From Candidatus Woesebacteria bacterium (GTDB lineage: Bacteria > Patescibacteriota > Microgenomatia > UBA1400 > UBA12028): a DNA stretch of 64,000 bases. This document shows, one piece after another, positions 1 to 64,000 of the stretch. The first letter of the stretch is position 1. Each line of letters begins with the position of its first letter. The DNA lies in the NCBI GenBank assembly GCA_018060955.1, contig JAGOVC010000001.1, forward strand, positions 5,558 to 69,557, read 5' to 3'. Made by a program: the position numbers and the translations under genes. A model generated the notes under the pieces. That model was given only the letters and a program-made list of their open reading frames with translations. It ran no database searches and was not told the DNA's origin.

Positions 1-1053
1 CTGCTTCTGTTAGCACTGTTTTATGGTGGGGCACTGTACACCAAAACTCCAGCGTTATTTGCAATTCCGAGTTTGGCATTGGCCCCTCTGCTTGCTTGGG
101 CAGTAGAATCAGATTTGGAACAACGGCGATTTGGTTTCAAGAAGATTATCGAGAGTATGGTGTACGTAGGAATCGGCGGATTTTTAGGTGGATGCCTCTT
201 CTTCTTTTTGCGCATTTCTCCCTTGTTTGGAGCGCTGTTCTCGCGTAGTCAGGATTTTACTTTTACATTCTTTGAGTTGTTAAATGGCGAACTTGACTAT
301 GTGATTTTGGAAAGTCTTCCCAGAGTCATCGGTTGGATTGCAACATACCTAACTTTGCCAGTATTTGTTATTCCATTTGTAGGACTTTTCTACGGTAGGC
401 ATCGAAAAACAATTGGAGTACTATTGCTGCAGGCTACCCTATTTGCACTTCCGTTAGTCGGATTCGGCAGGGTGTTGTGGCCTCGATACTTTCTTCCTGT
501 TGTTTTGTTTTGGACTCTCGCTTCGGTATTGTCATTTGAAACAATTTTGACTCAAACTCGGACCCGACTTTTTGGGATCGTAATGATTGGACTAACGCTC
601 ATTAGTAGTGCACTATTTATCTATCCTTCGTTATCTAATCCCGCTCTCATCCCATTTGTTCCTTCCGACAGAACGCAATATCTGACCGAATGGTCCGCAG
701 GATATGGAAATTATGAAATTGCACAATTCATTCGTTGGCGACAATCACTGTTACCCACAAACTCTCCAACCAAAATTGTTGTTTTAACTGAAGGATCCTT
801 CGGAACCCTTCCAGATGGACTAACGATGTATTTTCAAGGTGTAAATGCGCTGCCAAGGATTGAAATTCAGGGCATCGGGGTGTCAGTTCCGGTTATCCCT
901 CAAGAATATCTTTCCAGAGCTAATCAAGATGAAGTGTATTATGCAGTAAACAGTCATCGACTAGGTTTAACTAATCAGGACAATCTAACCAAGCTATTTG
1001 AATACAAACGCCCATCACCAGGTCCAAGTTTACTGTTCTATCAGATTCATTAA
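1..1053 (+). CDS. C-terminal portion of a polytopic membrane protein (5' truncated by the window edge) with a hydrophilic C-terminal domain. Likely another GT-C-like or membrane glycosylation paralog.
   Basis: Frame +1 is open from nt 1 with no stop until 1051-1053. The translation has multiple hydrophobic helices followed by a soluble C-terminal domain. The next gene starts 4 nt downstream. Confidence 0.6.
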   Translation: MLLLALFYGGALYTKTPALFAIPSLALAPLLAWAVESDLEQRRFGFKKIIESMVYVGIGGFLGGCLFFFLRISPLFGALFSRSQDFTFTFFELLNGELDYVILESLPRVIGWIATYLTLPVFVIPFVGLFYGRHRKTIGVLLLQATLFALPLVGFGRVLWPRYFLPVVLFWTLASVLSFETILTQTRTRLFGIVMIGLTLISSALFIYPSLSNPALIPFVPSDRTQYLTEWSAGYGNYEIAQFIRWRQSLLPTNSPTKIVVLTEGSFGTLPDGLTMYFQGVNALPRIEIQGIGVSVPVIPQEYLSRANQDEVYYAVNSHRLGLTNQDNLTKLFEYKRPSPGPSLLFYQIH

Positions 1054-1056
1054 CGT

Positions 1057-2745
1057 ATGCAGAAGTCTAATCTTTTTAAGTTGTTTGATAAATGGCTTGT
1101 TCTGCTGGTCGGAGTGTTGTGCGTATTCTTGACAAGTTTTGCACTTTTCCGGTCGGAGTTCTTTCGACCGCATGATTACACCCATGCAGCGCGGATCGTC
1201 GAGATGCAGCGAAGTATTCAAGCAGGAGAATTTCCAGTCCGCTGGTCAGAAAACTTTGGCTTCGGTTACGGAATGCCACTGTTTAACTTTTATGCGCCTT
1301 TTCCCTATTACTTGGCGCAAATTCCCAATGGAATATTTGGGGTCATCATTGCAATAAAATTCTTGTATCTGTTCAACGCAATCGTTGCCTTTATTGGAAT
1401 GTATCTTCTTGCAAGAGAATATTGGGGGAAATACGGCGCAATCCTAAGCGCGATTATTTTTTCTTTTTCAACTTACAGAGCACTCGATTTGTATGTCCGT
1501 GGTGCAGTGGGAGAAGTTTTTGCGATGGTAGCAATTCCGTTTGCATTGGTAGGAGTTGTGTATCTTGAGAAACAAAAGAAAGGTGGATTCTTTTGGCTTT
1601 CGATGAGTATTGCAATTACATTAACCTCGCATAACTTACTTGGACTATTGTTGGTTCCACTTGTAATCATTTTTGCAGGTACACTCGCAGCCATCTCCAC
1701 TAAAACACGAGAAGAGAAATTGCGGTACTTGAGGTCCGTTGGACTCTCGCTACTGATGGGAATTGGGTTGTGTGCGTTCTATGTTATCCCTGCGTATGCT
1801 GAAAAAGGATTTACTCGCGTTGAACAAACAATTACCACTGGGGATTTTGATTTTCATAATCATTTTGTAGCTCTTCGACAATTACTTTCAGGTACATGGG
1901 GCTATGGTGGCTCCATTCCAGGATTGGAAGATGGATTAAGCTTTGCACTTGGAACAGTTGCCCTGTTACTTGCTGCATCTGCAATCATGATGATTTGGCT
2001 TAAGGGAAGTGCTTTTTCAAAACGATTGTCTATTGTGTTGTTTTTCTTCTTTGCGCTATTTACATGGTTAACGACATCAAAAAGCCTTTGGATCTGGGAA
2101 CACGTATCAACTCTGCGCTTTCTCCAATTCCCTTGGAGACTATTAGCTTTTTCCCACGTGTTTCTGGCTTTATTGGGTGGCGGTTTGGTAGTCGGTGTGC
2201 ACAAACGGGTAGTCAGCGTGGTGATACTGAGTGCCGTGTTGATTTTCGGAGTAACGCAAGCAAAGCTGTTCGTCCCAGAAAAGTATTTACGAGACTACTC
2301 CATGTATTATCGTACGGACGAATCATTTATTCGTGAGACCTTAAGTTTAACGTTAAATGACTATTTGCCTCCTGAAGTTGTGGGGACAAACTATCCAGCC
2401 CCGCTAGAGAATAGGTTAGAGTTGATCTCAGGAGAAGGTACTATCAAGATTATTCAGGAAAAACCCGCTTCGCTCCTTTCGGAGGTTTTCTGCAACACTG
2501 GATGCAAGCTTCAAATAAATGTATTTTCATTTCCTGGATGGAGAGCGTACCTGAATGGAGTATCATTACCATTACTCCCTGATACGGCAACTGCCACCTA
2601 CAACGTAGAGATTCCAAAAGGGGAACATGAACTGTTGGTTCGACTCGAACGAACACCATTACGTGGATTATCAGAATTACTTTCTCTAGTAGCATGGGTT
2701 ATTTTCATCATTGGAGTAGTGCAGTTAAAAAGAATTAAAAAGTAG
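1057..2745 (+). CDS. Polytopic membrane protein of the PTPS-related/COG5617-like family; putative GT-C-type glycosyltransferase.
   Basis: 562 aa with many TM segments. The N-terminal motif HDYTHAARIVEMQRSIQAGEFPVRWSENFGFGYGMPLFNFYAPFPYY looks like the membrane 6-pyruvoyl-tetrahydropterin-synthase-related domain, recalled from memory. Confidence 0.7.
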   Translation: MQKSNLFKLFDKWLVLLVGVLCVFLTSFALFRSEFFRPHDYTHAARIVEMQRSIQAGEFPVRWSENFGFGYGMPLFNFYAPFPYYLAQIPNGIFGVIIAIKFLYLFNAIVAFIGMYLLAREYWGKYGAILSAIIFSFSTYRALDLYVRGAVGEVFAMVAIPFALVGVVYLEKQKKGGFFWLSMSIAITLTSHNLLGLLLVPLVIIFAGTLAAISTKTREEKLRYLRSVGLSLLMGIGLCAFYVIPAYAEKGFTRVEQTITTGDFDFHNHFVALRQLLSGTWGYGGSIPGLEDGLSFALGTVALLLAASAIMMIWLKGSAFSKRLSIVLFFFFALFTWLTTSKSLWIWEHVSTLRFLQFPWRLLAFSHVFLALLGGGLVVGVHKRVVSVVILSAVLIFGVTQAKLFVPEKYLRDYSMYYRTDESFIRETLSLTLNDYLPPEVVGTNYPAPLENRLELISGEGTIKIIQEKPASLLSEVFCNTGCKLQINVFSFPGWRAYLNGVSLPLLPDTATATYNVEIPKGEHELLVRLERTPLRGLSELLSLVAWVIFIIGVVQLKRIKK

Positions 2746-2749
2746 CAGT

Positions 2750-4252
2750 ATGAACTTTGCAAAAATAACACCTACGGATGAAAAGACCCCGTCGCTGACG
2801 ATCGATGAGGACGTGTTACAAGTTGAAGATATTAAAAAAAGATCAATGAATGGGGCGATTTCGTATGTACTACGCTCTCTCTTTCTTCAAGGGATAGGTG
2901 TCCTCTCATATTTTTTATTGTCCGCATTGTTGTCTACAGGAGATTTTGGAATATACGGAATTGTTGTTTCAATCAGTAGCTTCTTTACGATTATCTCTGA
3001 TATTGGATTAGCTGCCTCGTTAATTCAAAAGAAAGAAGCTCCAACGATTCGTGACCTACGAACTGTTTTCACAGTTCAACAAATCCTTGCTTGGGTGGTT
3101 TGTCTGTTAATCATCGCAACTGCCTGGTCACTTCATCTAAGTGGAAGATTGGAACTACCGGCAGTATTTCTTGCTGGAGCATTTGCGTTATCCTTTCCCA
3201 TCGTTTCTCTAAAAACTATTTCCTCAATTCTTCTTGAACGTCAGCTAGAATTTGGAAAGTTGGCGATGCCTGCGGTTGTAGAAGCAATCGTCTTTAATGG
3301 GATTGTGCTGTTTTTTGCCTGGCGAGGAATGGGGATCACCAGTTATTCAATAGCCGTACTCGCACGAGCAATCGTTGGCGTCATCATTATGCTTTCCATC
3401 AAACGCTGGCCAGTCGGTTTTGCGTTTTCAAAACCTGCCTTTTCTGACCTAATGAAAGTAGGGATCAAATTTCAAGCGAATGATGTCATCGCAAAAATTA
3501 AAGATGAGTTATTCACTGTGATCACAGTGTTTTTGCTATCAAAATCTGAATTAGGGTACATTACCTGGGCGAATCAGGCTTCTAGACTACCGTATCGCTT
3601 TGGAGTTGATAGTGTCATGGCGATTACATTCCCAACCTTTGCACGACTTCAACACGATGCCCACTTGCTGAAACGAGCTATTGAGAAGACTCTGTTTTTT
3701 GTAAGTTTAGCTGTTTTCCCACTTCTGGCAGGTTTTGCAGTCATGTTTATTCCATTAACATCCTTGATTCCAAAGTATGCTCAATGGCAACCTGCATTAC
3801 TCACCCTCGGTTTCATGTGTGTGAGTATCGCCTTTTCATCGATCTCCACGCCGCTCATCAATACCCTCAATGCCATTGGTAAAATCAACACCTCTCTGCG
3901 ATTCATGTTGATTTGGACGCTGCTGCAGTGGACACTTACACCCTTAGCAATTTGGCGATTCGGCTTTAATGGTGTCGCCATTGCTAGTGTGATCATTTCT
4001 TTTACGGTAATCTTTGTCGTGCGCGCATTGCAGCGTGAGGTGCAATTTGCATTTGTTGAGCAAATCTGGAGGCAATTAGTGGCCTCTTTGTGTATGGCAG
4101 TGTTTTTATTTCAGTTCATTCCACTCTGGAGTCAGTCGTTCCTGCTATTCTGTGCAGGTGTCTTATCAGGAGGTCTACTTTTCATTGGCTTGCTGGCACT
4201 ATTAGGATTTGAGAAGATACGAGGAGAGTTGCTCTCACTAGTTCGAAGATAA
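2750..4252 (+). CDS. wzx: Wzx-type polysaccharide/oligosaccharide flippase (MOP superfamily, PST family).
   Basis: 500 aa with about 12-14 TM segments. The N-terminus (RSLFLQGIGVLSYFLLSALL...DFGIYGIVVSISSFFTIISDIGLAASLIQKKE) is typical of O-antigen or teichoic-acid flippases. Confidence 0.8.
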   Translation: MNFAKITPTDEKTPSLTIDEDVLQVEDIKKRSMNGAISYVLRSLFLQGIGVLSYFLLSALLSTGDFGIYGIVVSISSFFTIISDIGLAASLIQKKEAPTIRDLRTVFTVQQILAWVVCLLIIATAWSLHLSGRLELPAVFLAGAFALSFPIVSLKTISSILLERQLEFGKLAMPAVVEAIVFNGIVLFFAWRGMGITSYSIAVLARAIVGVIIMLSIKRWPVGFAFSKPAFSDLMKVGIKFQANDVIAKIKDELFTVITVFLLSKSELGYITWANQASRLPYRFGVDSVMAITFPTFARLQHDAHLLKRAIEKTLFFVSLAVFPLLAGFAVMFIPLTSLIPKYAQWQPALLTLGFMCVSIAFSSISTPLINTLNAIGKINTSLRFMLIWTLLQWTLTPLAIWRFGFNGVAIASVIISFTVIFVVRALQREVQFAFVEQIWRQLVASLCMAVFLFQFIPLWSQSFLLFCAGVLSGGLLFIGLLALLGFEKIRGELLSLVRR

Positions 4253-4258
4253 AAATCT

Positions 4259-5182
4259 ATGCCAACCATTACCGCAGTTATCCATACAAAGAATTCACAA
4301 CGCACTCTAGAAGCATGTCTAGCTTCAGTCAACTGGTGTACTGAAGTCTTTGTAATTGATATGGAGAGTACAGATGACACTGTGCAGATTGCAACAAAGC
4401 ATAAGGCAAAAGTGTTTCATGTTAAAGGTAGTCATCGTTTTGCTGATCCTGTTCGCGATGAATTCTTAAAAAAGGTTAAAACCGATTGGACGTTGATTGT
4501 AGATAGCGACGAAGAGGTTCCAGTGACATTAGCCACAAAAATTCAAGAGGTGATGAAATTAGATGAGTTTGATGGCCACAATTTACCTCGGAAAAATCTT
4601 ATTTTTGGACGCTGGATAGAACACACTGGTTTTTGGCCAGATTATATTTTACGTCTGTTTAAGACAGGCAAAGGGAGTTATCCTCCCTACATCCATGCGC
4701 AGCCGAAAGTTGAAGGTGCAATCCATAACCTTGAAGCTAATGAAGACTATGCTCTGGTTCATCACCACTACGAATCCATCGAAGAATTTTTGTTGCGGCT
4801 AAATGTGTACACCTCTTTGGAGGCACAAAAGTATCACTCGTTAGTTCAGGCAAAAGAAGTAGAGCCAGTACAAAAATTTGATTTCATTCAAAGCTTCTTT
4901 GATCAGTTCTTTACACGATTTTTTGCTCAGCAGGGATACAAGGATGGCAAGTTTGGTTTAGTCCTGTCGCTATTGATGGCAGTATATTCAATGGTAGTCC
5001 AAATGAAAATTTGGGAAGGCGTAAAAGAAAAAGATTCTGCTCTGACACTATCTGACGTTGAACTGTCCGTAAACCAAGCATGCACAAACACAACGTATTG
5101 GGTTGCAAATGAAGAGATGACCCAGGAAACAAATCTGTTAAAGAAAATGCAATTAAAGCTTCGAAGAAAGTTATCAAGTTGA
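4259..5182 (+). CDS. Family 2 glycosyltransferase; paralog set A with a C-terminal KGYKDG-type motif.
   Basis: The N-terminus ITAVIHTKNSQRTLEACLASV...VFVIDMESTDDT has GT2 Rossmann and DxD-like features. The C-terminal YKDGKFGLVLSLLMAVY amphipathic/TM segment is shared with the genes at 6185 and 14869. Confidence 0.8.
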   Translation: MPTITAVIHTKNSQRTLEACLASVNWCTEVFVIDMESTDDTVQIATKHKAKVFHVKGSHRFADPVRDEFLKKVKTDWTLIVDSDEEVPVTLATKIQEVMKLDEFDGHNLPRKNLIFGRWIEHTGFWPDYILRLFKTGKGSYPPYIHAQPKVEGAIHNLEANEDYALVHHHYESIEEFLLRLNVYTSLEAQKYHSLVQAKEVEPVQKFDFIQSFFDQFFTRFFAQQGYKDGKFGLVLSLLMAVYSMVVQMKIWEGVKEKDSALTLSDVELSVNQACTNTTYWVANEEMTQETNLLKKMQLKLRRKLSS

Positions 5183-5183
5183 T

Positions 5184-6239
5184 ATGGCAACAGTTGCAAT
5201 CATCCTTATAAACTATAATTCCACACGCCTAACTAAAAAGTGTGTAAAGTCATTATTTTCTACAAAAGAAGATCAAGACACTTATCATGTCGTCATCTGG
5301 GACAATGCATCAAAGCAAGCTCCCACACCGGAAGATTTTCCTGATTGTAAGCTAGTGCTGTCGCCCACAAACGACGGCTTTGCAAAAGGAAATAATCTTG
5401 CAGTGAAAACCGCATTGAAGACGCAAAATCCTGATTACCTATTGATCCTGAATAATGATACTCGAGTTACTAAAGGGATGATTCGACAACTTATCACAAC
5501 CTACCAATCTGCTAGTGACATCGGTATCGTTTTGCCCAAGATTTATTTTGAAAAAGGTTATGAGTTTCATCAAAAGGATTATGACCACAGCAAGTTGGGG
5601 AAAATATTATGGTTTGCTGGTGGAGGTATCGATTGGCGCAACGCAATTTTATTTCACAAAGGTGCTGATGAGGTCGATCGAGGACAATTTGATCTTGATA
5701 CGAGCTCTCATGTCTTGCAACAACACAAAGATAGTTTGGGACAAAAAATTGAGCGGTTACTGTTCGAAGACACAGTGCTTCCTGAACCTATTGGGGGACA
5801 AGCAACCAAAGCTACGTCTTACGATTCCCATTTTGCCACCGGATGTTGCTTTCTTATTACCCCAGCATTATGGAAAAAACTTCAGGGATTTGATGAAAAG
5901 TATTTTATGTATTATGAAGATGCAGATTTTTCACTTCGCCTCAAAAAGTTACGAAAGAGAATTGTTTTCGAGCCTCAATCATCGCTCTATCATCTGAACG
6001 CGGGGTCTTCTGGAGGGAGTGGTTCCACACTGCATCTGTACTATCAGACAAGAAATCGATTGCGCTTTGGTTTAAAGTATGCTTCCCTTAAAACTAAGCT
6101 GTTGCTTCTTCTAGAAGCACGTAGACAGTTCAGTCAGGGGACAGAAGCAGTGAAGCTTGGTATACTCCATGCATTGGAGGGTCGATGGGGCAATCAAACA
6201 AAATACATTCCACAACACAGACACTTTCAGCAATCATAA
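5184..6239 (+). CDS. Family 2 glycosyltransferase, rhamnosyltransferase-like (WbbL-type); paralog set B.
   Basis: VAIILINYNS...VIWDNASKQ, LILNNDTRV and the YFMYYEDADFSLRL motif. The start is 2 nt after the upstream stop. Confidence 0.8.
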   Translation: MATVAIILINYNSTRLTKKCVKSLFSTKEDQDTYHVVIWDNASKQAPTPEDFPDCKLVLSPTNDGFAKGNNLAVKTALKTQNPDYLLILNNDTRVTKGMIRQLITTYQSASDIGIVLPKIYFEKGYEFHQKDYDHSKLGKILWFAGGGIDWRNAILFHKGADEVDRGQFDLDTSSHVLQQHKDSLGQKIERLLFEDTVLPEPIGGQATKATSYDSHFATGCCFLITPALWKKLQGFDEKYFMYYEDADFSLRLKKLRKRIVFEPQSSLYHLNAGSSGGSGSTLHLYYQTRNRLRFGLKYASLKTKLLLLLEARRQFSQGTEAVKLGILHALEGRWGNQTKYIPQHRHFQQS

Positions 6240-7027
6240 TCACCAAAAATGAAGAAACCATGATTGCAAACTGTGTGGCAGCGCTGCGCTTTTGTGACGA
6301 AGTCATCGTTGTTGATTCTGGATCTACCGATAGCACGATGGAACTTGCAAAGCGTGAGGGTGCAAGTATTGTGCAGGTTACAGACGGGACATTTAAGGAT
6401 TGGCGCAATAAAGGATTGGCAGAAGCATCGAGTGACTGGATTTTGTATATCGATGCCGATGAGCGTGTGACGCCCAAACTGGCAGGAGAAATTCAGGAAT
6501 CGATTCAATTTACTTCAATGGCAGCCTTTCAGCTGAAGAGAAACAATATCCATTTTGGTAAATGGATGGAATACGGTGGCTGGGAAACTGACGTGATTGT
6601 CCGTCTGTTTAAAAAAGATCATCTCCAGGGTTGGAGCGGTGATGTTCATGAGTCAGCAACTGTAGATGGAGTAACTGGACAGTTGAAAGAACCACTTGTA
6701 CACCTTAGTCATCGCAGTATCCGGGATGGATTACTAAAATCACACGCCTGGATTGATTTGGAAGCAAAGCTTTTCATTGAAGCCAAGGCAAAGCCAGTCA
6801 CAGCCTGGACCCTCGTTCGTAAGTTTGGGATGGAATTTATTCGTCGGCTAATTCTTAAAAAGGGGTACAAAGATGGCATGGAAGGCTGGATTGAAAGTTT
6901 TCAGCAAGCCGTGAACCGCTTCTTTGTGTATGCCCGTGTCTGGGAGCTTCAACAGAAGCCATCTCTGGATGAGAAATATTCACGGATCGAAAAAGAGATT
7001 TTCAAACTCTGGGAAAAGCAGTCATAG
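6185..7027 (+). CDS. Family 2 glycosyltransferase; paralog set A.
   Basis: LSAIIITKNEE...VIVVDSGSTDST...KKGYKDGMEGWIESF. The ORF-track start overlaps the upstream gene by 55 nt, so the true start may be an alternative codon further in. Confidence 0.75.
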   Translation: MGQSNKIHSTTQTLSAIIITKNEETMIANCVAALRFCDEVIVVDSGSTDSTMELAKREGASIVQVTDGTFKDWRNKGLAEASSDWILYIDADERVTPKLAGEIQESIQFTSMAAFQLKRNNIHFGKWMEYGGWETDVIVRLFKKDHLQGWSGDVHESATVDGVTGQLKEPLVHLSHRSIRDGLLKSHAWIDLEAKLFIEAKAKPVTAWTLVRKFGMEFIRRLILKKGYKDGMEGWIESFQQAVNRFFVYARVWELQQKPSLDEKYSRIEKEIFKLWEKQS

Positions 7028-7041
7028 CTTGGTGTTATCCT

Positions 7042-8136
7042 ATGAAAACTGTAGGTCTTTATTCACCCTATATTCCAAAGCACGCTGGTGGTGGAGAGCG
7101 CTATTTGTTGAGTATTGCCGAAGTATGCAGTCAGTATCACTCAACATATCTTCTTGTACCGGCAGATCTTGTAGTGGAAACACAACGAGCCCTACCTCGA
7201 TACTCAAAAATGTTTGGGTTGGATTTATCTGCAGTCAAAGTGAAGGCAAGCCTCATTGGAATTTCTAAATCTCCCATCACCACAGTAAAAGAAACGCAGG
7301 CCTTCCATTACCTTTTTGCCATGACAGACGGTAGTATCTTCCCCACACTTTGTCGTAATTCCTATCTAATCATGCAAGTTCCATGGAAGCGTCCATTAAA
7401 GGTCACGGAACGCGCAAAATTAATCTCGTGGAAAAAAATACTCGTGTATTCGGACTTCGTTGCAAAAGTGCTATCTCAAAGTTGGCATGTACGGAAGCTG
7501 GAAGTTCTTGCCCCCTACGTGGATCATAAAGATTTTGTTGCTGGGAAGAAAGAAAAGCTTATTGTGACAACCGGTCGCTTTTTTGCCCATTCTCAAAGTA
7601 ACAGTAAGCATCAAGATGTGCTGATCCAAGCATTTATAAAATGGATCGATCAAGATCATCCGAAGGGCTGGCATTTTGCAGTCGTGGGTAATGTTGATCC
7701 AAACCCTGATAGTCATGACTACGTCTCGAAATTAAAAGAGCTTTCAAGAGGGTATCCAATTAGTTTGCATCTCAATGTTTCTTTTGATGAACTACGCGCC
7801 TTTTATGCTCGAGCGCAGTTTTATTGGCATGCTGCAGGATTTAACGTTGACGAAAAGAAGCATCCTGAGAACACGGAGCACTTTGGGATCACTACTGTTG
7901 AAGCAATGGCCAGCGGGGCAATACCGATCGTAGTTCCCAAAGGAGGTCAAGTCGAAGTCGTTGGAGATCCGCAGCTGTACTGGAACTCTCCTCAAGAATT
8001 AGTGGATGCAATGCGAAAGCTAGTAAAGCAGTCGTCTGCACAACGCGACGATTTGCTAGAGAAGTTGCTACTACAATCTAAACGGTATTCAAAAGAGAAC
8101 TTTGAGCGATCCCTAAAAAAGTTACTGAATCTATGA
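7042..8136 (+). CDS. GT4-family (GT-B fold) glycosyltransferase.
   Basis: C-terminal EHFGITTVEAMASGAIPIV nucleotide-sugar-binding motif. It is a paralog of the gene at 61074. Confidence 0.8.
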   Translation: MKTVGLYSPYIPKHAGGGERYLLSIAEVCSQYHSTYLLVPADLVVETQRALPRYSKMFGLDLSAVKVKASLIGISKSPITTVKETQAFHYLFAMTDGSIFPTLCRNSYLIMQVPWKRPLKVTERAKLISWKKILVYSDFVAKVLSQSWHVRKLEVLAPYVDHKDFVAGKKEKLIVTTGRFFAHSQSNSKHQDVLIQAFIKWIDQDHPKGWHFAVVGNVDPNPDSHDYVSKLKELSRGYPISLHLNVSFDELRAFYARAQFYWHAAGFNVDEKKHPENTEHFGITTVEAMASGAIPIVVPKGGQVEVVGDPQLYWNSPQELVDAMRKLVKQSSAQRDDLLEKLLLQSKRYSKENFERSLKKLLNL

Positions 8137-9059
8137 CACACGTTTCCGTTATTATCCCTAGTTACAACGGTAGGCAACTTCTGGAAAAAAATCTGCCTGC
8201 GGTGATAGATGCTATTCAAGAGAATGATGAAATTGTCATTGTTGATGATGCAAGTTCAGACGACACGCTCGCATGGATGCAACAACAGTTTTCAGTGGTC
8301 TCTCAAGAAAGTAGTGTTAAGGAAACCTTGCTGTACACTAGCAAATTTAAAAACAGGTTGATAAAAGTGTTGATCAATCAATCTAATCAGCGTTTTGCCA
8401 TTTCTTGCAATCGAGGGGTGTCTATTGCTAACTATCCCATTCTTCTTTTGCTAAATAATGACGTCGTCCCAGAATCAGACTTTCTACGCCCTCTTCTGGA
8501 GCATTTTAAATCTCCAGAAGTCTTTGCTGTGGGTTGTAAAGAGATAGCGACTGCGGAAGGAAATAAAGCCTATGGACGGGCAGGGGGCAGCTTCCAGAGA
8601 GGCTTCCTAGTTCATTTTAGAGAACCAAACCAAGATGAACGCACCACACTTTGGGCAGCAGGTGGGAGTGCCGTATTTCGAAAATCAATGTGGGATGAGT
8701 TACACGGCTTTGATCCTGACTACCGACCAGCATACTGGGAAGATATTGATTTATCTTGGAGAGCAATCCAGCAAGGTTGGAAGATACTCTTTGAACCACT
8801 CTCAGTGGTGCATCACAATCATGAGTCCACAAATGCTTCAGTCTTTGGAAAACAACAGATGGAGGTAATGGCATATAAAAATTCCATTTTGTTTATGTGG
8901 AAAAATGCACGTGGACTTGATTTGGTCTCCCATCTGCTGTGGTTACCGTATCACATCATTTTTACTTCACTGCGATCGCACGGTCGCTTTCTACAAGGAT
9001 TGTGGATGGCCTGTAAAACCGTGTTTGGTCATCGCTTAACCAACACGAGTAGGGTATAA
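8133..9059 (+). CDS. Family 2 glycosyltransferase, rhamnosyltransferase-like; paralog set B.
   Basis: VSVIIPSYNG...IVIVDDASSDDT, LLLNNDVVP and AYWEDIDLSWR. The start has an ATGA overlap with the upstream stop. Confidence 0.8.
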   Translation: MTHVSVIIPSYNGRQLLEKNLPAVIDAIQENDEIVIVDDASSDDTLAWMQQQFSVVSQESSVKETLLYTSKFKNRLIKVLINQSNQRFAISCNRGVSIANYPILLLLNNDVVPESDFLRPLLEHFKSPEVFAVGCKEIATAEGNKAYGRAGGSFQRGFLVHFREPNQDERTTLWAAGGSAVFRKSMWDELHGFDPDYRPAYWEDIDLSWRAIQQGWKILFEPLSVVHHNHESTNASVFGKQQMEVMAYKNSILFMWKNARGLDLVSHLLWLPYHIIFTSLRSHGRFLQGLWMACKTVFGHRLTNTSRV

Positions 9060-9076
9060 GAAGGATCAAGGTTACT

Positions 9077-9544
9077 ATGCTCAAGCAAGATCCTACTATT
9101 CCCTTTACAAAGGAAGCCCATGAACAACTTGTCAAAGAGTTACATCGGTTAACGATCGAGCTCGAGGCGGTAAAAGAGCGTGTTCGAGTCGCTCGTGAAA
9201 TGGGAGACCTGTCGGAGAATGGGGCCTATCACTATGGGAAGTTCGAGTTGGGATCCATTTCTCGACAACTGCGTCAGATTCAGTATCAGTTAAAACATGG
9301 ATACATCTTATCTACGACCATGAGTGACAAGGTCAGAGTGGGAAATGTCGTCACGATCTCACAAGCTGGGGTGACCGTTGACTATCGAATCGTGAGTGCC
9401 TACGAAGCTGATCCTCGAAAAGGAAAAATTTCTCAGGAGAGTCCGATTGGCCAGGCGCTGTTGGGCAAGAAAGTAGGCGACACGATTACGATCATGCTTC
9501 CTGCTGGAGAAAAAACCTACAGTGTTGAAAAAATCACCGTGTAG
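9077..9544 (+). CDS. greA: Transcription elongation factor GreA.
   Basis: 155 aa. The N-terminal coiled-coil region (PFTKEAHEQLVKELHRLT...REMGDLSENGAYHYGK) and the C-terminal FKBP-like domain (PIGQALLGKKVGDTITI) are typical of GreA. Confidence 0.85.
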   Translation: MLKQDPTIPFTKEAHEQLVKELHRLTIELEAVKERVRVAREMGDLSENGAYHYGKFELGSISRQLRQIQYQLKHGYILSTTMSDKVRVGNVVTISQAGVTVDYRIVSAYEADPRKGKISQESPIGQALLGKKVGDTITIMLPAGEKTYSVEKITV

Positions 9545-9593
9545 TTTTCCTCAAGTCAGTTCATTGCGTTTCTCAAAATAACCCATGAGGGTC

Positions 9594-10196
9594 TTACAGA
9601 GCTAACCGTTTTTCAACTTCTGCCCAATTAATGACGTTAAAGAATGCCTTGATATACTCTGGTCGGCGATTTTGATACTTTAGATAATACGCGTGTTCCC
9701 AGACATCAATTCCCAATATAGGTGTACTTCCTTCCATATACGGCGAATCCTGATTTGCATAGGACTTAATAGCGAGTGTTCCGGAGGATGTTTTCACAAC
9801 CCATGCCCAGCCCGAGCCAAAATGGTTCGTCGCCGCAGTGGTGAACGTTTCAATGAAGTTTTCCCAACTGGTAAATGCTTCTGCAAATGCAGACTGTACT
9901 GCTTCACTAGGTTGACTACTTTCTGGTGATAACAGTTGCCAGAAGATGGAGTGGTTACTATGTCCACCTCCATGGTTTTTCACTGCGGTAGCAATGGACT
10001 CGGGTACTTGAGAAATGTTTTTTAATAACTCTTCTACAGTGTCAAATTGTACCGTTGGCTCCGATGCGAGGGCAGCGTTTAGCTTATCTACATAGGTTTG
10101 GTGATGCTTTGAATGGTGAATCTGCATCGTTTGCGCATCAATATGCGGTTCGAGTGACTCGATTGCATAGGGAAGTGGGGGTAGAGTAACAGTCAT
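9594..10196 (-). CDS. sodA: Fe/Mn-family superoxide dismutase with Mn-type signatures.
   Basis: PPLPYAIESLEPHIDAQTMQIHHSKHH, HGGGHSNHSIFW, FGSGWAWVV, ANQDSP and DVWEHAYYL. The GGGHxNH and NQD motifs favour the Mn type. A strong GGAGG sits 5 nt upstream of the ATG at 10196, so the ORF-track start at 10208 is probably an over-extension. Confidence 0.85.
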   Translation of the reverse strand: MTVTLPPLPYAIESLEPHIDAQTMQIHHSKHHQTYVDKLNAALASEPTVQFDTVEELLKNISQVPESIATAVKNHGGGHSNHSIFWQLLSPESSQPSEAVQSAFAEAFTSWENFIETFTTAATNHFGSGWAWVVKTSSGTLAIKSYANQDSPYMEGSTPILGIDVWEHAYYLKYQNRRPEYIKAFFNVINWAEVEKRLAL

Positions 10197-10201
10197 AGTG
10201 G

Positions 10202-10206
10202 CCTCC
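10202..10206 (-). promoter_or_regulatory. Shine-Dalgarno GGAGG for sodA.
   Basis: The minus strand reads AGTTGGAGGCCACTATG. Confidence 0.55.
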
Positions 10207-10284
10207 AACTAGTTCAGGTGAACCAATAGTCACGTTTTTAGCTGGAAATGTCAAGTGCAGGGAACGCAAGAAAGGTGTAAATGT

Positions 10285-10299
10285 CCCGCCAGTAGCGGG
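10285..10299. promoter_or_regulatory. Short GC stem-loop (CCCGC-N5-GCGGG) in the divergent sodA / GT39 intergenic region.
   Basis: Inverted repeat cccgccagtagcggg, flanked by duplicated ATGTCAA motifs at about 10246 and 10303. A TATACT -10-like hexamer lies at 10312-10317, just upstream of the GTG start at 10329. Confidence 0.3.
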
Positions 10300-10328
10300 A
10301 AGATGTCAACATATACTACAATAGCCTT

Positions 10329-11867
10329 GTGAAAACTACTGTAGCTTTTATCCTCATTTTGCTGATCGCGGGAGTGTTGCGACTATATCAGTTAGGCGTG
10401 TTCCCAAATGGACTAACATGGGATGAAGCGGCGATTGGCTATAACGCGTTTGGAATTGCAACCGTGCATAGAGATGAATGGTTACATCGAATGCCCATAG
10501 TCTTTCGTTCCTTTGGAGATTACAAATCACCTCTACTTATTTATGCAACATCGGTCATATTTCTATTGTTCAGTCCCACGGCATTTCTGATTCGATTACC
10601 AGTCGCACTCAGTGGGATAGGATTAGTTGTCGTTTCGTTCTTTCTCACACGAACTCTGTTGCGACGTTTTGGTGGGATTACAGAGTACAAGAAGTTACAG
10701 TTTTTAAGCTTGACGTCGATGCTCTTCGTGGCTGTTTCTCCGTGGGCAATTCATTTTTCCCGTATCGGTTTTGAATCGATGCTGGCAGCTTTTCTAGTGG
10801 CGTTGGGATGTCTAGCCTGGCTGTATGCAAAAACGAAACCGTATTATTGGATCGTCGGGTCTCTATCCTTTGCCTTATCGTTATATGCATACCATAGTGC
10901 GAAAGTTGTGGTTCCGTTATTTGTGGTTGTGTTGATTGCGGTGCTATTCAAAGATATCTTGAACTCTATTCGCTGGTTCTTGATGTCTGGTGTTATCGCT
11001 GGATGCATCTTACTTCCACTCGGTTATGCCTCATTTTTTGGAAAGGCAAATGATCGAGCCCTCAGTACAACCATCGTAGGAAAACCAGATGCAATGACGG
11101 GGTTCCTATCGCATTTGAAGGTGCAATATTCGCCATCCTATCTGGTTTTTGGTAATGACATCACCTACCGACATAGTACAAAAGAAGTCGGGGTACTGTA
11201 CCCAATCGAACTCGGGTTAATGCTGATCGGGGTTGGTAGTATTTTATTGCTTAAAGAATATAAAAAATTATGGTGGGTTCCAACTCTATTTGCTATCTCG
11301 GTCCTACCCGCTGCAATAGGTTTGGATGTTCCTCATGCAAATAGGGCAATTCTTGGTTTACCTTGGGCCCAAATATTAGCCGTGATTGGCTGTTCCAGTT
11401 TACTTTCTCAATTTAAACACCCAGTAACATCTCTGCGAAAAATTTCAGTTCCCATATTGATCGGAACTGCAATCATTACTATTTCTCTTCTATCGTGCGC
11501 TCGGTATTTGCAAATCTATGCCCGCACCTACTCATCCTCTATTGCTCTAAGTGAGTTTGGGTATGGATATAAAGAATTAATGGAATTTGTCCGGGCTAAA
11601 GAGTCAACAGTGGACAAAGTGTATTTCACCAACGCGTATGGGCAAGCATATATCTATCTCTTACTTTTTAAACAACTCGATCCAATTTCATATCGACAGG
11701 GAGCATTGGCAAACTACTCGATTTCCTCTACACCATTTGTAGACGCGCAAGGACAGAAAAAGGTGCTAGTCGTTGGTACTCCAAAAGATTTTCCACCAGG
11801 TGCAAACATCATCAAAGAGATTACCTATCCAGATGGCACAGCTGCGTTTCAAGTTGTGCAGCAATAA
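10329..11867 (+). CDS. GT39/GT83-type (ArnT/PMT-like) GT-C membrane glycosyltransferase; paralog 1 of a trio.
   Basis: GTG start. LRLYQLGVFPNGLTWDEAAIGYNAFGI has the aspartate-glutamate motif after TM1. There are about 11 TM segments and a C-terminal periplasmic domain (YGYKELMEFV...). Confidence 0.8.
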   Translation: MKTTVAFILILLIAGVLRLYQLGVFPNGLTWDEAAIGYNAFGIATVHRDEWLHRMPIVFRSFGDYKSPLLIYATSVIFLLFSPTAFLIRLPVALSGIGLVVVSFFLTRTLLRRFGGITEYKKLQFLSLTSMLFVAVSPWAIHFSRIGFESMLAAFLVALGCLAWLYAKTKPYYWIVGSLSFALSLYAYHSAKVVVPLFVVVLIAVLFKDILNSIRWFLMSGVIAGCILLPLGYASFFGKANDRALSTTIVGKPDAMTGFLSHLKVQYSPSYLVFGNDITYRHSTKEVGVLYPIELGLMLIGVGSILLLKEYKKLWWVPTLFAISVLPAAIGLDVPHANRAILGLPWAQILAVIGCSSLLSQFKHPVTSLRKISVPILIGTAIITISLLSCARYLQIYARTYSSSIALSEFGYGYKELMEFVRAKESTVDKVYFTNAYGQAYIYLLLFKQLDPISYRQGALANYSISSTPFVDAQGQKKVLVVGTPKDFPPGANIIKEITYPDGTAAFQVVQQ

Positions 11868-11871
11868 CTCT

Positions 11872-12099
11872 ATGTCAGCAGTACAAGTTGGAGGGATCTA
11901 TCGACATTACAAAGGCAAGCTGTATTATGTGTTAGCGCTTGCGACTCATACCGAGACGATGGAACGACTCGTGGTTTATGTGCCACTCAATGAGCCAAAA
12001 ACTGCAAGAGCTTGGGTGCGTCCGGAAACGATGTTTGTTGAAAATCTTCACATAGATGGAAAAGTAGTTCCACGTTTTTCTTATGAAAACAGCAGATGA
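11872..12099 (+). CDS. DUF1653-family small protein.
   Basis: GGIYRHYKGKLYYVLALATHTETMERLVVYVPL matches the DUF1653 core from memory. The ORF-track start at 11773 overlaps the upstream gene. The ATG at 11872 follows the upstream TAA directly. Confidence 0.6.
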   Translation: MSAVQVGGIYRHYKGKLYYVLALATHTETMERLVVYVPLNEPKTARAWVRPETMFVENLHIDGKVVPRFSYENSR

Positions 12100-12739
12100 T
12101 CCTTCCATTTTTCAACAATTTGCTAATCAAAGCGGCAAACAACTGGATGACTTTATCGCAAAAGATGTCAAGGTGTATGATTTTGCAGTTGAGCCTCCCT
12201 TTATTACTGTGGTTGGGAGACTCGATGCGTCTAGTGTTGGGAAAATTAAAGCGGTTCAGGAGCAGCTTGAATCTGCTGACCCAAATCAATTCTATTACCC
12301 GGTCTCCCTCTATCATTTGACCATATTGGGGCGGATTCCTTCAACTCTTGACCAAGCAACCTTATTTTCGACGCTCGATGAAGTGTTACGAGAGAAAATG
12401 ACTTTTCATCTAGAAGGAGTGGCAACCAATCAACTTACTTCTTCGGTTTCAGCCTACCCTCAAGATTTTTCGCTCTATCAACTTCGACAGTCAATTCGAC
12501 GGCAATTATCCATTGAGGGAGATGATTACGCAAAACATCTTGCCCCATACGAATATATGGGTTGGGTAAATTTGCTACGGTATCTCCAAGTACCAACCCA
12601 GTCCTTTATTGATACACTGAAAGCATATCGAACAACTGACTTTGGCACCCTGAAGATCTCCACCATTGAGGTGTATCTTCTCCAAAAAAGGATACTCGAT
12701 CCAGCATTCTCGACGTGTATACACACGATTCAATTATGA
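12083..12739 (+). CDS. Hypothetical protein with a possible degenerate 2H-phosphoesterase-like H-x-T-x motif.
   Basis: 218 aa soluble protein with a single HLTI motif and no second clear H-x-[ST] motif. Coding periodicity and tight packing support a real gene. Confidence 0.55.
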   Translation: MKTADDPSIFQQFANQSGKQLDDFIAKDVKVYDFAVEPPFITVVGRLDASSVGKIKAVQEQLESADPNQFYYPVSLYHLTILGRIPSTLDQATLFSTLDEVLREKMTFHLEGVATNQLTSSVSAYPQDFSLYQLRQSIRRQLSIEGDDYAKHLAPYEYMGWVNLLRYLQVPTQSFIDTLKAYRTTDFGTLKISTIEVYLLQKRILDPAFSTCIHTIQL

Positions 12740-14409
12740 AACGACTATCCATCACAACCCTACTACTTTTTATCATTCTCGGTATGTCGTCATTCCTACG
12801 GTTGTATAAATTGGATTCCATTCCGCCATCGTTGTATTGGGAAGAAGCGGCACTGGGTTACGATGCGTATTCGATTGCAAAAACTGGAAAAGATCATCAT
12901 GGGAATCCATTTCCTATTGTTGCATTCCCATCCTTTGGAGATTACAAACCGAGCGGATACTTTTATGCAATTGTTCCGTTCGTTTTTACCTTGGGGCTTA
13001 ATGTTTGGAGTGTGAGACTTCCTTCAGCTCTTGCAGGAATTGCAAGTGTATTGCTTGTGTACTTAATTTGCAAAGAACTTTTCAATTCAAAGTCAGCCTT
13101 GCTTGCGGCATTCTTGTTTGGAATTCAACCGTGGGCGATTCAATTCTCGCGAGGAGGATGGGAGGTAAACCTAGCACTCACTGTTATCTTGGCTGGTGCT
13201 TATTTCTTACTGAAATCCAGAAGAAAAGTAGAGTATATGATTCTCGCAGCGATTTGTTTGGGACTTTCAATGTATATCTACCATGCTGCTCGACTATTTG
13301 CTCCCATCATCGGAATGCTTGGAGGCTTATGGATCCTTCATGGATTCTGGGTGAAGAAGACGCTGAAGCAAAACTTACTTCCAGTGATTATTTCCTTAGT
13401 TGCTGCAATTCTTTTAGTAAGTCCATTTGTCTTACACCTGAATGATTCAGCAGTGTCCTCTAGGTTTTCGCAGACATCAATCTTTTCCGATATTCTCCCA
13501 ATTCAGAAGAGTAATGCCGCTATTCAAGCCGCTGGAAACACCGTCGTTTCCAGATTAACCTTTCATCGCTACCGCTTTTTTGCAGAAGTGATTATTCAAC
13601 AACTCTTCTCACATTTTTCGTTACCCTTTTTATTTTTCCGTGGGGATGGAAATTTACGTCACGGTACAGGGAATGGGGGATTACTTTATCCTATCGAAAG
13701 TGTTGGAATCGGAATTGCGTTATTGATTGGGATTGTCTATGAAGCAAAAAAGCTTCGCGTGCAATTACCACAACTTGTACTCAAAGTACTTGATAGTCGC
13801 GACTACGGTGCAGCCATTTGGGTTGTGGTGCTCTGGATTATTATTGCTGCCGTTGCCCCAGCGTTGGTAACACCGGCGCCGCATGCGTTACGTTTTTTGT
13901 TTGCTGCACCTGCATTTGCAGTCCTTTCAAGCATTGGTATTCTTCATCTTGTGGGTAAGCTTTCGAAAAACATGCAGAAGCTGGTTCTGCTTTTGTTAGT
14001 GGGAGGATACTTTTTCTTTGCTGCACGTTTTCTGAGTTGGTCGATCCTCGCCTACCCAGTGACGAGTGCAAATGACTGGCAATTTGGATACAAAGAACTG
14101 TTTTCCACTTTAGATAAACAGAAGAACGAAGGGGAGAAGGTTTTTGTCAGTAGGTATCAGGGAAGACCATCCATGTACTATCTGTTCTTTTCAAAATTTG
14201 ATCCTTCTTCACTTCAACAAATAGAACCCACCCTTTCCAAAGATCAATTAGAGTTACTTAATGTCGGTGACTATTATTTTATCGATGGAGTGGGAAACAG
14301 CCCTGGGCTTTACGCTACAAGTCCAGATGCAGTTCCACCCCAAGCACAGGTCAAAGCTTTCATTCGGCGTCCCGATACAACGACTGTATGGGTTATTTGG
14401 AGGCAGTAG
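12736..14409 (+). CDS. GT39/GT83-type GT-C membrane glycosyltransferase; paralog 2.
   Basis: LRLYKLDSIPPSLYWEEAALGYDAYSI, and a C-terminal domain (FGYKELFSTL...) like that of 10329. The ATG at 12736 forms an ATGA overlap with the upstream stop. Confidence 0.8.
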   Translation: MKRLSITTLLLFIILGMSSFLRLYKLDSIPPSLYWEEAALGYDAYSIAKTGKDHHGNPFPIVAFPSFGDYKPSGYFYAIVPFVFTLGLNVWSVRLPSALAGIASVLLVYLICKELFNSKSALLAAFLFGIQPWAIQFSRGGWEVNLALTVILAGAYFLLKSRRKVEYMILAAICLGLSMYIYHAARLFAPIIGMLGGLWILHGFWVKKTLKQNLLPVIISLVAAILLVSPFVLHLNDSAVSSRFSQTSIFSDILPIQKSNAAIQAAGNTVVSRLTFHRYRFFAEVIIQQLFSHFSLPFLFFRGDGNLRHGTGNGGLLYPIESVGIGIALLIGIVYEAKKLRVQLPQLVLKVLDSRDYGAAIWVVVLWIIIAAVAPALVTPAPHALRFLFAAPAFAVLSSIGILHLVGKLSKNMQKLVLLLLVGGYFFFAARFLSWSILAYPVTSANDWQFGYKELFSTLDKQKNEGEKVFVSRYQGRPSMYYLFFSKFDPSSLQQIEPTLSKDQLELLNVGDYYFIDGVGNSPGLYATSPDAVPPQAQVKAFIRRPDTTTVWVIWRQ

Positions 14410-14413
14410 TGAT

Positions 14414-14872
14414 ATGAAAAAGATCTCCCGCAAGATTGTTGCGGCATTGATACTGAGTACAGACCACAAACTATTAATGGTCAAAAAGAATCCGGCACAT
14501 GGGGGAGTGTATTTGAATACTTGGCATATCCCTGGTGGGGGAGTTGAACCGAATGAATCATTACCAGAAGCAATTGTTCGAGAAATTTTTGAAGAGACGG
14601 GACTGGTGTATCCAGTAACGGACGTTGTACTTGTGGATGATAAAGGAAGTAATGCTGCAACTAAAACCTTACCCTCTGGAGAGACCGTCTGGTGTGAAAT
14701 GCAGTTTTGGGTGTATGCAGTACAATTAACTCAAAGTGCGAGTGACATTGTTGTCCGGTTAAGCGAAGAGCATACAGAATATGTTTGGGCGGATGTAACA
14801 AAAATATATGACTATGAGCTGACCCCACCAAGCGTGGAATTATTTAAACGAGTGAACATCTCTAAACTATGA
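14414..14872 (+). CDS. NUDIX hydrolase.
   Basis: Nudix box GGGVEPNESLPEAIVREIFEETGL. Starting at the ATG at 14414, just after the upstream stop, gives about 152 aa, a typical Nudix size. The ORF-track extension to 14261 overlaps the upstream gene. Confidence 0.8.
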   Translation: MKKISRKIVAALILSTDHKLLMVKKNPAHGGVYLNTWHIPGGGVEPNESLPEAIVREIFEETGLVYPVTDVVLVDDKGSNAATKTLPSGETVWCEMQFWVYAVQLTQSASDIVVRLSEEHTEYVWADVTKIYDYELTPPSVELFKRVNISKL

Positions 14873-15768
14873 AGAAACGAGTACGCCTATCGGTAGTCAT
14901 TGCAACTCATAACGAGGAAGAAAACTTACCGCTATCATTACCGCCCTTAGTGGGTTTTGCCGATGAGATTTTAATTGCTGATGGGGAGAGCACCGACAAC
15001 ACCGTCAAGATTGCAAAAAGTTTTGGGGCTACCGTTATCCCAATGACCAACAAACGGATGTTTCATCATAACAAGCAGGCTGCAGGAGATCAGGCTAGCG
15101 GAGAATGGATACTGTATCTAGACGCAGATGAGATCGTTACCGATGCATTAAAAGAAGAAATCCTACAGATTCTAGATGGGAACCATCCTTCCTTACAAGG
15201 AGTTGCGACTGCTGACTATTTACCCACGACGGTTCGAAAAGCGTACCTTGCTCATCTTCATAATCTAGAAGTACGTGATCAGAAAAAGTTTCAAACCTCA
15301 CAACGGATCACTGCATACTTCATTGCCCGCAAGAATTGGTTTTTGGGCGCATATTTGATGCATGCTGGTGTATTTCCTGACGGAGTAATCCGATTAGTAA
15401 AAAAGGGAACAGCAGTGTGGCCATGCAAAGATGTGCATGAGACGATGGATGTGCAGGGAGGAGTTGGCTGGCTCATTGAACCCATGTTGCATCAAGCTGA
15501 TCCAACTTTTTCTCGGTATTTGATGCGTGCAAATCGTTACACGAATCTGACTGCAGATCAACTGACCTCTATGCATGTTCCGATTAGTTTTTCTTCGTGG
15601 ATCTACTACCTAATTTGGAAGCCTCTCAAAATATTTGTCCTACTTTTCTTTCGGCACAAAGGTTTCAAGGATGGTTTTAGTGGGTTCGTGTGGGCACTGA
15701 TGAGCGGACTTCACTGGCCGATCGCCTTTTTAAAATATGTAGAGTCTTCATATACACGAGGGCATTAA
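14869..15768 (+). CDS. Family 2 glycosyltransferase; paralog set A.
   Basis: LSVVIATHNEEENL...ILIADGESTDNT...HKGFKDGFSGFVWALMSG. ATGA overlap with the Nudix gene stop. Confidence 0.8.
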   Translation: MKKRVRLSVVIATHNEEENLPLSLPPLVGFADEILIADGESTDNTVKIAKSFGATVIPMTNKRMFHHNKQAAGDQASGEWILYLDADEIVTDALKEEILQILDGNHPSLQGVATADYLPTTVRKAYLAHLHNLEVRDQKKFQTSQRITAYFIARKNWFLGAYLMHAGVFPDGVIRLVKKGTAVWPCKDVHETMDVQGGVGWLIEPMLHQADPTFSRYLMRANRYTNLTADQLTSMHVPISFSSWIYYLIWKPLKIFVLLFFRHKGFKDGFSGFVWALMSGLHWPIAFLKYVESSYTRGH

Positions 15769-17489
15769 CGTACCGGAACTGGCGATGGAACAGGACTTGC
15801 TAGTGTATAGACTCTAAAAGAATCTGTAGAATTTACCCTCTTAATTGTTGCGACACTTTCTAGTGGACCGGTCGTTGAACATTCACCACGATCCACAAGT
15901 AGTGAGTGTGGTGTCATCTGACTGAGGATTTCTTCGGAGGGACAATTGTTTTTTGTAAAGTGAACATTTCCATACTCCGTCAAGCGAATATTCTTTTGGA
16001 ACTGACCTGCAAGGGATGCATCAAAGGTGTTGGAGTAGAACAAATAATAGAGAGGTTTAGCATCCTGTGGTAAATAGATTTGATCAAAACGATCCTTATT
16101 CTCTATTACATAACGGGCTAGTGCAGTCCGATCATCCCCTCGATGTGCAGTTTGTGAGGAGGGGGAGTGAACGATCCATTGATGCCAGAAATACACACTT
16201 TCTATTCCTACCAGAACCAACAGCAACGTGCGAAACGGAATGCCTTTCCAACCAATAGTTGAGATTTTTGCATAGGCATACGTTGTGAGAAGAACGAAGA
16301 ATACTGACATTGTGACAGTCCGATGAACATTGGGAACATCATCAAGTGTCAGAGAGCTAGGGATTGGAGAAATTGCAAAAAGCAGCAATAAGAAAAGAAA
16401 GGTTTTGGACTCTGTTGACCAATTCAGTTTCGATTTTTGCAGATTTGGAAGGAACGTTACGGAGAGGAAGGCTATCACGATAATGATTAAGTAGGAGTAG
16501 TAGAGTAACCCACTGTCATCTAAGCGATATCTTCCTGGTAATCCCCCTTCAGAGAAGAGCATTGGAAACGAAAAATATGACACGTATTGGTGTAAAAATT
16601 CACGACTGTAACCAACAATCTTATTATGAAAGATTCGAGCGCTGAGTACGTTCATTTGTCCTTCTCCAACTGCTAGTCCATCCAATCGCCCTTGAACAGT
16701 GTGGTTGAAATAGAAGATAGAGGTTTGTTGGAATCTCCCTTGTCCCCAATAGGTTCTTGAAATCGCAAAAGTGGTTATGAAGAAACACAAGGCAATCAGT
16801 GATAGTGTCAGTCGTTGCCTTTTATCTGCACCAAAGAAAATACTTAAAAAGACGGTAAGTGGAGTAACGATTCGATAGCCTGGGTAGAGCACGTATGTTA
16901 GCGCCAGGAAAAGTACCGCAAGAAGGATCGCGTAGGTCGAAGGTTTTTTCTCGTGTATCCACTTTAATAAAAAGTAGACTCCAGTAAAGTACACAGTGGT
17001 TGCCAAAATGTTTTCCGCTGTAGATCGAGATAAGATGATATGCCAGGGTGTAATTGCGATCAGAGTTGCGGCTAAAAGCGAGATTTTTGAATCTTTAAAA
17101 ATGTACTGAGCTATTCGATAGACAGGAAATACGATAACCGCACCGATGAGTGCAATTGGGAATCGAACAGCGAAGGCAGAAACTCCAAAAATGAACGTAA
17201 AAAAACCAGAGATATACATTGGAATTACATTTGGGTAGTCTCCAAAGTTATCAAAAAAGAGCAGAGGCCATTTGTTTGCGTAGAGGTCTTTACCATTAAG
17301 TAAGATAAATCTGCCGACATACCCATTCATCATTTCATCTTCATGGAGGCCAAATGGGACCTGTTCTAAATGAAAGAGCCGAAGGAAAAGTGCAAGTGCA
17401 AAAATCAGAAACAGATGGAGAGCTGGGGATCGCCATAACGGCAGATGTAAAAATTTCATATGTAAGAATACTTTTATTGTACACGGCAT
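15765..17489 (-). CDS. GT39/GT83-type GT-C membrane glycosyltransferase; paralog 3.
   Basis: HLEQVPFGLHEDEMMNGYVGRF and FDNFGDYPN. There are many TM segments and a C-terminal soluble domain. The stop overlaps the convergent GT2 stop by 4 nt. An alternative start lies at 17459. Confidence 0.8.
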   Translation of the reverse strand: MPCTIKVFLHMKFLHLPLWRSPALHLFLIFALALFLRLFHLEQVPFGLHEDEMMNGYVGRFILLNGKDLYANKWPLLFFDNFGDYPNVIPMYISGFFTFIFGVSAFAVRFPIALIGAVIVFPVYRIAQYIFKDSKISLLAATLIAITPWHIILSRSTAENILATTVYFTGVYFLLKWIHEKKPSTYAILLAVLFLALTYVLYPGYRIVTPLTVFLSIFFGADKRQRLTLSLIALCFFITTFAISRTYWGQGRFQQTSIFYFNHTVQGRLDGLAVGEGQMNVLSARIFHNKIVGYSREFLHQYVSYFSFPMLFSEGGLPGRYRLDDSGLLYYSYLIIIVIAFLSVTFLPNLQKSKLNWSTESKTFLFLLLLFAISPIPSSLTLDDVPNVHRTVTMSVFFVLLTTYAYAKISTIGWKGIPFRTLLLVLVGIESVYFWHQWIVHSPSSQTAHRGDDRTALARYVIENKDRFDQIYLPQDAKPLYYLFYSNTFDASLAGQFQKNIRLTEYGNVHFTKNNCPSEEILSQMTPHSLLVDRGECSTTGPLESVATIKRVNSTDSFRVYTLASPVPSPVPVR

Positions 17490-17521
17490 TTTGTGAGAAT
17501 AAGGGATTGAATGTTTTTAGA

Positions 17522-18589
17522 ATGGTGAGTAGAGTACAGTCAATGAACATTCTCATCGATACCACTCCACTCTCAAACGGTAGCGCCATTCGAGGAATCG
17601 GTCGATATACCGCCGAACTCCTACGAGCTCTCATTAACAATCCTGCATCACATCGAATTTACACCCCGGACACAGTGGAGAATCAGGGGGTAGACATTGT
17701 TCACTATCCTTTCTTTGATCTGTTTTTCCCAACTCTGCCGATCGGCAAACGAGCCAGAACGATTGTAACTATTCATGATGTAATCCCATTGTTATTTCCC
17801 AAGCACTATCCAAGAGGAATTAAAGGAACGCTTAATTTCTGGAAACAAAAGTTTGCCCTTCGATCCGTTTCTCATATCATCACCGATTCGGAAAGCTCAA
17901 AGCGGGATATTGTGGATCATCTCCATGTGCGATCCGATAAGATCTCTGTGGTGTATCTGGCAGCATCTCCAGATATCAAAAAACCTTCTCAAGGCATTTT
18001 GGACTCTGTGCGAAAGAAATACAGTCTTCCTCGGAATTTTGCCCTGTTTGTAGGTGATATCAATTACAATAAAAATTTGCCGTTTTTACTCAATGTCATT
18101 TCAAAAATTCCCAAACTCACCCTCGTTCTCGTCGGGAGAGCCATGAATAATCAAGCAATACCTGAAGGAAAAGCAATTCACCATACGATAGCAAAACTTG
18201 GATTAGAGAAACGGGTACTGATAATAGATACCCTTGGAGGGGATTCCGTTGAAGAGTTATCGAGTATCTATTCATTGGCAAGTTTTTACATTCAACCATC
18301 CCTCTATGAAGGATTTGGGTTACCAATCTTAGAGGCGATGCAGTGTAAGACACCCATAGTTTGTTCTCGTGCTGGTAGTTTACCTGAAGTTGCAGGTGAA
18401 GCGGCCGTCTATTTCCATCCAATGGAAGTAGATGATTGTCGACAAGCGATAGAGAAGGTACTGCGGTATTCAGACAAACAGTTACAGTCGATGGTAAAAA
18501 AAGGAGTTGAACAAGCAGCACGGTTCTCTTGGGAGAAGACAGCCAAAGAAACGATAAAGGTATATGAAAAGGTTGGTAGTTCTGTTTGA
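17522..18589 (+). CDS. GT4-family glycosyltransferase.
   Basis: EGFGLPILEAMQCKTPIVCSRAGSLPEVAG. The ORF-track start at 17354 overlaps the convergent minus-strand gene. The ATG at 17522 (or 17543) resolves this. Confidence 0.8.
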   Translation: MVSRVQSMNILIDTTPLSNGSAIRGIGRYTAELLRALINNPASHRIYTPDTVENQGVDIVHYPFFDLFFPTLPIGKRARTIVTIHDVIPLLFPKHYPRGIKGTLNFWKQKFALRSVSHIITDSESSKRDIVDHLHVRSDKISVVYLAASPDIKKPSQGILDSVRKKYSLPRNFALFVGDINYNKNLPFLLNVISKIPKLTLVLVGRAMNNQAIPEGKAIHHTIAKLGLEKRVLIIDTLGGDSVEELSSIYSLASFYIQPSLYEGFGLPILEAMQCKTPIVCSRAGSLPEVAGEAAVYFHPMEVDDCRQAIEKVLRYSDKQLQSMVKKGVEQAARFSWEKTAKETIKVYEKVGSSV

Positions 18590-20646
18590 TGTTTCAATGG
18601 TTGTACAATAGTTCTATGTTTGGACTTTCTGATCCCAGTCTCTGGCTCTGGGGACTCTTGTACTTTATCTCCGTACTCATTGTGTTTATCGTCCCTGGAT
18701 GGTTACTTTTAGAGAGACTTGATCTGAGGCTCTCTGCTTGGCAGAACATTGTGGTAATCCCTGTCACCGGAATGATCCTGTGGGGTATTCAAGGCTACAT
18801 CTTTGGATATGCGCACTTGCGATTCTTAACATATGCCTATGTTGCAGTAACTCTGTTGGCAGTACTTATTCGTCACAGAGACATAAAGAAAGGATTTAGT
18901 TTTTTGTTGCGAGGCATTCGACGCATGGATTGGAAGCTAGGTATTCTCCTATTAAGTGGAACACTTATCCAAGTAATGCAAATGATAGGAAGCGGAGTTA
19001 CAGATAAAGCAGGAATGCACTTTTATCGAGTGCATGGCCAAGATGGCATTTTCCATTTAGGACTCATTTCGAGTATTGTCCGACAATTCCCACCGATTGA
19101 ACCTGGTTCAGCTCACACCTCAGTAGTTAATTACCATTACTGGTCAGATTTAATCCTTGCGGAACAGGCGCGGATTTTTAACATTCCGATTCATCATTTG
19201 TTTTTTCAATTTACGCCAATTCTAATTTCATTGTTAACTGGTCTGACTTTAATCGTCTTGTTAGCGACAGTATCGCAAGATCAGCCGCGAAGTTTTCGGA
19301 AAAACCTGGTTAACTTCGGATTGTTTTTCCTCTACTTTGGTTCCGACCTAGCGTATCTTTTTATGCAGTGGCTTCATCAAACTTGGGGTTTTTATACCTC
19401 GGCTATAGATAATGGTGCGACCCAGTTTCTAAACATGCCGCATGCAATGGCTAAATTAGTCTTCTTGATACTCTTTCTCTTACTAGTTGTGTGGAGAAGA
19501 ACGAAAGGTTGGAAACTTGGACTGCTGATAGCAGTCCTTGGTGGCGTGCTGTTCGGAATTAAAGTGTATTTCGGACTATTATTTGCAGTGGGGTTCTTGC
19601 TTGTTTGGCTTACTGATCTCGTGGATCTAATCGTGAAGATATATTTGAAGATCAATGTTCAATCTCTTGTGTCGAAAAAATCATTCTTGCTGCAGGCATT
19701 CTTGATTGGCTGTGTGATGTTGGTTATTTCATTATTCGTATACTTACCTCCCAATCGAGGATCTGGAGGGCTAGGATATTACCCATTGGAATGGCCGAAA
19801 CTATTCATGGCTGAAGAAAATTTAGATTGGAGAGACTGGCGATACAAACGAGCCATCGTTGAATACTTTAAAAATACGCCAAAGATTATGATGTACGATG
19901 GAATTGCGATCGTCGTGACACTACTTTGTATCCATGGAACTCGATTATTGGGTTTCAATTTGGGAAAGAAAACACGTAGTCTGTTAGGAAGGAAACTGTT
20001 AGTTGGATTTATTCTTATTCCTTGTGGACTCTTTACCTTCTTGGGTCTTTATACCTTGCAGAAAAGTGGATCCTTTAACGTGTTTAATTTCTTTGCATCG
20101 AGTTTGACACTACTCTCTATTACTGCCGCGATTTTACTTGCAGAGTGGTGGTCATCAAAATCCTACATCCTCAAAGGAGTTACTATCGTTATTATCCTTG
20201 CCACCATCCCTAGAATTGCGTATGAGTCATTTAAAATTGTAACCTCCTATCAAAATCAAACGGATGATACGGTCATTTCCAGAGAGGAGATAGATGCATT
20301 GTCCTTTATTAATAGGACAGCAAACAAGGATGCGATCATTCAGTCGCATTATGCGAATACCTTGGATATGAACACCCCGTATACTTCCTATTTTGCGAAC
20401 CGATTTAATTACATGGCTGGCCAAAAGGTGCTAGAGACACACGCTCAGGAGACTCAATCAAGATATCTTGAAGTTCAACGACTGTTCGGATCTCATAACC
20501 CCGCTGACTACAGGGAAGCTTTCGCGCGCTGGAATATTTCCTATTTGTATTTACGGAATCAGGATGCGCTCCCATTTGATCCGTCTCTTGCTAACCTCAC
20601 ACTGGTATATCAGAATACGGAAGCTAAAGTGTATCAAATCAGGTGA
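18589..20646 (+). CDS. Large polytopic membrane protein with a C-terminal extracytoplasmic domain; function unknown. A GT-C-like transferase, polymerase or ligase are all possible.
   Basis: About 685 aa with at least 12 hydrophobic segments. The start ATG overlaps the upstream TGA (TGATG). Confidence 0.75.
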   Translation: MFQWLYNSSMFGLSDPSLWLWGLLYFISVLIVFIVPGWLLLERLDLRLSAWQNIVVIPVTGMILWGIQGYIFGYAHLRFLTYAYVAVTLLAVLIRHRDIKKGFSFLLRGIRRMDWKLGILLLSGTLIQVMQMIGSGVTDKAGMHFYRVHGQDGIFHLGLISSIVRQFPPIEPGSAHTSVVNYHYWSDLILAEQARIFNIPIHHLFFQFTPILISLLTGLTLIVLLATVSQDQPRSFRKNLVNFGLFFLYFGSDLAYLFMQWLHQTWGFYTSAIDNGATQFLNMPHAMAKLVFLILFLLLVVWRRTKGWKLGLLIAVLGGVLFGIKVYFGLLFAVGFLLVWLTDLVDLIVKIYLKINVQSLVSKKSFLLQAFLIGCVMLVISLFVYLPPNRGSGGLGYYPLEWPKLFMAEENLDWRDWRYKRAIVEYFKNTPKIMMYDGIAIVVTLLCIHGTRLLGFNLGKKTRSLLGRKLLVGFILIPCGLFTFLGLYTLQKSGSFNVFNFFASSLTLLSITAAILLAEWWSSKSYILKGVTIVIILATIPRIAYESFKIVTSYQNQTDDTVISREEIDALSFINRTANKDAIIQSHYANTLDMNTPYTSYFANRFNYMAGQKVLETHAQETQSRYLEVQRLFGSHNPADYREAFARWNISYLYLRNQDALPFDPSLANLTLVYQNTEAKVYQIR

Positions 20647-20666
20647 AGTAAATTGAAAGGATTCCT

Positions 20667-21566
20667 ATGAATATTCTTGTCACTGGGGGTAGTGGGTTTT
20701 TAGGTTCGCATTTATGCCGTTCGCTTCAAGAACATGGTCACACGGTCAGAGTACTAGATCGTCACATTAATCCAGAGTTTGAAACCATCCAGGGTGATGT
20801 CGGTGATCAAGCAACCGTTTCCAAGGCGCTACAAGGGATTGAAGCTGTGTTTCATTTAGCATCCTCCATTGAAGCAGGTGAGTCCGTGTTAAAACCCTAT
20901 GAATACACGCAAAACAATGTACTCGGAACAGTAGTGCTCCTGGAAGAGATGCGAAAAACTGGAGTCAAACAATTTATCTTTTCCTCAAGTGCAGCCATCT
21001 ACGGTGAACCTCTTCGTGTGCCTATTTTTGAAGACGATCGAACGATGCCCATTAATCCCTATGGAATGACAAAACTCGCCATGGAAGGATTAGCGTCATC
21101 GTATTCATATTCACACGGATTTACCTGTGTGGCACTGCGTTACTTTAATCTCTATGGTCCAGGTGAAAACCATCAGCCTGAAACACATGCGATTCCAAGG
21201 TTTATCTCTCAAATTAGAAAAGGTGAAGAAGTTACTGTATGGGGTACCGGTGAACATCAGCGGGATTTCGTGTACATTAGTGATATTGTCTCTGCCCATT
21301 TGAAAGCGCTGTCGTTAGAGCAAGGGAAATATCATTACTTTAACTTGTCCGGAAAGAACGCGACGAAAGTAAGTGATGTCATCAAATTATTAGAGAAGCA
21401 TTTGAATACTCCCGCACGTATTAAAAATTTCCCTCCAAGACCTGGAGATCCATTACTACTTTTTGCAGATAGTTCAAAAGCAAAAGAACTGCTGCAATGG
21501 GAATCAGAAGTTTCTCTGGAGGATGGGATAAAAATTACTGTCGACTGGTTTTTACAACAGGCTTAG
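20667..21566 (+). CDS. NAD-dependent epimerase/dehydratase (extended SDR; UDP-glucose-4-epimerase-like).
   Basis: MNILVTGGSGFLGSHL Rossmann motif and a YGMTKLAMEG YxxxK catalytic motif. Confidence 0.8.
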   Translation: MNILVTGGSGFLGSHLCRSLQEHGHTVRVLDRHINPEFETIQGDVGDQATVSKALQGIEAVFHLASSIEAGESVLKPYEYTQNNVLGTVVLLEEMRKTGVKQFIFSSSAAIYGEPLRVPIFEDDRTMPINPYGMTKLAMEGLASSYSYSHGFTCVALRYFNLYGPGENHQPETHAIPRFISQIRKGEEVTVWGTGEHQRDFVYISDIVSAHLKALSLEQGKYHYFNLSGKNATKVSDVIKLLEKHLNTPARIKNFPPRPGDPLLLFADSSKAKELLQWESEVSLEDGIKITVDWFLQQA

Positions 21567-21624
21567 AGTTAGCTAACAAGAATAACTACTTGACAGCACT
21601 TGTTGTGACAGATTCAATGAAAGA

Positions 21625-21780
21625 ATGAAATCAGTAAATAATGCTTCCCAACGACGGTTTATTATGGGAATTGTTGCGTTATCGTTGTTTGTAGTAGTTG
21701 GGCTATGCGCATTGTTGGTACAGTCTGCCTTTACTCCCAGAAGCCTGGATAATCGAACCTACGCGACCTCAAACCGATAA
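21625..21780 (+). CDS. Unannotated small ORF (51 aa) predicted to encode a single-pass membrane peptide.
   Basis: ATG...TAA in the largest non-coding gap. The translation is MKSVNNASQRRFIMGIVALSLFVVVGLCALLVQSAFTPRSLDNRTYATSNR, with a positive N-terminus and a hydrophobic core. A TTGACA lies at 21589-21594 upstream. Confidence 0.3.
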   Translation: MKSVNNASQRRFIMGIVALSLFVVVGLCALLVQSAFTPRSLDNRTYATSNR

Positions 21781-21854
21781 GATTCATTGAAAGTTCCATT
21801 TCCCACACATGATAGGGTAGTGTCTCTTACATTGATGACGTATCATACTTCTTC

Positions 21855-23642
21855 ATGCAAATTTCCACATTACTAGCATTGGGACGAAAAATTGTACGAT
21901 CCTCCGTCCTACTTACTTTTATTGTGTTTTTGTGTGGGTTAGCATTTCGGATCTATCGCTACGATTTGTATCCATTACAGTTTGACCAAATACAAATCCT
22001 TACTCATGCAGCACAAATCAGAATGGGGGATTTGAATTTTGTCGGCCCGCGTACAGGACCGGTCGAAATGTTTACTGGTCCGTTTGTGTATTACCTCACA
22101 GCATTCTTATCTTTTTTTATTTCGACCCCTTGGACTGTGGTTGGTATGGCGGTCGTTCTCTATATTTTGACCTTCTGGGTGATTAGATCGTTGTTTGTGT
22201 TCTACCGAATTGATAAACGAATTTCATTTTTCTTCTTACTTTTTTATGCAGTCTCGCTGTATCAAGTAACGTTGGATCGAATCCCCTGGAATCCTAACTT
22301 AATGATGCTTGCATCCACACTTGTATTTGTACCCATGCGTCAAATTATCTCGCATAAAAACGTTCGAATCCTGGATGCAATCTTCCTAGCCTTAGGGGTT
22401 TTCATAGGATATCAAGCCCACTTTTCAGGCCTCTTTCTAATCCTTTTTGTTCTTTGCATTGGATTTCTTCCTGTCCGAAACAAGAAGTATGCGATTCTTG
22501 CTGGTGTCCTCGGAAGTGTAACGACGTTGTTTCCCACCTTTATTTTCGATCTAAAACATCAGTGGCTTAATTTACATGGAGTCATGGATGTCTTGAAGAA
22601 CAATCACGGTACAGTTCCGACAAAGGAATTTTTTCTACTGCCATTTATTCGAGATATATTTGTAAGTTTGGAAAACATCGGAAAATTCCTAATTCCTCAG
22701 ACTGAGCAGTATTTAGCGATCGCTGCTGGAATTATCGTTGTCCTTTGGACAATCCAGTATGCCAGGCATCATAAAAACAGAGAGACTGCGTGGTTTCCAT
22801 TATTGTGGTTTTGTAGTATTAATCTACTCTTTTTTCCCTATAAAGGACCCAAACCGGAATATTACTTTTTGATTCAGTTTCCAGCAATTTTGTGGATGGT
22901 TGCAACGATGCTTTCACACATTAGAATTCCCGTCTCAAAACTGCTCTTTGCTATCGTGCTTTCATTTAGCACGATTCATTTTATTGGACTAGTATCCACA
23001 CTCAATTCGCAAAAAGAATTAATGATAGGAAGCCAAGTTGAAGCATCGAAAGTCGTTCGAGAAAAACTGCGTGAAAATCCAGATCTGCACGTGGCAATTG
23101 ACATTCAAACATTAAATCGAGCAGGACTAAATTATTTACTAAAAGATGTCCCAGAAGTTCGTACGCAAGATGAAACGCTAAACGTCGTCCATTTAATCTA
23201 TCCTGCAAATGATCGGACACCAACGACAAAACGTTTTGGCAGCTTGGTCTATTGGGAAGACCCAAGGAGAAACTCTCAGGAGAAATACCTTCTAGTAGAC
23301 AATGTCGTCATTGGTTCACCTCCTTCCTTGGAATTGTTTCGTGACGAGTATCCATCCAAAGAGTTCGACATGGCATCATCCCAATACGTCATTTTTAGAG
23401 AAGGAGAAAAAGTAGGCAGACTACTGCTGTTAGTTGACGATATTGATAATATACGTCGAAAAGATTTCTTAAAGCAGTTTGAAGAGGAATGGGGAGAAAC
23501 GGTCAGTGATTGGCAGCCTGTAGACTACAAGGGAGGAAAAGTGTATCTTCAAGCAAAGAAAAAAACTGTGTTCTTGCTTCAATTATTAACCGATGATGAA
23601 GCTAGCAAAAAAGACTCTTTTCAACTAAAGCTGTATCCCTGA
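21855..23642 (+). CDS. Polytopic membrane protein, GT-C-like; member of the 'GDLxxxGPxxS' paralog family.
   Basis: 595 aa. The N-terminal loop AAQIRMGDLNFVGPRTGPVEMFTGPFVYY is shared with the genes at 26410 (minus strand) and 52783 (minus strand). Confidence 0.75.
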   Translation: MQISTLLALGRKIVRSSVLLTFIVFLCGLAFRIYRYDLYPLQFDQIQILTHAAQIRMGDLNFVGPRTGPVEMFTGPFVYYLTAFLSFFISTPWTVVGMAVVLYILTFWVIRSLFVFYRIDKRISFFFLLFYAVSLYQVTLDRIPWNPNLMMLASTLVFVPMRQIISHKNVRILDAIFLALGVFIGYQAHFSGLFLILFVLCIGFLPVRNKKYAILAGVLGSVTTLFPTFIFDLKHQWLNLHGVMDVLKNNHGTVPTKEFFLLPFIRDIFVSLENIGKFLIPQTEQYLAIAAGIIVVLWTIQYARHHKNRETAWFPLLWFCSINLLFFPYKGPKPEYYFLIQFPAILWMVATMLSHIRIPVSKLLFAIVLSFSTIHFIGLVSTLNSQKELMIGSQVEASKVVREKLRENPDLHVAIDIQTLNRAGLNYLLKDVPEVRTQDETLNVVHLIYPANDRTPTTKRFGSLVYWEDPRRNSQEKYLLVDNVVIGSPPSLELFRDEYPSKEFDMASSQYVIFREGEKVGRLLLLVDDIDNIRRKDFLKQFEEEWGETVSDWQPVDYKGGKVYLQAKKKTVFLLQLLTDDEASKKDSFQLKLYP

Positions 23643-23737
23643 TAAGAAATTGCAAATGAGTGCAGTCAATACTTTTGGTTTGCCCTTGTGTGCACTGGGA
23701 ATGCAAGGTATAACAAGAATCAGCAAACTGGTGTTTT

Positions 23738-24394
23738 ATGAACGTCTTTATCATCATTCCCGGCCATAACGAGCAAGAGTATGTGTCGACAGTGCTTTCT
23801 AAAGTGAAAGCCATTCATTCTCAGGTTATTTTTGTCGATGACGGTTCAACGGACAACACTGCAGAACTAGCAAAAGCCCACACAAAACACGTACTTAGTC
23901 ATGAAACAAACCTCGGTAAAGGTGCCGCTTTAAAAACTGGGTGTGAGTACGCATTTTCTACCCTCAATGCAGATGCCGTTATTTTCATGGATGCAGACGA
24001 TCAACACGATCCTAAAGAAATTCCAAAATTTATCGCTCAGCTTGAAAACTTCGATGTGGTTTTTGGTGTTCGAAAAATGGGTGCAAATATGCCGTTATCG
24101 CGGTTTTTAGGGAATAAATTCGCTTCAGTGTTACTCAACGTGCTATATGGTGGGTATATACCAGATATTCCCTCAGGGTATAAAGCACTGACAAGTAAAG
24201 GGTACCGAAAAGTAAAATGGAAGTCATCTGGCTATGAAGTCGAAACAGAAATTGCGATGCGAGTGACAAAGGAGCATGTTCCTTACGCCGTAATTGAAAT
24301 TGAAGCGATTTATCACGATACCGATAAGGGGATGACGCTCATCGATGGAATACATATCTGTCGCTGTTTGCTAGAATGGAAAGTAGGATTATGA
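23738..24394 (+). CDS. Short GT2 polyprenyl-phosphate sugar synthase-like enzyme (DPM1/GtrB-like catalytic domain with no long C-terminal TM region).
   Basis: VFIIIPGHNEQEYV...VIFVDDGSTDNT...LGKGAALKTGCEYAF...MDADDQHDP. Confidence 0.75.
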   Translation: MNVFIIIPGHNEQEYVSTVLSKVKAIHSQVIFVDDGSTDNTAELAKAHTKHVLSHETNLGKGAALKTGCEYAFSTLNADAVIFMDADDQHDPKEIPKFIAQLENFDVVFGVRKMGANMPLSRFLGNKFASVLLNVLYGGYIPDIPSGYKALTSKGYRKVKWKSSGYEVETEIAMRVTKEHVPYAVIEIEAIYHDTDKGMTLIDGIHICRCLLEWKVGL

Positions 24395-24729
24395 GATTAC
24401 TTCAGATTGTTTCAGTATTGTTTGGTCTATTCATGATGTATACCGTGCGTATTCATCATCGAAAACAGCATATTGATAGCATGGAATATGGGATTTGGAT
24501 GGGACTTTGGGGAGTTTTTATTTTCTTGGCAATCTTCCCACAAACGGTGAATGGTGTCGTTCAAACTCTCAACATTGCGAGGGTATTTGATCTCCTTGTT
24601 ATTATTTCCTTGATGATCGTAGTATTTCTTACGTTTCTCAATCGAATTGAGCAAAAGCGAATGGATAAAAAAATAGAGCAGCTGGTTCGAAAGAAAGCTA
24701 TCGATGACACTAAAAAAGCCGCTGTTTAG
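24391..24729 (+). CDS. DUF2304-like small membrane protein, often partnered with DPM1-like GT2 enzymes.
   Basis: About 112 aa with three hydrophobic segments and a basic C-terminal tail (KRMDKKIEQLVRKKAIDDTKKAAV). Starting at the ATG at 24391 gives an ATGA overlap. The ORF-track start is 24376. Confidence 0.6.
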   Translation: MRLLQIVSVLFGLFMMYTVRIHHRKQHIDSMEYGIWMGLWGVFIFLAIFPQTVNGVVQTLNIARVFDLLVIISLMIVVFLTFLNRIEQKRMDKKIEQLVRKKAIDDTKKAAV

Positions 24730-25480
24730 CATTATTACTCCCAGCTACAATCAAGGCGTTTTCATCTCAACAACTGTAGAGAGTGTTTTGCATCAGGACG
24801 TTAAAGATGTTGAGCACATCATCATGGATGGTGGTTCTAATGACAGTACTCTAGATGTCTTGAAATCATTTGGTAAACGAATTGTTGTAGAGAGTAAACC
24901 TGACAACGGGCAAGCCCACGCCATAAATAAAGGCATGAAGATAGCCAACGGTCAGATTCTGGCATATTTGAATTCCGATGATTACTATTTGCCAGGTGCA
25001 TTACAAACGGTAGAAGCGATCTTTGAGGAGAATCCAAACGTCCAATGGGTAGTAGGGGATGCACAAATCGTCGATGCAAATGGCAATGAGATCCAATCAT
25101 TTGTGCGTGCCTATAAATCACTGTTACGAAAAATCTATTTTCCAAATTTGCTTGGTATCTTGAATCCAATCCCGCAGCCATCGGTGTTTTTTAGAGCCAG
25201 TGCGGTGAAGAAAATCGGCCTATTTAACGAATCACTTTCCTACACGATGGACTATGAATATTGGTGGAGACTGCAAAATCAGTTTGGTTCCCCCTATTTC
25301 GTAAATACAGCACTCTCTGCATTTAGAATTCATCAGAACTCAAAAGGAGGTAGCAGCTACAGAAAGCAGTTTGATGAAGAACAGCTTGTCGCATCTCGAT
25401 TTACGTCCTCAAGCTTGCTGCTTCACTTGCATGCCCTTCATAACCGTTGTATTCTTGCTGCGTACTCTATCCTAAAATAA
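24704..25480 (+). CDS. Family 2 glycosyltransferase; paralog set C.
   Basis: FSIITPSYNQGVFISTTVESVLHQ...IIMDGGSNDST...YLNSDDYY. It is a paralog of the gene at 38576. Confidence 0.8.
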   Translation: MTLKKPLFSIITPSYNQGVFISTTVESVLHQDVKDVEHIIMDGGSNDSTLDVLKSFGKRIVVESKPDNGQAHAINKGMKIANGQILAYLNSDDYYLPGALQTVEAIFEENPNVQWVVGDAQIVDANGNEIQSFVRAYKSLLRKIYFPNLLGILNPIPQPSVFFRASAVKKIGLFNESLSYTMDYEYWWRLQNQFGSPYFVNTALSAFRIHQNSKGGSSYRKQFDEEQLVASRFTSSSLLLHLHALHNRCILAAYSILK

Positions 25481-25483
25481 TGT

Positions 25484-26431
25484 ATGAAATTGAATAAAAA
25501 GAATATTGTTGTTACTGGAGGCGCGGGGTTTTTAGGAACCAATGTGGTGGCAGAACTGATCAAGCATGGAGCTGATCCTAAGAAAATTGTTGTTCCTCGC
25601 TCAAAAGATTTTGATCTACGTGAAAAAGAGGTTTGTGCCAGGGTAGTGACAGGGATGGATATTGTTATCCATTTGGCAGCTAACGTCGGTGGAATTGGAT
25701 ATAACCAACAGAATCCAGGTACTCTCTTTTACGATAATCTGCTGATGGGTGTCCATTTAATGGAAGAGGCGCGAAAAGCAGGAGTATCAAAGTTTGTTGG
25801 GGTTGGGACGATCTGTGCCTATCCAAAACACACTCCAGTTCCATTTAAAGAAGAGGAACTTTGGAATGGATATCCGGAAGAAACAAATGCACCCTATGGT
25901 TTAGCCAAGAAGATGATGCTTGTTCAAGCTCAAGCCTATAGAGCACAGTATGGCTTTAATTCCATCTATTTACTTCCAGTGAATTTATACGGTCCACAAG
26001 ATAACTTTAATCCGAATTCAAGTCATGTAATACCAGCGCTCATTAAGAAATTTGTGGATGCTGTTGAGAAAAAAAGTCCGGAAGTGATTGTCTGGGGTAC
26101 CGGCAAACCAACCCGAGAGTTTTTATTTGTGCAGGATGCCGCTCGCGCAATCGTCTTGGCAACTGAGAAGTATGACAAAGCGGATCCCGTTAATATCGGT
26201 AGTTCTTTTGAAATTAGTATCTACGATTTGGCGCACCTCGTCGGAAAGTTAACACAGTTTCATGGTGAGATACGGTTCGATTCTTCAAAGCCTGATGGAC
26301 AACCGCGACGCAAACTGGATGTGACACGGGCAAAAAAAGAATTCGATTTTGAGTCAGAAATCAACTTCGAGGAGGGTTTGAAATCCACAATCGAATGGTA
26401 TCTTGAACATTACTCACGCTTGAGCAAATAG
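25484..26431 (+). CDS. fcl: GDP-L-fucose synthase-like (GDP-4-keto-6-deoxy-D-mannose 3,5-epimerase/4-reductase family). It could instead be a ColC-type GDP-L-colitose synthase.
   Basis: [92 protein letters not shown] and [16 protein letters not shown] are highly characteristic Fcl-family motifs. Confidence 0.8.
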
Positions 26432-27660
26432 AGATAATAGTCGGTGTTAATCTTCCAAGTCTTTACCACAGTATGTGGTGTAAATGTATGTATTTCATAG
26501 GCAGAATTTGTGTTGAAATCAGCAGTGGTGTTCACAACGAAGAGAAAATCGTTTGTGCGATAATCTCTCGTAAATCCAGATATATTGTTTACAGTTAATA
26601 AGTAATACTGCACACTTGCGGTCGTATCGTAAGTCGGAGAAGCTACTGCAAAATTATCAAGTTTTTCATTTCTAATGATCTCAAAAACAGCGTTTTCATG
26701 TGTGTAGTTCCAGTTTTTTATCATGCCAAAGGCATGCGATGGGGCAGGCAGATAGATTCTTAGCGATACTAGAAATAGTACAACCATAGATATGGTGAGT
26801 AGTCTCTTTGAGATCTTTGGCGCAAGCATCACCGACAGAGCCATGAGTAGCAGAAAGACTGATCCCATGAAGTAATATTGTGCAAATCCGCCTCCGCTTG
26901 TAGAAGTGAGTTCTGGTAAATGATGGGCAAAAGTCCAGATTGTCTGTAACATATAGAAATTCGTTCGAAATTCATTCAGAATCATTGGAGAAAATCCAAA
27001 AATGGCTCCAAGTACAACAAGGCCATATGCTTTTAATGGAGGCCGTTGTACTGCAATCAAGTAGATAAGAACCAGCAAGAAGAAGAGCACTGCTTGGTAG
27101 TGAAATAGGAGTAAGAATCCCAATACCACCCCAACCCCTAAATACGCAACTTTCCGACCGGTTTTGTGCATAATCCCCAACATTAAAATGAACAACGGTA
27201 GGAAGGCAAGTTGAAAATTCGGATTCCACAAAAACGAGGTAAAGTTAACAAAGAAGGGTAAGAATGCATACAAACTACACCCAATCATCGCTGCTTTTTC
27301 GTTTTTGAGAAAATATAGCCCAATACCTAGTGGTATCAACATTCCGACAGAAAAGAGTGTGAATGCATACGAGGACGCGATTGGCTCAAAACCACCGAGA
27401 AGCAAGAAAAAAAGATAAACGTAGAAAATGACGGAACTTTGAAAAATTACTTTTCCTTGGTACTCAAAAGATGTTCGAGGTCCCACAAGGGTAATCTTTT
27501 TTTGGGTCCATAGTTCATGAGCTCGAAGACCAAACACACCCTGATCCGTTGAGAAGTTCACTCTATTTGGATAGTGTAGTGATCGGATGAGTATTGCACC
27601 CAGACCGATGCATACAAAGATTAGAACTGTGAAGTTTAGTTTCAAAAACACTTTTCTCAT
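26410..27660 (-). CDS. Polytopic membrane protein, GT-C-like; 'GDLxxxGPxxS' paralog family.
   Basis: [38 protein letters not shown]. The 3' end overlaps the fcl stop by 22 nt, convergent. Confidence 0.75.
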
Positions 27661-27665
27661 ACGTA

Positions 27666-29327
27666 TTAGGGATGGAATACACCATTTAGTCTTTTAGATT
27701 CATCCAACGAATAGGAATAGTTTGATAGTACTGAAGGATCAACAACACAAGGAAATAATGCTACTCCACATCGATCATCCCCGTACACTGGAGTGGTATA
27801 GGGTAATGGCGCGTCTGGACGCTGCTGATATGTCGCTGCCTTGTTGTAAATCGTTTCTACTGGATAAATAAGCTGACTTTTTCGTAATGGAGGGGAAAAC
27901 TCTTTTACAGAGGCAAGAAGAGCAAGCGAAAACAAAATAATTTGTAAAAAATACATTCCAATTTTTGGAATTCTAACTATTCGTTGAAATTGTGACAGAA
28001 TTGCTGCAACAAATAGCGCCAAAAAAGATAGAACCAGCGGCCAAAGGAGTCGAAAATCCGGAGCTGTCTTGTAGGCTGCAATAGTAATTGCAACTTGAGT
28101 CACTAGAGCGATGGTTTCTCTGGACATGATCGTCGACTGTGCTTTTTTTCTCTTTACTACCACTACCAAAATGCAAAGAAGTAGTATTGCCACAATAAGA
28201 ATAATCCAAATTTCAGTTGGAATGGTACGGATAAACATGGAGCTAAACCATACAGTTTCCGAATGAATTGATGGTTGATTAGGATTGTGCCGAGCCCAGG
28301 TATATACAGTGTCTGTATACTCAGCTACTTGGACTGGAGAGAGTGCATTTTGAACTGGCATGCAGGTCTGTTTAATCGGAAACAAAAAACATCCTGATAC
28401 AACAAATGAATAGGCAGACCAGATAATCATTGGGAGTAGAGTAGCGATCCGCGTACGTGGACGAGAGAAAAATGACGGAAGTTGATTTGAAAATAGATGC
28501 GTTCGATACAGTGACTCCAGGATACAAATAAGAGCGAAGGGAAAAAAGAGAACCATGGATATTTTGGTTGTAATACCGAGAAAAAATGCGAGCATGATCA
28601 AAAGACGCCGCTGCTCTAAAAATCCATAGAGGAGCAAGCTGGTCCATATAAAGAGAACAAGTTCTGGGGCTAGGGTAGAGAGGAGAGAAGTCTTCAAAAC
28701 GATGAATAGGAAAGTCAAGCTGAAGAACAGAAACAGCTGACTAGTGGATACAAATTCTTCTTGGTTCTTTTGGGAGTATTTTTCAAAAAAAACAACTAAT
28801 CCAAACATTATAACAAAAAAGACTGAAGGCAAATTAAAACTAGATAGTGTAGGAAGAGATGCTTGCAGAGTTGAAAATACAAATGGAAGACTGGTGGAGG
28901 CCAATCGAATATGCAGTAACGCAAGTCCAGAAACGATAGGGGATTGTGTGATGTTGATAACCGCAGGGATATGGTAGAGAAGAGAGTCATACCAGGTTGT
29001 GGGGAAACTACCAACATAGGCGATAGCGGCTGCAAAACATGATAGCAGTAGCAGTTTTAGGCCATTTTTCTCAACTAGAATTCTCAGTGACGTTGGATTG
29101 AGTAAATGTCGTTGAGAATAAAATAAAATAGTTGCTGGTAGAAGTATGATAAGTCCACTGCTCAAACCTGTAATTGGAATGAAAAAGTTTACAAACAGGA
29201 CCACAGAAAAAAGGAGTCCAATCCCAAGTAGTAATCGCTCAGTTTTGGGTAGTGTAGAATCAACCCAGGTTCCCATCGAAATGGCCGATGCAACCAAGAG
29301 CATTGATAGTATCCAAAGTACTAGCAT
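27666..29327 (-). CDS. Polytopic membrane protein, function unknown; a candidate Wzy-like polymerase, ligase or GT-C.
   Basis: 553 aa, extremely hydrophobic with at least 12 helices. It sits in an operon with the gene at 26410. Confidence 0.7.
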   Translation of the reverse strand: MLVLWILSMLLVASAISMGTWVDSTLPKTERLLLGIGLLFSVVLFVNFFIPITGLSSGLIILLPATILFYSQRHLLNPTSLRILVEKNGLKLLLLSCFAAAIAYVGSFPTTWYDSLLYHIPAVINITQSPIVSGLALLHIRLASTSLPFVFSTLQASLPTLSSFNLPSVFFVIMFGLVVFFEKYSQKNQEEFVSTSQLFLFFSLTFLFIVLKTSLLSTLAPELVLFIWTSLLLYGFLEQRRLLIMLAFFLGITTKISMVLFFPFALICILESLYRTHLFSNQLPSFFSRPRTRIATLLPMIIWSAYSFVVSGCFLFPIKQTCMPVQNALSPVQVAEYTDTVYTWARHNPNQPSIHSETVWFSSMFIRTIPTEIWIILIVAILLLCILVVVVKRKKAQSTIMSRETIALVTQVAITIAAYKTAPDFRLLWPLVLSFLALFVAAILSQFQRIVRIPKIGMYFLQIILFSLALLASVKEFSPPLRKSQLIYPVETIYNKAATYQQRPDAPLPYTTPVYGDDRCGVALFPCVVDPSVLSNYSYSLDESKRLNGVFHP

Positions 29328-29344
29328 GGGAGTTAGTATATCGT

Positions 29345-30280
29345 ATGAGTTTGCAATGGTTATGGAGAATTATTGCAGGAGCACTACTTGTCGTAGTCTG
29401 TCTCTGTGCCTTCTTTATTCCTCAAGTAAACTTTTTGTTGCTCTCTCTACTCTTTCTTATAATCGTTGTTGCGTTGGCAAATTCGAAGTTCTCTTCGACA
29501 ACACTATATTTTTTTGGTCTCGGTACGATTGGATTGATTCTAGCTCTATGCCTTCATTCTTTATTCCCTCAAATTCAATTGAGTAGATATTATCTAGTTT
29601 TCAAATTATATCGGTTTTACACTTTACCGTCCTGGTTCTGGACCTTTCAAGTTTTGATCTTCGTATTTCCAGGTGTCGACCGATGGAGAGAGTTAGCTTC
29701 AAAGGTCCACGCGACAATCTTTTTTAAACAACGAACACCGCTTACTCTCTTACTAGTCGGAATAGTAATTGCTCAACTATTGACGGTTGGATCTCAGTTA
29801 TTTTCGCAGGGCTTGTACACACTAGAACACCGAAGCTTGCTGCCTACACAACGGTATGCGATGCGAAGGTTCGGAGTTGGTGAGTCTGGTTGGTTTTACA
29901 ATGTTGGGCTGTTTTGGCAGAAGGTTATTCCTAAAACTGATAAAGTTACGATTGGAATACCCCCACAAGGGGATCCATGGATTAAGTCGGGAAATATTTA
30001 CTATGTTCAATATTTTGTATTTCCAAGAAAAGTGGAAATGCTTCAAAGAGATATTAAAGAGGTACCCTCAAATGTAACGCATATTGTCATCGCTCGTGGC
30101 GAAACGGATCAAGGCGATTTTGGATGGCCAACTATGGTCATTCCAAAGGAACAAATAGATTGGATAGATGTCTATAATCCCTTTACCAATGAGCAATGGA
30201 AAGTTGAAAATGATGATTACAATCCAGAAGTATTCAAGAGCTATTATGGAGTAATTCATCTGAAGAGGGGTGAACAATGA
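29345..30280 (+). CDS. Membrane-anchored protein with a C-terminal soluble domain; function unknown.
   Basis: Starts at the internal ATG at 29345 (MSLQWLWRII), which avoids overlapping the divergent minus-strand gene. About 5 TM segments are followed by a hydrophilic domain. Confidence 0.6.
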   Translation: MSLQWLWRIIAGALLVVVCLCAFFIPQVNFLLLSLLFLIIVVALANSKFSSTTLYFFGLGTIGLILALCLHSLFPQIQLSRYYLVFKLYRFYTLPSWFWTFQVLIFVFPGVDRWRELASKVHATIFFKQRTPLTLLLVGIVIAQLLTVGSQLFSQGLYTLEHRSLLPTQRYAMRRFGVGESGWFYNVGLFWQKVIPKTDKVTIGIPPQGDPWIKSGNIYYVQYFVFPRKVEMLQRDIKEVPSNVTHIVIARGETDQGDFGWPTMVIPKEQIDWIDVYNPFTNEQWKVENDDYNPEVFKSYYGVIHLKRGEQ

Positions 30281-31620
30281 CATTTCTGTCGTTTGTATTT
30301 CTAGCTTCATTGCATGGATTTGGATCAACAGTCTTAGGATTATTTCGAGTTCCTCAATCATTGCTTCGGTGTGCGGCTGCCTACTTAGTTGGATCTGCAT
30401 TTGCATCGCTGTTGTTTTTCGTAGCCCTAGTTTATGGCCTAGATATTTATCGATCATTTGGGTTGGTTCTAATCTTTGTCGGAGTAGGTGCAGTGTATTC
30501 CTGGGGATCAATAGTCTATTGGAGGGAGATTAAACAGTTGCTTGTAACCGTGCTACCTCGAAATCGAGCTGAGCAAACAGTGTTTTTCCTTATTGCAGCT
30601 CTACTGAGTTTTGTGATCGTAATGAATTATTTTTGGTCCCACACGGACTGGGATGCCATTACGTTGTATGACTATCGAGCACATGTCCTCTTAGAAGTTG
30701 GCTTTTTACGGCCGTTGTTTAAAACGATTCAAGACATTTACTTATTAAGTTACCCATGGCATACCTCTATTCTATTTCTACAGCAATACATGTTAGGAGC
30801 GTGGAATGGAATGGCAATGTTTTCATTATTACTAGTAAGCATGTTGTTTACATTCTTTAGTCTGATTGAGTCGACCATGGGAAGATTCCATGCCTATATT
30901 GCTAGTTTGGCCTTGTTGAGCGTGCCACTAATTTTTGCGCACACGATGATTGCCTACACAAATTTCCCATATATGGTGTACTGGGGTTTGGGAGTTTGTT
31001 GCTTACTTTCTTGGATTTCGAGTAGAAGATTTGAGAATGTGGCTGTGGGGTCGTTATTAATTGCTGGATCGATGTGGATTCGCCAAAGCGAGCCATTTTG
31101 GTTGATTGCAGTACTACTATTACTGTATGGCTGTGTCACATTGCTGCAATGGAAAGCAAGTCTGTGGCTTCTGCCAATTGTGGGGGTATGGAGGGGTTGG
31201 AATCTTTATGTTCATGGAATTCTTAAACAGGTCTTACCACCTACTTCTGCTGAGCTTGCAACCTATGAAAAAGGCGGAAGTATGATGAGCTCTTTATCTA
31301 CACTCCTAGATCTACATCGTTGGGGAAGTGTTTTGGAGCATCTTGTCCGCTATGCTGTTCCGATTTGGGGTCCTTGGGTGTTATTTTTCATCCTCTTGCT
31401 TCTCAGTCAACGGCGAAGCAAAGATCAACTTCCATTGATATTCTCTGTGTTAGCATCTGTAGGCGCGATTGTGTTGGGTACATATTTATTTGCCAATAAC
31501 ACTTATTGGAGCGAAATCGTTGATTCATTTCAGCGTCTTTTGTTATTTGCATTTCCTGTATTCATTTATTCAACGTTTAATGTAATTAAAAGTCCGAAGA
31601 ACACTTATGTTAAAAAATAA
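30277..31620 (+). CDS. Polytopic membrane protein, function unknown.
   Basis: 447 aa with many helices. ATGA overlap with the upstream stop. Confidence 0.7.
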   Translation: MTFLSFVFLASLHGFGSTVLGLFRVPQSLLRCAAAYLVGSAFASLLFFVALVYGLDIYRSFGLVLIFVGVGAVYSWGSIVYWREIKQLLVTVLPRNRAEQTVFFLIAALLSFVIVMNYFWSHTDWDAITLYDYRAHVLLEVGFLRPLFKTIQDIYLLSYPWHTSILFLQQYMLGAWNGMAMFSLLLVSMLFTFFSLIESTMGRFHAYIASLALLSVPLIFAHTMIAYTNFPYMVYWGLGVCCLLSWISSRRFENVAVGSLLIAGSMWIRQSEPFWLIAVLLLLYGCVTLLQWKASLWLLPIVGVWRGWNLYVHGILKQVLPPTSAELATYEKGGSMMSSLSTLLDLHRWGSVLEHLVRYAVPIWGPWVLFFILLLLSQRRSKDQLPLIFSVLASVGAIVLGTYLFANNTYWSEIVDSFQRLLLFAFPVFIYSTFNVIKSPKNTYVKK

Positions 31621-32449
31621 ATGTATTGTCTGCTTGAAGGTAAATGCACCTCTTCTGTTTGTCGCTAAAACTATTCCGTATTATTCCTGTTCACATTGTG
31701 GGCATATATTTTCTACCAGAGTTTTGGAGAAACCGTATGAAGATTATCAACATGTCGAAAAATATGAGAAGTGGAGAGAATACTTGGGAAACGTCTTTTC
31801 TCGACGGGTAACGGACATTCAGAAGTACGTAGAGAATGGGAAAGCGCTTGATGTAGGTTGTTCACTCGGATTCTTTCTAAATGTATTAAAAGCCCACGGG
31901 TTTCAAGCTGAAGGCTTGGAGCCCTCAGCGGATGCTGTGAAGCTTTGCAAGAAGCAGGGTTTGCGAGTCTATAAAGGCTATTTGGGAGATCCGTTGCCCA
32001 AGTCTGGGAACTATGATGTTGTGATTCTTAATCACGTAATGGAGCATTTAAAAGACCCTCGAAAAGGGTGTAGGGATATTTACAAGTATTTAAAACCAGG
32101 AGGTGTAGTGTTCATTGAGAGTCCCAATATAGCTTCGATAGAAGGCATTCTTGGAGGTAAAAATTGGAGATACTTATACCCAGAGGAACATTTTTCTCAG
32201 TTTTCGCCTTCATCACTATCGTACCTACTAACCGATACTGGTTTCCAGTTACTCTCGTGCAAAACATATGCAGCGCTATTTGACTTCTCGGATTTAAAGA
32301 AAGAATTGTTGCGATGTCTTCAAAAAGACCCCAAACGTTTACTTTTTTATGCATGGGAATTTCCGTTATCAGCATTGGAAATGTTGCTGCATCGAGGATC
32401 TGCAGTTTCTTGTATCGCTAGAAAGCCAGAGAAAAAGCTTAAACGTTAA
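31607..32449 (+). CDS. Class I SAM-dependent methyltransferase with an N-terminal CxxC...CxxC zinc ribbon.
   Basis: CIVCLK...CSHCGH, motif I LDVGCSLGFFL, and an acidic post-I residue context. Confidence 0.8.
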   Translation: MLKNKCIVCLKVNAPLLFVAKTIPYYSCSHCGHIFSTRVLEKPYEDYQHVEKYEKWREYLGNVFSRRVTDIQKYVENGKALDVGCSLGFFLNVLKAHGFQAEGLEPSADAVKLCKKQGLRVYKGYLGDPLPKSGNYDVVILNHVMEHLKDPRKGCRDIYKYLKPGGVVFIESPNIASIEGILGGKNWRYLYPEEHFSQFSPSSLSYLLTDTGFQLLSCKTYAALFDFSDLKKELLRCLQKDPKRLLFYAWEFPLSALEMLLHRGSAVSCIARKPEKKLKR

Positions 32450-33008
32450 GTTTCTTCACAATTTTGGCAGGGGATCCCACCGCAACACAAAAATCAGGAA
32501 CTGAGGTTCGAACCACGCTGTTTGCACCGACCACTGCATGTTTTCCAATGGTTACTCCAGGCAAGATAACGGAATTTGCGCCAACCCAGCACCCTTTCTT
32601 CAGACGCACAGGGTTACTTTTCGTAATCCCAGATCGCAGGATGGATTGGTCTAATTGAGTGGTTACATGTGAGTGATCTGAAATAATCACATTTGGAGAG
32701 AGTAAAACGTCCTCTTCTAAAACGACACTACTTGCCGCAGAGATGAAACAAAATCTACCAATATCACACCCATTCTGGATTTCAATGACTGGCTGGGTCT
32801 GGCTGCGTAGTGCATTTAACCAAACTCCAGTTTGGAGATGAATAGAATCGCCGAGGAGTATCGAAGATGCGTTTCGAACACGCACGTTGTCATCAATCGC
32901 CACTCGACTTCCAAATCCCGCATACCTATTCAAATAGCGATGAAGGACATACCGTAGAGCGTGCGAGAGAAGTTCAACTATTCTTTCCATATTTTCCCCA
33001 AGCCACAT
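32439..33008 (-). CDS. Left-handed beta-helix (hexapeptide-repeat) acyl/acetyltransferase.
   Basis: Repeated [LIV]GxxxxI hexapeptides, for example VGANSVILPGVTIGKHAVVGANSVV. Confidence 0.75.
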   Translation of the reverse strand: MWLGENMERIVELLSHALRYVLHRYLNRYAGFGSRVAIDDNVRVRNASSILLGDSIHLQTGVWLNALRSQTQPVIEIQNGCDIGRFCFISAASSVVLEEDVLLSPNVIISDHSHVTTQLDQSILRSGITKSNPVRLKKGCWVGANSVILPGVTIGKHAVVGANSVVRTSVPDFCVAVGSPAKIVKKLNV

Positions 33009-33792
33009 AGAGTGAGACTACACAGTAGTATAACCCCATGAAGAAGCAACTTTTCACTCCAATGAATCCTTGTGTTATTCCCCCGGAAAGTAGGCAAGCA
33101 AGAGTGTGATAGACCCCTAACGGGACTGCGCTAATTGGTGCGTATACCATCCACCGGTAATAATGGGGATAGAGACGTTTTCCAGACTTTGGGAACTGTT
33201 TGATGTCGTCGTGGCTTTTAAGATAATAACTAGCGTGTATCTTTGCCCACTTTTGCCACTTACTCCTAAAAGTATGAAGACTTAAATTATCATAGCCCGG
33301 TCGATGTTCTAGCTGATGAGGAAGATGCATTATGGAGCCGTTGACACGAACGGCTTCGTGCGGCGCACCCAAAAAGTCGATATCTTCAATCCGATAGAGA
33401 AAGAGCTTTCGTGGCCAGTGCCGCGTTGTATATCTAGTACCATCCCAGTAAGGCCAAATTGCAGTGTATGCGCTCACATGATCTTGAATCAGCGCAGGAA
33501 GGGCGCGCAGGAGATCGGTAGATAAAAACTCATCGGCATCAATCTGAAGACAGTATTCTGTTTTCACTTTTTCAAATAGCCATACACGATGTGGTTCGGC
33601 TTCTCCAATGAAATCTCGAGTAAACACGGTGCACCCATATTTTGCACAAATTTGTAGCGACGCATCAGAGCAGGGACCATCGTGAACAACGAGAATATTG
33701 TTTGTAACCTTCACCACACTATCCAAACAGCGCGCCAGAACTTGTTCTTCATCGTGAATCACTAAACACGCAGTAATTTTTGAGGTGAGCAT
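32974..33792 (-). CDS. Family 2 glycosyltransferase; paralog set D.
   Basis: MLTSKITACLVIHDEEQVLARCLDSV...VHDGPCSDASLQICAKYGC...IDADEFLS aligns with the paralog at 51956 (MRDQQSITACIVTHNDGHQIEKCLKSI...THDGPCSDNTLIIAKKYGC). The alignment supports the internal Met start. The ORF track extends to 33864. Confidence 0.75.
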   Translation of the reverse strand: MLTSKITACLVIHDEEQVLARCLDSVVKVTNNILVVHDGPCSDASLQICAKYGCTVFTRDFIGEAEPHRVWLFEKVKTEYCLQIDADEFLSTDLLRALPALIQDHVSAYTAIWPYWDGTRYTTRHWPRKLFLYRIEDIDFLGAPHEAVRVNGSIMHLPHQLEHRPGYDNLSLHTFRSKWQKWAKIHASYYLKSHDDIKQFPKSGKRLYPHYYRWMVYAPISAVPLGVYHTLACLLSGGITQGFIGVKSCFFMGLYYCVVSLYVAWGKYGKNS

Positions 33793-33883
33793 ATCTGATT
33801 CTTTTGAATATAACATGTTGACCAGGAGTATTGTGAGTTTGGTCAGCTCACGATACACTGTCAATGATTCAGCACGTTATCGT

Positions 33884-34951
33884 ATGGCAAGAATAGGATT
33901 AAACCTTTTATTTTTAGTTCCAAATCAGGTTGGGGGCACGGAGTACCTCACGAGAAACTTCATCAACCTGTTGAGAAACGACTCCGCAAATACGTACATT
34001 TTATTCTGTAACCAAGAAAACGCTCCTACATTTACCTTTTCTGCAAAGAATATCTCCAAAGTTGTGTGTTCGGTTCGGGCAAGTAATCGGATCATTCGCT
34101 TACTGTATGAGCAATTCATTCTTCCATTTCAAGTTGCAAACGCTAACTGTACATTGTTGCATTCATTCGGATATACAGCACCATTATTTTTGACATCTTC
34201 ATCGATTGTGACCGTGCACGACGCGAACTGGATAGATCATCCTGAAGATTTCACATTTTTCTCCAGAATGATGACGCACTTCTTAGTGTCGCTAGCATGT
34301 CTGAAAAGTAAAACTATTATCACTGATAGCGATTTTTCAAAACTGCGCCTGAGTACGCATCTGCCATGGGCAAAAAAGAAAATTAAAGTTGTGTCACCTT
34401 TCGTTCCATCAGAAGTCTGCAGTCCGCCGTTTGAACAGTTACCAAAGAAACTAGACGGAACAATATTTGCTTTATGTGTGAGTGCTCATTATCCACACAA
34501 ACAGATTCCATATCTTTTAAAGATGTGGAATCAAGTCCATGCCCTTCAGCCTACTGCGAAGTTAGTACTCGTAGGCCAGCATGGGAAAGATCATCCCAGT
34601 GTACTTAAGCTGATCGCTGACCAAGAATCAGTGATCTATTATCCAAAAGTGAGTTTCCCACTATTAAAGTCCTTGTACCATTTTGCTCATGTCTTTATTC
34701 ACCCGAGCATCTATGAAGGTTTTGGGTATCCTGTTTACGAAGCGGGTGCAAACAACTGTCCAGTGATTGTCGGAAAAAAATCCTTGTATCCCAGTAGAGT
34801 CGCATCGAGATTTCTGGAACTGACTTTTGATGAAAACCAGGATGCAAAGCAAATCATCCCTTATTTACAGTTACCTAGGAAATCTATCAATATTCCTCTA
34901 CCGGCAGCAAATGACTCGCTTAAAACTTTGCTTCAAGTCTATGAAAAATAG
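33884..34951 (+). CDS. GT4-family glycosyltransferase.
   Basis: HPSIYEGFGYPVYEAGANNCPVIV. The internal ATG at 33884 avoids overlap with the divergent GT2. Confidence 0.8.
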   Translation: MARIGLNLLFLVPNQVGGTEYLTRNFINLLRNDSANTYILFCNQENAPTFTFSAKNISKVVCSVRASNRIIRLLYEQFILPFQVANANCTLLHSFGYTAPLFLTSSSIVTVHDANWIDHPEDFTFFSRMMTHFLVSLACLKSKTIITDSDFSKLRLSTHLPWAKKKIKVVSPFVPSEVCSPPFEQLPKKLDGTIFALCVSAHYPHKQIPYLLKMWNQVHALQPTAKLVLVGQHGKDHPSVLKLIADQESVIYYPKVSFPLLKSLYHFAHVFIHPSIYEGFGYPVYEAGANNCPVIVGKKSLYPSRVASRFLELTFDENQDAKQIIPYLQLPRKSINIPLPAANDSLKTLLQVYEK

Positions 34952-36743
34952 AACGCATCCTTTTTCGATAGAGAATACTATTATCGCTGTGGGTTTGGTC
35001 CTGGTAGTACTTGCCTATGTACTTTCTGCTTTCTCCTTATTTCAAGTTGAAGTTCTTCGAGGGATCGGCCTCGCTATTGGAGTTTACTTTTTCATCCAAC
35101 TCGTCTTGCATCATCACAAAATATTGCATACCACTGCATTAAGAATATTTGCTGTGTTTGCACTTATCGCTTTTATTCAAGGTTCTTTTTCAGTTCCTAC
35201 AACGACCGATGCCCATAACTATCACATTCCTCGAGCAATCTATTGGTTACAGAACCATTCGGTATTTCAATCCGTCATCCACACTTCTCATGATTTCATG
35301 GGCCCGTTACCAAGTATTCTGTTATCCCTGATGTATAGTCTCACCAACTCGGATTTGTTGTTGTTTGTTCCGCAGTGGTTAGCCTATGTTGCGATCTTCT
35401 TCTTAATCGGTAGACTTGCAAAACTATTGGAGTACTCTTCAAGACAAATCCAGTCTGCCCAGTTGATATCGTTGAGTATTCCAATAGCGACACTACAGGC
35501 AAGTAGTGTTCAAAGTGATCTACTTGTTGCGGTGTGGGTACTTGTTTCGGTTATTTTTGCTGTTCGGTATCTGAAAGAACAGTCAAAGATTCATTTACTA
35601 TTATGTACACTTTCAGTCTTCCTTGGATTTTTGACGAAAGCCACCATGGTGATTTATGCCGTTATTCCGATCGGTTTGCTTAGTTGGCAGTTCCTCAGCC
35701 ATCGAGAGGACAGGGTCAATATGCTAAAGGTAGGAATGATCGGTTGTTTCATAGGTACTCTACTATGTCTACCGCATTTGCTTCAGAACAATGTACTGTT
35801 TCATTCGTACTTAGGTACCAGTTACACCGTGGATGGGAAGAGCATTCCATTTACCGTAAACAGTTTAAGTATTGCTGGGAGCATAGAAAATGTATATCGA
35901 AATATTTTCATGCACATTCCATTTTTGAGCTTTTCACCAATACTTGATTCGTTGGTAGATGGACTAAAGCCTGTCGGTATTTCAATCGACTTATCTGAGA
36001 CTTCATGGTTCAATTCTGAGTTTTTCCATGCAAGTTTGCCTATTCCACAAGAAGATATTGCGCCTGCTCCATTGCACATGTTGATAATCGGGGTAGCACT
36101 AGTAACCGTAATTCGAAGAAATAAAAAAATTCTCAACAATCAAACACTACTATTTGCGAGTAGTATTTGCGCATTTATCGTTTTTTGTATCGTGTTGCGT
36201 TGGCAGCCTTATCATATACGCCAACAGATGAGTATCATCTTTCTTCTGATAGTGTCAGGTATAGGAGTAATAAATCTCTCAAACAGAGCGTTAAACGTAT
36301 TGTGTACACTCTCTGTAGCAATTGGTCTCGTGGTGATCGTAAGCAACGTGTCACGTCCAATTATTTCGTATCAACCACTTCTTTCAAAGGTTGCAGTTGT
36401 GATACCAGAAGGTTTTTCTCCGCCAGAATCAGTTCTTCGAGGTCGAAATGTAGCCAATTACTTTTTGTCACGTCCGTATTGGCAACCTGCGTACATTGAA
36501 ATGACATCCTATCTGCATGAGAAGAACATCAACAAAGTGGGTTTTACGGGAAGAGAAGGTTACGTGTATCCCTTTATCAAAGTTGCATCTAAACAGAACA
36601 TCGTAGTTGTTCCAGCAGCCGATCCAACATCAAAAGTAAAGGTGGTAGCAGGATTAATTGAGGATCAACAGTTAGAAAAGGCACAATACTGTAGTCAAAC
36701 TGCCGATGCAAATAAAGTCATTTGCGTGTATTTTAATCCCTAG
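34941..36743 (+). CDS. Polytopic membrane protein, function unknown; a candidate polymerase, ligase or GT-C.
   Basis: About 600 aa with at least 12 helices. The internal ATG at 34941 overlaps the upstream stop by 11 nt. Confidence 0.7.
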   Translation: MKNRTHPFSIENTIIAVGLVLVVLAYVLSAFSLFQVEVLRGIGLAIGVYFFIQLVLHHHKILHTTALRIFAVFALIAFIQGSFSVPTTTDAHNYHIPRAIYWLQNHSVFQSVIHTSHDFMGPLPSILLSLMYSLTNSDLLLFVPQWLAYVAIFFLIGRLAKLLEYSSRQIQSAQLISLSIPIATLQASSVQSDLLVAVWVLVSVIFAVRYLKEQSKIHLLLCTLSVFLGFLTKATMVIYAVIPIGLLSWQFLSHREDRVNMLKVGMIGCFIGTLLCLPHLLQNNVLFHSYLGTSYTVDGKSIPFTVNSLSIAGSIENVYRNIFMHIPFLSFSPILDSLVDGLKPVGISIDLSETSWFNSEFFHASLPIPQEDIAPAPLHMLIIGVALVTVIRRNKKILNNQTLLFASSICAFIVFCIVLRWQPYHIRQQMSIIFLLIVSGIGVINLSNRALNVLCTLSVAIGLVVIVSNVSRPIISYQPLLSKVAVVIPEGFSPPESVLRGRNVANYFLSRPYWQPAYIEMTSYLHEKNINKVGFTGREGYVYPFIKVASKQNIVVVPAADPTSKVKVVAGLIEDQQLEKAQYCSQTADANKVICVYFNP

Positions 36744-36747
36744 AAGT

Positions 36748-37716
36748 ATGAAGCTCCAAAAAAAGCAAGCTAGTTGTATTTTTTATGTGATCGCCTTTGG
36801 GAAATCCGATCTAGTATCTCGATGCTTGGATTCATTATCCCGAGTTGTATCAAAAAGCAATATTGTTTTGATTGATAATGCATCAGTGGAATCCTTATCT
36901 GTTGTTGCAAAAAAGTATCAAATCCGTTTAATACGATTGAAGCAAAATAAAGGGTATGCGGGTGGATGTAATGCAGCTGTCGAGGATTTCTTGCACTCTT
37001 CTGCAGACTACATTTGTGTGATGAACAGTGATGTATTTGTCACCAAAGGATTTGTATCGGAATTACAAACCTGCTTTGACTCGGTTGACAATGATGCCTC
37101 AATAGCAATATTTCAACCAGAACTTTATTTCGATGCAGAGTATCAACGCGTCGAAAACACAGGGATTTTGTACTATAAAAGTGGTTTAGCATTTCAAGCA
37201 AATCATCAATCAGCGTACCAGTGCGTAAACGGGGCATGCATGTTCTTACGTCGTTCTGCAATCGAGTATCTTAAGCGAATTGACGGTTTTGTGTTTGAAG
37301 AACTGTATTGGAGTTACGCAGAAGATGTGGAATTATCATTGCGATTGCAGTCAAGAGGGTGGAAAACAGTGGTGTTTAGTTCGTTACAGGCAGTGCATTT
37401 ACAGTCAGCCTCATTTGGAAAACGATCGGCTCGCTCATTGTGGTATTACGCTCGTAATTTGCTTTGGACTCTTTTACTAACGCGTACTACCTCAGAGTTA
37501 ATCATCAGCTTGCCACTCATTCTTTTGGGTCAGATCCGGATTATTTTCGAATTTATTTTGCATGGTAGGCCAGACTACTACTTCTCACTCCTTTATGAGA
37601 CATATCGCAACCGAGACACCTTGCGATTAAAACGTAGACATTGGAAAACTAATCAGATGATTGAATTAGCACATACATATCAATTTGGAGCATTTCCACT
37701 ATGGAGGTTGCAATGA
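36748..37716 (+). CDS. Family 2 glycosyltransferase, rhamnosyltransferase-like; paralog set B.
   Basis: VLIDNASVES, CVMNSDVFV and WSYAEDVELSLRL. The start ATG follows the upstream TAG. Confidence 0.8.
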   Translation: MKLQKKQASCIFYVIAFGKSDLVSRCLDSLSRVVSKSNIVLIDNASVESLSVVAKKYQIRLIRLKQNKGYAGGCNAAVEDFLHSSADYICVMNSDVFVTKGFVSELQTCFDSVDNDASIAIFQPELYFDAEYQRVENTGILYYKSGLAFQANHQSAYQCVNGACMFLRRSAIEYLKRIDGFVFEELYWSYAEDVELSLRLQSRGWKTVVFSSLQAVHLQSASFGKRSARSLWYYARNLLWTLLLTRTTSELIISLPLILLGQIRIIFEFILHGRPDYYFSLLYETYRNRDTLRLKRRHWKTNQMIELAHTYQFGAFPLWRLQ

Positions 37717-38579
37717 ACGTTCACGAACGAGAAATGGAAAAGAAAAGAATGGTGTCCCAAGTATGGAATAAGAAACAGGACTACTATGACAAGACGCAAG
37801 GAGGGAATGAAGCGTTATTAAAGGGACCCCATTATCAACGCGTGTTACCGTATCTTCAGCAATCTGGAACTATTCTAGAAGTTGGATGTGGCGATGGAGG
37901 AGCACTCAAGACATTAGCTACCGTACTCCCAAAGAAGACACGTTTATTCGGGGTAGATATCAGTAGTCTTGCAATTCGCCTAGCCAAAAAGAATTTTCCA
38001 AGTGGTGAGTTCAAAGTTGCAGACGGTGATACTCTTCCCTATAAAGATAACTCCTTTGACTGTACCTGTAGTTTCTTTACCTTTGAGCATGTGATTGATC
38101 CGCAGGAAATTTTGATGGAAATGACTAGAGTTACAAAACCAGGTGGATTCATCATCATTATTTGTCCCAACTATGGATCTCCAATTTATCGATCCCCATG
38201 TGCCACAGATTCCGTCTTCTCAAGATTATGGCAGTCCATATACTCGAGGAGTAAACGTATTCATACATCACAATTCGGTTGGAAGCATGTGAAGCCAATC
38301 GCAGACCGATCTGATTTTCATGTGCCAGATCACGACACATTAATCGAGCCAGACCTATCACTATTTGTTGATGTCATTGAATCTCGAGCATTTCCAAAAT
38401 TAAGCCTTGTTGATGCTACTAGTTTGTGGGAGACGATTACACCACAATCTTCTATAAAGTACTATTTGGCAAGCCTTCCATTTCGAATTGCAGCACACGT
38501 ATTTGGGAGACCTTTTCTGTATTGGGGACAACTCTTTGTGGCGACCCTAAAGAAGTCGCCGGCTCGTAAAAAAGTATGA
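37713..38579 (+). CDS. Class I SAM-dependent methyltransferase.
   Basis: Motif I LEVGCGDGGAL, and motifs II/III ...GGFIIIICPN. A GGAGG lies 5 nt upstream of the ATG at 37713, which forms an ATGA overlap with the upstream stop. Confidence 0.8.
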   Translation: MNVHEREMEKKRMVSQVWNKKQDYYDKTQGGNEALLKGPHYQRVLPYLQQSGTILEVGCGDGGALKTLATVLPKKTRLFGVDISSLAIRLAKKNFPSGEFKVADGDTLPYKDNSFDCTCSFFTFEHVIDPQEILMEMTRVTKPGGFIIIICPNYGSPIYRSPCATDSVFSRLWQSIYSRSKRIHTSQFGWKHVKPIADRSDFHVPDHDTLIEPDLSLFVDVIESRAFPKLSLVDATSLWETITPQSSIKYYLASLPFRIAAHVFGRPFLYWGQLFVATLKKSPARKKV

Positions 38580-39388
38580 AGAAAACTAAAGTCTCAATAG
38601 TCACACCTAGCTACAACCAAGGTGAATTTATTCAAGACACTTTACAGAGTGTTCTTGCTCAGGTGGATGGTTCGTTTGAACTCGAATACATCATTCTAGA
38701 TTCTGTTTCAATGGATGATACAAAGCTGATAATTGAAAAATATCTTCCAAAACTGAGGCGGGCTGGGGTTGGCGTGACCTTTATATCAAAGAAGGATAAA
38801 GGGCAGACCAATGCCATCAATAATGGGCTGTCACTGGCGACTGGACAACTGTATACGTACTTAAACTCGGACGATTTTTATGAACCAGATGTGCTGCGAA
38901 AAGTTGTGAAGTACTTCGAGCAAAATTCTCAGATTCAGTGGGCATTTGGAGGCTGGAATTACGTTAACCGGGTGGGGAAAATCTATTCCGTCATTCAACC
39001 CTCGCTATTCTCATATAACAAGTTATTAGACTATTGTACGATAGGTCAACCGAGTTGCTTTTTTCGTAGCACAGTTTATCAAGAAGTAGGTCCGTTTGAT
39101 GAATCGCTGCAGTTAGGGATGGATTATGAGTATTGGTTACGATTGTCCCAGCACTACCCAGCAGGTGTTATCCCAGAGGTCATTTCAAACATGCGTTATT
39201 ACGGGGGAACGAAGAGTGCATCGAAGGCAAGTCAGCACTTAGTGGAAGCCTATAAGTTAGCTACACGATACACAGCACCGCTATCCTTCAAACGATTGGT
39301 GCAATTTTTCTTCTTCCTTCGTGGTTATGCAGTTATCCTTTTAGGAATTGATATCACACGACGGATTGAACGTAAAGAAATTACCTAG
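38576..39388 (+). CDS. Family 2 glycosyltransferase; paralog set C.
   Basis: VSIVTPSYNQGEFIQDTLQSVLAQ...YLNSDDFY. ATGA overlap. Confidence 0.8.
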   Translation: MKKTKVSIVTPSYNQGEFIQDTLQSVLAQVDGSFELEYIILDSVSMDDTKLIIEKYLPKLRRAGVGVTFISKKDKGQTNAINNGLSLATGQLYTYLNSDDFYEPDVLRKVVKYFEQNSQIQWAFGGWNYVNRVGKIYSVIQPSLFSYNKLLDYCTIGQPSCFFRSTVYQEVGPFDESLQLGMDYEYWLRLSQHYPAGVIPEVISNMRYYGGTKSASKASQHLVEAYKLATRYTAPLSFKRLVQFFFFLRGYAVILLGIDITRRIERKEIT

Positions 39389-41246
39389 CTTCAAAAAAGT
39401 TTTCATACCACTTTGAAAGCATGAAGAATTTCCACAGTTGCGCGGAATAATCGGCAACGCCCTGCTGATGATAAGCGTACATTTTCTTCGTGGTATCAAA
39501 GTTTAAAACTTCATACATGGGGTGATTGGAATTCTGAAAGGTTGCATCAAACTGCGGACGTAATGTCGATTTCATCCACTCATTCACTGGCAGTACAAAT
39601 CCCCGCTTGGGTAGATTTCGAATTGAGGGCGGAATTAAGTCGCTACATGCCTCTTTTAGAATCCACTTCGTTTCGTTATTGTGAAGTTTAAAATGTAGCG
39701 GCAGTGTGGCAGCAAACTCTACAACTCTATAATCTAGAAGAGGTGATCTGCCTTCCAACGCCCACTGCATACTTGCAATGTCCATTTTAGTCATTAGACC
39801 ATCGGGCAAAATGGTTGATAAATCCATGGTAAGAACTCGACTAATAGTATCTTCAGAGTTAGTGGGCAAATGTGAGCGGATTTCTGTATCCAAATGATTT
39901 GTCGCATCATTCCAAAGATCATTCATGTCAATTCCATTGGTATATCCACGTGCATATAGGCTATATCCATCTAGTGGCTGTTGTCCAAGCAAATGGGAAA
40001 CTCGAAGTATTCGTTGCAGAAGCGGATGGTGTAATGCCTGATCTGAAAACGGTCGTAAAATAGTATGTAGCAAACTTGCTGGAAGTCGAAGTGCTTGCAT
40101 GCGATTAATGAAGGCTAGAGTGGTATGGTTGCTGTACGCAAAAAAACTTTCATCACCCCCATCCCCGTTAAGTGCAACGGTTACATGCTTGCGTGCGAGT
40201 TGGCTAACAAAATAGGAGGGGATCGCGGAGGAATCTCCAAATGGTTCATCGTACGCATTTACTAGTGTTTTAATTAGATCGCTTGTTACTTTGGGCTTAA
40301 TTTCAAGTTCCGTGTGTTCTGTGTGGTGAAATTCGCTGGATAATTTTGCATCTGCACGCTCGTCCATCCCCCAGCGACTAGCACCGACTGTAAAGGTGCG
40401 AACCGGCTGAGTGCTTTGTTTGCTCATGATTCCAGTTACCACGCATGAATCAATTCCACCGGACAAGAAAGAGCCTAACGGGACATCTGCGATCATACGT
40501 AACGAGACCGACGATTCAAGTAAGCTACGCAGTGTCTCTTTGGATTCATCAATGGAAAGTGTTGAATTCGGATTTACGGTGACAGACCAGTATTGTTTAA
40601 TGGTGAGTTTTTTATTTTTCAGAGTTAAATAATGACCAGGTGGGAGCTTGAATATATCCTTAAATCCCGTCTTGGGAGAGGGGACAAAACCCCAATACAT
40701 ATAAGATGAAATTGCATCTTTATCTACCACTTTGGGAACTTCAGGCTGAGTGAAGAGTGCTTTAATTTCGGAAGCAAAAATGAACACATCAGCAGAGAGA
40801 AAGTACTTAAATGGTTTTTTACCTAATCTGTCCCGAGCTGCGAAAAGAGTTTGTTCTTTTCTATCAAAGATGGCAAACGCAAACATTCCATTAAAATATT
40901 GAACGCATTTTTCCTTGTAGTGTGCATACATTGCTAAAATGACTTCGGTGTCTGACTGTGAGTGGAAGCGATACCCTTTTGACACCAATCGGCTGCGAAG
41001 CTCTGAATAGTTGTAGATTTCCCCGTTAAAGGTAATCCAATAGCGTTTGGAGTCATAGCTCATTGGCTGGTGACCTTTCGGCGAAAGGTCAATAATTGCG
41101 AGCCGTCGCTGACCGAATCCAAAGCTACCAAATGATTCAATACCGTCGTCATCAGGTCCCCGATGCGATAGACTATCCGTCATTCGTTGGATGTCTGCTG
41201 ACAACACCGTACCGTTAAAAACAACTTTCCCCGAAATTCCGCACAT
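39381..41246 (-). CDS. asnB: Asparagine synthetase B-type glutamine amidotransferase; a likely sugar amidotransferase in this context.
   Basis: N-terminal MCGISG, where Cys2 is the class II glutamine amidotransferase nucleophile, so the start is the Met directly before Cys at 41246, not 41252. The PP-loop SGGIDSCVV is present. Confidence 0.85.
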   Translation of the reverse strand: MCGISGKVVFNGTVLSADIQRMTDSLSHRGPDDDGIESFGSFGFGQRRLAIIDLSPKGHQPMSYDSKRYWITFNGEIYNYSELRSRLVSKGYRFHSQSDTEVILAMYAHYKEKCVQYFNGMFAFAIFDRKEQTLFAARDRLGKKPFKYFLSADVFIFASEIKALFTQPEVPKVVDKDAISSYMYWGFVPSPKTGFKDIFKLPPGHYLTLKNKKLTIKQYWSVTVNPNSTLSIDESKETLRSLLESSVSLRMIADVPLGSFLSGGIDSCVVTGIMSKQSTQPVRTFTVGASRWGMDERADAKLSSEFHHTEHTELEIKPKVTSDLIKTLVNAYDEPFGDSSAIPSYFVSQLARKHVTVALNGDGGDESFFAYSNHTTLAFINRMQALRLPASLLHTILRPFSDQALHHPLLQRILRVSHLLGQQPLDGYSLYARGYTNGIDMNDLWNDATNHLDTEIRSHLPTNSEDTISRVLTMDLSTILPDGLMTKMDIASMQWALEGRSPLLDYRVVEFAATLPLHFKLHNNETKWILKEACSDLIPPSIRNLPKRGFVLPVNEWMKSTLRPQFDATFQNSNHPMYEVLNFDTTKKMYAYHQQGVADYSAQLWKFFMLSKWYENFFEAR

Positions 41247-41309
41247 GTTCAAAGAGTATCATATTTTTTCGCGTAGCGAGCAGGAAAGAATGGTATATGC
41301 TACAAGCCT

Positions 41310-42845
41310 ATGGAATCGAGTGGCGTGATCAGACAAAAAACCTGGATCGGTGGAATTATTTGTCTTCTAGCTAGCATTGGTTTTGCTTTTTATCTCTTTT
41401 CAGCCAGCTTATCGAACGCATTTTCACCCATTGATGATCACGAACTAGTGTTGCACCTTAGGGGACAAGAGAGACTATCCATTTCACAAGTAACTGCATT
41501 GTGGCAACGAGATCTTCAAGCGACTGGAAGATTTCGTCCTCTGTATAACATTCTTCGTCCGCTTGAGCTACTTCTATGGGGAAACCATCTAAATCTCTGG
41601 TACTTGGCTCGCGTCATTCTCTTTAGTCTATCGATGTTCTTGTGCTGGTTACTTTTGAAACACGCGGTCGGGATGCTCTTTGCATCTCTAATCAGCTCAT
41701 GGTTTTTTACATTTGCGTTTTGGGCAGACATTATTGGCAGGCTGGGGCCATCAGAGAGTTACAGTCTATTTGGCTTGCTTTGTTGGGCTTGCGGTCTTTA
41801 TGGGCTCTATGCGCGGTCACAACAAACTTCTGCATGGAGTTGGTTATTACTTTCTATCGGAAGTATCATTGCGATTCTTACCAAAGAGAACATGCTGATC
41901 ATCGTGCTTCCAACCATCGGAATCACTTTGCTTAATCGGTCGAAAGTATATTCAAAAGGTCTGTTGTTTCTTCCAGTAATTTCTAGTTTCTTGGCATCAT
42001 TTTTCGTTATCCGATATTTAGTAAGATTATCCTCTGTAGTAGGAGTTGATGTGTACGGCAATAGTCTAGGTGTGTCTAGAGTAAGCCTGCTACTGGATGT
42101 ATTTTTAGATAAAACAGTTCTAGGATTGCTACTTGGAAGTGCGATTTTACTTTGGTTTTCGATTTCTGTTCCCTCACCAAGCTGGCGAAGAGATTTTTCA
42201 CATCTTTGTTGGGCATGGATAACCGCCGTCTCTTTACTCATATCCCAGAGTTTCTTTTACAACGGCCAATGGCCAACAAATATTCGCTATGATTTCCCAG
42301 GAATGTTCTACAAGCTGATCATTGTCGTTAGTGTGATATTTCTTCTAAAGCGGGTTGTGATTGATCGTTTGGATAACCAGTCGGCACGAATAGTAACGCT
42401 GGTGCTGACATGCTTCCTTTTTCTAGGAGTCATACGTCGTTCGCAGATTTGGGTTTTGCGTTCTCGAGTCCAAGCCTATCATCAACTGACACGATCTTTT
42501 GCTTCAGGATTACAAGCTATCAAAGCGACGAGCCCTTCAATGGATATCATTTTAGAATCAACCTCGATAAATGATCTTGAAATTATTCACGCCATCCAAG
42601 TATCTCTTCGACAAAAATATCTAGCCAATGCCATCTATCTTCGTTTACACCATCAAAATACTAATGAAGAAGGGGCATTGGGAGGGCAACTGTATACAAG
42701 CCTGTTACAAACTCAAAACGATGGTACGGATGTTTTTATGCCACTAGCTAAAAGAGAAGCTGTGAAACCTTGCATCTCGATTTTCCTTGGGCAAGAAACT
42801 CAAACGGAGTGCACACCATCCAGCATTATTGCAGTGACATGGTAG
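41310..42845 (+). CDS. Polytopic membrane protein, function unknown.
   Basis: 511 aa, with many helices in the N-terminal two-thirds and a soluble C-terminal domain. Confidence 0.7.
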   Translation: MESSGVIRQKTWIGGIICLLASIGFAFYLFSASLSNAFSPIDDHELVLHLRGQERLSISQVTALWQRDLQATGRFRPLYNILRPLELLLWGNHLNLWYLARVILFSLSMFLCWLLLKHAVGMLFASLISSWFFTFAFWADIIGRLGPSESYSLFGLLCWACGLYGLYARSQQTSAWSWLLLSIGSIIAILTKENMLIIVLPTIGITLLNRSKVYSKGLLFLPVISSFLASFFVIRYLVRLSSVVGVDVYGNSLGVSRVSLLLDVFLDKTVLGLLLGSAILLWFSISVPSPSWRRDFSHLCWAWITAVSLLISQSFFYNGQWPTNIRYDFPGMFYKLIIVVSVIFLLKRVVIDRLDNQSARIVTLVLTCFLFLGVIRRSQIWVLRSRVQAYHQLTRSFASGLQAIKATSPSMDIILESTSINDLEIIHAIQVSLRQKYLANAIYLRLHHQNTNEEGALGGQLYTSLLQTQNDGTDVFMPLAKREAVKPCISIFLGQETQTECTPSSIIAVTW

Positions 42846-42866
42846 AGTAGAAATGACAAACCCTCT

Positions 42867-43979
42867 ATGTTAAATCTTTCAAGAATTATAGATTTTCTCG
42901 ACACAAAAGTAGTAGAGAATGTGACACATACACATGCACAAAAATCATGTCTCCTTTCGTACATCACGTATCCATTTCTTTTCCCGTTTAAACCGCAACC
43001 TCATCAAAGTCACTGGCAAGTTAAAGCAATCGCACAAACAGTTCATGAACAGGGCTATCGCGTCGATGTTGTTAATTACGCAGCCAACTATCAGCTGAAA
43101 AGACACTATGACATGGTTATAGATATTCATCCCACAAAGAATAAGCCGTATTGGAATCACTTAAAGGAAAACGCCAAAAGAATCATGTTCTACACCGGAA
43201 GTTATCCAGACTTTCAAAATTCAGCCGAACGCAAACGACTTGAAGAGTTACATCATCGACGAGGTGTGCAGCTGCAGCCTAGAAGACAGGTAGAGGTACT
43301 AGAACGAAGCATTATTGAAAAGTTTCATACAATACTTCTTATCGGTAATGAGCAGACACAACGGACTTTCCCATCGACAAAAACACCATTGTATCTGTTA
43401 CCAAATACTGTGGATGAATCACTTGGTGCTCTCTCAACGCTTACAAAGAATCCAGCAAGCTTTCTTTTCTTAGGTAGTGGAGGACAAGTACATAAAGGCC
43501 TCGATTTAGTTCTAGAAGTTTTTAGTCGTCATCCTGAGCTAACACTGATGGTATGTAGCCCTTTTGCACGGGAAGAAGACTTTGTGAATGCATATCGGTT
43601 AGAGTTATATGACACAACGAACATTAGACCTCTAGGATTCATTGATCCTCATAGCGCAACTTTTAAAGAGAACGCAGCGAGCTGTGCCTGGATGATTTAT
43701 CCCTCAGCGTCAGAAGGGATGGCAGGAAGTGTGTTAACAGCAATGTCTGCTGGAATCATTCCCATTGTGAGTAAAGAATCTGGTGTTAGTCACGAAGTAG
43801 AGATACTTGATTCAAACAGTCTGGATTCAATCGAGAAAAAAGTGATGAAACTGAGTAAGTCTACGCAAAAAGAACTGCAAAAAAAGAGAGAAGAAATGAT
43901 GAATTCGTTAGATAAGTATTATTCTCAGCAAGCATTTATTACATCCCTACACAATGCATTGAGACAGCAGCTTACTTAA
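42867..43979 (+). CDS. GT-B fold (GT4-like) glycosyltransferase.
   Basis: FLFLGSGGQVHKGLDLVLEVF and IYPSASEGMAGSVLTAMSAGIIPIVSKESG. Confidence 0.7.
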   Translation: MLNLSRIIDFLDTKVVENVTHTHAQKSCLLSYITYPFLFPFKPQPHQSHWQVKAIAQTVHEQGYRVDVVNYAANYQLKRHYDMVIDIHPTKNKPYWNHLKENAKRIMFYTGSYPDFQNSAERKRLEELHHRRGVQLQPRRQVEVLERSIIEKFHTILLIGNEQTQRTFPSTKTPLYLLPNTVDESLGALSTLTKNPASFLFLGSGGQVHKGLDLVLEVFSRHPELTLMVCSPFAREEDFVNAYRLELYDTTNIRPLGFIDPHSATFKENAASCAWMIYPSASEGMAGSVLTAMSAGIIPIVSKESGVSHEVEILDSNSLDSIEKKVMKLSKSTQKELQKKREEMMNSLDKYYSQQAFITSLHNALRQQLT

Positions 43980-45193
43980 GCATTCTTAAAGATAGTATCC
44001 ATATCCTTTGCGTAGTGGGACCAAGAAATATTCTTTAGAACAAATGTATGACCAGCCTTGGCGATAGAATTTCGAAGTTTTGCGTCTGTAATAATTCTTT
44101 CAAGTTGCTTGGCTAAATGAGAGGGATTTTTGGGCTCAATAAAGAGAGCATTCTTTCCATCCGTAAGTACATCATGTGCACCAGCTGTTTTGCTTACAAG
44201 GACTGCACATCCACGTAAGCATGCCTCGAATACGGAAAGTCCCCAGGTTTGATTGTGATTTGGAAACACAAAGACATCTGCCTCCCGGTATTCACGTTCA
44301 AGCTCAGCCTCACTCACTTTTCCTAAGAACTTTACGTATGATCCTAGTCCATATTCTTTTACCAACTGCTCGATTAGCTGGAAATAACCCATATCTGGTG
44401 CAGGATCTCCAACGATATGAAAGTCTACGTTTTTCACTTTGTATTGATGAATGAGTATGTTTGCAGCTTCGATTAAGTCTTCGTATCGCCGGTGGCGAAA
44501 GAAAATATTGGTTGTGAGTAATTGGATTTTCTTGTGTTTCTTTTTGACTAGAAATTGTTTTAAATCATTTGGTATCGAGAGCCCGCTTTTAACAATCATG
44601 GCTGACTTTTTGAAATGGCGTTGGACAATATCTTTATTCCGCTCATCGAGAACTACGATGGTATCCATGTGTACGAGAGCCCGATTTGTACGAATCCTTT
44701 CGATCCATGCTAGAACCCTCATGAGAGTGGTTTGTGCATATTCTGATGCACCTTTCTCTTTCGCATCAATAAATGAAGGAGGATCGTTCATCATCCAGAC
44801 ATTTTTTACAGTAGGGAAACGTGACGTTAATCGGTACACGCCATGATCATGATAGTTGATCACATCGTACTGTTTCTTTTTGTGATGGATCTCAATTTGA
44901 TCGCCTATAGCTCGTACTTGCTGTAGCTGCACCCATTCATTTCGGATGAAGGCTCGGATTCGCTTCAAGATAGGATCTGACTGGTTATAGAATTCCTGCG
45001 AAATTTTGATTGGACGGGCTGCAATGACATTAACTTCATTGATAAATTCAGGAAAACATTTTGCTTTGTCGACACGATACGCAAAGATATCTACATGATG
45101 ACCTTGTTTTTGAAGGTAGCGTGCTTCTTCTAGGATTTGTCGAATTGAACCACCGTAGGTGTCAAGTTGCCAGATCACAAGCGCAATAGTCAT
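43976..45193 (-). CDS. GT4-family glycosyltransferase.
   Basis: N-terminal YGGSIRQILEEARYL, and C-terminal VFVFPNHNQTWGLSVFEACLRGCAVLVSK. Its stop overlaps the convergent GT stop. Confidence 0.8.
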   Translation of the reverse strand: MTIALVIWQLDTYGGSIRQILEEARYLQKQGHHVDIFAYRVDKAKCFPEFINEVNVIAARPIKISQEFYNQSDPILKRIRAFIRNEWVQLQQVRAIGDQIEIHHKKKQYDVINYHDHGVYRLTSRFPTVKNVWMMNDPPSFIDAKEKGASEYAQTTLMRVLAWIERIRTNRALVHMDTIVVLDERNKDIVQRHFKKSAMIVKSGLSIPNDLKQFLVKKKHKKIQLLTTNIFFRHRRYEDLIEAANILIHQYKVKNVDFHIVGDPAPDMGYFQLIEQLVKEYGLGSYVKFLGKVSEAELEREYREADVFVFPNHNQTWGLSVFEACLRGCAVLVSKTAGAHDVLTDGKNALFIEPKNPSHLAKQLERIITDAKLRNSIAKAGHTFVLKNISWSHYAKDMDTIFKNA

Positions 45194-45201
45194 ACTCTAG
45201 A

Positions 45202-46380
45202 TTATTCCGTTCTAAAGGCGCTAATTAGATACTCAATCTCGCTTGCGGTGAGCTCTGGATTATTTGCAAAGTAAAAACCTTGTGTAAAGACTAACCTTGA
45301 GACTGGGATGTCGTACGCTATGTCGATATGTTTCTTAAAAAATGGTTGATCTGCCATTACCCCTCCGACAATCGGCCGAACTTCGATTCCAAGTTTTTCA
45401 CATCGTGAACAGTACTCATCCTTTACTTGTTCAGATTTAAAGACTAATGGCATTGCAAAATTACTGACAAAATCCATCTTGATATCAAGCGGATACACGT
45501 CTGAACAAACCTCGTAGATTTTTAGAAAGGTTTGGAAATTTTCTTGTCGTTTTTGAATTGTTTCATTAATGAACTGCAGTTGGTACTTTCCTAGAAACCC
45601 TGTGATCTCATTTGGGCGCAGATTGTAGGCTAAATCGTAAAAGGTATATTTTGCAAAGAAGTCGGAGATTGCATGCTCTTTTCGAAGAGATTGTTGTTGT
45701 TTTTCACTTAAGTGCCGGTCCCACCCATGAGAACGAGCCATTCGTAACTGTTTATCCAGTTCTTTGTCATCGGTACACACCATTCCACCTTCGATTGCTG
45801 ACATGTGATGACCAACGAAGAATGAGAACGTTGAGGCAAAGCCAAAATTTCCCAGCTTTTTTCCTGAAGTTACACTTCCCATCGACTCACAGTTATCTTC
45901 TAGCAGCAAAATGCCCTCGCGAGTACAGTACTGTTTAATTTTTTTAAGATCATCTGAAAATCCCAACAGATTTGTAATAAATAAACAGTCTAAGGGATAC
46001 TTGGTATGGGCCTGCTCCAGCGTATGGCTTGAGACATTTAAGGTATCCAGCTCGATATCTACAGGGATGGGGTCTAATCCAAGCTGCATTAGGGGCATGA
46101 CATTTGTTGCCCAAGTGATTCCAGAGAAACCGACTTTCATACCTGGCTTAAGTTTCCCCATGTTTAATAATGCCTGAATTAAGGCTAAGTTCGCAGAACT
46201 GCCACTGTTAAAGAGAATGGAGTATTTTCTACCTTGCCAAGCGGAGAACTCTGACTCAAAGGAAGCACATTGGGCTCCTATCGAGAGTTGCTTTGCATTC
46301 TGAATGAAATCGCACAGTGCGTTTTTTGTCTCCGTTTCATTATAGAAAGAAGATTTGATCAATTTAATTTTATAATCCAT
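45202..46380 (-). CDS. colD: PMP-dependent NDP-4-keto-6-deoxyhexose 3-dehydratase of the ColD/E1 (DdhC) type within the DegT/DnrJ/EryC1 fold. The catalytic Lys is replaced by His.
   Basis: 392 aa. NSGSSANLALIQALL and LLEDNCESMG are present. The segment STFSFFVGHHMSAIEGG places His191-His192 where aminotransferases carry the PLP lysine. The genuine aminotransferase at 50817 has [16 protein letters not shown] in the same place. RSHGWDR follows. The size and motifs match ColD as I recall it. Confidence 0.8.
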   Translation of the reverse strand: MDYKIKLIKSSFYNETETKNALCDFIQNAKQLSIGAQCASFESEFSAWQGRKYSILFNSGSSANLALIQALLNMGKLKPGMKVGFSGITWATNVMPLMQLGLDPIPVDIELDTLNVSSHTLEQAHTKYPLDCLFITNLLGFSDDLKKIKQYCTREGILLLEDNCESMGSVTSGKKLGNFGFASTFSFFVGHHMSAIEGGMVCTDDKELDKQLRMARSHGWDRHLSEKQQQSLRKEHAISDFFAKYTFYDLAYNLRPNEITGFLGKYQLQFINETIQKRQENFQTFLKIYEVCSDVYPLDIKMDFVSNFAMPLVFKSEQVKDEYCSRCEKLGIEVRPIVGGVMADQPFFKKHIDIAYDIPVSRLVFTQGFYFANNPELTASEIEYLISAFRTE

Positions 46381-46388
46381 GAAAGCCC

Positions 46389-47771
46389 TTACTTTGTTCG
46401 AAAAGATAACTCTTTAAAAGAAATAGTCCGAGTGACGAATAAAAGCAAGAGGTAAATTAGTCCCATAAAGAATGCAGCAAAGATCCAGTTGGGTTTAAGT
46501 AGTAGCGCTACCAGAGCAGAAACGGTAATACACAGTGCTGGAGCAACAATTGCACGTAGTGGAAGTGAGTGCCCAACAAAATGCCGAAGGAAGAAAAATC
46601 CAATGAGTTCACACAGAAGTGTGGCTAGTGCCGCTCCTTCAACTCCGAATACAGGAATTAACAAGAGATTTAATCCAATATTGAGAATTGTGAGAAAAGC
46701 AAGCACTTTGGTATGGATTTTTTCTTTTCTTCCGGTGTACATAAAATACGACAGCGGTGCATTCAAATACAACACTATAATTGTCAATCCAAAAAGCTGG
46801 AGAACAGGTGCTGCGCTGGCATAGTCAGAGCCAAATGCTGTTAACATCACTTCTTTTGCAAAAAGAAGACAACAGGCAGCAATGTAAAACGCCACGACGG
46901 ATAAGTATCGAGTGGCCAAGAATAGTGAACGGGTGAGCTTTTCATCTTCCTTATCCGCGTAGAGTTTGGTCAATGTCGGAACGGAGACTGCAAGAATAAT
47001 TCCAGGAAGAATTACAGCCGCATCCATCAATCGATACGCTGTACTGTACGGAGCAACCGCAGCGACTCCCAGTAAATGACGAATGATTAACATGTCGACA
47101 CGAAAATATAAGATTCCAAAGACACTTAACATGAAAAGTGGGAGTGATTTTGAAATGACCTGGACTGACTTTTTTAGGTCAAATTTCGGAGGTTTGAAAC
47201 CTCCTGTCCAGATATTTGACAAGGCTATCGCAACGATTTTTCCGATAATGAACAGGACAAATACCATCAGGAGTTTACCTCCCAGTAGAAGCACTGCAAT
47301 TCCACCCACATAGGCTACTGCTTTTTCACTGCCATCAATGATTGCGGTCAAATGGAACCGATCTCTAGCAGAGAGAAACATTTTATTAAGTTGCAGATAT
47401 CCGTCCAGGAGAAAGTACACATAGGCCAAAAGAAACTCTAAACTGACAAAACGATCGATAAAGAAAACGTAGATGAACAATAAAATACTCACTGGGATTG
47501 TTAATAGGATCCGTGTGCCCAGCAAAAGCTGTCGTTCTTTCTCGAAATCTTCAGGATTGGTGCTCCAGTGCCGTAAAAAATAGGTCGGAATGCCTAATTC
47601 AATAAAAAGATTGACAATGACTAAAGTGGAGAAGATGTAACTGTATACTCCAAACTCAAATTGGCTTGTGGCCTTAATGAGTACGACCGTAAAGACAAAC
47701 CCTAAAATGTTTGAGACAATCTGATAGACCGTTTGGACACCTGCGTTGCGTACAATAAGCTGTTTGTTCAT
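46389..47771 (-). CDS. wzx: Wzx-type flippase (MOP/PST family).
   Basis: 460 aa with about 12 TM segments. The N-terminus VRNAGVQTVYQIVSNILGFVFTVVLIKA...FGVYSYIFS is typical. Confidence 0.8.
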   Translation of the reverse strand: MNKQLIVRNAGVQTVYQIVSNILGFVFTVVLIKATSQFEFGVYSYIFSTLVIVNLFIELGIPTYFLRHWSTNPEDFEKERQLLLGTRILLTIPVSILLFIYVFFIDRFVSLEFLLAYVYFLLDGYLQLNKMFLSARDRFHLTAIIDGSEKAVAYVGGIAVLLLGGKLLMVFVLFIIGKIVAIALSNIWTGGFKPPKFDLKKSVQVISKSLPLFMLSVFGILYFRVDMLIIRHLLGVAAVAPYSTAYRLMDAAVILPGIILAVSVPTLTKLYADKEDEKLTRSLFLATRYLSVVAFYIAACCLLFAKEVMLTAFGSDYASAAPVLQLFGLTIIVLYLNAPLSYFMYTGRKEKIHTKVLAFLTILNIGLNLLLIPVFGVEGAALATLLCELIGFFFLRHFVGHSLPLRAIVAPALCITVSALVALLLKPNWIFAAFFMGLIYLLLLFVTRTISFKELSFRTK

Positions 47772-47812
47772 CTGGAGTCATTATAGCGAAGATCAATACC
47801 ATTCTAAAGACC

Positions 47813-49117
47813 ATGAATACGAAGTCTGTTATACCAATTGGTGTTTTGTTAATTGTCGATAAATTGGATTTAGGGGGTGGCGCCCGAAGAATCAAAGTTT
47901 ATGCGGACATGCTTGACCGATCACACTATACCCCAGTGGTGGTGTTTCGGACATCGGTCATTCATCGAGATGTTGACTCCGTGATTGGGAAAGACACTCC
48001 ACGACTGCACTCATCGGACCCAAAGCAAATTGCTCAATTTGCTGCGAAGCATGCAGTGAAGGTTGCGTACTGTTGGTATGACGGAAAGTTTCATCAGGAT
48101 TTATTTGACCTGCTGATGCAACTCAAAAGAAACAAGATTGCTGTGGTAGCAAACAATGTGTTCTCCTACGTAGACACCCGCATGGATAGTTTGTGTGATG
48201 TGGTCGTCTTTCAAACAAAATTCATGATGTATAAATTTGTACGTCAACTAGATAAGAAACCACGTCAACTCAAGAAATATGTGGTGCTACCAAATCCTGT
48301 TCATGATGTGTACAGCGGACAATTTGCCTTAAATTCTCAACAACTGCAAACAAAACGATCGAGCTTAGGATTTAGTGAGAAGGATGTGGTATTTGGAAGA
48401 TTCGGTCGTAATGATATCGTCAAATGGGGTGATAGCTTGACAGGGGCTATGCTGTCTCATTTGCATCATCCTTCGGTTAAATTTTTGATAGTTGGAATGC
48501 CACGCTCCCGACGATGGCTATTCGCATTTCTTCGTTTCTTGGATCCTACCATTAGTCAGTCGATCAAAATTCTGCCTCCTACTTCCAGTGACAGAGAGCT
48601 CTTTGAGCTTATGCAGTGTACCGATGTCATTGCCCATAGCGTCAAAATCGGAGAAGGTTGCTCCAACGCAATTAACGAAGGAATGTACTGGGGTAAAGCA
48701 GTAATCACTAATCCGACACCGCACTGTGATAACGGACAGGTTGAACAAGTAGCCCATGAGCAGTTTGGATTAATTGTTAGAGGGATGTCTGAATGGAATT
48801 CTGCTATTGAAAAGTTAGCAGCGGATGAACGGCTTCGAAAGCAATTCGGACGACATGCAAATGAAAATGTACTCTCGCAGATCACCGCAGAAAAGATTGT
48901 AAAGAAATTTGAAATGATTCTCGACCTTGCTCTTGGAGGGCATATTTCAAAGACGCTGATCTCACCTGACTCTGTAGAGTACAAAAAATTCGTGGAAAAT
49001 TATACTGAAAATGCCAGACTTTCTGGTTCTGTGCTTCCAGTTTCTTTACTAGGAAAACTAGGATCATTTCTACTTCGTGGATTTGCATACCTTGAGTTTA
49101 AATTCTTTAATGGATAG
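47813..49117 (+). CDS. Divergent GT-B fold glycosyltransferase-like protein.
   Basis: N-terminal LDLGGGARRIKVYADML resembles a GT4 G-rich loop. C-terminal IAHSVKIGEGCSNAINEGMYWGKAVI. Weak assignment. Confidence 0.6.
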   Translation: MNTKSVIPIGVLLIVDKLDLGGGARRIKVYADMLDRSHYTPVVVFRTSVIHRDVDSVIGKDTPRLHSSDPKQIAQFAAKHAVKVAYCWYDGKFHQDLFDLLMQLKRNKIAVVANNVFSYVDTRMDSLCDVVVFQTKFMMYKFVRQLDKKPRQLKKYVVLPNPVHDVYSGQFALNSQQLQTKRSSLGFSEKDVVFGRFGRNDIVKWGDSLTGAMLSHLHHPSVKFLIVGMPRSRRWLFAFLRFLDPTISQSIKILPPTSSDRELFELMQCTDVIAHSVKIGEGCSNAINEGMYWGKAVITNPTPHCDNGQVEQVAHEQFGLIVRGMSEWNSAIEKLAADERLRKQFGRHANENVLSQITAEKIVKKFEMILDLALGGHISKTLISPDSVEYKKFVENYTENARLSGSVLPVSLLGKLGSFLLRGFAYLEFKFFNG

Positions 49118-49167
49118 TTGATTGCCTCTTTGCAAATACACTGTCGAGTACTACACTTCAAGAACTT

Positions 49168-50166
49168 ATGAAGTCTATCGGCATCGTAGGAGTAGGATAT
49201 TGGGGGCCAAATTATGCTCGAATTCTTTCTGCGATGGACAACATACATTTCTCCTGGTGCGCTGACCTAAATGCGAATGCTCTTTCCAAAATGCAAAAAA
49301 ATTATCCTGATGTGAAGGTAACAACCTCAGTATCAGATCTTTTGAATGATGAAAGCCTAGATGCAGTGATCATCGTTACTCCGGCTCAGACTCATTTTGA
49401 ACTTGTCAAGCAATTTTTAATTGCTGGAAAAGATGTCTTAGTTGAAAAGCCCCTTACCACAACATCCAAAGATGGAGCAGAACTAGTAGCTTTAGCAAAG
49501 AAACATAAGCGGATTCTCATGGTGGATCATACGTTTGTCTTCAATCGCTCTGTGCAAGCTCTTAAAGCTGCAATCGATGCAGGGAGCCTAGGGAAACTAC
49601 TTTATGCGCATGGTCAATACAATGCGCTTGGCCCAATCCGTTACGATGTATCCGCAATGTGGGATTTGCCACACTTGATCTATGTGGCTCAATACTTGTT
49701 CGGTGCACAAGCAAAACGAGTGTCTGCGGTTGGGAAATCCTACTATCAGAAGGATAAAGAAGACGTTGTTTTCCTGACGATGGAATTTCCAAATAAAATT
49801 CTCTTTAATCTCTCGTGCTCCTGGATTGATCCAGTTAAAGTTCGAAAGCTGACATTAGTTGGTGATAAGAAAATGGCATCTTTCGACGACATGCTGTCGG
49901 AGAAACTTACTTTTTTTGACAAGGGTGTGCAAACGCAAACGGATCCAAATTTTGCAAAGTTACAGTTAGTCGTACGCAATGGCGATATCACCACTCCATA
50001 CATTCCTCCCAATGAGCCGTTAAAGGATGCAGTTCTCTGCTTTCTCTCTGCATTAGAATCCAGAAAACTTGAACAGTCTACTGCTTTGGATGGTGTCAAA
50101 TTAGTTAGAGTCCTAGAAGCTGCACAAGAATCGTTATCACATTCTGGGGCTAGTATCGAAATATAA
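49168..50166 (+). CDS. Gfo/Idh/MocA-family NAD(P)-dependent oxidoreductase (WbpB-like sugar 3-dehydrogenase candidate).
   Basis: IGIVGVGYWGPNYARIL and the EKP signature (VLVEKPLTTT). Confidence 0.8.
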   Translation: MKSIGIVGVGYWGPNYARILSAMDNIHFSWCADLNANALSKMQKNYPDVKVTTSVSDLLNDESLDAVIIVTPAQTHFELVKQFLIAGKDVLVEKPLTTTSKDGAELVALAKKHKRILMVDHTFVFNRSVQALKAAIDAGSLGKLLYAHGQYNALGPIRYDVSAMWDLPHLIYVAQYLFGAQAKRVSAVGKSYYQKDKEDVVFLTMEFPNKILFNLSCSWIDPVKVRKLTLVGDKKMASFDDMLSEKLTFFDKGVQTQTDPNFAKLQLVVRNGDITTPYIPPNEPLKDAVLCFLSALESRKLEQSTALDGVKLVRVLEAAQESLSHSGASIEI

Positions 50167-50170
50167 CCAT

Positions 50171-50839
50171 ATGGACTCAGTAATTTATCAAAACGTTGTG
50201 ATCGGAAAGGGAGCCGTTCTTGAAGAGGGAGTAGTGATCGGGCGGCCACCGCATGGCAAAAAAGATGGGGAACTACCAACCATCATTGGAGAAAATGCAG
50301 TCATTCGAGCCTACACCATTATTTGTGCAGGTGTAACAATTGGCAACAATTTCCAAACCGGACCGCATGTGTTTATTCGTGAACAAAACACAATTGGAGA
50401 CAATGTCTGTATTTGGGCGAATGCTGTAATCAACTATGACAACCATATAGGTAATGATGTTCGACTCCATGTTGGATCATTTATTGAGAAGACCAAAATT
50501 GGCAATCATGTCTTTTTCGGTCCACATGCCGTGTGTACGGATGATCCACACCCGGTAATGCCTCCTGATTATTCTCAATGTTGGAAGGGTGCAACGATTG
50601 GTGACGGAGCGATCATTGGCGCAAACAGCACAATCTTGCCACATGTCACTATTGGGAATGGCGCTGTTATTGGAGCTGGTAGCGTGGTTACTAAACCTAT
50701 CCCTGAATTTACTGTGGCAGTGGGTAACCCTGCAAAAGTGATGAAGTTTGTAGAAGAAATTGTCTGCTCACGTTGTGGAAAGAAACATAAACCATATGAA
50801 CACTACAGGAGTACCTATGCAAATGATTCCATTCGTTGA
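50171..50839 (+). CDS. Hexapeptide-repeat N-acetyltransferase (WbpD/PglD-like candidate).
   Basis: Tandem [LIV]G hexapeptides ([15 protein letters not shown]...[31 protein letters not shown]). There is a C-terminal [14 protein letters not shown] tail. Confidence 0.8.
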
Positions 50840-51929
50840 TTTAAAGGCACAGTACCAAACCATAAAGAAAGACATGGATCAGGCTATTCTTGATCTAGTA
50901 GGATCAACTCAATTTATACTTGGCAGTGATGTGGCAGCTTTCGAACAAGAATTCTCAGCTTATTGCTCAGTGAAGCATACCGTTGCCGTCTCATCTGGAA
51001 CTGAAGCGCTTATATTAGCGTTGCGGGCACTGGAAATTGGACCAGGTGACGAAGTGATTGTCCCTGCAAACACCTTCATTGCAACTGCTCTGGCTGTATC
51101 GTATGTAGGAGCAAAACCAGTTTTAGTAGATGCGGATGATCAAAACTACAACATGGATCCAGAACATGTAGTCCGTGCCATTACATCTCAGACAAAAGCA
51201 ATCATGCCAGTCCATTTATATGGTCAGCCAGCAGATATGACACCTCTGCTTAAAATTGCAAAAGAACACAAGCTGTACGTCATTGAGGATGCATGTCAAG
51301 CTCATGGGGCTGAGTACAAAGGTAAACGAGTTGGAGGAATCGGAGATATTGCTGCATTTAGCTTTTATCCCGGAAAGAACTTGGGAGCCTATGGGGACGG
51401 TGGTGCGGTCACGACCAACAACAAGAAACTGTTTGACCGGGTTACACTTTTGCACAATTATGGCCAGAAGGTAAAGTACCATCACGAAGTCAAAGGAACG
51501 AACAGCAGACTCGATACAATCCAGGCAGCAGTCTTACGTGTAAAGTTACCACATCTTGATGCTTGGAACTCCAAACGACAAGAAATTGCACAGCAGTATG
51601 CTCAAGGGTTGGCAAACCTTCCGATCACTCTTCCGGCCATCGATAAAAATCGCACCCATGTGTTTCATATTTATGCGATTATGACGACCAAACGCGACAA
51701 GCTGCAACAACACCTCCATGAAAAAGGGATTAGCGCTCAGATCCATTATCCAGTCCCAATTCATTTACAAAAGGCGTACGCAGAGCTACAGCACGGCAAA
51801 GGGGACTTTCCGGTGAGTGAATATCTGGCCAGCCATGAATTAAGTTTACCAATGTATGCAGAAATGACAGAAAAGCAGGTTCACACTGTGATTGAAGGGA
51901 TTCGTTCATTCTTTTCAGCAAATGCGTAA
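50817..51929 (+). CDS. DegT/DnrJ/EryC1/StrS-family PLP-dependent sugar aminotransferase (WbpE-like candidate).
   Basis: AGGAG 6 nt upstream of the ATG at 50817. [14 protein letters not shown], and [18 protein letters not shown] with the Schiff-base Lys intact. Confidence 0.8.
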
Positions 51930-51955
51930 CGCTGTCACCCAACTATCAACTCGTT

Positions 51956-52771
51956 ATGCGTGATCAACAGAGTATTACTGCCTGTATCGTGACTCATAAT
52001 GATGGCCATCAAATCGAGAAGTGCCTGAAAAGTATCGTTAAAGTCTGTGATGAAATTCTCCTCACGCACGACGGTCCATGTTCGGATAATACCCTTATAA
52101 TCGCTAAAAAATATGGCTGTGTGATCACACAGGCCAAGGCTTTAGGATTTGCAGAGCCACATCGTGCGACGCAATTTAAAAAGGCCAAAGGGGCTTGGAT
52201 CCTTGTGATTGACCCCGATGAGTATCTTTCCGATGAACTACAAAAGAATTTGAAAAGACTGGTGAAGTCTGATGCAGCGGATGCATATTTCTTCTTATGG
52301 AGATTTTGGGATGGCAAACGCAATATCACCAAGAAGTGGCCACATCGAATTGGCGTGGTGAAGAAGACTTGCATGCGATATCTAGGCATTCAGCATACGG
52401 ATTGGACTCCCAGAGGACGATTGAAGCTGGTTGACTATGAGTTGTGCCACCGGCCGACGTACGATAACAATACTTGGAAAACATTCACAACTAAACATAC
52501 GAAGTGGCTCTCAATTCATGCAAAGCAAATCTTAACTCCAGTAGATCAGATTCCACAGTTTCAGTGGAATAGTACGCTGCTTCCAAAGCATCTCGAGTGG
52601 ATTAAGCGCTATGACCTGTGGATTGCGCCGTTTATCTTTATTTACTTTATAGCTGGCGCTTTGATACTATCCTTTAGAACTGAAGGATTTAGACTTTGGA
52701 AATGGGCGTTTTTTCAAGCATTCTATTACTTTCTATTGTGTTTTGAAGTGAGTCGTTTAAAGCGGTCTTAG
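51956..52771 (+). CDS. Family 2 glycosyltransferase; paralog set D, with a C-terminal TM segment.
   Basis: See the alignment with 32974. VIDPDEYLSD. Confidence 0.8.
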   Translation: MRDQQSITACIVTHNDGHQIEKCLKSIVKVCDEILLTHDGPCSDNTLIIAKKYGCVITQAKALGFAEPHRATQFKKAKGAWILVIDPDEYLSDELQKNLKRLVKSDAADAYFFLWRFWDGKRNITKKWPHRIGVVKKTCMRYLGIQHTDWTPRGRLKLVDYELCHRPTYDNNTWKTFTTKHTKWLSIHAKQILTPVDQIPQFQWNSTLLPKHLEWIKRYDLWIAPFIFIYFIAGALILSFRTEGFRLWKWAFFQAFYYFLLCFEVSRLKRS

Positions 52772-52782
52772 CAAAAAGTTTC

Positions 52783-54258
52783 TTATCGTGTGAGTCGATA
52801 AACAGCCACAACACCATGATTGGTCTGTACCTTTTCGAGCAGCTCCTTTTTAGTTGCTCCAAACTGTGTTGTTTCCCAATTTGTAGAAACTAACGGGTCT
52901 TTGGTACCCTCCTCTTGAATGTAGTAGAGGACTTGAGCTTTTTCATAGGACTGTTCAAATACTGGTTGGTATCCTGCCTTTTCTAGCAAAAAACGATATT
53001 CATATCCGATACCAGTTAGCCTGTCTGAACTATCTTTAAAAATCGTAAAGGAAGTTGGCTGAGTTGAATCAATATCTGCCCTGATTCGATCTACAACAAA
53101 CTGAATATTTTCCTGCGTTCGAAAGATTTCAGGAAAACGAAGATTCCTCCATTGCGATAACGTAAGGAGGAGGATCACCACTACAATTAGAAAACGCGGT
53201 CGAACTTGTGACGCAACGGCAGCAGTCCACAATAAAAACAGTGTCATCGGTATCAACAGGTAGTAATCATATAAATATCCACTATATAAAAGAAGCATGA
53301 TGATACTTCCAAGCGCTGAAAGCGACAGAGTAAAGATAGTTACGTTAGCAAAAAGTGAACTTCTCTTAATTCGCATTCCAATTCCGAGAAGGCCTAATAA
53401 AACGATCGAAAGCAATTTGTTTTGAAGAGTGAAACTTACGATACGATCAAGTTTTTCAATGAAGGATAAATGCGGATGATTGGCTGCAATACCTTTTCCT
53501 GCAGCTGAATCCAACAAATACTGGAGGAAGGCCTTGGATGTAATAAAGTGATGACTGATGTCAAACACAATCAACGGACTGATCATCACGATGATTCCTG
53601 TTGCAAACAGCACAGCCGCGATAATCTTGCGCTGAAAAGTACCTCGTGTCTGATATAGCAACAACAGCCCAACGGCAGGTAGAAGCAGTAGTGCACTGAA
53701 GTGAACATGAAAGAATAATCCAAAGACTAAACCAGCAATAAAAAACCATCGATACTGCTGTCGTTTGATTGCTTCCAAATACACTCCAAAAAAAAGAACA
53801 GTGACAAGCGGCATCATGGGTTGATTTGTCGCTGTTCGACTTGCAACTACAAGTGCAGGGTGAGTACTAGCAAGTAGAGCAAAAAGAATTCCTGCAAATG
53901 CAGAAAGGTGTCGGCGAAGCACAAGATATCCAACTACAACCGTGAAAACGCCCATCAAGATAAACGTGAGAACCATCATCGGCGGGTGCAACCCAAACAG
54001 TAGGTACACGACAGCGATACCGTAAAAGTAGAGGGGGGCTAAATAGAAGCCTCCAACACTAGCTTGAGGACCAAGCAGGGTTAGATCACCGCGCATGATT
54101 CGGAGTGCAAAGAGTGAGTCTCTGCCAAAATCGCTATCAAATGCAATCGAATTTGCAAAGTTCTGAGATCTAAAATATAGGGCAGCGATAGTAAACAGCA
54201 GTACAAGGAAAATATCTCTGCGTTGCACCTTCGAAAGTATGTCTCTAAATATTCTCAT
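52783..54258 (-). CDS. Polytopic membrane protein, GT-C-like; 'GDLxxxGPxxS' paralog family.
   Basis: FDSDFGRDSLFALRIMRGDLTLLGPQASVGGFYLAPLYFY is shared with the genes at 21855 and 26410. Confidence 0.75.
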   Translation of the reverse strand: MRIFRDILSKVQRRDIFLVLLFTIAALYFRSQNFANSIAFDSDFGRDSLFALRIMRGDLTLLGPQASVGGFYLAPLYFYGIAVVYLLFGLHPPMMVLTFILMGVFTVVVGYLVLRRHLSAFAGILFALLASTHPALVVASRTATNQPMMPLVTVLFFGVYLEAIKRQQYRWFFIAGLVFGLFFHVHFSALLLLPAVGLLLLYQTRGTFQRKIIAAVLFATGIIVMISPLIVFDISHHFITSKAFLQYLLDSAAGKGIAANHPHLSFIEKLDRIVSFTLQNKLLSIVLLGLLGIGMRIKRSSLFANVTIFTLSLSALGSIIMLLLYSGYLYDYYLLIPMTLFLLWTAAVASQVRPRFLIVVVILLLTLSQWRNLRFPEIFRTQENIQFVVDRIRADIDSTQPTSFTIFKDSSDRLTGIGYEYRFLLEKAGYQPVFEQSYEKAQVLYYIQEEGTKDPLVSTNWETTQFGATKKELLEKVQTNHGVVAVYRLTR

Positions 54259-55210
54259 ACAAATCTTTGTGATCTAGATACCATTCCACAAACTGATTCA
54301 GCCCTCTTTCAAGAGAAAAATTAGGCTGATATCCTAAACGACGTTGTGATTTTGTTAAATCCGCCCATGTTCGATCCACATCCCCGACGCGTTTTGGAGT
54401 GATGTTAAGAATAGCCTCTTTTCCTAAAAGTCTTGACAGAGTATTGATAAAAGTTTGAAGCGAGCTCGGCTGATTATTTCCTAAGTTGTATATTTCAAAT
54501 GAATCTTGAACATCGATTGCTGCGATGAGTCCAGCAATAACATCATCCACATAGGTGTAATCGCGTTGTGTATCCGTAGATCCAAAAACTGAAATCGGTT
54601 TGCCTTGATCGATTGCACGGGTAAAAAGAACGGGTGCCATATCCGGCCTTCCTGAAGGACCGTACACTGTAAAGAAACGAAACAACTGCAGTGGTAAACC
54701 ATAAACTCGATGATAGGTTTTACAGACGACTTCCATTGCACGTTTACTACCTGCGTAGGGTGACACTTGATTTTCAACTCGGTCAGATTCTTTAAAGGGA
54801 ACTTTAGTATTACTTCCATACACGGAGGAACTGGAAGCTATTAGAACTTTGCTCACATTAAATTTACTTGCTGCATGTAACACATGTTGGGTTCCGAGAA
54901 TATTTGTTTGGAGGTACTCTAATGGATGTTCGACACTGTTACGGACACCAGCTTTAGCCGCTAAATGAAAAATAATGTCAGGATGCAATTTCGAAACCGC
55001 TTGAAGCACTGCGGCCGTATCGCAGATATCTGCTCGTATGCACTCGTGCAATCCCTTGTGTTGTAACAAGGAAAGGTTATACTCCTTTAGCATTACAGGG
55101 TAATAGGGATCAAAGTTATCCAGAATTGAGACGGAGTGACCCAACTCAATCAACGCTGATGATAGATGAGAGCCGATAAAACCAGCTCCTCCTGTAACCA
55201 TGATACGCAT
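54245..55210 (-). CDS. NAD-dependent nucleotide-sugar epimerase (UDP-glucuronate 4-epimerase-like).
   Basis: MRIMVTGGAGFIGSHL, NFDPYYPVMLKEYNL, YAGSKRAMEV and the hallmark RFFTVYGPSGRPDMA. The start is at the internal Met (plus-strand CAT 55208-55210). The ORF-track N-terminal extension to 55303 would overlap the divergent gene. Confidence 0.8.
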   Translation of the reverse strand: MRIMVTGGAGFIGSHLSSALIELGHSVSILDNFDPYYPVMLKEYNLSLLQHKGLHECIRADICDTAAVLQAVSKLHPDIIFHLAAKAGVRNSVEHPLEYLQTNILGTQHVLHAASKFNVSKVLIASSSSVYGSNTKVPFKESDRVENQVSPYAGSKRAMEVVCKTYHRVYGLPLQLFRFFTVYGPSGRPDMAPVLFTRAIDQGKPISVFGSTDTQRDYTYVDDVIAGLIAAIDVQDSFEIYNLGNNQPSSLQTFINTLSRLLGKEAILNITPKRVGDVDRTWADLTKSQRRLGYQPNFSLERGLNQFVEWYLDHKDLYENI

Positions 55211-55256
55211 GATGTGAGTGATCATATCATTAATTAGATTGACGATGCACAGTGTT

Positions 55257-56216
55257 ATGAAGCAGAAGTCTATTACTGTCTCAGTGATCATTCCGGCATA
55301 CAACGAAGCTGGAAATCTCCCGGTTTTGATCCCGCTGGTTGTGAGTGAATTAAAGAAGTCATTACGAAAAAACGAAACCTACGAGCTATTAGTGATCGAT
55401 GATGGGAGTATTGATGAAACGCCCAAACAGTTGAAAACGTTGCAACAAAAGTATAAAGAATTGTATTCGATCAGATTTTCACGAAACTTTGGCCATCAGT
55501 CTGCATTAATGGCTGGACTTGAACTCGCAGTTGGAGAATGTGTGATAAGTATGGATGCAGATTTACAACATCCTCCTAAGTTGCTTAGTACTCTGCTATT
55601 GCACTGGCGAAAAGGGAAAAAAGTAGTCTATACGGTGCGGCGAGATCCGGATTCAGCATCGATCCTCAAACGGTTTTCCTCAAGGTTCTTTTATATAGTC
55701 TTTCGATTCTTATCAGGAGTGAGTTTAGATCCTGGTGTTGCAGATTTTAGGCTCCTTGATCGAAAAGTTGTAGATGTGGTAAAGACAATGAGTGAGTCAA
55801 CAATGTTTTTACGAGGAATCATTGCGTGGGCAGGATTTGATTCTGTTGCAGTGCCCTACATAGCTTCCAAAAGATTTAGAGGAACATCACAATATACCAT
55901 CATAAAGATGTTAAAACTTGCCGTAGGTGGAATCACATCCTTTAGTGTGCGTCCACTGTATATGATGGTAGTTTGTGGAATTTTGTTATCTGTAGTTTCA
56001 GGAATGTATGGAGTCTACGCAGTAATCATGTTTTTGCTGTATGGAAAGTTTGTTTTGCCCGGCTGGGCTTCAATCATTTCTAGTGTCTTATTTATTGGTG
56101 GCGTACAACTGATCTTGCTGGGAGTTGTGGGCATCTACATTGGTAATATCTATATCGAAACTAAGAGGCGTCCGCGATATATCATTGATAGCATCAATGC
56201 AAAGAAGGTAAAGTGA
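55257..56216 (+). CDS. Polyprenyl-phosphate glycosyltransferase (ArnC/GtrB/DPM1-like GT2 with C-terminal TM helices).
   Basis: VSVIIPAYNEAGNL, LLVIDDGSIDET, FSRNFGHQSALMAGL, MDADLQHPP, and two C-terminal TM helices. The start is at the ATG at 55257 (the ORF track shows a GTG at 55218). Confidence 0.8.
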   Translation: MKQKSITVSVIIPAYNEAGNLPVLIPLVVSELKKSLRKNETYELLVIDDGSIDETPKQLKTLQQKYKELYSIRFSRNFGHQSALMAGLELAVGECVISMDADLQHPPKLLSTLLLHWRKGKKVVYTVRRDPDSASILKRFSSRFFYIVFRFLSGVSLDPGVADFRLLDRKVVDVVKTMSESTMFLRGIIAWAGFDSVAVPYIASKRFRGTSQYTIIKMLKLAVGGITSFSVRPLYMMVVCGILLSVVSGMYGVYAVIMFLLYGKFVLPGWASIISSVLFIGGVQLILLGVVGIYIGNIYIETKRRPRYIIDSINAKKVK

Positions 56217-56220
56217 ATGT

Positions 56221-56562
56221 ATGTCTATTTTATTTGTGGGAATCTACGCTGTATTAAGTTCCATTGGCCTAGCGTTACTGCGACGTGAGTTTAGTGCTGT
56301 TGCCGGACAATCAATCTTAACTGTGCTTTTTCATCCATGGTTTTGGATGGGAGGATTTTTGTATGGGATAGGGTTTCTTATGTGGCTCTTTTTACTGTCC
56401 AAAAACGACCTCTCCTTTATCTTCCCCATCGCAGCAGGAAGTCTAGTAGTATCGACTATGCTCCTTGGGTCATTTTTTCTAAAAGAAACTATCCCACCAG
56501 TGCGTCTAGTTGCCGCTGGGTTTATCTTAATTGGAATCGTTTTGGCAAACCTGAAGAAATAA
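56221..56562 (+). CDS. Small four-TM DMT/SMR-like protein (EamA-type; ArnE/ArnF-like lipid-linked sugar flippase candidate).
   Basis: 113 aa with four hydrophobic helices, 4 nt downstream of the ArnC-like gene. Confidence 0.65.
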   Translation: MSILFVGIYAVLSSIGLALLRREFSAVAGQSILTVLFHPWFWMGGFLYGIGFLMWLFLLSKNDLSFIFPIAAGSLVVSTMLLGSFFLKETIPPVRLVAAGFILIGIVLANLKK

Positions 56563-56572
56563 TTACGACCAA

Positions 56573-58384
56573 CTATCGATAGAGTCGATAGTGCATATTC
56601 TCAAAAACTTTTGTTCTAGTTTCTGTAACTTCCATCGGCATTTCTTTGTTTTCAAGAATATAGCTAACCTTTGAATCTCTCCCACACGCTGTGTAACAAA
56701 CTTCAACCTGAGCATGAAGGACATTAGCAATGCGATGTTGCAACTCCTGAGTATTCGTTTGGATCCCAACAACCGATGTGTGTGAAGGGATGTGTTCAAC
56801 GACGTCTCGAAGCGCTGGATCACTCACGATCCAATCTTGCTGAACTCCTACAAATTGGGATGTGAGAAAAAAGTAAAAAGGAGACAGAAATCCTAGTACG
56901 AGCATCGCTCCTATAATGGCACGTGGCAAGGCTTTCCATTCTTTTGAAAAAGTGAACAGACAAAGCGGAACTATTAAAAACAATGGACGCAATAATTTTG
57001 TGAATGCGAGATCATCGGCATCTGCACCGGGAGTTCGCGCAAAGTAGATCCAGAGTGGGAACAGCAAGAGGATTGTGAATAACCAAGGATTGGATAGTTT
57101 CTTTTTGAAAAAAGCGAGTGTAATAGTACCGATTCCCAAGAAACCCAGGTATTTCCAAAATTCCAATTTATTAACAGATGCATAGGCAAAACGCGAAGCC
57201 GCTGATTCGCTAATCGAAAGATCTAAATAGACGACCCCCCAAGAATGGAGTGGTCGAAGGATAGGAAGGTTTTTCCCTACTGCCCCTGCCAGAATCAGCA
57301 AAGTAAAAAATAATCCAATCAGCATATAGAGAACAGTTCGTTGTCTGGATGATAGCAATCGGAACAGATAAAAAACTCCAGTTATAACTCCAAAAACAAG
57401 AAACGCTAGACAAAAAGCTCGGTTTATTAACCATAAACTTAGTGTACTAAATATCGCCAGCAGCAAAACGTTTCGAAAAGTTGACAGGCTTGTAGGCGTT
57501 TTTTTCAAGAGATTTCGTAATAAGTCCTTTTCGTTTACCAACGACAGTTGAACCAGTAGAGAAAGCACTACAAAGAAGGTAAGACCATGCCAGGTAAGAC
57601 CAGCGTATTCAAACAGAATTGGAGTATGTAACTGTGGAAATGAGAAACCGCGAAGGACATTGTCACTAAATGAATCGAATAACAAGAGACTGGGCCCCAG
57701 GATAAAACCTACTCCGATGAAAACACTACTAGAAAAGTCTGAGACTGAAAAATATTTGGCTAGCAACTTAGAAAGAACGAACGGTGCAGGAATAAACAAA
57801 CTTAACTTGATAATATCTAGCGATTTTTCAACACTCAAATTCGTTACTGCTTTAAGAGCAATGACTGGAAAGTATAGTCCGACATGATATCCGTCAATCT
57901 TGCTACCAATTCGATAGGGCTCCAATAACGGGTAGGTTGGGGCTTCAAAGAATAGTTTGATATTCGCGTGATGATAGTATTCGTCATGTAACCCGTTCTG
58001 GTACGTGAGGTTGTAGAGGAAGAAAGACCCCACCAGAGTGACAAAGAGTACCACCATCAAAAACAAGTTTGGTTTTTTGAGTGCAGATACGAGTCTCTTT
58101 CCAATCAGAAGATATCCTCCTATACTCAAGGTTATAAACACACAAGTGATTGCTTGAATAACAAATAGTGGTTTTGGAAGTATCCGTAGCAAAACTTCAA
58201 CGATTATTACGAATGCCGAAACAGAGAGGTAGGGGAAGGCAAAGCGAAAGAGTGAGTTACGGACCCAAGGGAGAAGTAACGATACTCCACCTAGGGCTAA
58301 GATTGTAAGGACTGCATAAAATCCGTCTACAACGAAATGGGGGAAGATAACTGAATAATGCGACAGCAGTGCATCCATAGCCAA
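56573..58384 (-). CDS. Large polytopic membrane protein, function unknown (GT-C-like candidate).
   Basis: 603 aa with at least 12 helices and a soluble C-terminal domain. Confidence 0.7.
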   Translation of the reverse strand: MAMDALLSHYSVIFPHFVVDGFYAVLTILALGGVSLLLPWVRNSLFRFAFPYLSVSAFVIIVEVLLRILPKPLFVIQAITCVFITLSIGGYLLIGKRLVSALKKPNLFLMVVLFVTLVGSFFLYNLTYQNGLHDEYYHHANIKLFFEAPTYPLLEPYRIGSKIDGYHVGLYFPVIALKAVTNLSVEKSLDIIKLSLFIPAPFVLSKLLAKYFSVSDFSSSVFIGVGFILGPSLLLFDSFSDNVLRGFSFPQLHTPILFEYAGLTWHGLTFFVVLSLLVQLSLVNEKDLLRNLLKKTPTSLSTFRNVLLLAIFSTLSLWLINRAFCLAFLVFGVITGVFYLFRLLSSRQRTVLYMLIGLFFTLLILAGAVGKNLPILRPLHSWGVVYLDLSISESAASRFAYASVNKLEFWKYLGFLGIGTITLAFFKKKLSNPWLFTILLLFPLWIYFARTPGADADDLAFTKLLRPLFLIVPLCLFTFSKEWKALPRAIIGAMLVLGFLSPFYFFLTSQFVGVQQDWIVSDPALRDVVEHIPSHTSVVGIQTNTQELQHRIANVLHAQVEVCYTACGRDSKVSYILENKEMPMEVTETRTKVFENMHYRLYR

Positions 58385-58406
58385 AGTCTACGACCTAAAG
58401 CCGATT

Positions 58407-60092
58407 ATGACAACTAAAGTACAACTACAATCAATCATCTTTCCGATACTGTTTACTTTTGGAGTCATCCTTTTTCTGTTTCGTTCACTTCTTTTTCAAT
58501 TTGACAGAGCTCTCTTGGATGGCATTGATTATCCATTGTATGCATGGATTCTTCAGACTGGAATTGCCAATGTAGGCAAGTTGTTTTCGCAAGGGCTATT
58601 TTTTGGGAATGCGTTTTATCCCTCCATGCAAGCACTACTCTTTTCTGACACTTTTTATCCCCTAAGTTTTCTATTGCTTCCTCTTTCGTTGCTCACGCAG
58701 TCTCCATTCATCATCCTCAATACAGGAGTCTTGGTTACATTATTTCTGAATGTAGTTAGTGCCGCTGTACTTACCCGCAATTTCACCTCCAAACGTGGAG
58801 CGCATACCCTATTAACACTCATCTTCTCTGTCTCACCCTATTTTTTCACGCAGATCCCTCATTTACAGATGTTGTCATTCTGGCCTAGCTATTTAATGAT
58901 CCATGTACTGTTCATCGCGAAACGTCCCAGATCATTTCTGGCGGTTGCAATGCTTCTATCGATGCAATGGTATCTATCGGTGTACTTAGGGACGATGGCA
59001 CTAGTAATAGCAAGTGTCTGGTGGCTTGTTTCCTTTTTCGGCAATAACACTAGACGAGACTTGGTTCGTAACGTACTCTTGTCCGGTTTCGTTTTTCTAT
59101 TGCTAACTGGACCATTACTCATTGCCTACCGCAATATTCGAAATGTATATCAAGCAACTCCAGATGCAGGAATGTTTGTTGATTATGCTGCGCAACCAAC
59201 AGATTATTTCTTTAGCAGAGGAGAGCCTACAGTACTTGCGCTGATGTCTCCGTTTAAGCTCTGGAACACACTCAATCATCGCGGAGCTGGAGAACCGGCA
59301 CGATGGATCGGTTTTGCTGTGCTCTTTCTTGGCACTTGTGGAATTATCATGTGGCGAAAGAGTGAAGATGTAATGACAAAAAAAGCAGGATGGTTTGCGA
59401 TCATCTTAGCTGTAGTGGGTCTGGTTTTCTCGTTTGGGACGCGTTTGACACTGAATGGAACCTATACGGGATTCCCATTACCATATCTGCTCGTACTAAA
59501 AAGTTTCCCAATCCTTAGCTTTTTCCGATCACCCTCACGTTGGTACTTCTTGTTTGTACTGGGATGGTGCGTATTTTCAGCGTTGGGTGTCCAGAGACTA
59601 TTGAAGACAGCAAAGAGTCGACAGTGGATTATTGCATTGGGAATTGTGTACGCAGCAGAAATGTTTCCTATGCAAATTCCTGTTACGACAATCTCGAAGC
59701 CAGATTATGTAGAGTGGCTATCAAACACCTGTAGACCAGGGGACGTAGTACTTAGTCTGCCCATCTTTTCACATTATGGTGCAGGTACAGTTGCCTTGAA
59801 TCCGTCCCCGACCTCTCAACTAATGATGTGGACGGTTAACAGTCAATGTCGGTTACTAAACGGCTATAGTGGAATACTGCCATCTTCCCTCAAGGAGCTT
59901 GATCAGCGAGCTAAACTAAAACTAGATTCCGACTTCGTGAGGATAGCAAGAGAGCGAGGGGTCACGCTTCTTTTGATGCATCAAGTTCCATTAGAGACGG
60001 TAGCTAGTTTCTCGACAGTTCCTGACGTACAATTAATAGATCAGGATCACACTTCCAGCCTATGGCGCCTACTCCCAAATCAAAAAAACTAG
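58407..60092 (+). CDS. Large polytopic membrane protein with a C-terminal extracytoplasmic domain, function unknown.
   Basis: 561 aa. The N-terminal half has many helices. The C-terminal roughly 150 aa are hydrophilic. Confidence 0.7.
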   Translation: MTTKVQLQSIIFPILFTFGVILFLFRSLLFQFDRALLDGIDYPLYAWILQTGIANVGKLFSQGLFFGNAFYPSMQALLFSDTFYPLSFLLLPLSLLTQSPFIILNTGVLVTLFLNVVSAAVLTRNFTSKRGAHTLLTLIFSVSPYFFTQIPHLQMLSFWPSYLMIHVLFIAKRPRSFLAVAMLLSMQWYLSVYLGTMALVIASVWWLVSFFGNNTRRDLVRNVLLSGFVFLLLTGPLLIAYRNIRNVYQATPDAGMFVDYAAQPTDYFFSRGEPTVLALMSPFKLWNTLNHRGAGEPARWIGFAVLFLGTCGIIMWRKSEDVMTKKAGWFAIILAVVGLVFSFGTRLTLNGTYTGFPLPYLLVLKSFPILSFFRSPSRWYFLFVLGWCVFSALGVQRLLKTAKSRQWIIALGIVYAAEMFPMQIPVTTISKPDYVEWLSNTCRPGDVVLSLPIFSHYGAGTVALNPSPTSQLMMWTVNSQCRLLNGYSGILPSSLKELDQRAKLKLDSDFVRIARERGVTLLLMHQVPLETVASFSTVPDVQLIDQDHTSSLWRLLPNQKN

Positions 60093-61090
60093 ATGCATCC
60101 ATTATTATTGTTAACTTTAATGGAAAATCTCTGCTAGGTGCCTGTTTAAAGTCACTTCAAACGCAATCGACTTCCCACACGTTTGAAATCATTGTTGTCG
60201 ATAATGCGTCAACCGACGGATCCGTAGACTATCTCTTTGCACAGTTTCCCGATGTGATCGTTGTTCAAGAGAATCAAAATTCTGGATTTGGTCGGGCGAA
60301 TAATTTGGGAGCATCCCGTGCAACTGGAGAGTATCTGATCTTCCTGAATGCTGACACAGAAGTAGAGCCGACATGGTTATTCGAAATGTTAACTGTCGCA
60401 CAGTCAAACCCGAAAATTGCTGCTGTATCACCCCGAGTGTATTTGTACGCAACAAAAGGAAATCAAAAGAAAGTTCAAAATGCGGGGATCCTGGTGTTTA
60501 AGCAGGGATTTGCAACCGATCGGGGTGTCTTTTATCGCAATGGTGTTTCAGACTATGAACTCGATAGTAAATTCTATGATCAACCAACTACACTTCCTGC
60601 CTGTTGTGGGGTGAGTTTGCTCGTTAAAACAGACGCTTTTACTAGCATTGGTGGTTTTGATCATGATTATTTTATGTATTACGAAGACGTGGATCTCTCG
60701 TTACGGTTACGTCAACGAGGATATCTATGCGAATATGCTCCTAAAGCGATAGTCTGGCATCATCACGGAGCATCCAGCCAGATTGCTTCTCCTTTTTTCA
60801 TCTTTCATACCGAGCGAAGTAGAATACTATTTGTCGCAAAACACTTTCCTTTAAGCACTCTACTAACAACAGTGTTTTTCTATCTCGGATTCATTTCCGT
60901 TGCTTTTGCTCGTGCAGTTTCAATGTTGCTGCAATCAGATTTTTCACAGATGAATCGATGGTTAGAAATAACTAGACTTCGTTGTAGCGTCCTGTTACAA
61001 GTAGTCGTGAAGATCCCTCAAATTATCGTGCGTACCCGTACCAAGCCCACATGGATAGCTGCAATGAACTTGTATGAAACATTCCTCTAA
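60062..61090 (+). CDS. Family 2 glycosyltransferase, rhamnosyltransferase-like; paralog set B.
   Basis: IIIVNFNGKS, IIVVDNASTDGS, IFLNADTEV and YFMYYEDVDLSLRL. Confidence 0.8.
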   Translation: MAPTPKSKKLDASIIIVNFNGKSLLGACLKSLQTQSTSHTFEIIVVDNASTDGSVDYLFAQFPDVIVVQENQNSGFGRANNLGASRATGEYLIFLNADTEVEPTWLFEMLTVAQSNPKIAAVSPRVYLYATKGNQKKVQNAGILVFKQGFATDRGVFYRNGVSDYELDSKFYDQPTTLPACCGVSLLVKTDAFTSIGGFDHDYFMYYEDVDLSLRLRQRGYLCEYAPKAIVWHHHGASSQIASPFFIFHTERSRILFVAKHFPLSTLLTTVFFYLGFISVAFARAVSMLLQSDFSQMNRWLEITRLRCSVLLQVVVKIPQIIVRTRTKPTWIAAMNLYETFL

Positions 61091-62603
61091 TATCCATACC
61101 ATTGCTGTGTATGATCGCTGGTTCTTTAGAATGGGCGGAGGCGAGCGCATGGTGTGTGAGTTACTTCGCAGTTTAAACTCGCAGGGATATGAAGTTACTC
61201 TAATCTCACAAATAGAGATTGATATTGAAAAGGCGTCAAGGGAATTTGGAATTGAGCTTCAATTTGTAAAAACGCTCCTAGTCTCAGATATCAATGAAGA
61301 ACAATTGGGATCGATTTCGAAAGGATATGATCTTTTTATCAACGCCTCTCATCTGGATATCGTTCCTAATCAAGCACAACGAGGTGTAATACTTCCGTTT
61401 TTCCCAGCAAAGCAGGCAAACTCGATGAAGGATAAAATTAAGCTGGGTGTAGTTATTCCATTACTGCGAGCCTTGCTTGTTTATCCAAAGAGAATGATTG
61501 GATTCACGGGTGATTTCCTACTTTCATCACGATCCATCATCACATTTTCACAGCAGAAACTTTCCCAAGTTGGATTGGTGCTTTCCGTTCCACAGTTTTC
61601 GGCTTCTTTTATAGAATCTGTCCAGTTTTTTTGTGGGGATACACAACTATTCCCTACAACCAGAGCAAACGTTGTTCAAAAGAAAATCAGTTATCAGTTT
61701 GAAGACCTTGATCTATTACGAGACAACGGAATTCGTATTCAAATCCCAAACGGAGTTTTACATGAGAACGTACGATTGGAGTCAATAGAGATTCCATCAC
61801 TTCGCTTTAGTCTCTGGAAAATATTTTCAGGACTTTTCCCTGAAGCCTCCGTTCGACTAACTGGTGGAGCAAGTTTGAATTTTTTGGATCGTGTCTCTAC
61901 CTATCAGCAAATCTGGGCAATCTCCTTGTATACGCAACAATGGATTCAAACGTACTGGGGAAAAGAATCAGAGATACTTTTCCCACCGGTTAACGTTCAT
62001 TCCTTTTCTTCTGCAGCTCACAAGTCAAACAGAATTATTCATATCGGACGATTCTTTTCCGGGGGACACAGTAAAAAACAACTCGAACTAGTGACTGCAT
62101 TTCGACAGATGGTTGATGAAGGTTTAGCGGATTGGGAACTTCATTTGGTAGGCAAACCTGCAGGAGAATCGATCCATCAAAAATACTTCCAACACATTCA
62201 AACATTGGCGCAAGGTTATCCTATTATTTTCCACTCCGATGCTGATACAAAAACACTTCAAAAACTTCTTTCAGAATCAAAGATTTATTGGCATGCGACG
62301 GGATATCAAGAGGATCTGACTACACACCCAGAAGCGGCCGAGCATTTCGGAATATCTACCGTAGAAGCAATGGCTTCGGGATGTGTGCCAGTTGTCTATG
62401 CAGCGGGAGGTCAGAAAGAAATTGTAGGCAACAACGAGGGACACACATGGACAACAATCGAGGAGCTTAAGAGCATCACAAAAAACCTCATTGAAGATCC
62501 AAAGCAACTTGCTACACTATCCTCACAAGCGATGGTCAAGGCTAGGGACTACGACACGGCGCAATTTGAAGTAAGATTAAATGATCTAGTGAATAAATTA
62601 TGA
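61074..62603 (+). CDS. GT4-family glycosyltransferase with a long N-terminal extension.
   Basis: EHFGISTVEAMASGCVPVVYAAGGQKEIV. It is a paralog of the gene at 7042. Confidence 0.8.
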   Translation: MKHSSNIHTIAVYDRWFFRMGGGERMVCELLRSLNSQGYEVTLISQIEIDIEKASREFGIELQFVKTLLVSDINEEQLGSISKGYDLFINASHLDIVPNQAQRGVILPFFPAKQANSMKDKIKLGVVIPLLRALLVYPKRMIGFTGDFLLSSRSIITFSQQKLSQVGLVLSVPQFSASFIESVQFFCGDTQLFPTTRANVVQKKISYQFEDLDLLRDNGIRIQIPNGVLHENVRLESIEIPSLRFSLWKIFSGLFPEASVRLTGGASLNFLDRVSTYQQIWAISLYTQQWIQTYWGKESEILFPPVNVHSFSSAAHKSNRIIHIGRFFSGGHSKKQLELVTAFRQMVDEGLADWELHLVGKPAGESIHQKYFQHIQTLAQGYPIIFHSDADTKTLQKLLSESKIYWHATGYQEDLTTHPEAAEHFGISTVEAMASGCVPVVYAAGGQKEIVGNNEGHTWTTIEELKSITKNLIEDPKQLATLSSQAMVKARDYDTAQFEVRLNDLVNKL

Positions 62604-64000
62604 AAAATCCAGTGCGTAATTTCTTTCTTCGTCACTGGTTATTCTGGATTACACTCCTAGGATTCACATTGCTCCTAGCAAGGAACCCATTCTCCGAGCG
62701 CACTCTGATCGCGAACTTCGAACCGTATCCTGACTCTTTTCACTATATTTTGCCTGCACGAAATCTGCTGATGGGGAAGGGGTTTTCCATGGATCGTCTG
62801 GGAAAAATTGTTCCTGGTGTTCCACCTTTTTACTCCCTCGTATTCGTTCCATTCTTTGCGATACTCAATGATCCGAGAATGGTATACGTAGCCAACGTGC
62901 TCCTTTCATTGTTGTCCTTGGTTATCTTCTATGCGCTAGTCCGAAAATTCTTTTCGGCAGGAATACTCCAACTATTCTTGTGTCTGCTGTTTGTTACCCA
63001 TCCAATTTTGGTTTGGTATCCAACCTTAGCGATGGCTGAAAATTTACAGTTACTACTTACTTTGCTTGGACTGTATATGCTCTGTACGCGACCTACCAGT
63101 AAAAAGTATTTTCTAGGTGGGGCGCTAACAATTTCATATTACGCAACCAAATTCGCCAGTATTCCAGTCAGTGCAGTATATGGGCTGGTATTTTTTGCAA
63201 AGAGCATCGTGCACTCTATTCAAGAAAAGAGTTGGAAACCTGTTGTCCTATTTATTGCAGGCGCCCTTGTGTGTCTGACCCTCTATCTGTCTATGGAGTA
63301 TTCAATTCGACAGACGACAGAGTTGCATATGATCGCTAATGTATTATTTCCTAAACCTGCACAGATCTCCGGAACTGCCGGTGATGCTCCCGCGGTTCCT
63401 GATCAAACATTCTTTTCAGTTGTGTATGTCAAAGACCATGCCCCGCAGTACTTGCGTTGGCTTACTGGTGAATCTCTTCCACTCTTGTGGAAGCAGGAGG
63501 TATTACTTCCACGGTATCTAGCTGTCTTAAGTCTGGTGGGAATTGGAATCGGATTTTTTGATAAAAAATATCGACTCTTTTCCCTCACCGCCGTGGGAAT
63601 GTATGTTGCAACCATTGGCTTCATGAGTATGTTTTATGTTGTTGATGCTCGGTATTTCTACCACGCGATCCCTGTTGCGTTGCTCGGGGTAGGTATTGCA
63701 GGAACAAAACTCTATGAACTCGCCAAATCACGCTCGCTGTGGGTGGGAATTGGGATAGCGGGTCTGCTGCTGTTCTATTTGATGACAAACTTTTCCCGGT
63801 TAAAATTTCAACTATCCTTAAATCTAAAGTATGCGGAAAGTCCTTGGTACTATGTTTCCGTTCGCAAAGTTGATGCGTATTTGTCAACCCAACAATTTGA
63901 AAAAGAGCCAGTGGTAATCTCACCGGTACCTCCATTTTTATTTGATTTTTATGCAAAGTCTCCAATGATCATGCTTCCATTACACAAAGAACAGGAGTTT
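62600..64000 (+). CDS. Polytopic membrane protein, 3' truncated by the window edge; GT-C-like candidate.
   Basis: The ATG at 62600 forms an ATGA overlap with the upstream TGA. The frame stays open for 467 codons to the window end. Hydrophobic helices alternate with short loops. Confidence 0.7.
   Translation, partial: MKNPVRNFFLRHWLFWITLLGFTLLLARNPFSERTLIANFEPYPDSFHYILPARNLLMGKGFSMDRLGKIVPGVPPFYSLVFVPFFAILNDPRMVYVANVLLSLLSLVIFYALVRKFFSAGILQLFLCLLFVTHPILVWYPTLAMAENLQLLLTLLGLYMLCTRPTSKKYFLGGALTISYYATKFASIPVSAVYGLVFFAKSIVHSIQEKSWKPVVLFIAGALVCLTLYLSMEYSIRQTTELHMIANVLFPKPAQISGTAGDAPAVPDQTFFSVVYVKDHAPQYLRWLTGESLPLLWKQEVLLPRYLAVLSLVGIGIGFFDKKYRLFSLTAVGMYVATIGFMSMFYVVDARYFYHAIPVALLGVGIAGTKLYELAKSRSLWVGIGIAGLLLFYLMTNFSRLKFQLSLNLKYAESPWYYVSVRKVDAYLSTQQFEKEPVVISPVPPFLFDFYAKSPMIMLPLHKEQEF

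What the first reader, a model, noticed from the sequence alone, without database searches (positions are those of the whole stretch)
54245..58384. Lipid-linked donor module 2: an arn-like arrangement of SDR epimerase, ArnC-like GT2, ArnE/F-like small DMT protein and a GT-C-like membrane protein.
An ArnC-type polyprenyl-phosphate glycosyltransferase (55257-56216, with two C-terminal TM helices) is followed 4 nt later by a 113-aa four-TM DMT/SMR-like protein (56221-56562) resembling ArnE/ArnF flippase subunits. A divergent UDP-GlcA-4-epimerase-like SDR (54245-55210) lies upstream and a convergent 603-aa polytopic membrane protein (56573-58384) downstream. The arrangement mirrors the donor-synthesis, flipping and GT-C-transfer logic of the arn operon, but with a uronic-acid epimerase instead of ArnA/ArnB. 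It may build a polyprenyl-P-(galact)uronate-type donor.
Basis: inference. Interest (0 to 1): 0.65.

Follow-up and report, generated by a model that had tools for sequence, protein, structure and literature searches.

The report
Three-component glycosylation module in Woesebacteria
This stretch of a Candidatus Woesebacteria (CPR) genome encodes an ordinary kind of machinery that loads a sugar, probably a uronic acid, onto a membrane lipid carrier, flips it and attaches it to a surface molecule; its only unusual part is a neighbouring large membrane enzyme from a small, so far undescribed family.

Summary

The PMT_2 gene lies just outside the given coordinates and overlaps the SDR gene by 14 nt. 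In distant relatives the 601-aa gene travels instead with a DUF6311-like protein, a 550-aa membrane protein and often ABC-transporter genes.

So this is a Gtr/Arn/Rgt/Pgf-type three-component system. A polyprenyl-P-galacturonate donor is plausible but unproven, and no UDP-glucose dehydrogenase lies in the window. Such a donor is already known from Rhizobium (RgtE).

The parts
52783..54258 (-). 491-aa GT-C glycosyltransferase of the PMT_2/ArnT-like kind. It is the probable extracytoplasmic transferase of the module.
   Evidence: Pfam PMT_2 E 1.6e-12, 48.3 bits, above the 26.1 cutoff. An F-D-S-D-F-G-R-D motif follows TM1. hhalign lines this motif up with the PDETRY region of E. coli ArnT, but weakly. 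It overlaps the SDR gene by 14 nt. It is kept next to the SDR in L001, L002, L008 and L013, at 60% identity in L013.
54245..55210 (-). 321-aa extended SDR, a probable UDP-glucuronate/UDP-galacturonate 4-epimerase.
   Evidence: Pfam Epimerase 1.1e-57. Best solved relatives are 5u4q (1.6e-70) and B. cereus UGAepi 6zl6 (7.8e-55). The alignment keeps S-S-S at positions 126-128, Y149/K153 and the FTVYGPxGRPDMA stretch with T178 and R185. It scores below the GalE and RmlB equivalog cutoffs.
55257..56216 (+). 319-aa GtrB/ArnC-type polyprenyl-phosphate glycosyltransferase: a GT-A domain followed by two C-terminal TM helices.
   Evidence: Pfam Glycos_transf_2 1.2e-28. Solved relatives: GtrB 5ekp 2.6e-70 over residues 5-312, ArnC 9hwj 2.1e-39, DPMS 4.4e-15. 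NCBIfam PgfS 4.1e-74 and ArnC 2.9e-45, both below cutoff. It is the only full-length protein of this type in the window.
56221..56562 (+). 113-aa four-helix DMT/EamA-like protein. It is the proposed flippase for the polyprenyl-P-sugar, and is encoded by a single gene, so presumably a homodimer.
   Evidence: It starts 4 nt after the GT2 stop. Sub-threshold TMEM234 and EamA matches appear in three independent members of its family. NCBIfam ArnE E 0.0015. hhalign against E. coli ArnE gives probability 68.5% and E 4.6e-5 over 73 columns. Relatives lie next to a GT2 in L013 and L011. It occupies the position that GtrA holds in L006.
56573..58378 (-). 601-aa GT-C-fold membrane protein of an undescribed family. 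It is a neighbour of the module but probably belongs to a separate conserved gene set.
58407..60092 (+). 561-aa polytopic membrane protein, transcribed divergently from the 601-aa gene. It is labelled DUF6311 in precomputed tables and is the conserved partner of the 601-aa family.
   Evidence: It is divergently paired with the 601-aa family in the window, L001, L002, L007, L013 and L014, and a homologue is present in L003. My own hmmscan finds no Pfam family even at E <= 1.
60062..64000 (+). The rest of the operon of the DUF6311-like gene: a GT2 (60062-61090), a GT4 (61074-62603) and a roughly 550-aa membrane protein that starts at 62600 and runs off the window.
   Evidence: Pfam matches. The same gene order appears in L001, L002, L008, L013 and L014. 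BLAST identities are 44-45% to the L013 and L014 homologues.

Best explanation
The region holds a four-gene three-component glycosylation module built from two divergent gene pairs. It belongs to the same kind as Gtr, Arn, Rgt and Pgf.

1. The SDR interconverts UDP-glucuronate and UDP-galacturonate in the cytoplasm. This step is inferred from the closest solved enzymes and conserved carboxylate-binding residues.
2. The GtrB-type GT2 transfers one sugar from the UDP-sugar to undecaprenyl phosphate at the inner face of the membrane. The family assignment is strong. The identity of the sugar is inferred only from the neighbouring epimerase.
3. The 113-aa DMT-like protein, probably a homodimer, moves the lipid-linked sugar to the outer leaflet. 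This is inferred from weak homology to ArnE and from its position in the operon.
4. A GT-C enzyme transfers the sugar to an acceptor outside the cell. The most likely enzyme is the 491-aa PMT_2 protein, whose gene overlaps the SDR gene. The acceptor is unknown. It may be a glycan made by the surrounding 60-kb locus or a surface protein.

The 601-aa convergent gene also encodes a GT-C-fold enzyme, from an undescribed family. It belongs to a different conserved set, with a DUF6311-like protein, a GT2, a GT4 and a 550-aa membrane protein, and with an ABC transporter in relatives. It may or may not use the same lipid-linked donor.
For: Genes and spacing.

SDR: read against PMC7984243 (carboxylate bound by Thr126, Ser127, Ser128 and Thr178; decarboxylases carry Glu at position 128) and PMC12338863 (Arg185 holds the UDP-GalA carboxylate).

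GT2. A 34%-identical GT2 in L006 heads a canonical GT2-GtrA-YfhO operon.

Small protein. It lies next to a GT2 in L013 and L011. Kelly et al. 2024 describe a four-helix EmrE/ArnE-like putative flippase in a three-component system (PMC11127046).

PMT_2 protein. The unit [small <- GT2 | SDR -> PMT_2] is kept in L013 at 51-63% identity, while the 601-aa homologue there is separated from it by two ABC-transporter genes.

601-aa protein: GT-C fold. Invariant D132-E133 follows a helix that is preceded by the most positively charged loop, KRLVSALKKPN. hhalign against the PMT_2 paralogues gives 89% probability. It occurs without the module in L003, L007 and L014.
Against: - No UDP-glucose 6-dehydrogenase is encoded in the 64-kb window, so the supply of UDP-GlcA is unshown.
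- The sugar specificity of GtrB-type enzymes cannot be read from sequence. The best-scoring characterised relatives use Glc (GtrB) or a HexNAc (PgfS).
- Homology of the small protein to ArnE and EamA is below every curated cutoff. Flippase activity has never been shown directly even for the model proteins (PMC11127046).
- Three GT-C-type genes flank the GT2, and more than ten lie in the window. Assigning the PMT_2 protein as the partner rests on gene overlap and on one distant syntenic genome.
- Promoter and terminator scans gave fewer or no more sites than chance and say nothing about operon structure.
Confidence: 0.6

Rival explanations
1. The machinery is the same but the sugar is different. 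The GT2 loads a neutral hexose or a HexNAc onto undecaprenyl phosphate, as GtrB, CsbB, GacI and PgfS do. The uronate epimerase instead feeds the cytoplasmic GT2 and GT4 enzymes of the surrounding locus.
For: The best characterised relatives of the GT2 are GtrB (Glc) and PgfS (HexNAc). No UDP-glucose dehydrogenase lies in the window. Many cytoplasmic glycosyltransferases nearby could use UDP-GalA.
Against: The SDR is divergently paired with the GT2 only 46 nt away, and it overlaps a GT-C gene. The whole four-gene unit moves together in L013. Pgf and Rgt both show that a 4-epimerase encoded with such a GT2 supplies its donor (PMC12041528, PMC7663294).
Confidence: 0.3
2. The 113-aa protein is not a flippase. 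It is a GacJ/Rv3632-like accessory subunit that binds the GT2 and stimulates it. Flipping is done by something else or happens spontaneously.
For: It starts 4 nt after the GT2 stop and is the same size as GacJ, 113 aa (bioRxiv 10.1101/180810). Its relatives always lie next to a GT2. Flippase activity is unproven for all small proteins of this kind (PMC11127046).
Against: It has no DUF2304 match. It has four predicted helices, not three. It gives reproducible weak matches to transporter families (EamA, TMEM234) and to ArnE. It occupies the GtrA position of L006. The two roles do not exclude each other.
Confidence: 0.2
3. The 601-aa convergent membrane protein is the GT-C transferase that consumes the donor made by this GT2.
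For: It has a GT-C fold with an invariant D-E motif. It is the immediate neighbour of the small-protein gene in the window, L001 and L002. One donor can serve several GT-C enzymes, as with RgtA-D and RgtF (PMC7663294).
Against: It is on the opposite strand. In L013 it is separated from the unit by ABC-transporter genes. In L014, L007 and L003 it has no GtrB-type GT2, small protein or SDR nearby. Its constant partners are the DUF6311-like and 550-aa proteins. It is only about 34% identical between the window and L013, against 51-63% for the module proteins.
Confidence: 0.25
4. The 601-aa protein is an en-bloc transferase, like an oligosaccharyltransferase or a ligase. It would move a finished undecaprenyl-PP-linked glycan, exported by the ABC transporter seen next to it in relatives, onto a protein or a wall polymer.
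Against: No WWDxG motif is conserved. Only W516 is nearly invariant. ALG12, AftA, ArnT and DPY19, which use polyprenyl-P-monosaccharide donors, score equally well. No ABC transporter lies in this window.
Confidence: 0.15

Closest known systems
Gtr / CsbB-GtcA-YfhO three-component glycosylation systems (GtrB, GtrA and a GT-C enzyme)
   Same: The GT2 aligns over its full length with solved GtrB (5ekp, E 2.6e-70). The gene order is GT2, then a small four-helix protein, with a GT-C gene nearby. A 34%-identical GT2 in L006 heads a canonical GT2-GtrA-YfhO operon.
   Different: The small protein is not a GtrA-family member: it has no PF04138 match, whereas L006 scores 5e-19. The GT-C enzymes are of the PMT_2 type and of an undescribed family, not Gtr-specific or YfhO. 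A uronate-type epimerase is attached to the unit.
Arn pathway (ArnC, ArnE/ArnF, ArnT) for lipid A aminoarabinose
   Same: Both have a polyprenyl-P glycosyltransferase (ArnC 2e-39), a small DMT-like four-helix protein weakly similar to ArnE and an ArnT-like PMT_2 GT-C enzyme.
   Different: The ArnC and ArnE equivalog cutoffs are missed by a wide margin (154.6 against 529 bits, and 18.7 against 92 bits). There is one small gene rather than an ArnE/ArnF pair, and no similarity to ArnF. ArnA, ArnB and ArnD are absent. No LPS-related gene was seen in the window, and CPR bacteria are not known to make LPS (from memory), so lipid A is unlikely as the acceptor.
Rhizobium Rgt system (RgtE bactoprenyl-P-GalA synthase with GT-C GalA transferases RgtA-D and RgtF)
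   Same: The proposed chemistry is the same: UDP-GalA, then polyprenyl-P-GalA, then extracytoplasmic transfer by GT-C enzymes (PMC7663294).
   Different: The acceptor in Rhizobium is the LPS core or lipid A. No RgtE sequence was available, so identity to RgtE was not tested. The GalA donor here is inference only.
Streptococcus mutans Pgf protein O-glycosylation system (PgfS, PgfE, PgfM1, PgfM2)
   Same: The composition matches: a GtrB-like GT-A enzyme, a 4-epimerase and two GT-C enzymes encoded together (PMC12041528). PgfS is the best NCBIfam match of the GT2 (4.1e-74).
   Different: The score is below the PgfS cutoff (249.6 against 500 bits). PgfM1 and PgfM2 are YfhO-type. Pgf transfers GalNAc (PMC12041528), whereas the SDR here carries UDP-GlcA-epimerase residues. 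Pgf has no small DMT-like protein.
Citrobacter youngae O1/O2 pentofuranose three-component system (ORF15, ORF14, and ORF12 of family GT136)
   Same: It uses a four-helix EmrE/ArnE-like small protein as the putative flippase, together with a GT-C enzyme that founded a new family (PMC11127046).
   Different: The lipid donor there is made from PRPP by a phosphoribosyltransferase, not by a GT2 from a UDP-sugar.
GacI/GacJ/GacL of Streptococcus pyogenes
   Same: A GtrB-like GT2 is followed directly by a 113-aa membrane protein, with a GT-C transferase (bioRxiv 10.1101/180810).
   Different: GacJ is a three-helix DUF2304 protein that stimulates GacI. The protein here has four helices, is EamA-like and has no DUF2304 match.

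Membership tests
GtrB/ArnC-type polyprenyl-phosphate glycosyltransferases (GT2) | N-terminal GT-A domain with a DxD motif | tested here: met
   Pfam Glycos_transf_2 E 1.2e-28. The motif MDADLQHPP is present in the translation.
GtrB/ArnC-type polyprenyl-phosphate glycosyltransferases (GT2) | Two C-terminal transmembrane helices and full-length similarity to a solved member | tested here: met
   Residues 5-312 align with GtrB 5ekp residues 25-328 (E 2.6e-70), and residues 8-313 align with ArnC. Two hydrophobic stretches follow residue 230.
ArnC (NCBIfam NF007986 equivalog) | Score at or above the curated cutoff | tested here: not met
   154.6 bits against a cutoff of 529.
PgfS (NCBIfam NF047588 equivalog) | Score at or above the curated cutoff | tested here: not met
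   249.6 bits against a cutoff of 500.
GtrB/ArnC-type polyprenyl-phosphate glycosyltransferases (GT2) | Transfer of a sugar from a nucleotide sugar to polyprenyl phosphate | not testable with these tools
   This needs a membrane assay or lipid LC-MS.
UDP-glucuronate 4-epimerase (extended SDR) | Rossmann GxxGxxG motif and the Ser/Thr-Tyr-Lys catalytic triad | tested here: met
   GGAGFIGSH at the N-terminus. S, Y and K align with T126, Y149 and K153 of BcUGAepi.
UDP-glucuronate 4-epimerase (extended SDR) | Carboxylate-binding residues (T/S126, S127, S128, T178, R185) and no Glu at position 128 | tested here: met
   ASSSSVYG and FTVYGPSGRPDMA align with ISTSSVYG and FTVYGPRQRPDMA of 6zl6. The residue roles come from PMC7984243 and PMC12338863.
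UDP-glucuronate 4-epimerase (extended SDR) | A source of UDP-GlcA (UDP-glucose 6-dehydrogenase) in the same locus | tested here: not met
   No UDPG_MGDP_dh domain was found in any ORF of 150 aa or more in the window. The rest of the genome could not be searched.
GalE (TIGR01179) and RmlB (TIGR01181) equivalogs | Score at or above the curated cutoff | tested here: not met
   GalE 178.6 against 262.3 bits. RmlB 179.8 against 365.1 bits.
ArnE/ArnF flippase subunits | Score at or above the ArnE equivalog cutoff | tested here: not met
   18.7 bits against 92, E 0.0015.
ArnE/ArnF flippase subunits | Two paralogous small subunits encoded side by side | tested here: not met
   Only one small gene is present. 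No similarity to E. coli ArnF was found.
ArnE/ArnF flippase subunits | Detectable homology to E. coli ArnE | tested here: inconclusive
   BLASTP gives 23% identity over 56 residues, pairwise E 0.006. hhalign gives probability 68.5% and E 4.6e-5 over 73 columns.
DMT superfamily (EamA, TMEM234) | Pfam match at or above the gathering score | tested here: inconclusive
   The window protein scores EamA 20.5 against 28.2 bits and TMEM234 21.9 against 30.1 bits. The same two families recur below threshold in L011 and L013. One close relative carries a precomputed EamA hit.
SMR / EmrE efflux pumps | Multi_Drug_Res match and a membrane-embedded Glu in TM1 | tested here: not met
   No PF00893 match at E <= 0.01. 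TM1 (SILFVGIYAVLSSIGLALL) has no Glu. E23 follows R21-R22 at the end of the helix.
GtrA family (PF04138) | Pfam match | tested here: not met
   No match for the window protein. The positive control, the L006 small protein, scores 5.1e-19.
GacJ / DUF2304 | Pfam match and three TM helices | tested here: not met
   No DUF2304 match at E <= 0.01. Four hydrophobic segments are read in the sequence.
GT-C glycosyltransferase superfamily (601-aa protein) | GT-C fold | tested here: met
GT-C glycosyltransferase superfamily (601-aa protein) | Conserved acidic residues in the first extracytoplasmic loop | tested here: met
   D132, E133, D188 and D235 are invariant in 47 sequences. The outside location is inferred from the positive-inside rule: the loop KRLVSALKKPN precedes helix 105-125. 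It was not measured.
GT-C glycosyltransferase superfamily (601-aa protein) | Membership of a described GT-C sequence family | tested here: not met
   None of the 47 members matches a GT-C Pfam family, and only one has any Pfam match at all (TgpA_N, E 0.00028). The window protein has no NCBIfam match and no PDB sequence match. The only link is hhalign at 89% probability to the PMT_2 paralogues.
Oligosaccharyltransferases (STT3/PglB/AglB) | WWDxG motif in the C-terminal domain | tested here: not met
   Only W516 is nearly invariant. The local sequence is VQQDWIV.
PMT_2 / ArnT-like GT-C (491-aa protein) | Pfam PMT_2 match at or above the gathering score | tested here: met
   48.3 bits against 26.1, E 1.6e-12.

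The most novel reading that the evidence does not exclude
Woesebacteria and related CPR bacteria are not known to make LPS (from memory). They may use an undecaprenyl-P-galacturonate donor, so far known only from LPS modification in Rhizobium and its relatives, to add acidic sugars to a surface glycan or protein. The 601-aa protein may found a new GT-C family, with about three extra N-terminal helices and an H-D-E-x-x-H motif, that works with DUF6311-like and 550-aa membrane proteins on ABC-exported glycans.
Probability: 0.25. Interest if true: 0.55.

Novelty: new member of a known kind. Interest (0 to 1): 0.3.

Why it matters
CPR bacteria cannot yet be cultured alone, and their envelopes are almost uncharacterised. 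This module and the 60-kb glycan locus around it, which holds more than ten GT-C-like genes, show that they invest heavily in glycosylation outside the cytoplasmic membrane. That glycosylation probably includes acidic sugars.

The practical gains are three. There is a testable prediction of a polyprenyl-P-hexuronate lipid. There is a corrected module boundary that names the likely transferase. And there is a confidently modelled GT-C family with no Pfam or NCBIfam model that could be added to family databases.

The logic of the system itself is already well known.

Tried and rejected
- The first AlphaFold2 run used only six sequences and gave pLDDT 46. It was discarded and not used for fold search.
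- A second word-index homologue search with the six-sequence profile found nothing new. The exhaustive representative search was needed.
- An exact look-up of the 603-aa ORF failed because the TTG start chosen by the ORF tool is wrong.
- Sequence searches of the PDB with the 491-aa, 561-aa and 603-aa proteins found nothing.
- A literature search for entry 5U4Q did not reveal what the enzyme is. I recall it as a Klebsiella NAD-dependent epimerase, possibly Uge/Gla, but this is unverified, so the argument rests on 6zl6.
- The genome-contig scan with the single GT2 sequence returned only two Lachnospiraceae loci. They were useful only as a canonical comparison.
- The metagenome scan with the small protein returned two near-identical loci.
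- The afdb50 fold library was unavailable.
- Promoter and terminator scans gave fewer or no more sites than shuffled sequence.
- hhalign of the 601-aa family against a single E. coli ArnT sequence gave nothing. For the PMT_2 group against ArnT it was weak (probability 12%).
- Rejected readings: the SDR as a UDP-GlcA decarboxylase (no Glu at position 128), as GalE or RmlB (below cutoffs), and the small protein as an EmrE-type pump, GtrA or GacJ.

Full report
**Source and observation**

The window comes from a Candidatus Woesebacteria (CPR) bacterium. The 601-aa protein is 100% identical to NCBI KBD71_00290, and the GT2 lies on contig JAHZTO010000492.1.

- The SDR is at 54245-55210 (-).
- The GT2 is at 55257-56216 (+).
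- The 113-aa gene is at 56221-56562 (+) and starts 4 nt after the GT2 stop.
- A convergent large membrane protein is at 56573-58384 (-). Its true start is probably the ATG at 58378, giving 601 aa.

The SDR and GT2 start codons are divergent and 46 nt apart. No tRNA or Rfam element lies in the window. Composition is even, at GC 0.40-0.44.

**The SDR**

It is an extended SDR (Pfam Epimerase 1.1e-57). It is below the curated cutoffs for GalE and RmlB.

Its best solved relatives are 5u4q (1.6e-70) and the Bacillus cereus UDP-glucuronate 4-epimerase 6zl6 (7.8e-55). MoeE5, UXS, WbgU and GalE score lower.

The alignment with 6zl6 shows three things.
- The catalytic Ser/Thr-Tyr-Lys triad is present.
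- S-S-S aligns with T126-S127-S128.
- The stretch FTVYGPSGRPDMA contains the equivalents of T178 and R185.

According to PMC7984243, residues 126, 127, 128 and 178 bind the carboxylate of UDP-GlcA, and decarboxylases carry Glu at position 128. According to PMC12338863, Arg185 holds the carboxylate of UDP-GalA.

The weak point is supply. No UDP-glucose 6-dehydrogenase is encoded anywhere in the 64-kb window.

**The GT2**

It has a GT-A domain with MDADLQHPP and two C-terminal helices. It aligns over its full length with solved GtrB (5ekp, 2.6e-70), and less well with ArnC (2.1e-39) and DPMS (4.4e-15). In NCBIfam, PgfS is the best match (4.1e-74) and ArnC is second (2.9e-45), both far below their cutoffs.

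It is a polyprenyl-phosphate glycosyltransferase, closer to GtrB and PgfS than to ArnC. It is the only full-length protein of this type in the window. A short AglJ/PpgS-like GT2 lies at 23738-24394.

A 34%-identical GT2 in a Lachnospiraceae genome (L006) heads a textbook operon of GT2, GtrA (PF04138, 5e-19) and YfhO (8e-148).

**The 113-aa protein**

- It has four hydrophobic segments and no Glu inside TM1. E23 follows R21-R22 at the end of the helix.
- It has no SMR, GtrA or DUF2304 match.
- It gives sub-threshold matches to TMEM234 and EamA (E about 2e-4 and 6e-4). A 51%-identical relative in L013 and a 37%-identical one in L011 give the same two matches.
- NCBIfam ArnE scores 18.7 bits against a cutoff of 92.
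- Against E. coli ArnE, fetched, BLASTP gives 23% identity over 56 residues. hhalign gives 68.5% probability and E 4.6e-5 over TM2-TM4.
- There is no similarity to ArnF.

Only close relatives are found by the word-index search. In L011 the relative lies between a 700-aa polytopic protein with a GDEFLH motif plus a methyltransferase on one side and a 236-aa GT2 on the other.

So it is a divergent DMT-type half-transporter. It is always next to a GT2 and occupies the slot that GtrA holds in L006. A flippase role is the best guess. A GacJ-like stimulating role (bioRxiv 10.1101/180810) cannot be excluded.

Its K+R count is 3 on one side of the membrane against 4 on the other. This is compatible with a dual-topology homodimer, but that is speculation.

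**The 601-aa protein**

It has no Pfam, NCBIfam or PDB sequence match. The word-index search finds six proteins. The exhaustive profile search finds 50 representatives among 1.84 billion. None of the 47 aligned members matches a GT-C Pfam family, and only one has any Pfam match at all, a weak one to TgpA_N.

With the 47-sequence alignment, AlphaFold2 gives pLDDT 93.3 and pTM 0.93. With six sequences it gave only 46.

- Foldseek agrees.
- hhalign links the family to the window's PMT_2 paralogues at 89% probability.

Invariant residues are D132, E133, H136, Y164, H165, G167, D188, K191, G228, D235 and G381. The motif NGLHDEYYHHA follows helix 105-125, which is preceded by the most basic loop, so it should face outward like the catalytic loop of GT-C enzymes. 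This location is inferred. About three helices precede this GT-C core.

No WWDxG motif is conserved.

**Which genes belong together**

The 491-aa gene at 52783-54258 (-) is a PMT_2/ArnT-like GT-C enzyme (48.3 bits against a 26.1 cutoff). It overlaps the SDR gene by 14 nt.

| Locus | Relation to the window | What is there |
|---|---|---|
| L013 (GCA_964492495.1) | More distant genome | The unit [small <- GT2 \| SDR -> PMT_2] is kept at 51%, 56%, 63% and 60% identity. The 601-aa homologue (about 34% identical) is separated from it by ABC2_membrane and ABC_tran genes. |
| L014, L007, L003 | Distant members of the 601-aa family | The 601-aa family occurs with no GtrB-type GT2, small protein or UGAepi-like SDR nearby. 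|

The constant companions of the 601-aa family are as follows.
- A divergent DUF6311-like protein is present in every one of these loci.
- A GT2, a GT4 and a 550-aa membrane protein follow it in the window, L013 and L014. A 550-aa homologue is also present in L003.
- ABC-transporter genes lie next to it in L007, L013 and L014.

The module is therefore SDR + PMT_2 + GT2 + small protein. The 601-aa gene belongs to a neighbouring set, although several GT-C enzymes could share one lipid donor.

**Mechanism proposed**

1. UDP-GlcA is epimerised to UDP-GalA. This is inferred.
2. The GT2 loads the sugar onto undecaprenyl phosphate. The family assignment is strong, but the sugar is inferred.
3. The small DMT-like dimer flips the lipid-linked sugar. 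This is inferred by analogy.
4. The PMT_2 GT-C enzyme transfers the sugar outside the membrane to an unknown acceptor. This is inferred from synteny.

**Comparison with known systems**

The logic is that of the Gtr, Arn, Rgt, Pgf, Gac and C. youngae three-component systems (PMC11127046, PMC12041528, PMC7663294, bioRxiv 10.1101/180810). A bactoprenyl-P-GalA donor with GT-C GalA transferases is already known from Rhizobium (PMC7663294). ArnE/EmrE-like small putative flippases outside the arn operon are also known (PMC11127046).

This is a new member of a known kind. The moderately new elements are the CPR host, the pairing of a uronate epimerase with a GtrB-type enzyme in a lineage not known to make LPS (from memory), and the undescribed GT-C family.

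**Verdict**

Interest is 0.3.

Noticed in passing
window 10329-64000: The window is one very large glycan locus with an unusual number of big polytopic membrane proteins. Five match PMT_2: 12715-14409, 15765-17489, 26410-27660, 34827-36743 and 52783-54258. At least nine more have no Pfam match: 1057-2745, 10329-11867 (a paralogue of 12715-14409), 18586-20646, 21855-23642, 27666-29327, 30277-31620, 41310-42845, 58407-60092 and 62600 to the end. Only one or two polyprenyl-P glycosyltransferases are present to feed them.
   Followed up: partly
window 58407-60092; L013 6270-8000: Precomputed tables label this 561-aa protein and its relatives PF19830 (DUF6311). My own hmmscan against the current Pfam copy reports nothing for it, even at E <= 1. 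The label probably comes from another Pfam release.
   Followed up: partly
window 56573-64000; L003, L007, L013, L014: Three large membrane proteins (the 601-aa GT-C family, the DUF6311-like protein and a 550-aa protein) co-occur in the window, L003, L013 and L014. L007 shows at least the first two. In the window, L013 and L014 a GT2 and a GT4 go with them, and in L007, L013 and L014 Wzm/Wzt-like ABC-transporter genes lie next to them. This looks like a conserved CPR glycan-assembly set of unknown role.
   Followed up: partly
window 49168-51929: This operon encodes a Gfo/Idh/MocA oxidoreductase (best NCBIfam match UDP-GlcNAc 3-dehydrogenase), an LbH acetyltransferase and a DegT aminotransferase. 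That is a WbpB/WbpD/WbpE-like route to a 3-acetamido sugar, but with no 6-dehydrogenase, so the product is probably UDP-GlcNAc3NAc rather than its uronic acid.
   Followed up: partly
window 39381-41252 (-): An asparagine-synthase-type glutamine amidotransferase sits inside the glycan locus. Its best NCBIfam match is the XrtA/PEP-CTERM EPS amidotransferase, and it passes the asn_synth_AEB cutoff. From memory, such enzymes in O-antigen loci amidate uronic acids (WbpS). That would fit a glycan containing uronic acid.
   Followed up: no
window 23738-24394 (+): A short 218-aa GT2 without TM helices has AglJ, PpgS and dolichyl-phosphate hexose transferase as its best matches.
   Followed up: no
window 2750-4252 (+) and 46389-47771 (-): There are two Wzx/MurJ-type (Polysacc_synt) flippase genes in one locus and no ABC transporter, whereas relatives (L007, L013, L014) carry ABC2_membrane and ABC_tran genes beside the 601-aa family gene.
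   Followed up: no
L011 3048-7072: A 37%-identical relative of the small protein lies in an unrelated genome between a 700-aa polytopic protein (motif GDEFLH, no Pfam match) plus a methyltransferase on one side and a 236-aa TM-less GT2 on the other. This suggests that the small-protein family is a general partner of polyprenyl-P glycosyltransferases.
   Followed up: partly
window 9077-10208: GreA and Fe/Mn superoxide dismutase genes lie between the first glycosyltransferase block (73-9059) and the rest of the glycan locus.
   Followed up: no
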